Shown piece after piece: positions 1 through 33,875 of a DNA stretch of 33,875 nt (position 1 is the stretch's first letter; every line of letters starts with the position of its first letter). Under the pieces are notes generated by a model. It was not told where the DNA came from and did not search any database. It worked only from the letters and a program-made list of their open reading frames with translations. This DNA is from an uncultured Lachnospiraceae bacterium (lineage in GTDB: Bacteria; Bacillota; Clostridia; Lachnospirales; Lachnospiraceae). The stretch is taken from positions 1-33,875 of the forward strand of contig CADBOY010000036.1 in the NCBI GenBank assembly GCA_902796405.1, in the 5' to 3' direction. A program made the position numbers and the translations under genes.

Positions 1-138
1 AACGCCCGCTCTGGGCCGCAGCCATGCTTATGCCTCACCTATCCTGTTTTATGGGAAGTAAATTCCGCCGACTGGAAGCGTCCCCTGAGGTAGCTTCACT
101 CTGATGACGCACGGACCAGCCTTCTTCGCGCCGCAGAT

Positions 139-255
139 CGCTGACCGCATACCAGCTGCTTCCATCTGATTTCGGTTCGCTGACCGCACACCGACCGCTT
201 CCATCTGATTCCGATTCGCTGACCGCTCACCGGCTGCTTCTGTCTGATTTCGGTT
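139..255. repeat. 3 x 39-bp tandem direct repeat, apparently non-coding, just 3' of the L,D-transpeptidase gene
   Basis: The units are 139-177, 178-216 and 217-255. Unit 1 is cgctgaccgcataccagctgcttccatctgatttcggtt. Unit 2 differs from it at 6/39 positions by hand alignment. Confidence 0.85.
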
Positions 256-261
256 TGCCGA

Positions 262-1743
262 TCAGAACACAACAACCATCATACCGACATACACCAGATC
301 ATACAGCTTCGCCGCCGCACTCTTCGGCAGGTTCACGCAGCCATGAGAGCCGCTGCTCTTATAGATATTGCCGCCGAAGGAACTTCTCCAGGTCGCATCG
401 TGAAGACCCACACCTCCGTTGAACGGCATCCAGTAGTTCACGAAAGAAGTGTACGACGGCTTCCCGTTCTTCATGCGGCCCTTCAGCGTCCGGTTCTTCT
501 CCTTGCTGTAGATGGAGTATACGCCGGTCGGAGTCGCACGGTCCGTCTTCGCCAGTCCCGTCACGCAGTCCGTGCTGAGGACCTGCCTGCCATCCTTGTA
601 GCAGTACACGTGCTGATTGGCGATATCCACCTCCACGTAATCCTCCGGCATCTCCGAATCGGCTTTCTCCAGGGAGTATACCGGCTCACGCTCACCGCTC
701 TTTCCTGCCATCACCTGCTTGTAGAGCGCTGCTGCTTCCACGTCCTCGTCAATCGCGTAGCCGTACTTCTCACCGCTCGCGCACTGAATATCCCCCCGGT
801 CGGTAGAATGGAACGTCCACGAGGTATGGATATCGTCATACTTCTCACAGAGATTCTTCACATAACTCTCGCACTTCTCGCGCACCTTCGACTTCTTCAG
901 CGTCCAGCTTCCATCCTTCTTCGTCAGCCACTTCGAGAGGGTTTTCGCGTCAATCGTCTTCGTTGACCCGTCATAGAAGTGATATTCGATGGTCGTGCTC
1001 AGGAACTGGTTGAGCTTGTTTGCCTGCTTGCGCAGCGTCTCATCGTCTGAAGTAATCTCCGGCACCTCATACGCACCGTCCACCGAATCCAGATTGATCG
1101 ATGTCTTTCCGGCCGCTGCCGCTGCTGAGATGGCTTCAGCTGCCTTGCTGACAGCCAGCTGATCCCCCTGTGTCTCCGGTTCAATTGAGATCAGATAGTC
1201 CTTCCCCAGCGTCAGCTTCGCGTCGGTCGGTGCGGTCCCCTTCTTCACTTCCGGCAGAGCTTTCAGGGTCTTCGCCAGCGTCTTCGCATCACTGGAAACT
1301 CCGCTGCTCACCGTACATTCGGTCTCGCCGCCCATCGCGCCGCGCAGCCAGCCGAAACGGTTCTGCCGCGCAAGCAGCTCTTCCACTTCATTCGTGGACT
1401 GGTACTCCGCTCCGAGCTGATCTGCCTTCAGTTTCTCCGAGCTGCCGCCCCGGAACGCCACATCAATCACGTAACTGGCCGCGTTCTGCTTCAGAGCCTC
1501 CTGCACCTGCGAGGCAGTCATCCCGCCGACATCGATGCCATTGATCTTCGTACCGGGGATGAATTCTTCCTTATAACGGTCAGAATAGGCGATAAACGCG
1601 CCGCCAAGCACAATCAGAACGGCACAGAGAACCAACGTGACGGCACTGACTACGCGCGCCGCGCTGTGCTTTTTTGAACCATCCGAAGTATCCCTGCTCT
1701 TCTTTTTTCTACTGTATGTCTTCTTTACCTTTGACTCTGACAT
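262..1743 (-). CDS. L,D-transpeptidase (YkuD catalytic domain) with an N-terminal membrane anchor and a PG-binding-like middle region
   Basis: Track ORF 262..1800. I moved the start to ATG 1743 (MSESKVKK), which has AGGAG 8 nt upstream. There is a TM segment VVSAVTLVLCAVLIVLGGAFIAY and a C-terminal YkuD motif SSGSHGCVNL. Confidence 0.85.
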   Translation of the reverse strand: MSESKVKKTYSRKKKSRDTSDGSKKHSAARVVSAVTLVLCAVLIVLGGAFIAYSDRYKEEFIPGTKINGIDVGGMTASQVQEALKQNAASYVIDVAFRGGSSEKLKADQLGAEYQSTNEVEELLARQNRFGWLRGAMGGETECTVSSGVSSDAKTLAKTLKALPEVKKGTAPTDAKLTLGKDYLISIEPETQGDQLAVSKAAEAISAAAAAGKTSINLDSVDGAYEVPEITSDDETLRKQANKLNQFLSTTIEYHFYDGSTKTIDAKTLSKWLTKKDGSWTLKKSKVREKCESYVKNLCEKYDDIHTSWTFHSTDRGDIQCASGEKYGYAIDEDVEAAALYKQVMAGKSGEREPVYSLEKADSEMPEDYVEVDIANQHVYCYKDGRQVLSTDCVTGLAKTDRATPTGVYSIYSKEKNRTLKGRMKNGKPSYTSFVNYWMPFNGGVGLHDATWRSSFGGNIYKSSGSHGCVNLPKSAAAKLYDLVYVGMMVVVF

Positions 1744-1793
1744 ATTCCATCTCCTGCCGTGTCCGGCTCCCCTCATCCGGCTGGACATCAGCT

Positions 1794-1807
1794 CTATCAT
1801 GATAGCA
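1794..1807 (-). promoter_or_regulatory. Candidate extended -10 promoter (TGcTATCAT) for the transpeptidase gene, overlapped by a perfect 12-bp palindrome
   Basis: The minus strand reads gtaTGcTATCATgatag. The palindrome CTATCATGATAG spans 1794-1805. The -35 region is poor. Confidence 0.35.
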
Positions 1808-1906
1808 TACTTTTATGGCAAACGGAATGAAGAAAACGTAGGGAAAATAGTAAGATTTTATGAAGATGAGCCGCTTCATTTTCCAGTCGCACTGGCAGAA
1901 AAAACG

Positions 1907-1915
1907 TGCTATATT
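1907..1915 (+). promoter_or_regulatory. Candidate extended -10 promoter (TGcTATATT) for the FucI-like gene
   Basis: The sequence is gTGcTATATT, about 92 nt upstream of ATG 2007. The -35 (tcgcac at 1887-1892) is weak. Confidence 0.3.
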
Positions 1916-1928
1916 AGTAACAAATGTG

Positions 1929-1969
1929 CCGCCCGGAAGCTTCTCCGTTTTTAGAAACTCTTCGGGCGG
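1929..1969 (+). promoter_or_regulatory. Leader hairpin followed by a U-rich tract (attenuator-like) upstream of the FucI-like gene
   Basis: CCGCCCgGAAG (1929-1939) pairs with CTTCGGGCGG (1960-1969) around a 20-nt loop. The stem is followed by gATTTCATTCTCATTTCTATC and then the AAGGAG SD. Confidence 0.3.
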
Positions 1970-2006
1970 GATTTCATTCTCATTTCTATCTGCAAAGGAG
2001 ACCATC

Positions 2007-3494
2007 ATGGAGAATATCAGCAAAGTCAGAATCGGCATCGTAGCAGTCAGCCGGGACTGTTTCCCAGCTTCTCTTGCCGTCGGCCGCCGGGAGGCCCTGG
2101 TCAGAGCCTATCAGCAGGCTTACGATGCCAATGAGATCTACGAGTGCCCGATCTGCATCATCGAATCAGAGACGGATATGCTGAAAGCGCTTGACGACAT
2201 CAATGCACACGGATGCAACGCGCTGTGCGTGTATCTCGGCAACTTCGGCCCTGAGATCTCTGAGACCATGCTGGCCAAGTACTTCGACGGTCCGAAGATG
2301 TTCTGTGCCGCAGCCGAGGAATCTCAGTCGGATCTGATCGACGGCCGGGGTGATGCCTACTGCGGCATGCTGAACGCAAGCTACAATCTGGCGCTCCGCA
2401 GCGTGAAGGCCTACATTCCGGACTATCCGGTCGGTGATGCTGCAGAATGCGCACAGATGATTCATGAGTTTCTCCCTGTCGCGCGCGCAGTCATCAGCCT
2501 TCATGAGCTCAAGCTGATCAGCTTCGGACCGAGACCGATGAATTTCCTGGCCTGCAACGCGCCGATCCGCAAGCTCTATGACCTCGGCGTGGAAGTAGAA
2601 GAGAATTCGGAGCTTGATCTGTTCGAGGCTTATCACAAGCACGATGGAGACAAGCGCATTGCCGAAGTCGCTGAGGATATGAAGAAGGAACTCGGCGATG
2701 GGGCAGGGAATAACGCCGGTATGCTGCCGAAGCTCGCGCAGTACGAGATCACGCTGCTCGACTGGATTGAGGAACACAAGGGCAGCCGGAAGAATGCGGT
2801 GATCGCCGGCAAATGCTGGCCGGCTTTCCAGACGCAGTTCCACTTTGTTCCCTGCTATGTGAACTCCCGCCTTGCCGGCCGGGGAATCCCGGTATCCTGC
2901 GAAGTGGATATCTATGGCGCCCTGTCTGAGTACATCGGAACCTGCATCTCCGAGGACGCGGTAACGCTGCTCGACATCAACAATTCGGTGCCGAAGGACA
3001 TGTACCAGGAATCGATCAGCGGAAAGTTCCCCTATAAGCAGACGGATACCTTCATGGGATTTCACTGCGGCAATACCTGCTCTACCAGGATATGCCATCC
3101 GCACCTGAACTTCCAGCGCATTATGTCCCGCACCCTTCCCCGCGAGTACACGGACGGCACTCTGGAAGGCGATATCCAGCCTGGTGATATCACGTTCTAC
3201 CGGCTGCAGTCGACGTCGGACAATATTCTCCGCGCTTATGTGGCTGAGGGCGAGGTACTTCCGGTCGCGACGAAGAGCTTCGGATCGATCGGCGTGTTCG
3301 CGATTCCGGAGATGGGACGGTTCTACCGCCATGTGCTGATCGAGAAGAATTTCCCGCATCATGGCGCTGTGATGTTCGGACATTACGGAAAGACGCTGTA
3401 CCGGGTCCTGCAGTATCTGGGTGTCGAGAACGAAGAAATCGGATTCAACCAGCCCGCCGGCATGCGCTATCCGGGAGAGAATCCGTTCGCCTGA
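2007..3494 (+). CDS. L-fucose/L-arabinose isomerase family protein (FucI-like)
   Basis: Track ORF 1860..3494. I placed the start at ATG 2007 (MENISKVRIGIVAVSRDCFP), which has AAGGAG 7 nt upstream. The 495-aa length and the N-terminal RIGIVA..S.. pattern are typical of the family. The family assignment is from memory only. Confidence 0.75.
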   Translation: MENISKVRIGIVAVSRDCFPASLAVGRREALVRAYQQAYDANEIYECPICIIESETDMLKALDDINAHGCNALCVYLGNFGPEISETMLAKYFDGPKMFCAAAEESQSDLIDGRGDAYCGMLNASYNLALRSVKAYIPDYPVGDAAECAQMIHEFLPVARAVISLHELKLISFGPRPMNFLACNAPIRKLYDLGVEVEENSELDLFEAYHKHDGDKRIAEVAEDMKKELGDGAGNNAGMLPKLAQYEITLLDWIEEHKGSRKNAVIAGKCWPAFQTQFHFVPCYVNSRLAGRGIPVSCEVDIYGALSEYIGTCISEDAVTLLDINNSVPKDMYQESISGKFPYKQTDTFMGFHCGNTCSTRICHPHLNFQRIMSRTLPREYTDGTLEGDIQPGDITFYRLQSTSDNILRAYVAEGEVLPVATKSFGSIGVFAIPEMGRFYRHVLIEKNFPHHGAVMFGHYGKTLYRVLQYLGVENEEIGFNQPAGMRYPGENPFA

Positions 3495-3509
3495 GCCGGC
3501 TGCACCGCA

Positions 3510-4004
3510 TCACGCTTCCCGGATTACCTTCCACTCCCCGATCAGACGATCGAGACTCCACGCCGCATTGGCGGAACTGGTGGAAGGGAGCCGGACTGCG
3601 GGACGCCCCACCACCGGTTCCGTATATCGATGGTACATCTTCCAGGCAGTTCCGCCGTTTGTGAAGATACGTCGGATGTCCGCCCCGCTGAGAATCGGTC
3701 GCAGATCGTTCGGAACGACATCCCGAATGCTGCTGTCCGAGGATCCGGTGATGCGGCAGGACGCGATAACGTCCCAGGCAGCAATGTGATTCCGGAGCAG
3801 GAAAGATTTTCTCTCCGGGATGGTCATTGGAACCTCTTCCTTAAACAGCGCAGCGAGTACCTTCCAGTACCGGTTCTGGGGATGACCATAGAAGAACATC
3901 ATTTCCCGGGATTTGACCGACGGAAAACTCCCAAGAATCAGAATCCGGGAATGTTCGTCCCAGACCGGCGGAATCGGATGAATGATGAACTGTTCCTCAG
4001 CCAT
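3510..4004 (-). CDS. DNA-deoxyinosine (hypoxanthine) glycosylase, UDG superfamily
   Basis: Track ORF 3510..4040. The start is at ATG 4004 (MAEEQFIIHP), with AAGGAG upstream. Motifs seen are ILILGSFPSVKS, FFYGHPQNRYW and LPSTSSANA. The gene is convergent with the FucI-like gene, with only a 15-nt gap. Confidence 0.75.
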   Translation of the reverse strand: MAEEQFIIHPIPPVWDEHSRILILGSFPSVKSREMMFFYGHPQNRYWKVLAALFKEEVPMTIPERKSFLLRNHIAAWDVIASCRITGSSDSSIRDVVPNDLRPILSGADIRRIFTNGGTAWKMYHRYTEPVVGRPAVRLPSTSSANAAWSLDRLIGEWKVIREA

Positions 4005-4264
4005 AATACTCTTACTCCTTGAATAAAAAGGGATGGACATCTTCGCCCATCCGCTTCACCACATCAACGTCCGGCGGGAAACTGCCGGACATATTTTTTC
4101 TCACTGCCTATTGCATGTTCCGCCTTTTCTGCCGGCGTGCTTATGTTAAACGGAAGAACGGCGGCTTTCGCCGCGGTCCTCCCCCTTCCTGCCGGCGTAC
4201 TCCCGGGAGACGGCATCAGCCGCGGACCTTCCTGCATCTGTCAGATCGCTCTCAGGAAACAACT

Positions 4265-6091
4265 TCAGCCCGCATGCTTTCCTGGTTCTTCCTGCGCGCT
4301 TTTGGAAAGTGGCGCATGGTCATCCGATGCAGCCAGCGACTGAGCGCGCTCCATCTGCACATAGAGGCCATTCTTCGCGAGAAGCTCCAAGCGGGAGCCC
4401 ATCTCCGCGATGTGATGCCCCTCGATCACGGCGATGCAGTCGGCATTCTGGATCGTGGAGAGCCGATGCGCAATGATCAGACTGGTCTTCCCGGCGGAGA
4501 GCCTGGCCAGACTCTCCTGAATCTTCTGCTCCGTCACGCTGTCCAGAGCGGACGTAGCCTCATCCAGAATCAGAATCGGCGGATTTTTCAGGAAAACGCG
4601 TGCGATTGAGATTCTCTGCTTCTGGCCGCCAGACAGCACGACGCCACGCTCTCCGATGTTCGTGCTGTAGCCGTCCGGCATGTTCAGGATCTCCTCGTGA
4701 ATGTCCGCTGCCCGGGCTGCCTGCATGACTTCCTCATCCGTGGCTTCCGGCCGGCCATAGCGGGTATTCTCCATCACTGTACCGGCAAACAGGAACACAT
4801 CCTGCTGGATAATGCCGATATTCTTCCGCAGACTTTCCTGAGTAAGGCTCCGGATGTCGTGCCCATCGATGCTCACGCTCCCGCCCGTTACGTCGTAAAA
4901 CCGCGGCAGAAGATGACACATGGTGGTCTTGCCGCTGCCGGATGGGCCGACCAGCGCGAATATTTCTCCCGGCGCGATGTCCACGCTGACATCTATCAGG
5001 ACCTCTGTCCCGTCCTCATAGGCAAAGTTCACGTGATCATAGACAATATGGCCCTTCACATGATCCAGCGGAACCGCATCCGGCGCGTCCTTGATCTCCG
5101 GTTCCGTCCGCATGATCTCCAGGAAACGTGAGAAGCCGGCCGTTCCCTGGGTATAGATCTCCATAAACTGCGCGAATTTGCGGATCGGGGTCGTGAACGT
5201 CGCGACATAGAGGGTAAATGTCAGCAGATCGACGAGATCGAGCGTGCCGTGCATGATCTGCAGGCCTCCGAACGCAATGACTGCTGCCTGCATGATGCCG
5301 ATTGTCACCTCGATGCCGGCATTGAAGCGGCCCATCGCGCTGTAATAGCTCACCTTGCTCCGCTTGAAATTCTCATTCGCCCTGGCGAATTTTTCCTCTT
5401 CCTTCTCTTCATTGGCAAATGCCTTCGAGACACGGATTCCGGAAATGCCGCTTTCAATCGCGGCATTGATTTCACCGGTCTTCTGCTTCACCTTCCGATT
5501 GGCCTCGCGCATTTTCACGCGCTGACGGCTGGTATAGAGCAGGCAGACCGGGATCAGCACCACGAGAATGAGTGTGAGCCGGACGTTGATCGTAAACAGA
5601 ATGGCCAGCGCCCCTATGATCGTCAGTGAGCAGGTCAGGATGTTCTCCGGACCATGGTGTGCCAGTTCCACAATTTCAAACAGGTCATTGGTCACCCGGC
5701 CGAGCAGAACGCCGGTCCGGTTTCGGTCAAAGAAGCTGAATGACAGCTCCTGCATATGATCAAAGACATCCTCACGCATATCCGCTTCGACCAGAGTGCC
5801 CATACCGTGTCCGATTACGGTGATCTTGTACATCGCATAAGCGCGCGCCAGATAACTGACAAGAACCGCTGCCATGACACCGAAAAATGCGCCGTACATC
5901 TTCTGCGGCAGCAGAGTCCGCATCGCGGTCCTTGTCACATATGGGAACATCAGATCAACCGCTGCTACCAGCACGGAGAGAATCATGTCCGCCGCGAACA
6001 GACGACCGTGAGGCCGGATGTAGGACATAAAGATCGCCAGATCCGGCCGGCTGAAATTCTTTTTTGCCGGATCTGCTTTCTCCTTTTTCAT
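4265..6091 (-). CDS. ABC exporter, fused permease/ATPase (MsbA/multidrug type)
   Basis: Six-TM N-terminal half. Walker A is GPSGSGKTT, the signature is LSGGQKQRISIARV, Walker B is ILILDEATSALD and the H-loop is IIAHRLST. There is a roughly 30-aa low-complexity C-terminal tail. The start overlaps the cupin stop (ATGA). Confidence 0.9.
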   Translation of the reverse strand: MKKEKADPAKKNFSRPDLAIFMSYIRPHGRLFAADMILSVLVAAVDLMFPYVTRTAMRTLLPQKMYGAFFGVMAAVLVSYLARAYAMYKITVIGHGMGTLVEADMREDVFDHMQELSFSFFDRNRTGVLLGRVTNDLFEIVELAHHGPENILTCSLTIIGALAILFTINVRLTLILVVLIPVCLLYTSRQRVKMREANRKVKQKTGEINAAIESGISGIRVSKAFANEEKEEEKFARANENFKRSKVSYYSAMGRFNAGIEVTIGIMQAAVIAFGGLQIMHGTLDLVDLLTFTLYVATFTTPIRKFAQFMEIYTQGTAGFSRFLEIMRTEPEIKDAPDAVPLDHVKGHIVYDHVNFAYEDGTEVLIDVSVDIAPGEIFALVGPSGSGKTTMCHLLPRFYDVTGGSVSIDGHDIRSLTQESLRKNIGIIQQDVFLFAGTVMENTRYGRPEATDEEVMQAARAADIHEEILNMPDGYSTNIGERGVVLSGGQKQRISIARVFLKNPPILILDEATSALDSVTEQKIQESLARLSAGKTSLIIAHRLSTIQNADCIAVIEGHHIAEMGSRLELLAKNGLYVQMERAQSLAASDDHAPLSKSAQEEPGKHAG

Positions 6092-6447
6092 TCCGTAATC
6101 CTGTTCCTCTCATTGTAGATGAGTGCCATGAGGACAAGATCCTCGTCGGTGGGGTTGTCGATGCCATGGCTCTGTCCAACCGTGATGTAGCAGACATCCC
6201 CCGGCCCAACCGTGACCTGAGAGCCATCTGTGTCGTGAAAGATGCCATGTCCCTGCAGAATAAAGTACTGTTCCGTCTCGCCAATATGCTGGTGATATCC
6301 GATGGATGAGTGCGGCCGGATCTTCACCATCGCGTACATCCGGCCATGTCCAAGAAGTTCCTCCCTGGAGACAATGTCATGAATCTCACAGGTGCCAGTG
6401 CCGTGCTGCAGAGCTTCCACCGTGCGGACCTTTGTCTTTCTTACCAT
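6088..6447 (-). CDS. Cupin domain protein
   Basis: Track ORF 6088..6489. The start is at ATG 6447 (MVRKTKVRT), preceded by GAGGAG. Cupin motifs are GYHQHIGETEQYFILQG and GPGDVCYITVGQSHG. Confidence 0.75.
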   Translation of the reverse strand: MVRKTKVRTVEALQHGTGTCEIHDIVSREELLGHGRMYAMVKIRPHSSIGYHQHIGETEQYFILQGHGIFHDTDGSQVTVGPGDVCYITVGQSHGIDNPTDEDLVLMALIYNERNRITE

Positions 6448-6544
6448 GTTTTTCTCCTCTTCCCGCGTGGGCAGTGTCAGTTTCACCACCTGTTTCTCGC
6501 TTCAACGCCTTGATTGTGAGCGCTTTAATTTCAAAGTACCGCAA

Positions 6545-6664
6545 TTACTCCTGCTCTTTTTCCTCTCCGCCGCCGATCAGTTTGTGTCCGGTGATGATCG
6601 CCATAACCATACCAACAAGAGCGACACATGCCCAAAACTGATGCTGTTTCAATATCTTTTTCAT
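6545..6664 (-). CDS. 39-aa small membrane protein (micro-ORF, below the ORF-track size cutoff)
   Basis: My hand translation is MKKILKQHQFWACVALVGMVMAIITGHKLIGGGEEKEQE*. GGAG lies 7 nt upstream of ATG 6664. The ORF has one hydrophobic helix, sits 97 nt upstream of the cupin start on the same strand, and is downstream of the ADH terminator. Confidence 0.5.
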   Translation of the reverse strand: MKKILKQHQFWACVALVGMVMAIITGHKLIGGGEEKEQE

Positions 6665-6787
6665 CGCTGATCTCCATTTTCAAAAAGCACGATGCTTCCT
6701 TGTCTGCTGATGTCTGTCCTTGATCCAAAGAACATGGATCTCCACAACTGTCCTGTGGACTTCGCTTGTCTGACCAGGCAGCTCAAC

Positions 6788-6828
6788 CGAAAAGGCGGTC
6801 CTGGCGGAATCTGTCCGCCGAGACCGCC
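6788..6828 (-). terminator. Intrinsic terminator of the CBS/alcohol-dehydrogenase operon
   Basis: The minus strand reads GGCGGTC-TC-GGCGG-ACAGATT-CCGCC-AG-GACCGCC followed by TTTTCGGTT. It begins about 75 nt after the ADH stop. Confidence 0.75.
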
Positions 6829-6902
6829 TCTGCCGTCTGCATACGGCCAGGCGGATTATGTCCGACTGGACCTTCTCTTCCGGCTGCACAGGGCCCACTG
6901 GA

Positions 6903-8108
6903 TTATGCCCGGCAGGCCTCGTAAATCTTCACCATGTCATCAAAATTCAGTTCGCGGAACGACCCGATCGTTCTTGTCCGGTCGAACGAGCACTCCGTCG
7001 CCAGCGCGGTGATCTCCTCATCCGTCGGCTCATGACCGATCAGCTCAGCCAGCGTGAGCGGCATGCCGAGACTCTTGAAGAAAGCATTGGTCTTCTCGAT
7101 TCCTTCCTCTGCTGCTTTCCAGTCATCCGGCTCGGTGATTCCGAATACCTTCCGCGCGTACTGCGCAAAGCGGGCTGTATTCTGTCCCATCACATAGTGT
7201 GCCCAGGCCGCCCATACTGCGGTCAGCGTAGCGCCGTGTGTGGAATCATACAGCGCGGAGATGGCCATGCCCAGCTGATGGCAGGACCAGTCTCCCTGCC
7301 GGGGAGTATCTCCCTGGGAACCGAGTCCCGTCAGGCCGATGTGGGAAACGCTGCCGCACCACATGATCTCACTCATCGCCTCGTAGTCGTGCGGATCCGC
7401 AACGCCCTTCGGGCCGTAGCAGATGATGTCGCGGAAAAGTCCCTCTGCCATCTCATCAGTCAGGTGATTGCCGAGGATCTTCGCGAAATAGCGCTCTGAC
7501 GTATGCATGAAGATGTCCGCCGCACCGGCACCGATCTGCCAGACCGGCAGCGTCATGGTCAGTTCCGGATTCATGATCGTAAAGCAGCAGCGGTTGATGT
7601 CGTTCTGAATGCCGCGCTTTGTCGGCGGAACCTTCTCATCATTGGTCAGGACGGCGGAATCACTGGTCTCGGAGCCAGCCGCGGAGATGGTCAGAATCGC
7701 GGCATGCGGAACGCTTTTCACGAGCGGGGCCTTCTTTGACCAGAAATCCCAGACCTTGTATTCCGGGCTGGCCAGCGCCAGCGCCACTCCCTTTGCGGTG
7801 TCGATGACGCTGCCTCCGCCCACCGCAAGGACAAAATCCGCACCGAATTCTCTGGCGGCGTCCGTCATCTTCTGAGCCAGGCTGACCCTCGGATTCGGCA
7901 CCACACCGCCCATCGCAAGGGAGGCAAGACCGGCGGCATCAAGGCTCGCCTTCACGCGGTCCAGCAGACCGCTCTTCACTGCGGAATGACCGCCATAGAC
8001 GATGAAAACGCGGCTTCCGCCGTACTTTTTCACAAGTTCACCGGTCTGGCCTTCTGTGCCCTTGCCGAACACGATCTCCGTCGGTGAATAATAATTAAAC
8101 TTCTCCAT
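6903..8108 (-). CDS. Iron-containing (group III) alcohol dehydrogenase, butanol-dehydrogenase/YqhD-like
   Basis: Track ORF 6903..8147. The start is at ATG 8108 (MEKFNYYSPTEIVFGKG), with GGAGG upstream. It has the AVGGGSVIDTAKG motif and conserved His residues in the C-terminal half. Confidence 0.9.
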   Translation of the reverse strand: MEKFNYYSPTEIVFGKGTEGQTGELVKKYGGSRVFIVYGGHSAVKSGLLDRVKASLDAAGLASLAMGGVVPNPRVSLAQKMTDAAREFGADFVLAVGGGSVIDTAKGVALALASPEYKVWDFWSKKAPLVKSVPHAAILTISAAGSETSDSAVLTNDEKVPPTKRGIQNDINRCCFTIMNPELTMTLPVWQIGAGAADIFMHTSERYFAKILGNHLTDEMAEGLFRDIICYGPKGVADPHDYEAMSEIMWCGSVSHIGLTGLGSQGDTPRQGDWSCHQLGMAISALYDSTHGATLTAVWAAWAHYVMGQNTARFAQYARKVFGITEPDDWKAAEEGIEKTNAFFKSLGMPLTLAELIGHEPTDEEITALATECSFDRTRTIGSFRELNFDDMVKIYEACRA

Positions 8109-8143
8109 CTCTTCCTCCCGGGGCGCATCCGCGTCCCTGTGAT

Positions 8144-8623
8144 TCATATGATTTTCCGTTCCTGCCCCTGCAGGAGCGTTTCTTCCTTCTGCGCGAGATA
8201 GCGAATCACATCGCGCCTTGTGACGATGCCGATGAATACATTCCGGTCATCTACGACAGGTACAAAATTCTGCTGGGTAATGACGTCAATCAGACTGTCC
8301 ATGCTCGCAGTAATCCGCACGGGAGGATACTCCTTGCGGCGGTGTATATCGGAAATCTTCTTCTCCCTCAGGCTCTCGATCATACCATCACCGCCAGCGT
8401 TTCCCCCTTCCGCTTCATCGAATGCTTCCTTCTCGGCCAGTCCGTATATCTCCCACAGGAAATCGCCTTCGCTGATCGTGCCCACGTATTCGCACTTCTG
8501 CGACAGCACCGGAATGGCGGCGAAACCGCTCTTGCGCATCTTGCGCAGGCCGGTCATCGCACTGTCCTCTTCGCTGAGATAAGAAACATTCATCTTGGGT
8601 TGCAGAAATGATGAGATATTCAT
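8144..8623 (-). CDS. CBS-pair domain protein
   Basis: The track ORF starts with GTG at 8629. ATG 8623 is preferred because AGGAGG lies 9 nt upstream. There are two CBS-like halves (IPVLSQKCEYVGTISEGDFL and VPVVDDRNVFIGIVTRRDVI) split by an acidic/Gly insert. Confidence 0.8.
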   Translation of the reverse strand: MNISSFLQPKMNVSYLSEEDSAMTGLRKMRKSGFAAIPVLSQKCEYVGTISEGDFLWEIYGLAEKEAFDEAEGGNAGGDGMIESLREKKISDIHRRKEYPPVRITASMDSLIDVITQQNFVPVVDDRNVFIGIVTRRDVIRYLAQKEETLLQGQERKII

Positions 8624-8733
8624 AATCACAGTCCTCCTGCTGCTGTTGTCTCTCTATGTCATCATACTCCAGTCAGCCGGAAAAAATAATAGCCATTATA
8701 TGAATAATCACGAAATTTCTGTGAAATGGCAGA

Positions 8734-9834
8734 TCAGGATTCAGCGTCGCGCTTCGCCGTGGCCTTCTCCAGGCGGTAGATCTCATACGCCGAAGCTTCC
8801 GCCCACTCCTTGCTGACCGCACTGCTGTGCTTCGTGTCAAAGGTGTAATGCTCCTTCAGGTAACTGATCAGGAAGCTGGTCACCTTGCGGGCACCCCAGG
8901 AATTCACATGGCAGCTGTTGTAATAATCCGTGTCGAAGTCCAGACCGATCTCGTCATAATAGTGATTCAGGTTCAGAAACGGGAATCCGTACTCCGCGAT
9001 CCTGTCGGCAATGGTATTGTTCATCGCCGCCTGCTCTCTGGTCAGCGTGCAGGGAGACTCCATAAAGAGAACCGGCACTTCATGATCCCGGCAGTACTCC
9101 AGCAGGCGAGTCAGCGCCTTCTCCTTCTCTGGGTCCAGCTCTCCCCGCCAGGTCACATCCTCATAGGAAGAAGGGCGTTCCATGGGCTCAATGCGAAATA
9201 CATCATCCCATCCCATCATCGGAAGTTTCTCTTTGTTGTCAATATAGGCCAGCTGGTCTGCCGTGAGATTTTCCCAGTTGTCATGATACATCAGCAGATC
9301 AAACTCCGTATTCAGGAAATCCTGCATCGGCACCAGTGTGCGGACCGTCTGATCCCGTACCAACGAGAAATTCATGCCATCGGTGACGCGGTGCGCATAG
9401 ATCAGCCGGTCGTCCGCATTGTATTCCACCAGTGCATCCCGCACTTCGATGATAAAAAGTTCCGGGGACTGGGTCTTTTCCGCTTCTTCGATGATATACG
9501 GATAGGAGGCCATCGGCATGGCACCGACTGAGAGGTTATAGGACGTGATTCCGGTGTTCTCCCAGATCCACGGATTGTTGATGAACCGATAGGCTGCGCT
9601 GTTTCCGATGCAGATCATATCCAGGGAATTTTTCTCCATCGAATAAAATTCCGGAAAAACCCATCGGTAATTGCCGTAATCATCCGGACGCAGCAGATAA
9701 GTGATATGAATCAGGGAAAAGGCCAGGATCGCCAGAAAAAGGGCGGATCCCAGAACGCGCTGGATGATTCCGGCTGCTCTCTTCGGCCTCCCCCTGGTTT
9801 CTGTCTGTTGTGTTGTCATCCGCGTCTGATCCAT
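8734..9834 (-). CDS. Membrane-anchored SGNH/AlgJ-DltD-like (DHHW-type) putative O-acyl transferase/esterase
   Basis: Track ORF 8734..10005. ATG 9834 is preferred because GGAG lies 7 nt upstream. There is a TM helix ALFLAILAFSLIHITYLL, an ICIGNSAAY block and a C-terminal DYYNSCHVNSWGA resembling the DxHW..GA motif. The function is uncertain. Confidence 0.55.
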   Translation of the reverse strand: MDQTRMTTQQTETRGRPKRAAGIIQRVLGSALFLAILAFSLIHITYLLRPDDYGNYRWVFPEFYSMEKNSLDMICIGNSAAYRFINNPWIWENTGITSYNLSVGAMPMASYPYIIEEAEKTQSPELFIIEVRDALVEYNADDRLIYAHRVTDGMNFSLVRDQTVRTLVPMQDFLNTEFDLLMYHDNWENLTADQLAYIDNKEKLPMMGWDDVFRIEPMERPSSYEDVTWRGELDPEKEKALTRLLEYCRDHEVPVLFMESPCTLTREQAAMNNTIADRIAEYGFPFLNLNHYYDEIGLDFDTDYYNSCHVNSWGARKVTSFLISYLKEHYTFDTKHSSAVSKEWAEASAYEIYRLEKATAKRDAES

Positions 9835-10084
9835 CTCATGCTCCATTTCGTGACAGAACTCAGTTACTGTTGTCTCTGCCGCATACTCGCAGCGGTTCGG
9901 TTGCAGGTGCCAGCGCATCGTACTATAATGAAGTGGCACGGCCGGCCGGTTCCCGGAGAAGGAAAGTCGGAAGGAAACAACAGACTTAGCCAGGTTCTGG
10001 AGCAAACACTATCTTATCCCGTCAGAAAACCGTGGCTGCCGGCTGGGCCGCCCAGGCGGGTCTTCTGGACCTGCCTTTTCTTTT

Positions 10085-10795
10085 TCACCCCGCTTTGTCG
10101 GACGTTCTTTCCGAAGCCTCTCCCGCTGTCCGGCAGGGATTCAGCCGGATCAGCCGGACTTCGTTGCGGGGATCCGGGCGCAGCAGAATATCTGCGTCCA
10201 TGACCTGTCTGTTTCCATAATTCGAAAGAAGAATCCTCGCCGGATTTTCTCCCCAGCCCGTGATCGTCATCCAGTGCCAGGTATCCTCATCGATCTCCGG
10301 CGCCGTGTGGCCCAGAACAAGAAGAGCGAGCGGCTGTCCTTCCTCAATGGCGCGCCGCACAAACTGCCACGGCTCCTCCGCGCTGGTCCAGCCGCAGATC
10401 GTCTCCGGCTGAAGCGACCACCCATGCTCCCCGGCATAGTGCTGGAAGCGCTCCAGGTACGTGCTGACATGAGGGAATCCTTTGATCCCGGGGCGCATCC
10501 GGCGGTACATATCCTTCTGAAGCTTCAGCCAGGTCTCCAGCCGGTATACGGGAACATCCCCCTCCATCCGGTCCGGTTCCACGCCGATCCGGAAGAAAGC
10601 GGCCAGATTCGAGGCGGAAACAGAGGCGCAGCCCGCGAGACGGGCCCAGTGTCTGGAAAACCACTTCTGGGAACCCCCGTAAGCCCTCTTCCCCGGCTCT
10701 CGGTTTTCTTCGCGGATCCGGCTATCGTCCGGACGGACTTCGATCTCCGGAAAGCCTCGAAGCTCTCTCATCTGACTTTCTGCTGCTGCGCTCAT
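10085..10795 (-). CDS. Hypothetical protein with papain-like (C39/BtrH_N-like) Cys-His signature
   Basis: A Gln (SQKWF) lies about 12 residues before LAGCASVSASNL. A later DTWHWMTITGW supplies a candidate His. The ATG overlaps the upstream stop (ATGA at 10792-10795). Confidence 0.5.
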   Translation of the reverse strand: MSAAAESQMRELRGFPEIEVRPDDSRIREENREPGKRAYGGSQKWFSRHWARLAGCASVSASNLAAFFRIGVEPDRMEGDVPVYRLETWLKLQKDMYRRMRPGIKGFPHVSTYLERFQHYAGEHGWSLQPETICGWTSAEEPWQFVRRAIEEGQPLALLVLGHTAPEIDEDTWHWMTITGWGENPARILLSNYGNRQVMDADILLRPDPRNEVRLIRLNPCRTAGEASERTSDKAG

Positions 10796-11193
10796 CCCAT
10801 CGTAACCATCAGGATCAGTCCTATTATCATCAGCACCGCGCCGAAAACGGCAACGCCGGTCAGAATGAAAAACGGTGCCCGTCTCTCGTCACGGTCATCA
10901 TCTTCCCAGTCTGCTGTGGGCATTTCTCTCATCTCTTCCGCCACAGGCATCCTCGGCCGCTCTTCCGCCGCGGGCATCCTTGGCCTCTCTTCCGCCGCAG
11001 GCATCTCCGGCCTCTCTTCCGCCGCTTCAGCGCCGACCTTCACTCCACAGCGCGGACAGAACTTCGTTCCGGGGTCAAGACGTGCTCCACAATTTGTGCA
11101 GAATCTGGGAGTTTCTGCGAATTTTTCCCCACATTCTGCGCAGAATTTCGCGTTATCCTCATTCTCATAACCACAGGAAGGGCATCTTTTCAT
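10792..11193 (-). CDS. Zinc-ribbon membrane protein with a tandem-repeat linker
   Basis: The start is at ATG 11193 (MKRCPSCGYEN), with AGGAGGAG upstream. There are two CxxC...CxxC ribbons (CPSCG..CAECG and CTNCG..CPRCG), four 9-aa repeats and a C-terminal TM helix FFILTGVAVFGAVLMIIGLILMV. Confidence 0.75.
   Translation of the reverse strand: MKRCPSCGYENEDNAKFCAECGEKFAETPRFCTNCGARLDPGTKFCPRCGVKVGAEAAEERPEMPAAEERPRMPAAEERPRMPVAEEMREMPTADWEDDDRDERRAPFFILTGVAVFGAVLMIIGLILMVTMG
10918..11025 (-). repeat. 4 x 27-nt in-frame tandem repeat (AAEERP(E/R)MP units) inside the zinc-ribbon gene
   Basis: The protein repeats are AAEERPEMP, AAEERPRMP, AAEERPRMP and VAEEMREMP. The DNA period is 27 nt. Confidence 0.85.
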
Positions 11194-11228
11194 GATCGTT
11201 CTCCTCCTGCACATTCGTGCTCATGCAA

Positions 11229-11261
11229 ATGCAGCGGCAGCCGGTCCGGCCGCCGCTGCAT
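11229..11261 (-). terminator. Hairpin downstream of dapL (probable terminator with a weak U-tract)
   Basis: ATGCAGCGGC pairs with GCCGCTGCAT (10 bp), with an inner GCCGG/CCGGC stem. On the minus strand only TTTGCAT follows. Confidence 0.45.
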
Positions 11262-11292
11262 CTTCCAGGCATTAACCGGCCGCTGTCCCGGC

Positions 11293-12546
11293 TCACTCTC
11301 TGCGGTAAAGTTCCGCGAGACGGTCAACTGCCTCCTTGGTATTCTCATAGGTGCCAAACGCCGTGATCCGGATAAATCCTTCTCCGTGCGGGCCGAAGCC
11401 GGAGCCCGGAGTGGTCACTACATTGGCATCCTCCAGGAAATGATCGAAGCACTCCCAGCTGTTTCGTCCGCCAGTCGTGCGAAGCCAGATATAGGGCGCG
11501 TCCACACCGCCGAAGACCTCGTAGCCGGCTGCCTGCAGATGTTCACGGATATAGCTCGCATTGCGCATGTAATAGGCAACCTGCTGTCTGGTCTGTGCCT
11601 GCCCCTCCGGAGAATATACCGCTTCGCCGGCCCGCTGCACGATATACGGCGCACCATTGAACTTCGTTCCATGGCGGCGCAGCCACAGCGAATGAAGCTC
11701 TATCTCGCGCTCACCGTCATCCGTCTTCACGCGGCACACCAGGTCATGCGGAACAATCGTCGCACCGAGGCGCGTTCCGGTAAAGCCGGCATTCTTCGAG
11801 AAGGAGCGGATCTCAATGGCGCAGGTTCTCGCGCCGCTGCATTCATAGATGGAATGCGGCACATCCGGCTCCGTGATATATGCTTCATACGCGGCGTCGT
11901 AGATGATGACGCTGCCATGTGCGTTCGCATAATCCACCCACTGCTGCAGTCTCTGACGGGAGAGCGCAGTTCCGGTGGGATTGTTCGGGGAGCAGATGTA
12001 AATCAGGTCCGGAACCTGATCTTCCGGGGGAACCGGAGCGAATCCGTTCTCCTGCGTGCAGGGCAGATAGATCACGCCGTCAAAATATCCTGTATTTTCA
12101 TTGTACTTTCCGGTGCGCCCGGCCATGACATTCGTGTCAAGATAGACCGGATAGACGGGGTCGCAGACCGCCACCTTCGCGTTCGGTCCGAAGATCTCCT
12201 GAATATTGCCGGAATCGCTCTTGGCGCCGTCGGAGATGAAGATCTCATCGTCCGCGATATCACAGCCTCTGGCCGCGAAATCGTGCTCACGCATCTTCTC
12301 GCGCAGGAATTCATATCCATTCTCCGGGCCATAGCCGCGGAATGTCGCCGCGTCACCCATCTCATCGACGGCGCGGTGGAGTGCCTCGATCACAGCCGGG
12401 CAGAGCGGCTGCGTGACATCGCCGATGCCGAGCCGGATGACGTTCCTGTCCGGATGCGCTTCCTGATAGGCTGCCACCTTCTTCGCGATGGTGGAGAACA
12501 GGTAGCTTCCCGGAAGCTTCAGATAATTCTCATTGATGGTAAACAT
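11293..12546 (-). CDS. dapL: LL-diaminopimelate aminotransferase
   Basis: The start is at ATG 12546 (MFTINENYLKLPGSYLFSTIAKKV, a typical DapL N-terminus), with GGAG upstream. The PLP-lysine block is SFSKNAGFTGTRLG. Confidence 0.9.
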   Translation of the reverse strand: MFTINENYLKLPGSYLFSTIAKKVAAYQEAHPDRNVIRLGIGDVTQPLCPAVIEALHRAVDEMGDAATFRGYGPENGYEFLREKMREHDFAARGCDIADDEIFISDGAKSDSGNIQEIFGPNAKVAVCDPVYPVYLDTNVMAGRTGKYNENTGYFDGVIYLPCTQENGFAPVPPEDQVPDLIYICSPNNPTGTALSRQRLQQWVDYANAHGSVIIYDAAYEAYITEPDVPHSIYECSGARTCAIEIRSFSKNAGFTGTRLGATIVPHDLVCRVKTDDGEREIELHSLWLRRHGTKFNGAPYIVQRAGEAVYSPEGQAQTRQQVAYYMRNASYIREHLQAAGYEVFGGVDAPYIWLRTTGGRNSWECFDHFLEDANVVTTPGSGFGPHGEGFIRITAFGTYENTKEAVDRLAELYRRE

Positions 12547-12684
12547 AATGATCTCCATTCCGCCGCCGTCAGCCAGCGGCTCAACTCAACAGGGAAGCGG
12601 CTCTTGCAAGCCGCCATTCTCCCGGTGGTATTCCCGCCGCGCCGGCCTACCGGCCTGCTGCGCAGCAGATACTTCCTCTCTTCA

Positions 12685-14160
12685 TCAGTCCGCGCTCTGC
12701 GGCTTCGCTCCTCCCCCGAGTTCCATTCGCTCCTTGGAATAGACATCCGGGACCTCCGTCGGGTAGATGCCGTCGAAGCAGCCGCAGCAGAAATTCTCCT
12801 TCTTCGATGCATCTCCGCCGGCAGCCAGCAGCTTTGCTGCATCCTCCGACAGATAGCCGAGGGAATCCGCCCCGATGATCTGAGCGATCTCATCCACAGA
12901 ATGATGACATGCGATCAGATTCTCTCTGGAGTCGATATCCGTGCCATAATAGCAGGGATTCAGGAAAGGCGGCGAGGAGATTCGCATATGAACTTCCTTC
13001 GCCCCAGCATCGCGCACCAGGCGGATCAGCCGTGCGGACGTTGTGCCGCGAACAATCGAATCGTCGACAAGAATCACCCGTTTTCCGCGCAGTACACTGC
13101 CGATCGCATTCAGCTTCAGGCGCACGAGATTCACTCTCTCCTGCTGCGTCGGCGCGATGAACGTACGCCCGATGTATTTGTTCTTGATCAGGCCGATGGA
13201 ATAGGGGATCCCGGATTCCCGGGAGTACCCGAGCGCGGCGTCCAGACCGGAATCCGGTACGCCGACTACAATATCCGCATCCACAGGGTGCTCTTTCGCG
13301 AGCGCACGGCCGGCGCCGACGCGGAAATCATGAGCGAAGACCCCGTCAATGCAGGAATCGGGCCTCGAAAAATAGATATATTCAAAGATACAGTGTGAGC
13401 GCTTCTTTACATCGCCGCAGTGACGGCGGTCGGAACGAATTCCGTTCTTGTCGCAGACGATGATCTCACCAGGATCCAGATCCCGCACGAACTCTGCGCC
13501 GACGGCATCGAGTGCGCAGCTCTCGGAAGAGAACACCACGCCGCCATCCGGCAGTTTGCCGTAGCAGAGCGGCCGGAATCCGTGCGGATCCCGGCAGGCA
13601 ATCATCTTCGCGGGGGACATGATCACCAGGGAATAGCTTCCATGGAAGAACGGCATCGAGCGGCTCACCGCCTCCTCGATGGATCCGCACTTCAGTCTCT
13701 GTCTCGTGATGATATAGGCGATGACCTCGGTGTCGCTGGTAGAATGGAAGATACATCCTTCCATCTCAAGCTCCTGACGAAGTGCCAGCGAATTCACGAG
13801 ATTGCCGTTGTGACAGACCGCCAGCTGCCCCTTTACGTGGCGAACTAGCATCGGCTGCGCATTCTCTCTTGTGACGCTGCCGCTCGTCGAATAGCGATCA
13901 TGGCCGATTGCCATCGTTCCGGTTCCCAGCCTGGTCAGCGAATCCCGGTCAAATACTTCATGCACGAGTCCGAGATCCTTGCTGCAGGTAATCACGCGGT
14001 CCTTGTTCACAGCGATTCCGGCGGCCTCCTGGCCGCGGTGCTGCAGCGCCGTCAGTCCGCAGTATACCAGGTGCGCGACATCGCCCTCCTGTGGCAGTCT
14101 GACTCCGAAAACGCCGCACTCCTCATGAAGTTCCGGCTTATCGTCTCTCTCTCCGGTCAT
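12685..14160 (-). CDS. purF: Amidophosphoribosyltransferase (glutamine-PRPP amidotransferase)
   Basis: A propeptide precedes the nucleophile Cys (ECGVFGV). The PRPP loop is VILVDDSIVRGTT, and Fe-S cysteines are present (CIFEY, NPCYYG, CCGCF). GGAGG lies 7 nt before the ATG. Confidence 0.95.
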   Translation of the reverse strand: MTGERDDKPELHEECGVFGVRLPQEGDVAHLVYCGLTALQHRGQEAAGIAVNKDRVITCSKDLGLVHEVFDRDSLTRLGTGTMAIGHDRYSTSGSVTRENAQPMLVRHVKGQLAVCHNGNLVNSLALRQELEMEGCIFHSTSDTEVIAYIITRQRLKCGSIEEAVSRSMPFFHGSYSLVIMSPAKMIACRDPHGFRPLCYGKLPDGGVVFSSESCALDAVGAEFVRDLDPGEIIVCDKNGIRSDRRHCGDVKKRSHCIFEYIYFSRPDSCIDGVFAHDFRVGAGRALAKEHPVDADIVVGVPDSGLDAALGYSRESGIPYSIGLIKNKYIGRTFIAPTQQERVNLVRLKLNAIGSVLRGKRVILVDDSIVRGTTSARLIRLVRDAGAKEVHMRISSPPFLNPCYYGTDIDSRENLIACHHSVDEIAQIIGADSLGYLSEDAAKLLAAGGDASKKENFCCGCFDGIYPTEVPDVYSKERMELGGGAKPQSAD

Positions 14161-14312
14161 GCTGTTTCCTCCCGGGTTCCCATATAGACCCGAAACGACG
14201 CTCCCAGAAGCAATTCCGAAGGCGCCGTCTGCTGCAACTTTGATTGAAATTATCGATTCTGCCCTGCGCCGCTGCGAAACGGATCCGCGGTCGACATCAC
14301 ATGCATATAAAA

Positions 14313-14340
14313 ATTATATCGTATTTCATTGGTATGTCAA
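14313..14340 (-). promoter_or_regulatory. Sigma-70/SigA-type promoter of purF
   Basis: The minus strand reads TTGACA (14340-14335), a 16-nt spacer, then TATAAT (14318-14313). This predicts a roughly 150-nt leader. Confidence 0.75.
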
Positions 14341-14480
14341 GGCAAATGACGGTTTCCCGGAAGTCCTGCTGTTCCTGGTATTGTCACAATTTTACGATAT
14401 TCTTTCATCTGATGTTTCTCCTGCCCTTGCTCCCTCGCCGCGTCCGCCTGGTCTTTCCTCTGCTCTATTGCCGGCATACG

Positions 14481-14527
14481 CAAAAGGAAGTTCCCAGCGC
14501 GGCAGCTGCGCCGCGCTGGGAACTTCC
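14481..14527 (-). terminator. Strong intrinsic terminator of the Sel1-repeat gene
   Basis: There is an 18-bp perfect stem, GGAAGTTCCCAGCGCGGC (14486-14503) with GCCGCGCTGGGAACTTCC (14510-14527), around a 6-nt loop. On the minus strand it is followed by TTTTG. It sits 50 nt after the stop. Confidence 0.8.
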
Positions 14528-14577
14528 TGCAGAAAAAGGGATCTTTCACCCGCATCCGGATTCCCGTACTGACTGCG

Positions 14578-16248
14578 TCACTGCGGATTTCCGCCTTCTG
14601 CCGGTTCATTCCAGAACAGATCGGCGCGGATCGAAGCAACCTCTTTGCCGTAGAAGAAAAACTCCGCACCGCGGATGTCATCAAAGTAAACCGGCGCTTC
14701 TGCGTTGATCTCCAGGCAGGTGATATTCTTCGCCGTCACAGTGACGGTCTCGGCGAGGCTGCAGTAATGCGCCTCCGGCACCGTCATAAAAATCTTCGGC
14801 GGAGTCTCTTCTCCGTCATACGGCATCACCTGGAACCAGATCGTCTTCACCCCGCCCGGCTCATTCTTCCAGTGCATCTGCAGGAAATGGTGCCGCCGCA
14901 GACCATACTGCAGAAGATAATCCAGAGAATGAATCCTGACGCAGCGGATCTTTCTCTGATATGAGGACAGCGGAAGCACCTGCGCGATGGACTGACTGAC
15001 TCGCCTTTCCAGGGCATCATCTCCGTAAAAATCTGCCTCATGCCGCCTCATGCGGATGGCGAACTGCGCCTGCAGGTAATAGTAGTACGCTCCGTCCGGA
15101 CTTGGCTCCGGGCTGGACACATCCTGTCCGGTTCGAAGCAGATCTCCCTGCCGGACCGCGATATCCGCGAACGCAGAGCGAAATTGCCCATGCCGGATAT
15201 CGCCCAAAGACTTCCGGTACAACTCATGGATCAGGTGCGTGGCAATCTCCGGGCTTTTCACGGTCCCATGCCCGGACAGGAACAAATCCGCCAGCTGATA
15301 GCCGGACTCCGGATTGCCGCCGGCCGCCCCAATGGAGAACATCCGGAACGCCTTCTCATATTCCGGCTCACCGTCATGCACCCGCCCATAGCGGTAGATG
15401 TGTCCCAGGGAATTCGCATAATCCGGGCTGGGCCGGATCTCCATCAGCCGCGTCAGGCAATCATGGGAAGCCTGCCAGTCCGCGTCATACACGGAATTTC
15501 CGCCGTAGCAGGCATATGCCTTCTTCTCCAGCGCCTCGGGGTCCGATCGTTCAACAAGCGCGTCCACTACTTTCCGGTAGATGCACCTGATCCGTGAATC
15601 CGCGGCGGCAATCTTCTCATCGCTTCTCCAGCATGCCAGGAAATGCTTCATCTGGCGCCAGGTCATATCCCGTTCGGTATCCGGCCGATCCCGCTGCTGG
15701 AGGTAAACCTGAATTTCCTCCCGGCATTCCTGAAGCGATACATCGCCGAACTGATCGTACTTCGTGCCCAGCATCCCCCAGACCGTCCGGAATACACTGC
15801 GCGCATCCGGAATGCCATCATCCTCTTCATCCGGGACACCGGGCCGTTCCATCCGGACGTACCGGTAGAGCTCTTCTTCCAGCCCCCAGTACCAGAGTCC
15901 TGCATTCTGATCCTTCGGATTCTCCGGCAGACGACCGAGCGCTGCCGTCAGATCATCCAAAGTCATCGTATACACTTCCGGGCAGTCAATATTTCCATAT
16001 TCCCGGCCGCCGCGCAGCTGCGCATAGGATATCCCGTACCGGCAGAACTGCTTCAGTTTTTCCCGGCTGACCCGCACCGGAGGTACGAATTCCCATGTTC
16101 TTAACGCCACCATGTCCTGCTGCCCGGAGAGCGGTCCATCCACATAGAGGACCTGTGCCTGTTCTCCCCTCACCTCATAGACAATGGCATACTGATACTC
16201 TTCCCCATCTCTGCGGCGAACCCAGTCTCCCGACTCCAGCGCATACAT
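14578..16248 (-). CDS. Sel1-like repeat protein with unassigned N- and C-terminal domains
   Basis: Track ORF 14578..16305. The start is at ATG 16248 (MYALESGDW), with AAGGAG 8 nt upstream. The central segment ANSLGHIYRYGRVHDGEPEYEKAFRMFSIGAAGGNPESGYQLADLFLSGHGTVKS fits the Sel1 repeat consensus. Confidence 0.65.
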   Translation of the reverse strand: MYALESGDWVRRRDGEEYQYAIVYEVRGEQAQVLYVDGPLSGQQDMVALRTWEFVPPVRVSREKLKQFCRYGISYAQLRGGREYGNIDCPEVYTMTLDDLTAALGRLPENPKDQNAGLWYWGLEEELYRYVRMERPGVPDEEDDGIPDARSVFRTVWGMLGTKYDQFGDVSLQECREEIQVYLQQRDRPDTERDMTWRQMKHFLACWRSDEKIAAADSRIRCIYRKVVDALVERSDPEALEKKAYACYGGNSVYDADWQASHDCLTRLMEIRPSPDYANSLGHIYRYGRVHDGEPEYEKAFRMFSIGAAGGNPESGYQLADLFLSGHGTVKSPEIATHLIHELYRKSLGDIRHGQFRSAFADIAVRQGDLLRTGQDVSSPEPSPDGAYYYYLQAQFAIRMRRHEADFYGDDALERRVSQSIAQVLPLSSYQRKIRCVRIHSLDYLLQYGLRRHHFLQMHWKNEPGGVKTIWFQVMPYDGEETPPKIFMTVPEAHYCSLAETVTVTAKNITCLEINAEAPVYFDDIRGAEFFFYGKEVASIRADLFWNEPAEGGNPQ

Positions 16249-16313
16249 CACCACCACTCCTTCCCGAGAACCCCCGCTCTCAGCAGCCTGAAAACCACTG
16301 GACATACGTAGTC

Positions 16314-16339
16314 TGAAAATTCTGCCATCAGAATTTTCA
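16314..16339. promoter_or_regulatory. Perfect 11-bp inverted repeat (operator-like) in the Sel1 gene leader
   Basis: The sequence is TGAAAATTCTG-ccat-CAGAATTTTCA. It lies about 18-43 nt downstream of the candidate -10 and 66 nt upstream of the ATG. No U-tract follows on either strand. Confidence 0.5.
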
Positions 16340-16356
16340 CTTTACTGGATAGTTTC

Positions 16357-16385
16357 ATCATACCCGATGGAATTCTAGATGTCCA
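16357..16385 (-). promoter_or_regulatory. Candidate promoter of the Sel1-repeat gene
   Basis: The minus strand reads TGGACA (16385-16380), a 17-nt spacer, then TATGAT (16362-16357). Confidence 0.55.
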
Positions 16386-16508
16386 GAAGAGAGGGGAATG
16401 GCAAGGGTGGGATTTTGGCGCCAATATTCCGCTGCTTCGCCACAATACAGCGAGAAGTTGCGAAGCTCCCGGCAGCTGGTTTCTTTGTCAAACTTCGCGG
16501 CAAATTGC

Positions 16509-18044
16509 TCAGGTAGAAGGTTCCAGACGAATCACCGAAGAGTGGAACAGATAGGGGTAGATCACTTCCGAATTTTCAACTGGATTTCCCGTCTTATGCT
16601 CGTACTTTCGCTCGAACAGCTCCAGCATCCGGATGGAAAGCTTCATATAATCCCGGTTGTAAACCTCATCCAGATCACAGGTGAGATGCTCATCAAGCTT
16701 CCGCAGCCGGTAAATCAGTGTGTTCCGGTGAATATAGAGCTTGGATGATGTCTTGCTCTGAGACCGCTCATTGTTCAGATATTCTTTCAGCGTATCAAAC
16801 AGCTGATCCTTATCATCGATCTTCATCTTCCAGAGCTGCGCGATATCCGGATGCAGCGCCAGGAAAGCCTCGCCGAGCGAGGAAGATTCCATGATATACT
16901 CCATTGCATAATCATAAAACCGGAAATATCTCTGTTCCGGATTCAGGAGCTGCCCGTAACGGATCGCCGCAAGCGCCTGATCGTACAGCGCGCGCAGGCT
17001 GAAGATACTGGCACAGGTCAGACTGGTCCCCACCAGTAGATGATTCCGCTCGGCAAAAGCTTCGATAGAATCATCCTGGCTCTGCTGACATTTCGAGATA
17101 TTACAGATCAGAATGACTTTTCCTTCCCGCCGGAAGGGCTCAGAACCCGGGACCTGATCCTTCAGTGTATTGGCAATCAGCCATTCATTCTGTTCATTCG
17201 GATGGGAAGCGGATTCGGGGAAGGCGAACACAAGGACCTGATAATCATCCTTCTCCTCCCAGTGATAGTATCTGAGCTGACTGTTCACCAGATCCGGTGA
17301 AACCTGCGCTCCGGTGAGCATACTCTCCAGAGCATTCAGATTCGGGAGAGCCCTCCCGCTCTGTCCCTCTTCTTCGTACATCGGAAGGCGAAGAATATTC
17401 CCCAGAAGATCCATCACCTGATAATCACCCGGATTCACCTGCCGCGACTTTTCCAGGAGAGTAAGCCTCCCGCAGAAGATGTCATGCACCCGGAGCTGAA
17501 TACTGATGCCGGGAGTCTGGGCGCATTCCGCCGGGCGGAAATGCTGGGTTCCGTCAAGCAGAAGATGCTTATACCAGACGCCGCTGAACTGATTCAGCGC
17601 CGTGACGGAGCAGTATCCCCGGGTTTTCAGGTACTGCCATTCCTCATCCACTTCGTCCTCACTGTACTGGCTGCTGATCCCGAGCACCCGGTAATTGCCA
17701 TTGATCAGAATCAGCGGATTATGGAAAACCGGATAGCAGAAATTGATTACCTGCGCGTAATCGTGATTGCGCACATACTCCTGTATCGTGGCAAACCAGT
17801 CATCGTAGTAATCAAAGGCGTCCTGACAGACCTCGACTACCTCGTTGACGTCAAGATCGTGAAACCGGATCGTATCTGCACCGCCCACACACACCACGTC
17901 ATCTCCATCCGGCTGAACCACGACGCAGTTCGTGGAATAGGCCTTGCGCGCACTGCGAAAGAGCCGCGGTGCATCATCCCGGATGTGAAGTTCCGGCTCC
18001 AGAGCTTCCAGACGATTGGCTAACATCCACATACTGATTCTCAT
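16509..18044 (-). CDS. PucR/CdaR-family transcriptional regulator
   Basis: There is a C-terminal PucR-type HTH (SKTSSKLYIHRNTLIYRLRKLDEHL). The 511-aa length is typical. GC is about 47% in two hand-counted 60-nt lines, lower than the neighbouring genes. Confidence 0.8.
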   Translation of the reverse strand: MRISMWMLANRLEALEPELHIRDDAPRLFRSARKAYSTNCVVVQPDGDDVVCVGGADTIRFHDLDVNEVVEVCQDAFDYYDDWFATIQEYVRNHDYAQVINFCYPVFHNPLILINGNYRVLGISSQYSEDEVDEEWQYLKTRGYCSVTALNQFSGVWYKHLLLDGTQHFRPAECAQTPGISIQLRVHDIFCGRLTLLEKSRQVNPGDYQVMDLLGNILRLPMYEEEGQSGRALPNLNALESMLTGAQVSPDLVNSQLRYYHWEEKDDYQVLVFAFPESASHPNEQNEWLIANTLKDQVPGSEPFRREGKVILICNISKCQQSQDDSIEAFAERNHLLVGTSLTCASIFSLRALYDQALAAIRYGQLLNPEQRYFRFYDYAMEYIMESSSLGEAFLALHPDIAQLWKMKIDDKDQLFDTLKEYLNNERSQSKTSSKLYIHRNTLIYRLRKLDEHLTCDLDEVYNRDYMKLSIRMLELFERKYEHKTGNPVENSEVIYPYLFHSSVIRLEPST

Positions 18045-18114
18045 GACGGGTTCGTTCCCCCTTACGAAACGTCCAGCCGCACCTTTTGTCTCCTGCGGCG
18101 AAATATAAGATATC

Positions 18115-18134
18115 GTTATTAGTAGTTATTAGTA
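18115..18134. repeat. 2 x 10-bp direct repeat GTTATTAGTA overlapping the PucR promoter
   Basis: Two adjacent gttattagta units at 18115-18124 and 18125-18134 on the plus strand. Confidence 0.8.
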
Positions 18135-18139
18135 TAACA
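18131..18139 (-). promoter_or_regulatory. Candidate extended -10 promoter (TGtTATACT) of the PucR-type regulator gene
   Basis: The minus strand reads atatgTTATACTaat, about 85 nt upstream of ATG 18044 and downstream of the URO-D-like gene terminator. Confidence 0.45.
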
Positions 18140-18164
18140 TATATTCCTGTGAGTTTCTGCACGC

Positions 18165-18197
18165 AAAAAGACATGTCAGCTGGGCCGACATGTCTTT
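18165..18197 (-). terminator. Intrinsic terminator of the URO-D-like gene
   Basis: The minus strand reads AAAGACATGTC-ggcccagct-GACATGTCTTT followed by TTgcg, giving an 11-bp stem and a 5-U run. It sits 50 nt after the stop. Confidence 0.75.
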
Positions 18198-18246
18198 GGG
18201 GCCTGCGCAGCAGGAGTTCCGGATGTTCTGGAGTCTGCCCGCACGT

Positions 18247-19326
18247 TTAACTTCTGTGATACAGCTTGTTGTAGTATTCGAGGGAATAATGGTACAGCTC
18301 ATCCATCGCGGCCTGCTGCTGTCTGGGATCGGCCACTTTCAGCAGGCTGGCCAGCATGCGGCCGTGCCTGCCGTAGTGATCCACGAAATCCCGGACATAG
18401 CGCCGCGTCTCCTCTTCGCTGATGCCCGCAGGGATGTCCACGTCGAAGGCAAACGACAGCTTATCGTTGTACTTATAGAGCTCGTCATAAGGATTGGCGC
18501 GGTGCTGCGGACACCAGTAGTCGATCCCCATCTCCACCATCTCGGGGATGTACTGAATGTTTCTGCCGCAGGAGTGAAGCTCAATGAATTTCCCCTGCTT
18601 TTTCACCCAGCTGAGAAACTTCTTCTCATGCGGCATCAGCTGCTCGTCAAACATCTGGTTTGAGAAGAATCCCGACCGCTCCGTGCCCCAGTCGTCGTGA
18701 TAGAGGACACCGTCAATCCGGCCATAGTACTGGAAGACCTTCTGCGTCGTCTCGATCTTATAGTCTGCCATCCTGTCGAAGAACTCATCCAGAAGCTCAG
18801 GCTCCTCATAGAACGCGATCAGCGATTCATCAAAAGGGATCAGCTCATGCAGACGCTCAAAGATCCCCTCCGTGCACTCGTAGATATGAACCCGCTCCGG
18901 ATCCAGATTTCTCTGGATTTTCTTCCCGTCGGTCTCAAAATCCACCTCGGAGATATCCGGCCACTCCAGTTCATCCTTCCACCGGGAGAAATCGGATATG
19001 GTCCGCGTTCCGGGCTTCGTGATCATCCCGCCGGCGGAATCCACCATCTGCCAGTAGACGCCCCACCAGTCATAGCCGGTGACTTCCGGGACCGGATGCT
19101 CCTCGATGGTGTCCGGCCACACGATGCAGCTTTCCTGAAAATAACAAGGCATCCAGTACGGCTGATTCCCGGTCACGGCGCGAATGTAATTCTCCTTCAC
19201 CGGGATCACCCGCTTTGGCATCGGTGGTTTGGGCATCTGCACCAGCGCCGGGAATGTCCCCGGCACCGTCCAGCTCTTCGAATAATCCCGCTCCGATGCG
19301 CGCTTCATAAATCTGCCTACCGCCAT
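18247..19326 (-). CDS. Uroporphyrinogen-decarboxylase (URO-D) fold protein, MtaA/CmuA-like family
   Basis: The track ORF starts at GTG 19335. ATG 19326 is preferred because AAGGAG lies 8 nt upstream. At 359 aa it has the (beta/alpha)8-type pattern, with IELHSCGRN late in the sequence as in URO-D-like methyltransferases. The family call is from memory. Confidence 0.65.
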   Translation of the reverse strand: MAVGRFMKRASERDYSKSWTVPGTFPALVQMPKPPMPKRVIPVKENYIRAVTGNQPYWMPCYFQESCIVWPDTIEEHPVPEVTGYDWWGVYWQMVDSAGGMITKPGTRTISDFSRWKDELEWPDISEVDFETDGKKIQRNLDPERVHIYECTEGIFERLHELIPFDESLIAFYEEPELLDEFFDRMADYKIETTQKVFQYYGRIDGVLYHDDWGTERSGFFSNQMFDEQLMPHEKKFLSWVKKQGKFIELHSCGRNIQYIPEMVEMGIDYWCPQHRANPYDELYKYNDKLSFAFDVDIPAGISEEETRRYVRDFVDHYGRHGRMLASLLKVADPRQQQAAMDELYHYSLEYYNKLYHRS

Positions 19327-19456
19327 GCTCCTCACTCCTTTACTTCATCATCCCTCTGCCTGGATCGCAGCAGGCTGAACCTGAATGTCAGAAAGCCACC
19401 TTTCCGCATTATGCCAACACGGCACAATGCGGGCAGCGGCGATGGATTGGGTTAGC

Positions 19457-19632
19457 CTATGATAATTACGGATCGTTCCACGCTTCGCGTTCTCACGATC
19501 CTCCCGGCATTCGCATTCTCGTGCTGCTTCGCGGCACTTCATGCTCATGTCGGGGCGTGTCTTAAAATCACCCGCCCACTTTTGTGCAGGCACAACGTGG
19601 GCTGTGATTTTAATCCACTGTAATTATCATAG
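19457..19632 (-). ncRNA. Candidate structured RNA or palindromic element (unclassified), a 176-nt four-way junction
   Basis: P1 is a 13-bp perfect stem, 19457-19469 with 19620-19632. Three internal hairpins span 19470-19501, 19503-19554 and 19557-19618. Together they give 64 bp by hand, and the junction linkers are 0/1/2/1 nt. The strand assignment is tentative; see the findings. Confidence 0.4.
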
Positions 19633-19697
19633 TTTAGATAGTCAGAACCGATAACGTGCAGTTTGTACAAAGAAAAAGGGGAGAAAAATAAGAGGAA

Positions 19698-20702
19698 TTA
19701 GGCAGAAAAGTCTCCCGCCTGGTTCATGCTGATACGGAGCAGTCTTCGCATGTCTTCCGGGAGCGGTGCCGTCAGGCTGATGGGAGCACCGGTAAATGGC
19801 TGCCGGAAAGTCAGGGATACGGCGTGGAGTGCGGCTCGCCCAATCAGGTCACTGGTGCCGCCGTACATCACATCCCCGAGCAGCGGATGCCCGATCGCCG
19901 CCATATGCGCGCGGATCTGGTGCATCCGTCCGGTATCGATGCGGACACGGATAAAAGTGACTCCGGAAGACGAAGCAGCTTCAGCGGGCTGCTGCAGTTC
20001 TGGCTCCGGGCAGGCACGGAAGAGGGCCTCTTCTTCCTCTGGAGAGAGAACCTGGTAATGCGTCACCGCGTATTTTCCTTCGTCGGAGATGATGACGCGG
20101 CAGACATTATCCGGATCCCGGTGGATCGGCAGATCGATGGTTCCCGTCTTCTGCGGGAGCGTACCGGTAACGGCAGCAATATACTCTTTGCGCAGGAGTT
20201 TCCGCTCCCGCTGGCGGACCAGCCGTCCTGCGGCAACCTGGTTTTTCGAGAACAGAATCACGCCGGAGGTCGCCGCATCCAGACGGCCAGCGGCACGCAC
20301 GCGAATCATCTCCTGCTTCTGGCTGAAGTAATAGAGAAGCATATTGACCAGAGTGTCATCCTGGTGCATGCCGGCCGGATGAGTGGGAACACCAGCGGCC
20401 TTGTTCACGGCGATCAGATCCTCGTCCTCATAGAGGATATCCAGAGGTGCCGGATTCAGCGCAATTGGTTTTCCTTCTTTCGCGGAAGACTCAAGCTCCA
20501 CCTCTACTATATCTCCGGGAACAAGCCGGTACGTGACATATTTCTTCTCCCCGTTCACGAGGATGCCGCGCGGGCGGTACTTGAGCTGGCGGATCTGCCG
20601 CCTGGTAAGGCCTGCCGTCAGGCGGAGATAATCACCGAGGATCACTGGAGCCGTCGCCATCAGGCGCAGAGTACGCTGATCCGGTCTGCTGTTTTCTGTC
20701 AT
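19698..20702 (-). CDS. RluA-family (RluD-like) 23S rRNA pseudouridine synthase
   Basis: There is an S4-like N-terminus (LTRRQIRQLKYRPRGILVNGE), the catalytic block GRLDAATSGVILFSKN, and TGRMHQIRAH. It has a roughly 25-aa acidic/Pro insert before the last block. The start overlaps the ispD stop (ATGA). Confidence 0.85.
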   Translation of the reverse strand: MTENSRPDQRTLRLMATAPVILGDYLRLTAGLTRRQIRQLKYRPRGILVNGEKKYVTYRLVPGDIVEVELESSAKEGKPIALNPAPLDILYEDEDLIAVNKAAGVPTHPAGMHQDDTLVNMLLYYFSQKQEMIRVRAAGRLDAATSGVILFSKNQVAAGRLVRQRERKLLRKEYIAAVTGTLPQKTGTIDLPIHRDPDNVCRVIISDEGKYAVTHYQVLSPEEEEALFRACPEPELQQPAEAASSSGVTFIRVRIDTGRMHQIRAHMAAIGHPLLGDVMYGGTSDLIGRAALHAVSLTFRQPFTGAPISLTAPLPEDMRRLLRISMNQAGDFSA

Positions 20703-21523
20703 GCGCCCTGCCCCCTCCCGGACGCCTGCAGGAAGCTTTCCGCAAGGATCCGGTCTTCCGGTGTGGTCACCTTGAGATTCGTGTAATCCGCTTCCACCAG
20801 CCGGACTGGTACTCCAGCAAGCTCCAGCAGGCTGCAGTCATCCGTAATTCCGGGCGATGTACCGTATTTCCGGTGTGCCGCAAGAAGGACTTCCCGGTGA
20901 AAGCACTGCGGGGTCTGCACGATCCAGGTATGCGCGCGATCCGTCGTCTGCGTCACGAGACCGCGGTCATCGCTGATCTTGATGGTATCCTTGGAGCGGA
21001 CTGCGGCAGTACAGCCGGCAAATTCCGACATCGTTTCGATACAGCGGGTCACGTAGGAATCCCGGATCATCGGGCGGGCTCCATCCTGGATCAGGACGAT
21101 GTCCCCGTTCGCCGCGTTCAGCCCATGCAGGACCGACTCCTGTCTTGTGCTCCCTCCGGAAGTCATCCGAACCGGGACGCGAGAGGCATCCGCTGCCTTC
21201 TCTGCATCCGCCTGTTCTCCGGTTTTCGTCCGGACCGGAATGCGTAACGCATCCGCTGCCTTCTCTGCATCCGCCTGCTCTCCGGCTCCCGTCCGGACCG
21301 AATGACAGACCGCATCCACGATCGCCTGCGCTTTTGCCCATTCGCTGTCTTTCACTACCAGAATGCATTCATCCACATAGGAATTCCGCACGAGCACCTC
21401 GAGGCTGTACTGCAGAATCGGCTTACCGCAGATCCTGACGTAAACCTTGTTTTCCGCTGCGCCGAACCGCGTCCCGCTTCCGCCCGCCAGCAGAATGGCG
21501 GTCACCTTCCGGTTCTGAAACAT
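20699..21523 (-). CDS. ispD: 2-C-methyl-D-erythritol 4-phosphate cytidylyltransferase
   Basis: Motifs seen are LLAGGSGTRFG, NKVYV, GGSTRQESV and VLIQDGARP. It carries an internal 42-aa tandem-repeat insert. Confidence 0.9.
   Translation of the reverse strand: MFQNRKVTAILLAGGSGTRFGAAENKVYVRICGKPILQYSLEVLVRNSYVDECILVVKDSEWAKAQAIVDAVCHSVRTGAGEQADAEKAADALRIPVRTKTGEQADAEKAADASRVPVRMTSGGSTRQESVLHGLNAANGDIVLIQDGARPMIRDSYVTRCIETMSEFAGCTAAVRSKDTIKISDDRGLVTQTTDRAHTWIVQTPQCFHREVLLAAHRKYGTSPGITDDCSLLELAGVPVRLVEADYTNLKVTTPEDRILAESFLQASGRGQGA
21173..21298 (-). repeat. 2 x 63-nt in-frame tandem repeat inside ispD
   Basis: The units are 21173-21235 and 21236-21298, with 54/63 nt identical by hand alignment. 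They encode VRTGAGEQADAEKAADALRIP and VRTKTGEQADAEKAADASRVP. Confidence 0.9.
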
Positions 21524-21530
21524 GCTCTGA

Positions 21531-22022
21531 TCATCCCTTCACCGTGAAATCCGCCGTCTTTCCCCGTGCCGCGCGGATCAGATCATCCGGAGCAAGCTCC
21601 AGCTGAAGGCCGAGTGCACCGCCGCTGACAAAGACCGTGTCCAGCTCACAGATGGACTCCTCGAAGAAAGTCGGGAACTGTTTCTTCATTCCAATGGAAG
21701 TGCAGCCGCCCCGGACATATCCGGTGAGCGGCGTCAGCTCCTTCAACGGAAGCATCTCAACCGATTTTTCGCCGGCGACCTTCGCCGCTTTCTTGAAATC
21801 AATCTCGTCATCGATCGGAAGGACGAATACATAGTGCTGCCGGCTCTTTCCAACCGTCACCAGTGTCTTGTACACCCTGGCATGATCCTGACCCAGGCGG
21901 TCAGCCACCTCCGCGCCATCCGTGAACTCCGTGCACTCATAGGTGTGCGGGGTGTACGCAATCTTCGCGCGGTCCAGCTGACGCATGGCATTGGTCTTGA
22001 TCTCTTTTTCTTTCTTTGACAT
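21531..22022 (-). CDS. ybaK: Cys-tRNA(Pro)/Cys-tRNA(Cys) deacylase, YbaK/EbsC family
   Basis: At 163 aa it has TNAMRQLDRAKIAY and the GGCTSIGMKK block typical of YbaK. AAGGAAG SD. It sits 12 nt after ispE and 7 nt before ispD. Confidence 0.85.
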   Translation of the reverse strand: MSKKEKEIKTNAMRQLDRAKIAYTPHTYECTEFTDGAEVADRLGQDHARVYKTLVTVGKSRQHYVFVLPIDDEIDFKKAAKVAGEKSVEMLPLKELTPLTGYVRGGCTSIGMKKQFPTFFEESICELDTVFVSGGALGLQLELAPDDLIRAARGKTADFTVKG

Positions 22023-22034
22023 ATCTTCTTCCTT

Positions 22035-22901
22035 TTATTCCCATTCGTTCAGCGTCTCACAGCGGAACACGCGGCAGCCCGGCAGGTTCCGCAGTGCCAC
22101 AAAGGCAAGGTCCCGCTGCTGCGCCCCGTCAAAGAGGCCAAACACGGCGGATCCGGATCCGGTCATCCGGCTGCCGAGCGCTCCAGCCCGGCGCAGCCGC
22201 GTAAGCAGGTCCTGGATCCGGCCCTGCTCCGGCACCACAGTTTCAAACTCATTGGTCAGGCAGGCCGCAGCGGCTGCGGCATCATCCGCCTCCAGCGCTG
22301 CGACCATCTGCTGCGTCTTCCTGTCCTCCGGCTTTGTGCCAGCCGCGCCCCCGTCGATCTTCGCGTACATCTCTCCCGTTCGGAAGGAGAGATCCGGTTT
22401 GATCACCAGCAGCGGAAAATGGGCCTGCGTCCGAATATTCGTCAGCTGCTCCCCAATGCCGCGGCCCAGGGTCGCGTGGCGGAACAGGCAGGCGGGGACA
22501 TCCGCTCCAAGTCTGGCTCCGATTTCAATCAGCCCCGACGGGCCAAGGCCCAGTCCGAAATGCCGATCCATAAAGGCGAGAAGTGCGGCACAATCGGTAC
22601 TTCCGCCGCCCATACCTGCTCCGGACGGGATGTGCTTGTCCAGACGGACGTCGAGGCCGCGCACCTGTCCCGGGAACCGCTCAGCCAGTGCGCGGTACCC
22701 CCGGCAGACGAGATTATCCTCGGTTTCCAAAGCAGAAACCGAGCAGGAAAAGTTCAGCCGGTCCTCGACATTATCTGTGATCCAAAGCTCATCCGCCAGC
22801 GTCACCGGCTGAAAGATCAGCTCAAGATCATGATAGCCATCCGGCCGGCGGCCGGTCACATACAGGGTCAGATTGATCTTTGCCGGAGCCTCAATCTTCA
22901 T
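22035..22901 (-). CDS. ispE: 4-diphosphocytidyl-2-C-methyl-D-erythritol kinase
   Basis: The track ORF 22035..23297 is trimmed to ATG 22901 (MKIEAPAKINLTLYVTGRRPDGYHDL). The GHMP motif is IPSGAGMGGGSTDCAA. Confidence 0.9.
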   Translation of the reverse strand: MKIEAPAKINLTLYVTGRRPDGYHDLELIFQPVTLADELWITDNVEDRLNFSCSVSALETEDNLVCRGYRALAERFPGQVRGLDVRLDKHIPSGAGMGGGSTDCAALLAFMDRHFGLGLGPSGLIEIGARLGADVPACLFRHATLGRGIGEQLTNIRTQAHFPLLVIKPDLSFRTGEMYAKIDGGAAGTKPEDRKTQQMVAALEADDAAAAAACLTNEFETVVPEQGRIQDLLTRLRRAGALGSRMTGSGSAVFGLFDGAQQRDLAFVALRNLPGCRVFRCETLNEWE

Positions 22902-23011
22902 ATGGCTTTCCCTTTCTCCGGCTTTCGCCGGTTCGTCCGCTCCGCACGCCAGCGGCTGACAGAGCGCAGCCGGCAGACAGCCAGGCCCCGCTCTCCGGCA
23001 TTTCCGCCGGC

Positions 23012-23536
23012 TTACCTTTCCTCCTGCTCTGCCGTCAGCACTGCGAATACGCTGACGCCCAGGCCCTGTCCGAATGAAGTGAGACCTTCTCCGGTGGTCG
23101 CGGTGATGCCCACGCTGCCGGCAGTCAGCCCCATCAGCGCGCCGATGGTTTCCCGCATCTCTTCGACCTTCGGCGCGATCTTCGGGCGTGCGGCTTCGAT
23201 CGTGATGGACAGATGAACCGGATGGCAGCCCATCGCGGCAAGATCGGCCATGGCCACCTTCAGATACTCCCGGCTGTCCGTGATGCCGCTCCGGCACATC
23301 TGATCTGCCACAGAGCCAAGGATATTCCGGCAGGTAATCCCTGAGACGGCATTGGTCACGGCATGCAGTACAACGTCTCCATCACTGTTGGCGTCAAATG
23401 CGGGCGCCGTTTCAAACGGCACGCCGCCCAGCACGCAGGCTTTGTCTCTGCTCTGCTCCCCAGCCGGGCATTTGCTGCTTTGCTCTGGCGGATTAGCGAA
23501 ACGGTGACTGTCCTGTCCAATGGCAACCTTAATCAT
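23012..23536 (-). CDS. ispF: Divergent 2-C-methyl-D-erythritol 2,4-cyclodiphosphate synthase (IspF/YgbB fold)
   Basis: The start is at ATG 23536 (MIKVAIGQDSHRF), overlapping the aroK stop by 8 nt. Blocks IGQDSH, SDGDVVLHA and ATTGEGLTSFGQGLGV align to IspF, but with substitutions and an insert (see findings). Confidence 0.7.
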   Translation of the reverse strand: MIKVAIGQDSHRFANPPEQSSKCPAGEQSRDKACVLGGVPFETAPAFDANSDGDVVLHAVTNAVSGITCRNILGSVADQMCRSGITDSREYLKVAMADLAAMGCHPVHLSITIEAARPKIAPKVEEMRETIGALMGLTAGSVGITATTGEGLTSFGQGLGVSVFAVLTAEQEER

Positions 23537-24053
23537 GGCTTTCCTCCCCGGCGGCATACCGGTATACCTCCGCCGCGATATCCTCCGCGCTTCGGCCGTC
23601 CGTCTCCACCACGGCATCTGCTGCCGCCAGATAAGCCGGCCTCCGCTCAGCCATTAGCTCCGCGATATATTCGGTGTTCATATGACCGTTCAGAAGCGGG
23701 CGGCTGGTACTCCCCTTTACCCGCTCCAAGATGGTATCCGGCTGGGCGGTGAGAAGGATCACGATACCGTTCTTCTTCATCAGTTCCACGTTCTCACGGC
23801 GCAGCGCCATGCCCCCGCCGCAGGATATCACGGTATCTCCGGTCAGCGCGAGCTCCCGCAGAAGTTCTGTCTCCATGCAGCGGAAAGCCTCTTCTCCCTG
23901 CCTGGAAAAGATCTCCCGGACCGGCATGCCTTCCCGCTCTTCAATCCGACGGTCTGTCTCCGTATGCCGGTAGTGATACTTCTTCTCCAGTGCTCCTGCG
24001 ATGGTGGTCTTTCCGCTTCCCATGAAACCGATCAGATAGATATTCTTCGCCAT
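23529..24053 (-). CDS. aroK: Shikimate kinase
   Basis: The start is at ATG 24053 (MAKNIYLIGFMGSGKTT), with GAGG 7 nt upstream. Walker A is present, along with TETDRRIEEREGMPVREIF and ISCGGG blocks. Confidence 0.9.
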   Translation of the reverse strand: MAKNIYLIGFMGSGKTTIAGALEKKYHYRHTETDRRIEEREGMPVREIFSRQGEEAFRCMETELLRELALTGDTVISCGGGMALRRENVELMKKNGIVILLTAQPDTILERVKGSTSRPLLNGHMNTEYIAELMAERRPAYLAAADAVVETDGRSAEDIAAEVYRYAAGEESHD

Positions 24054-24070
24054 AGCCATTCCTCGCCGCA

Positions 24071-24892
24071 TCAGATTCCGCCCAAGCTGATCCGGTATTC
24101 ATTTTTCCATCGCCGCACCAGCTCGCGCAGACCGCATGCGCGGCGGATATTGTCTTTATTCATCCATACAGCGGCATCCGCCGCATGTCCTTCACTTCTC
24201 GCCTGCTCCCTGATCCGGCTGAAGCTGGCGTCCCACTCTGCCAGAGCTGACGGCTCGATATCCGCGAAGATCTCATCCGGAATCTTCACGTCCGGAGCAA
24301 TCCGGCGAATCTGCCAGAGGGATTCCCTCACCTCCGGCTGATGGAGATCTTTTGCCGCTTCCACCAGACAGTCTGCTGCCTCCTGCCAGAGATACTGCCG
24401 GGCCGCTGTCATCCCCAGGCTGTACCAGAGCAGGCCGCGGAATCCAGGATCCTTCCGCTCGGGATAATTCCCCTCAAGCAGACTTCCAAAAGCGTGCTCC
24501 GCCGCAGAATACCTTCCGCGGGCAAACAGCATATCCGCTTTCTTCAGGAGACGCCGTCCCGGCGACATCCGGGTGAGCGCGTTCATCTCCTCCCGGAATT
24601 CATAGAGTTCATCCCCATCATAGTAGTGGATATCCTGCAGAATCACAAGGAGCAGCTCCGACAGCTCCGCCTGATCCGCCCATTTGCGCAGCTTCTTCTC
24701 GAGGTTCTCCATTCCCAGACCGCTGCCGATGAAACGGTAGAGCCGCTCCCCCAGGAAGTCCTCCCCGATCAGCGGCGCATTGTGATAGATGTAGTAGCTG
24801 AGTTCCTCACCGGTGTACAGGGAGATCCCCAGCTCTTCCACATAATAAGGCTCGGCAGCCTGCTGACTGCGGCAGAGCAGCATCCCACTCAT
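24071..24892 (-). CDS. Uncharacterised 273-aa helical (TPR-like) protein, third gene of the module
   Basis: The start is at ATG 24892 (MSGMLLCRSQ), with AAGGA upstream. Helical-repeat-like segments include KKADMLFARGRYSAAEHAFGSLLEG and LWYSLGMTAARQYLWQEAADCLVEAAKD. No catalytic motif was recognised. Confidence 0.6.
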   Translation of the reverse strand: MSGMLLCRSQQAAEPYYVEELGISLYTGEELSYYIYHNAPLIGEDFLGERLYRFIGSGLGMENLEKKLRKWADQAELSELLLVILQDIHYYDGDELYEFREEMNALTRMSPGRRLLKKADMLFARGRYSAAEHAFGSLLEGNYPERKDPGFRGLLWYSLGMTAARQYLWQEAADCLVEAAKDLHQPEVRESLWQIRRIAPDVKIPDEIFADIEPSALAEWDASFSRIREQARSEGHAADAAVWMNKDNIRRACGLRELVRRWKNEYRISLGGI

Positions 24893-24933
24893 GGTGTTCC
24901 TTTCCGGCCGCCGCGCGGCAAGCGCGGCCACTC

Positions 24934-26199
24934 TTACGACAATAAGAAATCCTTACGGATTGTTTTTCCCGAAGACATGAACAGTTCGCCGAATCCCAGG
25001 TCGCGCACGCGGACCGTCATGCTGTTCTCCGCGTTAAAAGCGACAATGACCTCGATGCGTGTTGTCTTGTTCGGACGACGCGGAAACTCGTCCAGATTCA
25101 CGCGCACCTTGTCGGTTCTGGGACTGCTGGCCGGCTGAATCTGAAATTCCAGCGTATCGGTTCCGTCGGGAATCAGCTCAACGGAGGATCTGGCTTCATA
25201 CCAGTTGGTTCCTGCTTCCGCGAGCACCACTTTCTCACTGCGCCCGCCCCATCTCGCATTGACGCTGACAGTTGATTCAATCCTCCCCTCGCAGAGGAAG
25301 GTGAACGGATAAGCGGAAGTTTCCCGAAGCTGATCCGCGGCGGCGCAGGCCGCGCCGCTGGCGAATACATGCTGTCCTGCGAATACCTTTCTCTTCTGGC
25401 AGACATAGGTGAGAAAATCCGGCGCCCAGTCCGTCGTCACGAATCCGCGCCCGGTCAGAAAAACCGAAGAGAAAACCTTGCGCGCAAGAAGCCGCCTGGC
25501 GCACGACACCAGAATCAGGTCCCCCATGTGACGGCCGGACTCCGTATCGAGCACAGACAGGTCAAACCCATCTTCCTGCTTCTCATGCCAGGCTTCCGCG
25601 ATCTGAGGCCGGCGTCCGCGGATCACCCGCATCTCATAGTAGTGAAGCCCCTCTTCCGTCAGATCAAACATACAGCAGGCATTGGCCCAGACATCCCGCT
25701 GCTGACTCAGCACATAGAAGAGAAAGGTCTCCGCATGTGTCATGATATGCACGCAGCCGCGCGGAACACCGCACCGGCCGGCGATCTCAACCAGAAGATC
25801 CGCAAAGGATCCTTCCAGAGACTGAACGGTGAATACCAGACTCTCAACGCCGTCGCCGCCGAAGCGCTCTCTGGTCATCTTCATCAGCTCATTCACAAAG
25901 CGGTAGAGCAGCTCCGAGGCCGTATACTTGACCCCCTCAATGGTGGCACTTCCGTCGCGGCGGGCCAGCTTGATGAGCTTGTCCACCATGACGCCTTCAT
26001 TCAGGAGAGCGCGCCGGTAAGCCTCCTCTCCCACATACCAGACATCCTCTGTCTTCTTCTTGCAGATGACACTCGAGATCAGGCAGGACGATTCGTCCTC
26101 CGTCACAGTGAGCGCCTCAGCCGTCTCTGTTCCGGGATTCCAGCAGCTGACCTGACTGTAGTCATCGCCGAGATCAATCCCCATGATCAGTCCTGCCAT
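24934..26199 (-). CDS. Divergent Hsp70/actin-fold ATPase paralogue lacking the helical lid
   Basis: The start is at ATG 26199 (MAGLIMGIDLGDDYSQVS), preceded by a G-rich SD. An alternative ATG at 26229 overlaps the upstream stop. Phosphate-1-like GIDLGDDYS, phosphate-2-like CCMFDLTEEGLHYYEM and adenosine-like VFLTGRG are present. The C-terminus RIEVIVAFNAENSMTVRVRDLGFGE resembles the DnaK beta-subdomain IEVTFDIDANGIL.V.A.D..TG. Confidence 0.65.
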   Translation of the reverse strand: MAGLIMGIDLGDDYSQVSCWNPGTETAEALTVTEDESSCLISSVICKKKTEDVWYVGEEAYRRALLNEGVMVDKLIKLARRDGSATIEGVKYTASELLYRFVNELMKMTRERFGGDGVESLVFTVQSLEGSFADLLVEIAGRCGVPRGCVHIMTHAETFLFYVLSQQRDVWANACCMFDLTEEGLHYYEMRVIRGRRPQIAEAWHEKQEDGFDLSVLDTESGRHMGDLILVSCARRLLARKVFSSVFLTGRGFVTTDWAPDFLTYVCQKRKVFAGQHVFASGAACAAADQLRETSAYPFTFLCEGRIESTVSVNARWGGRSEKVVLAEAGTNWYEARSSVELIPDGTDTLEFQIQPASSPRTDKVRVNLDEFPRRPNKTTRIEVIVAFNAENSMTVRVRDLGFGELFMSSGKTIRKDFLLS

Positions 26200-26221
26200 G
26201 GAACCGCCCCCCCTTTCTCCC

Positions 26222-29200
26222 TCATTCATGTTCCGGCAGACGGAACAGCGCCGCCGCCAGGGATTCGTGACAGGCGTACTCCACGGCGTCATCCTGCCAG
26301 TCCTGAACGCGGCCGCCGGTCTTCGCCTGCAGCCGGTTCAGCTCACCGTAACGGGTGTGATCCTCTTCCGGAGAAATCTCTCCGCGAAGGTCTCCCTCAC
26401 GCATCACTTCTTCGCCGCAGAGGATGCGGTAATGAAGCGCATCTCCCGCGAAAAGAAGCACCGGTTTTACATAGATTCCGTGCCAGACCTCCGGCATCCG
26501 AAGGCGCAGCGATGACGGCTTCTCTCCGTCCTTTTTCTCCATCTCAATCTCCACGGAAAGCCCCGGCTGGCCGCAGTATTCCGCGAATTCCCGGCAGCGG
26601 ATCTCTTCCGGAATCCGGATTTTCCCGGCAAAGTCTTTCATCCAGGGGAATATATATCCTCTGCGGAGCAGCAGGGGAAGCAGACGCTCCGCCATCTTCC
26701 GCTGACCCCCGGTCAGAGAGTCTGCTTCCGTGAATTTCTTCATCAGCGCGAGTACGCAGACCTCCGGGACATTCTCCTTCTCCGACTCCAGCATATCCAT
26801 GACGGACTGGAACAGATCCCCGGGCACCGGCTCGCCCTTCTCGAAGCAGGCACTGCAGCGGACAACCACATAGGCCTTGATCAGCAGAGCATTCTTCCCG
26901 CCCTGCTTCCTGTAAATCCGGCAGACTTCATCGATCCCGCTGCTGCTGCACGAGAACAGCATCTGCGCCAGCAGGCGCTCCGCCATATCGCCGGAGTCCA
27001 CTCCATTCTTCTCGGCACAGAGCAGGATCGGCACCATATCCGAGCTGGCGCCGTTGTAATGAGCACAGAGATATTCCAGGATCAGATCGCTGAACTGCTT
27101 CTTCTCAAACAGCCAGCAGCACATATCAAGAAGCAGCTCATCCTTCGCGAACAGCTTAGACTGAATGGCTTCCCCCGCCAGACGCAGAATTTCCTTCGGC
27201 GGCAGCGCCCGGAAATCACAGTGTCCGGCCAGAACTCCGGCTTCACTGTAATGCCCGATGCGGATCAGAATCTCAAGCAGAGCAGCCTTTCTCTCTCCCG
27301 TCAGATTCTGGTACTGCACGCAGGTCAGGACATCTTCTTCCCGCGGATCCTCCTGAGCAATGACGGCATCCACGATGGCATCGGTGAGAATCTGACGATA
27401 CTGGGGATGAATCTCCCGCTCCGTCTGCTCCCGGCGAAGAGTGCGCAGATCCGCTTCGCTCTTATTCTGCTTCCTGAGAACCGCGCTGCAGTCAGCCAGC
27501 CGGAGCATACTGCTCCTCGTCCCTGCTTCGCGGCACCGAGCAAGCAATGCATCCGTATGGCGAAAGACGCGGCGAGCCGTAACATCTGCCGCGTACCTCC
27601 TGCCATCTCCACCGGCCAGAAGCAGGCGGCAGGAATCCGTAAAGATCGGGATACAGGCCTTTCCTCCCGTGATCTTCACCTGAAATTCATCGCGAAGCTC
27701 GCCATAGACCGCGATGACATCCGTGAATCCATCCTCCGGAATGTCCAGCTCACAGGTGGCCAGAAGATCCGGCAGAATCTTCGACATTCTCGCATCGACG
27801 TCTGCCAGCTCGAGCACTTCTTCACAGATCATCGCCAGATCAGCATCGATCTGCCCCGCCAGAACGCTTTTTACTGCAAAATCATGCATCTGCTCATGGT
27901 AGGACTGCATGACCGGTTCATCATCCCGCCAGCAGGTCAGAATATTGCGGTACAGCTTCTCCCGGGAGTCCGGGTCCTGCGGACTGTTGTATCCGAAATA
28001 CAGCACAATAGCGCGGGGCAGCGGCTCCGTCCGGTCCGCCGGCACGGAAGCCAGGTAGGAATCGAAGAGTCTGGTCAGGCGGATGTCCCGCTCGACTCCC
28101 TTCGCGTACCACTCAAATGCGGCTTCATCCCGGCGGCCGCTCTTGATCAGAACGGCGCAGATGGCTCCCAGAATCTCATCTCTGGGATACGCCGAATAAA
28201 GCAGCGTGAGAACCCGCAGAAACGGCGTCAGGGCAGCGCGGCTTCGCGCGGCAAGACCGGCGGCATAGACCGCCGTCTCCTCTTCCACCAGGCTATGTCT
28301 TGCACCAAACAGCAGCACACGGTATTCGAAATCACCGATATACCGGATGATATCCGGGTGGCGGTTGTACACGCGCATAGCCTCCAGATAGAGAAACGGG
28401 CTGGAATAGCCTCCACGGCAGAACTCGACCATCCGGCCCAGCACTTCCCGCGGCCGGTCCGCCGCTCCCTCATCGAGATGGAGCATCAGAAGGAAGCCGA
28501 ACAAAGTCTGTCTTCCCTCGTCATTGTATCGGCGGAGCGTCCGGATCAGCTGTTCCTTCTGTTCCCAGCTGCCGCTCGTCTTCGCCTGCAGATAGAGGTA
28601 TGCGCAGTAGGCGTCCGGATCCTCCCGGCGCCCGGCTGAGATCTCGCGCTCCGCGTCCTTGAGGATCATCTCGGTGAGCTCGGTCTCGCCCTTCCAGAAA
28701 CTGATGGCTCCCCGCAGCAGTTTCTGACGGGGCATCGGCTCATCGTCGCCCACCGTCTCGTCCCAGACAAGCTCCAGGTAATCGACCGTCTCCCGGTTCT
28801 GCGCATTTTCCTTCAGCACCGCAAGAAGCGTCTTCATCAGCTCGAGTTCATTCTTCTTTCGGCGCAGGCGACGCTTTGCCGGCGGCGTAATGTCCGCATG
28901 GCGGCGCGCTTCCACCTCCTGGCTCCCGCGAAAGAATGGTGTCGTCACCGTGATGCGCGCATAGTTTCTGCCCCCGTGCAGTCTGTCGTCGTGGATGACA
29001 AAGGGAATCTTCAGGGTATTGCCTTTAAAATCCGCGCCCGTCCACATCTCCCGGGGAAGAGAGAGGAATTCCGCATCCGAGCGGACCTGCAGCTGAAGCT
29101 GGCCCCATCCGCTCCTGGTGATGGTAATACTGCCTCCGACGTCACTTCCCTCTGTGACAAAGGAGCCCGCCGACTCGCTGACGGCAAGGCGGACTCTCTC

Positions 29201-29758
29201 CTTCGCACCGGCAGCGATCAGAAATTCCTCTGCCGCGCCGGTGCGTGAGGCCGCGCGGCACAGGCCGTCATAAACGGCCCGGCAGGACATATCGTCCATG
29301 AACGACAGATTCAGGAAATCCGCAGAGCCGAAGAGCGCTTCTGCTTCAGCCGGCCGGTCCTGCAGCAGCTGAGAGAAATCCTCCAGCGTCTGTATCGAAC
29401 CGGCGCGTCCGCTGCCGCTCTTTCTGACATGGAAGTGAAAGGGAATGGCCGTCTCTCCGCCATTGTATACCAGACGGAATGCCCCATCCAGAGAAGTGCC
29501 CGGCTCCAGGTCCTCCGCATGTACCTCATAGACAATGTCCGCCGTGATTCCGGCGAAACTGTTCTGAAGCAGAATCACCCGGCTGTCATTGGAATAGATC
29601 AGTCCTCTCAGTCCAGCCCCACTGCTCCCGATGCGAAGATCTCCCCGGTAATTCTGTCCGCCGATGATGGTCTCCTCGATTTCCGGTGTGAGAAGCTCCA
29701 GTACTGGCATGTCCGCATATATGTCTCCGGCAGCAAGCTGGCGTATTCTCTCTTTCAC
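26222..29758 (-). CDS. Uncharacterised 1178-aa cytoplasmic protein (beta-rich N-terminal roughly 300 aa, then long helical-repeat region)
   Basis: Track ORF 26222..29860. GTG 29758 (VKERIRQLAAG) is preferred because GGAGG lies 7 nt upstream, whereas the upstream ATGs lack an SD. No TM helix, signal peptide, P-loop or nuclease motif was seen. Confidence 0.7.
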   Translation of the reverse strand: MKERIRQLAAGDIYADMPVLELLTPEIEETIIGGQNYRGDLRIGSSGAGLRGLIYSNDSRVILLQNSFAGITADIVYEVHAEDLEPGTSLDGAFRLVYNGGETAIPFHFHVRKSGSGRAGSIQTLEDFSQLLQDRPAEAEALFGSADFLNLSFMDDMSCRAVYDGLCRAASRTGAAEEFLIAAGAKERVRLAVSESAGSFVTEGSDVGGSITITRSGWGQLQLQVRSDAEFLSLPREMWTGADFKGNTLKIPFVIHDDRLHGGRNYARITVTTPFFRGSQEVEARRHADITPPAKRRLRRKKNELELMKTLLAVLKENAQNRETVDYLELVWDETVGDDEPMPRQKLLRGAISFWKGETELTEMILKDAEREISAGRREDPDAYCAYLYLQAKTSGSWEQKEQLIRTLRRYNDEGRQTLFGFLLMLHLDEGAADRPREVLGRMVEFCRGGYSSPFLYLEAMRVYNRHPDIIRYIGDFEYRVLLFGARHSLVEEETAVYAAGLAARSRAALTPFLRVLTLLYSAYPRDEILGAICAVLIKSGRRDEAAFEWYAKGVERDIRLTRLFDSYLASVPADRTEPLPRAIVLYFGYNSPQDPDSREKLYRNILTCWRDDEPVMQSYHEQMHDFAVKSVLAGQIDADLAMICEEVLELADVDARMSKILPDLLATCELDIPEDGFTDVIAVYGELRDEFQVKITGGKACIPIFTDSCRLLLAGGDGRRYAADVTARRVFRHTDALLARCREAGTRSSMLRLADCSAVLRKQNKSEADLRTLRREQTEREIHPQYRQILTDAIVDAVIAQEDPREEDVLTCVQYQNLTGERKAALLEILIRIGHYSEAGVLAGHCDFRALPPKEILRLAGEAIQSKLFAKDELLLDMCCWLFEKKQFSDLILEYLCAHYNGASSDMVPILLCAEKNGVDSGDMAERLLAQMLFSCSSSGIDEVCRIYRKQGGKNALLIKAYVVVRCSACFEKGEPVPGDLFQSVMDMLESEKENVPEVCVLALMKKFTEADSLTGGQRKMAERLLPLLLRRGYIFPWMKDFAGKIRIPEEIRCREFAEYCGQPGLSVEIEMEKKDGEKPSSLRLRMPEVWHGIYVKPVLLFAGDALHYRILCGEEVMREGDLRGEISPEEDHTRYGELNRLQAKTGGRVQDWQDDAVEYACHESLAAALFRLPEHE

Positions 29759-29957
29759 GGTTTCCCCTCCCTGCGTCCACGGACATGCACCCTTCGCCCG
29801 CATCACAAGACGTATTAAGCCAATCGCTTCGCAGCTGCGCTGTCCCCGCGATTGGCACATCTATGCTAACACAATTCATGGCAAATTTCCATAAGATCAA
29901 GGCCGGGCCCCGGCTCCGGAAGCGCAGAGTGCAGACACCGGATATCCCTTACCGGGT

Positions 29958-31289
29958 TCACCCCTCTTCCGCCATCTTCCGGCAGAACGCAAGCCACTCG
30001 CGAACCCGGTTTTCGTAGCCATTTTTCCCCGGCTCAAAGAAGCGGTGACCCACAAGCTCATCCGGCAGATACTGCTGCTGCACATAGTGTCCGGGGAAAT
30101 CGTGCGCATATTGATATCCAGTCCCCCGGCCGAGCTTCGCCGCTCCCTTGTAGTGCGCATCCTGCAGATGCGGCGGAATCGTTTTGACCGGGATGGTCCG
30201 CACCGCCTCCGACGCCCGCTCGAGCGCCATGTAAGAGGCATTGCTCTTCGGCGCGGTGGCGACGTAGCAGGCGGCTTCCGCGAGCGGAATCCTCCCCTCC
30301 GGCAGACCAACCCGCTCCACTGCCTCTGAGGCGGCAACCGCGACGACAAGCGCCTGCGGATCCGCCATGCCGACATCCTCGGAGGCGCAGATCATGATGC
30401 GCCGCGCGATGAATTTCGGATCTTCCCCGGCGTAGAGCATCCGCGCCAGATAATACAGCGCAGCATCCGGATCCGAGCCGCGCATGCTCTTGATAAACGC
30501 GGAGATCACATCGTAGTGATTGTCTCCATCCTTATCGTAGCGGACATTGCGGCGCTGAATGCACTCCTGGGCGACTTCCATCGTGATGTGAATTTTTCCG
30601 TCCTCTGCCCGCGGGGTCGTCAGAACGCCAAGTTCGAACGCGTTGAGCGCGCTCCGCGCGTCGCCGCCCGCGATATCCGCCAGGAAACGCTTCGCGTCTT
30701 CGTCAAGGACCGGATGATAAGACCCCATCCCCTTCTCGCGGTCATTTGCCGCACGGTCAAGGAGAGTGCAGATGTCATCCTGGGTGAGAGGCTTCAGCTC
30801 GAAGATACTGGACCGGGAGATCAGCGCCGAATTCACCTCGAAATACGGATTCTCCGTCGTGGCTCCGATCAGGATCACCGTGCCGTCCTCGACGAACGGC
30901 AGCAGATAATCCTGCTGGCTCTTGTTGAACCGGTGAATCTCGTCAATGAACAGAATCGTTCGGCGTCCGTACATCGCAAGGTTCTGCTTTGCCTCCTGGA
31001 TCACTGCCTCCATGTCCTTCTTGCCCGCAGCGGTCGCGTTGATCTGACAGAATTCGGCCTTCGTCGTATTGGCGATCACCATGGCAAGGGTGGTCTTCCC
31101 CGTTCCGGGCGGCCCGTAAAAAATGACAGAGCTCAGCTTGTCGGCCTGAATGGCCCGGTAGAGCAGCTTATCCTTCCCGATGATGTGCTGCTGTCCGACA
31201 ACCTCACTCAACGTCGTCGGGCGGAGGCGCGAAGCCAGAGGCGCCTCTTTTTCTTTGTTTTTCTGACCCATGTATTCAAAAAGATCCAA
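29958..31289 (-). CDS. rarA: Replication-associated recombination protein A (AAA+ ATPase)
   Basis: The start is TTG 31289, with GGAGG 7 nt upstream. Walker A is YGPPGTGKTTLA and Walker B is ILFIDEIHRFNKSQQD. The C-terminal MgsA block is PPHLQDAHYKGAAKLGRGTGYQYAHD. Confidence 0.95.
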   Translation of the reverse strand: MDLFEYMGQKNKEKEAPLASRLRPTTLSEVVGQQHIIGKDKLLYRAIQADKLSSVIFYGPPGTGKTTLAMVIANTTKAEFCQINATAAGKKDMEAVIQEAKQNLAMYGRRTILFIDEIHRFNKSQQDYLLPFVEDGTVILIGATTENPYFEVNSALISRSSIFELKPLTQDDICTLLDRAANDREKGMGSYHPVLDEDAKRFLADIAGGDARSALNAFELGVLTTPRAEDGKIHITMEVAQECIQRRNVRYDKDGDNHYDVISAFIKSMRGSDPDAALYYLARMLYAGEDPKFIARRIMICASEDVGMADPQALVVAVAASEAVERVGLPEGRIPLAEAACYVATAPKSNASYMALERASEAVRTIPVKTIPPHLQDAHYKGAAKLGRGTGYQYAHDFPGHYVQQQYLPDELVGHRFFEPGKNGYENRVREWLAFCRKMAEEG

Positions 31290-31611
31290 GATTCCGCCTC
31301 CTCTTCCGCACCGGCGCGGCCGCCGGCATCTGTCCGAAAATTCCTCTTCGTCCCGCCCGGATGAAGCACAGGCCGACCTGTCAACTCATCCCGGGCTATG
31401 TCCGGGCTTCATCCTGCCCGTATGTATTCCGGGTACCGGGCTCATCGGCAGCGCAGGATGAAAAATCTGCCCTGTTTCCGCCTTGCGGGTGAGCCATCTT
31501 TTCGTCTCTGCGCGGAGCGCAAAAACTCCGCAAAAGACAAGCCGAGGCTCTTCTATGCGGAATTATCAGTATAGCATACAGAAGATTACAGTGTCAAAAG
31601 CTACGCCGGCG

Positions 31612-31641
31612 TTGCGGCAGGTTTTCCTGCTGTGGTATCAT
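31612..31641 (+). promoter_or_regulatory. Candidate promoter for the carboxylesterase gene
   Basis: The sequence is TTGCGG (31612-31617), an 18-nt spacer ending in TGg, then TATCAT (31636-31641). This would give a roughly 270-nt leader containing the tandem repeats. Confidence 0.35.
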
Positions 31642-31657
31642 AGGGAAGATTACAGCC

Positions 31658-31837
31658 GAAAGCGGCTGCCGTGAGACCAAGGATCCGGAGCGCGGCTGCA
31701 GAAAGCGGCTGCGATAAAAACAAAGATCCGGCACATGGCATCTGAAGCAGCAGAAAATGGCTGCCGTGAGACCAGGAATACGGTGCGCGGCAGCAGGAAA
31801 TGGCTGCCGTAAGACCATTGATCCGGCACCTGGAGGA
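31658..31837. repeat. Four degenerate tandem repeats (43/52/43/42 nt), non-coding
   Basis: The copies are at 31658-31700, 31701-31752, 31753-31795 and 31796-31837. The consensus is GAAA(G/A)(C/T)GGCTGCCGTGAGACCA.GGAT.CGG.GCGCGGC.GCA. Copies 1 and 3 are identical at 36/43 positions by hand. Confidence 0.8.
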
Positions 31838-31917
31838 ATACGGGAAATCGCAGGCAGTCTGCCGGACAGGAACGGATATCTCTGCGCGGCAGCGCGGCAA
31901 AAGGAAGGTCTGCATAC

Positions 31918-33549
31918 ATGGCACTGATGACAGCAGAAACGAAACAGGGAACGGTCCGAGGCATTACGGGATGGGACCCCAGAGTCACCGTCTTCCGCGG
32001 CGTTCCGTACGCCAGACCACCAGTGGGAAAGCTGCGCTGGCGCGCTCCGGAACCACCAGCGCACTGGGACGGAGTCCGGGACTGCGCCTGGTTTGCCCCC
32101 TCTGCGATGCAGGACAGATATTTTCCGACCACCGTAGCCGGACTGCCCGCCGTCGGCCGTCCCCATCCCATCCCCGGCGAGATGAGTGAAGACTGCCTGT
32201 ATCTGAACATCTGGACACCGGCAAAGTCACCGGACGAGAAACTGCCCGTCGCGGTCTACATCCACGGCGGCGGCGCCGAGAGCGGATACAGCCATCAGGT
32301 CATCTTCGACGGCGAAGCATTTGCCCGGCGCGGCGTCATCATGGTGACCATTGCCTACCGGCTAGGCATCTTCGGTTTCTTCGCGTTGCCGGAGCTTGCG
32401 GCAGAAGACCTTCATCACTCGACCGGCAACTATGGCCTCATGGATCAGATCGCAGCACTTCGATGGATCAAAGATAATATCTCCTCCTTCGGAGGGGATC
32501 CAGACTGCGTCACAATCTTCGGTCAGTCTGCCGGCGGAAACTGTGTGGAATATCTGTTGGCCTCTCCGGAGGCAGACGGGCTGTACCGGCGCGCCATCAT
32601 GCAGAGCGGCGGCGGCGTCAGCGTCGGTGGAATTTCGGATGAACACAGCATGGACGTACTTCTCGCCAATACCCGCCGGTATCTCTCCGCGGTTGGAGAG
32701 ACAGACCTCCGCCGGCTGCGGCAGATGGATGGACAGTTCCTCCTGGACCGCTTCGTGGAAGCCAAGGGCGGCCCTGGCGCGCCTTTCCAGACGGCCCTCT
32801 GGCCCTGCGTGGACGGATGGATTATCCCTGAGTACACATACCGCCGGTTCCGCCGCGGCAAAACCAGCGCGGACACGGATGTGATGATCGGCTGCACTGC
32901 CGACGAATTCCGCGTGCATGGCTGGCGGATGGCACCCGAAGCCGCCAGGGAACTGGCCGATCACATGTTCGGAAGCGAAGCCGAGCATTTTCTGACCGCT
33001 GTCCACGCGGATGAGCCGGACCGCTGCCAGCCCATCCTCGAAGACTGGATCGGCAATTCGATGCTCGCCGCGGACATCGCCTGGTGCATCAACCAGAACC
33101 GGCTCCGGCGAAAACCATCCTATGCCTACTACATCACCTACGTTCCCCACGGCGCGCACGGCGCCTACCACACGATGGAGCTGCCCTACATCTTCCAGAC
33201 ATTTCCCCGGCTGCGACGGCCGTATACCGGGCATGACTACGATCTCTCGTGCGCGCTCTGCGATCTCTGGACCAATTTCTGCAAAACCGGAGATCCGAAT
33301 CTCTCGGAGCACCAGGCAGGGGAAACTGCGGCAGATCCCGGGGCGCCCGCAAAGCGCAGTGCTGCCGCGGGCAGTATCGCCGCATCATCTGCAGCAGCCT
33401 CTGCTCCGGTGTGGTCTCCCTGGACGGAAGATCAGCAGGAAGCTCTCATCATCGACGGACAGGGCACTGGATTTCACATGGGGAAGATTCCCTTCAACAC
33501 GCAGGCGGATTTTCAGGTCAATTACGTACTGAACACGCTGCCCGTCTGA
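31918..33549 (+). CDS. Type-B carboxylesterase (para-nitrobenzyl esterase-like)
   Basis: The N-terminus FRGVPYARPPVGKLRW is typical. The oxyanion block is VYIHGGGAESG and the nucleophile elbow is IFGQSAGG. There is an Ala/Ser-rich insert near the C-terminus. AAGGAAGG SD. Confidence 0.9.
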   Translation: MALMTAETKQGTVRGITGWDPRVTVFRGVPYARPPVGKLRWRAPEPPAHWDGVRDCAWFAPSAMQDRYFPTTVAGLPAVGRPHPIPGEMSEDCLYLNIWTPAKSPDEKLPVAVYIHGGGAESGYSHQVIFDGEAFARRGVIMVTIAYRLGIFGFFALPELAAEDLHHSTGNYGLMDQIAALRWIKDNISSFGGDPDCVTIFGQSAGGNCVEYLLASPEADGLYRRAIMQSGGGVSVGGISDEHSMDVLLANTRRYLSAVGETDLRRLRQMDGQFLLDRFVEAKGGPGAPFQTALWPCVDGWIIPEYTYRRFRRGKTSADTDVMIGCTADEFRVHGWRMAPEAARELADHMFGSEAEHFLTAVHADEPDRCQPILEDWIGNSMLAADIAWCINQNRLRRKPSYAYYITYVPHGAHGAYHTMELPYIFQTFPRLRRPYTGHDYDLSCALCDLWTNFCKTGDPNLSEHQAGETAADPGAPAKRSAAAGSIAASSAAASAPVWSPWTEDQQEALIIDGQGTGFHMGKIPFNTQADFQVNYVLNTLPV

Positions 33550-33773
33550 ACCCGCTCTCATCGGCCGGGAAGCCGCATGCCAGGGCTCCCGGTCCGCCTG
33601 TATCAGAAACCTGCACTCATCGATCAGGAAACCGGGAAGCGCCTGAGGAACTGGCCAAACTGCTCCGCTGCCGGGCATAATTCAGTCAGTCTGTGCTGCT
33701 CATCGGTTCAAAAAGAGCGAAGACCATAACGGGGTACGCTTCCCTCCGTCCAGAATTTCAGGAGGAACCGGAA

Positions 33774-33875
33774 ATGCTTACTTTTCAGAACAGGATATTC
33801 GCCCACCGGGGACTTCACGGCGACCAGAGCATCGCGCCGGAAAATTCAATGGAAGCCTTCCGGCGGGCCGTCCAC
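33774..33875 (+). CDS. Glycerophosphodiester phosphodiesterase (GDPD family), 5' partial running off the window
   Basis: AGGAGG lies 8 nt before ATG 33774. MLTFQNRIFAHRGLHGDQSIAPENSMEAFRRAVH matches the GDPD N-terminal motif AHRG...PEN(T/S)..AF. Only 34 codons are visible. Confidence 0.7.
   Translation, partial: MLTFQNRIFAHRGLHGDQSIAPENSMEAFRRAVH

Follow-up and report, generated by a model that had tools for sequence, protein, structure and literature searches.

The element of 176 nt at positions 19457-19632 is one copy of the Clostridiales-1 RNA, carried on the minus strand of the window, by which we mean the whole stretch of 33,875 nt that was analysed; we put the probability of this assignment at about 0.98. 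It is an already known element of a catalogued family that has been in Rfam since 2010, and it represents neither a new RNA class nor a riboswitch. The family as a whole is very probably a dispersed and tandem repeat of Lachnospiraceae and related Clostridia, the four-way-junction fold of which is under selection on one strand.

Clostridiales-1 RNA was described by Weinberg et al. (2010, Genome Biol 11:R31), who reported significant covariation and considered it a likely RNA, rated neither cis-regulatory nor a switch. The alignment header of these original authors bears the flag '-mergeTandem', from which it appears that tandem copies had already been noticed by them. Rfam curators list RF01699 under the type Gene; sRNA. 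A full-text literature search with the family name and the accession returned no paper that gives Clostridiales-1 RNA a function, and it is still an orphan family; its RNA is abundant in the gut of humans and animals. Testable leads are offered by its head-to-tail arrays, by a TAA-bearing 5' arm that often supplies the upstream stop codon, by its placement right behind terminators, by its highly expressed housekeeping neighbours (groEL, rplS and eno) and by its absence at the orthologous locus.

Classification

Rfam 15, searched with the whole window, gave exactly one match at the gathering threshold, RF01699 Clostridiales-1 RNA. The match (cmscan) spans 19460-19629 on the minus strand and model positions 1-166 of 166, with 122.4 bits against a threshold of 48 and an E-value of 1e-27. 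A permissive Rfam search of 19300-19750 revealed no family besides RF01699 at E <= 1, and a covariance model built here from 24 homologues scores the window element at 182 bits. The P3 internal-loop sequences of RF01699, UGAGCAUGAAG and GGAAUGCGAAU, are present at 19537-19548 and 19509-19518, respectively. The sequence-only reading of this DNA had called the element a candidate unclassified structured RNA and had tied that claim to the lack of a confident Rfam hit; the full-length match therefore overturns it on its own terms.

Structure of the element

On the minus strand, 19457-19632 folds with a minimum free energy of -86.5 kcal/mol, against -43.6 +/- 3.9 kcal/mol in 200 dinucleotide shuffles (z = -11.1; 0 of 200 as good). 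The plus-strand fold reaches -84.0 kcal/mol with z = -12.5. The minimum free energy fold is the Rfam consensus structure of RF01699, a four-way junction in which stem P1 closes three hairpins. A junction with a 13-bp P1 and three hairpins had been drawn from the letters alone and is borne out by the computed fold. The helix counts given for P3 and P4 stand as well, with P2 now at 3+10+6+5 bp instead of 3+10+5+5 and paired nucleotides at about 130 of the 176 instead of 128.

P1 consists of 13 bp between the 5' arm CUAUGAUAAUUAC (19620-19632) and the 3' arm GUAAUUAUCAUAG (19457-19469), both placed by the fold and by covariation. The 5' arm is AT-rich, with TAA and TGA triplets and a -10-like TATGAT (19631-19626). 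The three hairpins, all on the minus strand, are supported by the fold and by the Rfam alignment. The long hairpin P2 (19557-19618) has a GA/GA internal loop and ends in a CCUG tetraloop in the window copy, as against CUUG in the family. P3 (19503-19554; 4+3+4+4+2 bp) has a GCGAAGC tip and holds the invariant internal-loop sequences of the family. These are the block AUGAGCAUGAAG on the 5' side of the loops (19537-19548), which was used in the search pattern, and the block GAAUGCGAAU on their 3' side (19509-19518), which is also seen in the Rfam alignment; both are invariant columns across 24 sequences. P4 (19470-19501; 7+4 bp) has a purine-rich internal loop and a second GCGAAGC tip. Both loop features that had been read on the minus strand, the tandem GA/GA internal loops and the pair of GCGAAGC tips, are present there and agree with the Rfam consensus.

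The window copy shares with the RF01699 consensus the four stems, the invariant P3 blocks AUGAGCAUGAAG and GAAUGCGAAU, the tandem G-A loops, the GAA and CUUG-type terminal loops, the host range (Clostridiales, gut) and the lack of a fixed gene association. Its differences from the consensus (P1 of 13 bp against 7, a few non-canonical pairs on this strand, P2 loop CCUG against CUUG) concern nothing essential.

Covariation and strand

A search pattern made from the two invariant P3 blocks found at least 118 loci in a one-genome-per-species collection. A covariance model built from 24 of the pattern loci gave 111 matches among the matches listed, and these form the basis of the family statistics. 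Nearly all real pattern matches listed come from Lachnospiraceae and related Clostridia of gut, rumen and mouth, and the non-Bacillota loci among the matches listed are weak partial matches of at most 24 bits.

Across the 111 homologues among the matches listed, standard pairs fill 86% of the pair cells, against 59% in shuffles, double-sided changes are found in 61 of 64 pairs, and the covariation score is 0.49, against 0.14. Shifting the 3' partners by 1-3 columns in the same alignment of listed matches lowers pairing to 29-47%. All four stems covary among these listed homologues, P1 included, where 13 of 13 pairs show double changes. P2 (alignment helices 2-6) has compensatory changes in every helix, the P3 pairs that flank the internal loops (helix 9) are 99% paired, and P4 (helices 12-14) is 94-99% paired with compensatory changes present, again among the matches listed. 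The P3 internal-loop columns are invariant across 24 aligned sequences. With compensatory changes in all four stems, the earlier view of a genuine conserved structured element is upheld.

In the homologues among the matches listed, 323 G-U pairs stand against 167 A-C mismatches overall, with a ratio of about 2:1 in each helix of the non-redundant set of these listed matches, which is modest for an RNA. The GNA, CUUG and tandem G-A loop motifs occur on the Rfam strand only. The Rfam strand, which is the minus strand of the window, is favoured because of the excess of G-U over A-C and because the loop motifs are confined to it, in agreement with the minus-strand reading of the loops made from the letters.

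Surroundings of the element in the window

An RluA-family gene lies upstream of the element on the minus strand and ends at 19698, and the terminator scan found a terminator-like hairpin at the end of this gene (19700-19720, minus strand), about 65 nt before the element. On the downstream side, the separate 12-bp hairpin that had been pointed out at 19404-19432 is real and extends to a bipartite 18-bp hairpin (19395-19440) with the arms GCCGCU..CCGCAUUGUGCC and GGCAUAAUGCGG..GGUGGC, followed by UUUCU; hairpin and U-rich stretch together occupy 19390-19440 on the minus strand. They make a weak candidate for an intrinsic terminator between the element and the URO-D-like gene, and the hairpin at 19395-19440 lies under the threshold of the terminator scan. 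The ribosome-binding site and start codon of the URO-D-like gene are found about 60 nt past the bipartite hairpin. The distance from the element to this gene is 121 nt to a GTG at 19335 or 130 nt to an ATG at 19326, in keeping with the 120 nt first stated.

A 3' tail at 19437-19456 (minus strand), recognized from the listing of flanks, same-genome alignment and a duplex test, contains AAUCCAU (19449-19443), which complements GUGGAUU (19618-19612) in the basal part of P2. In the subfamily to which the window copy belongs, a tail of about 22 nt beyond the Rfam model is part of the repeat unit, in which the P1 3' arm is followed by TTTTG(A/C)C.. and ATCAT (flanks of L102, L008, L107, L096, L052, L115, L116, L032 and L090). 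The tail complements the P1 5' arm as well as the P2 base and changes with both, the partners being TGCAAAA/TTTTGCA, GTCAAAA/TTTTGAC and, in the window, TGGATT/AATCCA. It could be an alternative pairing or what is left of a partial tandem unit. In the duplex test, the tail of the window copy came 8th of 82. A 5'-complementary 3' tail as a family-wide trait was rejected, with cognate duplexes at -12.5 and non-cognate ones at -11.3 kcal/mol; the trait belongs to the window's subfamily only.

The closest available homologue of the URO-D-like protein (P0001, 90% identity) is encoded on contig L119, which has the gene order of the window: rluA 3' end, intergenic region, URO-D-like gene and PucR regulator. 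The covariance-model search found no Clostridiales-1 match on L119, and the bipartite hairpin at 19395-19440 is absent from its orthologous leader. The two intergenic regions align only from TTTGTAC...TGCACGTTATC through TATGATAA and are then unrelated until the ribosome-binding site. No element was found at L122, where the RluA-family protein is 80% identical, nor at L120, another URO-D/PucR locus. Since L119, L122 and L120 are all without the element, it is not a conserved leader of URO-D-like/PucR genes.

The block that is common to both intergenic regions, TTTGTAC-N4-TGCACGTTATC ... TATGATAA, has identical spacing at 19626-19672 (minus strand) of the window and at 115-172 of L119. It contains a promoter-like pair made up of a -35 box TTATCG (19654-19649; TTATCA in L119) and, after 17 nt, the -10 box TATGAT (19631-19626). 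This TTATCG-N17-TATGAT pair is under the threshold of the promoter scan, and the block looks like a weak promoter or operator. Its TATGAT falls on the P1 5' arm, and a start 7-9 nt past it would give a transcript without that arm.

Genomic context of the family

Neighbours were taken from crude ORF calls, and the nearest genes were scanned against Pfam, which provided 91 upstream and 81 downstream genes among the matches listed. The upstream genes fall into 113 Pfam families and the downstream genes into 129, none of them at more than 3 loci and, downstream, none at more than 2 among the matches listed. URO-D and PucR are not recurrent: among the 81 downstream genes of the matches listed, only the window's own belongs to the URO-D family. 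No transposase, integrase or reverse transcriptase was detected with Pfam in the roughly 170 flanking genes of the matches listed. Highly expressed housekeeping genes adjoin several listed copies, namely groEL (three times), rplS (twice), enolase (eno), PGK (pgk), DnaK (dnaK), SHMT and IMPDH.

Orientation was counted in the 42 copies among the matches listed that have both neighbours at most 400 nt away. Relative to the element, the upstream and downstream genes have the same direction in 24 copies, the same and the opposite direction in 7, both the opposite direction in 6, and the opposite and the same direction in 5. Co-directionality with the upstream gene is seen in 31 of these 42 well-flanked copies among the matches listed, and about a quarter of the listed copies are antisense to their neighbours.

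A same-strand upstream ORF ends within the first 14 nt of the element in 25 of 55 cases among the matches listed, and its stop codon therefore sits in the P1 5' arm. In the non-redundant copies among the matches listed, TAA occurs in the P1 5' arm of 61 of 75 but in the 3' arm of 20 of 75, any stop triplet in 70 against 38, and a -10-like box in 20 against 8. Upstream intrinsic terminators were recognized at 17 of 79 testable loci among the matches listed, and in 13 of these 17 the element starts on the T-run; a terminator at most 110 nt downstream was found at only 8 of the 79. At tight intercistronic copies the ribosome-binding site of the next gene lies 14-60 nt past the element. Neither a scan nor inspection by eye gave a consistent promoter upstream of the copies among the matches listed, and a promoter shared by them was rejected as a candidate. 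A perfect TATAAT marks the 5' edge of the copies in L054, L086, L104, L109 and L111. Clostridiales-1 prefers the 3' edge of genes and has no association with any particular gene. No report of the stop-codon, terminator-adjacency or TAA-asymmetry statistics was found in the literature searched for Clostridiales-1.

The element is immediately behind groEL in three Lachnospiraceae genomes (L035, L070 and L089), with three different P1 sequences that touch or overlap the stop codon. The Gly/Met-rich C-terminal codons of groEL lead straight into P1 in all three, and the position looks like a conserved one, not like independent insertions.

Repeat behaviour

Several copies per genome are present, among the matches listed, in Oribacterium sp. 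F0262, Bilifractor porci, DOME_MAG_3113, Lapin-024 bin84 and 'eubacterium 1-6', and copies from the same genome are about 90% identical to each other. Array units abut head to tail, up to four in a row with spacers of 0-1 nt among the matches listed. Rfam calls four such units in L086 (1831-1999, 2001-2172, 2173-2344 and 2346-2517) and pairs of units in L104, L027, L091, L047 and L029. One contig of Bilifractor porci carries three head-to-tail copies (L040 7784-7949 and L069 1-137 and 159-325). A 16S rRNA gene starts about 430 nt from this triple, which is oriented away from it.

At least 20 of the 111 matches among those listed are no more than about 300 nt away from a scaffold gap or from the true end of a contig, as is expected if repeats break assemblies. 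Copies truncated at the 5' end (L097 5783-5953 and L090 84-271) keep the exact 3' end and the tail, and in another degenerate copy (L109 5677-5808) the inner part of P2 is missing. Different species carry the element at an identical place behind the same gene at L065/L118, L042/L093, L014/L031 and at the groEL loci L035/L070/L089.

Inspection of flanks showed no direct repeats, and with them no target-site duplications, at the boundaries; it was made without a clean pair of filled and empty sites, L119 differing over its whole leader. The sequence-only reading was right to keep a DNA-level or MITE-like element in play, in view of the many dispersed and tandem genomic copies; of the two marks of a MITE that it had named, dispersed copies are found and target-site duplications are not seen at the flanks.

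The copies in DOME_MAG_3113 have an additional hairpin inside P2, and in L048 P3 is enlarged by a 27-nt insertion.

Proposed mechanism and alternatives

At slightly less than even odds, Clostridiales-1 is a highly stable RNA module that is transcribed together with its neighbours and lies between cistrons or at the 3' ends of mRNAs. In the mechanism that we infer, the element would have no dedicated promoter or terminator and would be carried along in the transcript of the flanking operon, within the 3' UTR or between cistrons; its 5' arm would typically start on the stop codon of the upstream gene or right behind a terminator. The very stable, compact junction would act at the RNA level; possible roles are a barrier to 3'-to-5' decay, a mark for processing, or the binding of a partner by way of the purine-rich loops that are invariant in P3 and P4. 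The window copy would simply have landed between the RluA-family gene and the URO-D-like/PucR pair and would exert no specific regulation on them.

We favour such a module because intercistronic copies must be transcribed in the sense direction, arrays leave no room for promoters and few copies have terminators of their own. Where the next ribosome-binding site follows 14-60 nt past the element there is no room for a promoter, and sense RNA must therefore, we infer, be made. A parallel is offered by the REP/BIME (REPIN) sequences of Proteobacteria, which are likewise dispersed and clustered intergenic repeats right behind genes or between cistrons, with covarying stems; as is proposed for Clostridiales-1, their stable hairpins are co-transcribed and can protect upstream mRNA. 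REP/BIME sequences differ in being simple hairpins of about 35 nt that occur in hundreds of copies and are mobilised by RAYT transposases, whereas Clostridiales-1 forms a four-way junction of 170 nt, has invariant internal loops and occurs in roughly 5-15 copies per genome, with no linked transposase seen.

Several observations speak against a co-transcribed module. Copies directly behind an intrinsic terminator (13 of 79 among the matches listed) would be poorly co-transcribed, and about a quarter of the listed copies are antisense to their neighbours. Genes in Firmicutes are mostly co-oriented with replication, and the orientation bias of the copies could therefore be a preference for a replication strand instead of an effect of transcription. 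The P1 5' arm is -10-like in many copies, that of the window included, and a start just past it would give an RNA without P1. The 2:1 excess of G-U over A-C is modest for an RNA, and single-stranded DNA, too, gives very stable GCGAAGC hairpins and tandem G-A pairs.

A rather doubtful alternative is a mobile or selfish repeat at the DNA level (MITE-, REPIN- or PATE-like), the fold of which would matter in single-stranded DNA, for example as the substrate of a transposase or recombinase acting in trans, with any RNA being incidental. The multiple copies dispersed among unrelated genes, the tandem arrays, the assembly breaks, the truncated and internally deleted copies, the antisense quarter among the matches listed and the empty orthologous locus in a relative with 90% protein identity all fit such a repeat. 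Junctions placed exactly at stop codons and at the T-runs of terminators, together with the TAA of the 5' arm, have the look of tolerated or targeted insertion, and the unit of the window's subfamily has an additional inverted copy of its own 5' end. Correia elements (CREE) and other bacterial MITEs are similar in size (about 100-200 bp), have inverted termini with -10-like boxes, lie beside many unrelated genes and are transcribed with those genes. Clostridiales-1 departs from them in that no target-site duplication was found at the inspected boundaries, its internal helices covary and its strands are not equivalent, as judged from the ratio of G-U to A-C and from the loop motifs. Terminal inverted repeats alone would leave the covarying P2-P4 and the invariant internal loops unexplained, unless the helices form in single-stranded DNA. 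The roughly 170 flanking genes of the matches listed, free of transposases, integrases and reverse transcriptases, likewise argue against a DNA-level repeat, as does the lack of matches in phages and plasmids and of any match of substance in viral contigs. The same-position copies across species (L065/L118, L042/L093, L014/L031 and the groEL loci) argue for long residence.

It is unlikely that Clostridiales-1 is a free-standing gene for a trans-acting sRNA, with its own promoter, defined ends and several paralogous copies, that acts on a protein or on other RNAs. The type assigned by the Rfam curators agrees with such a gene, and so does a compact fold with a closing terminal helix, a trait shared by many stable RNAs. 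Copies with a divergent upstream gene need a promoter of their own, and several have a perfect TATAAT (L054, L086, L104, L109 and L111). The window itself offers the upstream terminator at 19700-19720, the weak TTATCG-N17-TATGAT site and the downstream hairpin with UUUCU. Against this, the -10-like boxes overlap the P1 5' arm, and a transcript from there would be without an arm that covariation shows to be paired. The array spacers of 0-1 nt leave no room for promoters and, among the matches listed, a downstream terminator accompanies only 8 of 79 copies, 25 upstream ORFs extend into the element and the scan found no consensus promoter.

We consider it quite improbable that Clostridiales-1 is a self-propagating structured repeat that encodes no protein and homes to the 3' ends of genes (stop codons and the T-runs of terminators) or a switch linked to translation termination; if true, either would be a kind of bacterial element yet undescribed. 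In the self-propagating form, the element could bring its own TAA in the closing stem, and its spreading could depend on the four-way junction for recognition or catalysis, in the form of RNA or of single-stranded DNA. In the switch form, a ribosome stopping within P1 could unzip the junction and free the 3' arm and the tail. Four-way-junction self-cleaving ribozymes (hairpin and twister-sister) also combine conserved loops in neighbouring arms with unit-length head-to-tail arrays; this is a resemblance only, and RF01699 alone matches at E <= 1. The idea that the target supplies the P1 5' arm and the 3' arm serves as a guide (EBS/IBS-like) was rejected, the two arms differing equally between close copies (67% and 63% identity).

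A riboswitch or cis-acting leader of the downstream URO-D-like methyltransferase and PucR regulator, which had been among the first proposals and is suggested by a complex conserved fold lying 121-130 nt upstream on the same strand with a hairpin in between, is very improbable, given flanking genes from more than 100 unrelated Pfam families (129 downstream, with 1 URO-D gene in 81, the window's own, among the matches listed), many copies without any co-directional downstream gene, the rating by Weinberg et al. (2010), and the different, element-free leader of the orthologous URO-D/PucR locus L119, with L120 likewise without the element. Riboswitches and structured 5' leaders resemble Clostridiales-1 in size, multi-stem junction and conserved internal loops, but Clostridiales-1 has no conserved downstream gene class or expression platform, and its copies commonly come after genes, not before them.

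Other candidates tried and rejected

A small ORF of 81 codons (MSMK...; 19348-19593, minus strand) starts at the conserved and invariant ATGAGCATGAAG and has no ribosome-binding site. It is not a gene, because the length of the P3 tip varies by non-multiples of three, the nucleotides downstream are conserved and the stems change by compensation. A tRNA-like element was dismissed after ARAGORN found nothing in 19300-19800 and no Rfam match of the tRNA clan was obtained at E <= 1. A phage or plasmid origin was discarded as well: blastn gave no match to the element in either the phage or the plasmid collection, and the sole match of the pattern search in viral contigs was a partial chance match of 12.6 bits. 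The idea that the tail holds an internal promoter that serves the downstream gene was rejected on account of inconsistent spacing.

Flanking genes of the window copy

Named homologues of the RluA-family and URO-D-like proteins of the window are mostly from Lachnospiraceae and other Bacillota. The URO-D/PucR pair appears to be a conserved unit that is independent of the RNA element. Genes for URO-D-family methyltransferases recurrently adjoin a PucR-type regulator (L119, L120 and 16509-19335 of the window), and at L120 two URO-D paralogues flank the regulator, together with an MFS transporter.

Follow-up and report, generated by a model that had tools for sequence, protein, structure and literature searches.

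A conserved gene trio of Lachnospiraceae encodes a scaffold-like protein, a most likely inactive Hsp70 derivative and a TPR protein

Three co-directional minus-strand genes, P1, P2 and P3, form a module between rarA and aroK in a 33,875-nt stretch of DNA (the window) from an uncultured Lachnospiraceae bacterium (GenBank assembly GCA_902796405.1, contig CADBOY010000036.1). Judged from its sequence, P2 is most likely a catalytically dead Hsp70 derivative that lacks the residues for ATP hydrolysis. We give an even chance to the reading in which the three products make up one stable, non-enzymatic cytoplasmic complex that is specific to Lachnospiraceae and built around this non-cycling Hsp70 derivative, with P2 acting as a static clamp or adaptor. 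The features of the module are listed in Table 1.

Table 1. Features of the P1-P2-P3 module; positions are those of the window.
Feature	Position	Strand	Description	Basis
P1	26222..29758	-	1178-aa DUF5717 scaffold protein	ORF, Pfam, AF2
P1 N-terminal region	28901..29701	-	sandwich 1 (aa 20-112), helical insert (aa 125-183), sandwich 2 (aa 191-286)	DSSP
P1 alpha-solenoid 1	27761..28885	-	aa 292-666, TPR-like helical hairpins	DSSP, Foldseek
P1 inserted beta-sandwich 3	27569..27757	-	aa 668-730	DSSP of model
P1 alpha-solenoid 2	26630..27553	-	aa 736-1043	DSSP; Foldseek class as solenoid 1
P1 C-terminal beta-sandwich 4 and two terminal helices	26246..26590	-	aa 1057-1126 and 1136-1171	DSSP
P1-P2 spacer	26200..26221	-	22 nt, G-rich ribosome-binding site within	sequence
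P2	24934..26199	-	421-aa DUF5716 protein, Hsp70-derived, two domains, without lid	Pfam, AF2, Foldseek
P2 nucleotide-binding-domain remnant	25315..26199	-	aa 1-295, degenerate ATPase motifs	DSSP, DnaK alignments, census
P2 substrate-binding-domain beta-sandwich	24937..25302	-	aa 300-421, no helical lid after it	DSSP
P2-P3 spacer	24893..24933	-	41 nt, AAGGA ahead of ATG	sequence
P3	24071..24892	-	273-aa TPR protein	ORF, Shine-Dalgarno, family alignment
P3 parts			N-terminal domain (aa 1-100), TPR block (aa ~102-191), C-terminal helical region ending WK.EYR	

The ORFs of the window reproduced the layout given by an earlier, sequence-only reading, including the two short gaps; an alternative start of P2 would replace the first gap by the 8-nt overlap mentioned there. 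The flanking genes were identified by matches to MgsA_C/AAA (rarA, E=2e-72) and SKI (aroK, E=1e-44). P1 starts with GTG at 29758, with a Shine-Dalgarno sequence GGAGGGG at 29764-29770. A longer ORF of 1212 aa was rejected as the P1 gene, because MKERI is the N-terminus common to the P1 homologues. As had been claimed, the three proteins lack TM segments and signal peptides; their highest 19-residue Kyte-Doolittle mean was at most 1.25, compared with 2.68 for a membrane protein taken as control.

The co-occurrence of the three genes extends to other genomes. In every one of the 80 species-level genome loci that were recovered the order was P1-P2-P3, with P2 identity as low as 25%; all hosts were Lachnospiraceae or unclassified Clostridia. 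A gene order that recurs in 80 of 80 loci greatly exceeds what chance would give; the genes flanking the trio change among loci while its order stays. Median intergenic gaps within the module are 27 nt (P1-P2, 83 loci), 22 nt (P2-P3, 82 loci) and 15 nt. In many lineages there is a fourth gene, P4, encoding a two-TM coiled-coil membrane protein, which directly follows P2 and P3 in 56/56 metagenomic loci having room upstream; it is absent at the locus of the window. Across species, P1, P2 and P3 lose identity in step with rarA, which points to vertical inheritance of the module. P2 and P3 also occur as natural fusion proteins of 708-727 aa in five divergent representative clusters (at least five lineages), one of which has several independent full-length members. 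The C-terminal halves of the fusions match P3 of the window with E=1e-8 to 5e-20. The existence of such fusions independently supports a physical complex of P2 and P3.

P1 is covered by the Pfam domains DUF5717_N (residues 1-870, E=8e-206, 686 bits) and DUF5717 (residues 873-1172, E=3e-57, 194 bits). In its AF2 model (pLDDT 86.4) four Ig/ASH-like beta-sandwiches are interleaved with two TPR-like solenoids, and the fourth sandwich falls inside the C-terminal DUF5717 domain. Of the earlier description, a beta-rich third followed by about 850 aa of helical repeats, the repeats held up but the simple two-part order did not. The N-terminal sandwiches resembled ASH/MSP/Ig-like domains in Foldseek searches (E 3e-6 to 1e-3), with matches to hydin-type central-pair proteins (7sqc/9ijj), CEP192 SPD-2 (9fh8), 2qsv and titin Ig. 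The solenoids matched Ski3 (9g8r_B, 4buj_B), Naa15 (5nnp_A), Ctr9 (7dkh_I) and IFT-A (8fgw_D). Neither the Pfam search nor the model nor Foldseek revealed an enzymatic domain, and the fold matches were all scaffold proteins, in line with the proposal of a scaffold-like protein that has no recognisable enzymatic motif.

P2 matches DUF5716_C (E=2e-90, 303 bits), so that both family labels suggested in the sequence-only reading, DUF5716 and DUF5717, were correct. Its score against Pfam HSP70 (PF00012) was 12.7 bits, under the cut-off of 20.6 bits. The fold of the AF2 model (pLDDT 93.3, pTM 0.90) is that of an Hsp70: all top 50 Foldseek matches are two-domain Hsp70s, among them DnaK (4ani_C, E=2.6e-20), 7krv_A (TMq 0.60) and Ssz1 of the ribosome-associated complex, RAC (6sr6/7x3k). 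States with a docked substrate-binding domain (SBD) fit best globally, with an rmsd of 8.4 for 7krv_A versus 16.3 for 2kho and 20.5 for 4ani_C. From secondary structure and length, the nucleotide-binding domain (NBD) is approximately 85 residues shorter than that of DnaK, and its IIB lobe is reduced to about one helix. Residues 300-419 are all-beta by DSSP of the model, residues 356-404 align to beta7-beta8 of the DnaK SBD with HMMER, and the protein ends in RKDFLLS.

A motif census of 132 family representatives, together with the fold search, substantiated the suggestion of a lid-less Hsp70 with degenerate phosphate motifs. The P2 equivalents of T11/T12 are D/N/E and D/E, the equivalent of the catalytic K70 varies and the phosphate-2 GGG is absent. 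The acidic residues of the ASKHA core (D9, E157, D179) and the structural glycines G250, G252 and G282 are mostly retained, and nucleotide binding, as distinct from hydrolysis, is possible. Near-invariant positions are non-catalytic (W54, G57, W333, R375, DxGFG), and the most invariant family motifs, AGxNWYE, PxRPNKTTR and DxGFG, sit in the SBD.

For P3, no Pfam or NCBIfam match exceeded the cut-off. Searched against the PDB, the P3 profile gave matches of E=1e-19 to 6e-26 to consensus TPR proteins and of E=1e-4 to 5e-2 to the natural TPR domains of FKBP51/52, Tah1, Sti1, PP5 and CHIP, in both cases on residues 102-191; to this segment, the "TPR-like" label given earlier applies. The N-terminal domain is conserved in the family alignment, with the motif PYYVEELG..Y..EELSYYI, and is a new domain.

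In the preferred reading, the three genes would act as one operon-like unit. P1 would be the platform, its sandwiches and TPR-type solenoids serving as protein-binding surfaces; synteny is the evidence that suggests P1 as a member of the complex. In P2, the NBD core and the peptide-binding beta-sandwich would be kept rigidly packed together. P2 most likely works as a static clamp for peptides or as an adaptor, and not as an ATP-driven foldase, because the lid, most of lobe IIB, the hydrolysis residues and a J-domain or exchange-factor partner are missing. P3 would bind P2 directly; we conjecture that its conserved hydrophobic N-terminal strand extends or occupies the P2 beta-sandwich, as the Zuo1 N-terminus does with Ssz1, and that the TPR block connects P3 with P1 or a client. 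P4 may tether the assembly to the membrane in the many other Lachnospiraceae that have it, which may not apply to the lineage of the window, where the locus has no P4. Gene structure, folds, motif loss, synteny and fusions are observed, whereas a complex that includes P1, the clamp role of P2, the membrane tether and any role in the cell are inferred.

That P2 is instead an active, dedicated chaperone, which folds, assembles or remodels P1 or clients with P3 as TPR co-chaperone, was one guess of the sequence-only reading and is unlikely. The NBD and SBD-beta fold and the largely kept D9, E157 and D179 fit this idea, and among natural proteins the TPR block of P3 is nearest to Hsp70/Hsp90 co-chaperone domains. 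However, these matches are weak and may reflect only a consensus-like TPR sequence, and P2 has no EEVD-type C-terminus, nor is its C-terminus free in the fusions. The loss of catalytic residues is family-wide, lobe IIB and lid are missing, and domain searches of P1, P3 and P4 found no DnaJ or GrpE domain. The other guess, a cytoskeleton-like lattice in which P2, or P1 with the coiled coil of P4, polymerises for shape, division or envelope structure, is quite doubtful and gained no specific support. The ASKHA fold, the repeat and Ig-like modules of P1, typical of structural assemblies, and the membrane-anchored P4 of related lineages agree with it, but P2 best matches Hsp70s, SBD included, and not MreB, ParM, FtsA or actin. 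Moreover, P2 has degenerate versions of the nucleotide motifs that underlie the dynamics of actin-like polymers, and no division or shape genes are conserved in the neighbourhood.

A role in sporulation is improbable. The genes cotJA-cotJB-cotJC directly follow the four-gene module in one common gut clade (L081-L083), and a SpoIID-like gene lies upstream of the module in L071; however, the cotJ adjacency is limited to that clade, the SpoIID-like gene is four genes off on the opposite strand, and the neighbours in the window are rarA, aroK and ispDEF. The family is also present in Butyrivibrio, a genus that is not known to sporulate. Finally, defence islands often pair large repeat proteins with unusual NTPase-fold proteins, but it is very improbable that an Hsp70-like NTPase forms the basis of an anti-phage or conflict system here, given no significant PADLOC match, no effector domain, a fixed place among housekeeping genes and the signs of vertical inheritance.

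The statement that the trio has no described function agrees with what we found. P1 and P2 are full-length, high-scoring members of Pfam families (PF18980, PF18984, PF18983) whose entries carry no function; searchable papers contained no relevant mention of DUF5716/DUF5717, and neither the papers nor the defence-system models nor the solved structures searched gave an explanation of the module. The entries and papers retrieved held no record of the P3 family, P4, the Hsp70 origin of P2 or the P2-P3 fusions.

Among known systems, the helical parts of P1 find their best Foldseek class in Ski3, Naa15, Ctr9 and IFT-A subunits, extended TPR-type solenoids without catalytic activity around which complexes of several subunits are organised, as may be the case for P1. 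With TM-scores of at most 0.17 and sequence identity of about 10%, this is a generic resemblance and not homology, and the four interleaved sandwiches are absent from those proteins. P2 shares with DnaK/Hsp70 (PF00012; PDB 4ani, 7krv, 4b9q) the order NBD, linker, SBD-beta over about 510-536 aligned columns in Foldseek, and the DnaK motifs GIDLG.., P.RP...IEV.. and D.G.G are recognisable at the N-terminus and in beta7-beta8. In contrast to DnaK, P2 lacks the lid, the IIB lobe, the conserved catalytic Lys, Thr-Thr and Gly-Gly-Gly; it has 421 aa instead of about 610-640 aa, and its operon has no DnaJ/GrpE partner. In our reading, P2 is comparable to Ssz1, the lid-less Hsp70 of the eukaryotic RAC, which binds ATP without hydrolysing it and whose SBD-beta is completed by N-terminal strands and a pseudo-substrate motif of its partner (PMC7083937). 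The partner of Ssz1, Zuo1, is a J-domain protein that serves another Hsp70, a canonical one, on the ribosome, whereas the module has no J domain; Ssz1 also keeps a full-size NBD, unlike the shortened NBD of P2 with acidic residues in its phosphate loops. No sign of ribosome association was seen for P2. Ssz1 is, and P2 appears to be, an Hsp70 derivative without SBD-alpha lid, ATP hydrolysis or canonical cycle, and Ssz1 is the obligate partner of another protein.

The module lies between rarA and aroK and consists of three genes encoding P1, P2 and P3 (1178, 421 and 273 aa), with a footprint of about 5.7 kb. Checking the open reading frames (ORFs) returned three minus-strand genes exactly as the sequence-only reading had placed them (see table). 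A longer ORF of 1212 aa was rejected as the P1 gene because the family alignment starts at the same MKERI N-terminus. Hydropathy analysis agreed with the earlier view that the trio has no transmembrane (TM) helix: no TM-like segment was found in P1, P2 or P3, with a top 19-residue value of 1.25 vs 2.68 for a membrane-protein control. The scan for promoters and terminators gave no clear module promoter, just a weak hairpin after rarA.

Features of the module, its downstream neighbours and examples of the fourth gene P4 (window positions for the first six rows, locus positions for P4)
Feature	Position	Strand	Remarks
P1	26222-29758	minus	GTG start, GGAGGGG ahead
P2	24934-26199	minus	22 nt past P1 stop; G-rich ribosome-binding site
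P3	24071-24892	minus	41 nt past P2 stop; AAGGA ahead
ispD	20699-21523	minus	
ispE	22035-22901	minus	288-aa form matches homologues
ispF	~23012-23536	minus	start near 23536 suggested
P4, locus L071	12074-13264		
P4, locus L080	12140-13300		
P4, locus L081	10829-11998		17 further loci carry P4

Upstream of the module we found rarA (MgsA_C, E=2e-72), and downstream aroK (SKI), ispF, ispE, ybaK and ispD. The P3 stop overlaps the longest aroK ORF by 1 nt (TGATG); a start for aroK that is better placed (MAKNIYLIG) follows 17 nt further downstream. Three MEP-pathway genes, ispD, ispE and ispF, form a co-directional string with aroK and ybaK on the minus strand (window 20699-24071). The longest ispF ORF (23012-23617) is over-extended at its 5′ end and overlaps the 3′ end of aroK by 89 nt; since both Pfam and tblastn matches begin near residue 21-30, we suggest the start listed in the table. 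A 420-aa GTG ORF for ispE (22035-23297) was discarded as an artefact over-extended 5′, homologues fitting the shorter form. Elsewhere in the window, the ORFs at 8734-9918, 10424-11170, 11440-13398 and 14578-16305 (394, 248, 652 and 575 aa) had no Pfam match at E≤1e-6. The GC content is about 52–62%. Between positions 1 and 33000 the plus strand has a negative GC skew nearly everywhere and the minus strand carries most genes, which would fit the minus strand as the leading one.

In the Pfam search, P1 matched DUF5717_N and DUF5717 (PF18984 and PF18983) with 686.1 and 194.5 bits at a cut-off of 25, both profiles being covered full-length, and P2 matched DUF5716_C (PF18980) over residues 121-418 with 303 bits at a cut-off of 34.7. 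The DUF5716/DUF5717 names suggested in the sequence-only reading were thus correct, and the genes themselves are not new, as their families already exist as Pfam DUFs. NCBIfam had nothing informative for P1, P2, P3 or P4 (a fourth module protein of relatives), and the literature searched had nothing relevant on DUF5716/DUF5717, their Pfam accessions, Hsp70-like Lachnospiraceae proteins or family-specific core genes.

The sequence link between P2 and Hsp70 was too weak to decide. Comparison with DnaK gave E of ~1e-3 by single-sequence phmmer and ~2e-2 by family-profile hmmsearch, hhalign paired the family profile with only 62 columns of E. coli DnaK at 3% probability, and both the N-terminal match to PF00012 (12.7 bits, cut-off 20.6) and that to TIGR02350 (15.9, cut-off 822) were below threshold. 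The assignment was therefore based on a predicted structure and a search for similar folds. The AlphaFold2 model of P2, built from 72 homologues, reached a pLDDT of 93.3 and a pTM of 0.90. The 50 best Foldseek matches in the PDB were all two-domain Hsp70s aligned over ~510–560 columns, including DnaK (4ani_C, E=2.6e-20; 7krv_A, TMq 0.60, rmsd 8.4), BiP, Hsc70, Sse1 and the atypical Ssz1 of the eukaryotic ribosome-associated complex (RAC; 6sr6, 7x3k). P2 is predicted to consist of an actin-like nucleotide-binding domain (NBD, 1-295) followed by an all-beta substrate-binding domain (SBD, 300-421), which is the Hsp70 fold. In the model, the NBD is ~85 residues shorter than that of DnaK, and the order of secondary structure elements makes lobe IIB appear reduced to roughly one helix (214-238). 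The helical lid (SBD-alpha) is absent from the model, as the chain ends at 421, right after the last strand (413-419). The global fit is better to docked-SBD states (rmsd 8–10) than to undocked ADP states (16–21), which together with the high pTM suggests that P2 is a rigid, docked body.

We then compared the ATPase residues of DnaK with those of 132 diverse P2 family representatives, taking the residue correspondence from HMMER alignments at the N-terminus and setting it by eye elsewhere. The HMMER alignments pair GIDLGTTNS of DnaK with GIDLGDDYS of P2, and VGQPAKRQA with VGEEAYRRA. Across the representatives, T11/T12 are replaced by D/N/E and D/E, K70 by Y/V/I/L and rarely K, and the phosphate-2 loop has no Gly-Gly-Gly, while the core acidic residues D9, E157 and D179 and the structural glycines G250, G252 and G282 are mostly kept. 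Thus, from the set T11/T12, K70, E171 and D194-GGG-T199, together with D8, only the equivalents of D8, E171 and D194 are kept in P2. The most invariant positions (W54, G57, A60, W333, R375, R381 and DxGFG at the SBD end) are non-catalytic, indicating that selection acts on surfaces outside the active site, a signature of pseudo-enzymes. Among the module proteins P1, P3 and P4 we detected no DnaJ or GrpE domain, although such partners may be encoded elsewhere in the genome. P2 therefore has the fold of Hsp70 but not its sequence score, catalytic residues, lid or, within the module, its co-chaperones, and we regard it as an Hsp70 derivative rather than a usual Hsp70 chaperone. Although the fold itself would suit a dedicated chaperone driven by ATP, these losses make such a machine unlikely. 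A cytoskeleton-like assembly would draw on the actin-like NBD; with no actin-like protein of the MreB/ParM/FtsA type among the 50 best Foldseek matches and with degenerate nucleotide motifs, we consider it quite improbable.

The third protein had been called TPR-like, and this was borne out at the family level. P3 scored 16.2 bits against single Pfam TPR models (cut-off 27), which is sub-threshold, while its family profile matched consensus TPR proteins over residues 113-191 with E=1.6e-19 to 6e-26, and several homologues carry precomputed TPR_1, TPR_2 or TPR_8 matches. The natural TPR proteins matched by the profile (residues 102-191) were SPINDLY, FKBP51/52, Tah1, Sti1/Hop, PP5, CHIP and Tom70; the co-chaperone flavour that this sequence likeness may lend to P3 is no more than a lead. 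An EEVD-type tail, as a carboxylate clamp would call for, is absent from P2, whose members end in ...RKDFLLS and related non-acidic tails. The alignment of 26 P3 sequences shows a strongly conserved N-terminal domain with a hydrophobic stretch G-x-L-I-L-C and then PYYVEELG..Y..EELSYYI, followed by a middle region and a C-terminal WK.EYR motif.

Natural fusions of P2 and P3, 708–727 aa long, were found in 5 of the best 150 P2 representatives (P0235, P0280, P0287, P0299 and P0337, from five divergent lineages). The five are mutually very divergent, and their C-terminal halves match P3 of the window with E=1e-8 to 5e-20, including the N- and C-terminal motifs; the C-terminus of P2 is hence not free in these proteins. 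They are not assembly artefacts, because one cluster has several independent full-length members from different assemblies. The fusions are the strongest evidence beyond synteny that the trio acts jointly. The linker between the last P2 strand and the 'h-I/L-L-C' stretch of P3 comprises only 13–20 mostly acidic residues. Such a short spacing would be compatible with our conjecture that the P3 stretch might add to, or lie in, the beta-sandwich of P2, as the N-terminus of Zuo1 does with the lid-less, non-hydrolysing Ssz1 (PMC7083937).

The model of P1 (21 sequences, pLDDT 86.4) shows beta-sandwiches at 20-112, 191-286, 668-730 and 1057-1126, with a helical insert at 125-183. Residues 292-666 and 736-1043 form solenoids of helical repeats, and there are two terminal helices. 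In Foldseek the sandwiches resembled ASH/MSP/Ig-like domains, namely those of hydin-type ciliary central-pair proteins, the CEP192 SPD-2 domain, 2qsv and titin Ig, and the solenoids resembled the TPR scaffolds Ski3, Naa15, Ctr9 and IFT-A. Since all TM-scores were ≤0.17, this likeness is generic, and the fold search gave no specific structural relative of P1. A catalytic domain was not detectable in P1 with Pfam, and the whole module is without an enzymatic domain.

To assess conservation, the P2 family alignment was searched against one genome per GTDB species, which yielded 80 loci, all from Lachnospiraceae or unclassified Clostridia/Clostridiales. The order and orientation P1-P2-P3 were kept in 80/80 loci by tblastn, which missed P3 only at a contig end (L010) and in a very divergent locus (L076). 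The trio had been expected to co-occur in other genomes, and it does so without exception among these loci, with P2 identities from 67% down to 25% and median gaps of 27 nt (P1-P2) and 22 nt (P2-P3). When 1.84 billion representatives at 50% identity were searched exhaustively by HMM, 1538 P2 relatives passed E≤1e-3 and 596 passed E≤1e-30, and the module was found in about a thousand sequence clusters. Named hosts are Butyrivibrio, Lachnoanaerobaculum, Lacrimispora, Fusibacillus, Cuneatibacter, Hominifimenecus, Waltera, Eisenbergiella and Acetatifactor. Closer clades have rarA ahead of the module and aroK or ispF behind it; distant clades have unrelated flanks with an aminotransferase, a GntR regulator, an ABC transporter and solute-binding proteins, and one clade has cotJ. 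As the flanks vary by clade, we rejected them as a functional clue. A role as a sporulation module, to which the cotJ genes of that single clade would point, is very unlikely.

In 20 of the 25 distant loci (L059-L083), P3 is followed by a co-directional gene, P4, at a median gap of 15 nt. P4 is ~390 aa long, with cytoplasmic coiled-coil regions predicted to flank two central TM helices; profile searches of Pfam, NCBIfam and the PDB gave no relatives, just coiled-coil noise. In a metagenome scan seeded with P4, which returned 80 loci, P2 and P3 directly precede P4 in all 56 with upstream room. By tblastn, neither the window nor the flanks of the 58 closer loci contain P4. A 290-aa plus-strand ORF after P3 in one distant locus (L075:12157-13029) was rejected as an alternative fourth gene because it has an atypical composition and its tblastn match (L077:12019-12855) overlaps a minus-strand ORF (L077:12010-12828), so that it is probably spurious antisense. 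In loci L081-L083, cotJA-cotJB-cotJC directly follow the four-gene module (12057-13156). This clade is very common in the gut, the cluster of its P3 homologue P0190 having 626 members, located on 419 contigs and in 855 indexed blocks of the collection.

Considering the genes, folds, motif loss, synteny and fusions, we propose, with about even confidence, that the products of the module form a stable, non-catalytic complex. P1 would take part as its platform, P2 would serve as a non-cycling, Hsp70-derived clamp or adaptor, P3 would be a TPR adaptor bound to P2, and in many lineages a dedicated coiled-coil protein would anchor the complex to the membrane. An anti-phage defence system can practically be dismissed, as PADLOC models gave no matches for P1 and P2 and one insignificant match for P3 (E=0.011). 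A bolder form of the proposed complex, which we offer tentatively and think rather doubtful, is a lineage-specific, often membrane-tethered cytoplasmic mega-complex in which a fossilised Hsp70 forms a permanent structural clamp in a 1200-residue Ig/TPR platform; it would be a genuinely new kind of bacterial machine. If true, bacteria would have an equivalent of eukaryotic scaffold assemblies like RAC or the Ski and NatA platforms, and its physiological role might be to organise a process (envelope, division, secretion or translation-linked) for which no machinery has been described outside this family.

Lachnospiraceae belong to the bacteria that are most abundant in the gut of humans and animals and most relevant to health, yet to our knowledge their cell biology is almost unexplored. 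The module probably points to a cellular machine specific to this family. Several of its traits appear to be undescribed: the derivation of DUF5716 from Hsp70 and its nature as a pseudo-enzyme, the domain map of DUF5717, the families of P3 and P4, the P2-P3 fusions and the strict modular linkage. In P2, bacteria offer a clear case of an Hsp70 without its former ATPase motifs that has apparently become a structural subunit, a route that, as far as we know, has been documented mainly for the eukaryotic Ssz1. The domain map, the natural fusions and the membrane-anchored fourth partner provide concrete entry points for pull-downs, structures and genetics. Among known systems, the RAC with its Ssz1 is the closest functional analogue of the module, although a pair of the Ssz1/Zuo1 type needs an obligate J-domain partner and ribosome binding, and the module has no J domain. 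In structure, P2 comes nearest to canonical Hsp70s and P1 to generic TPR scaffolds.
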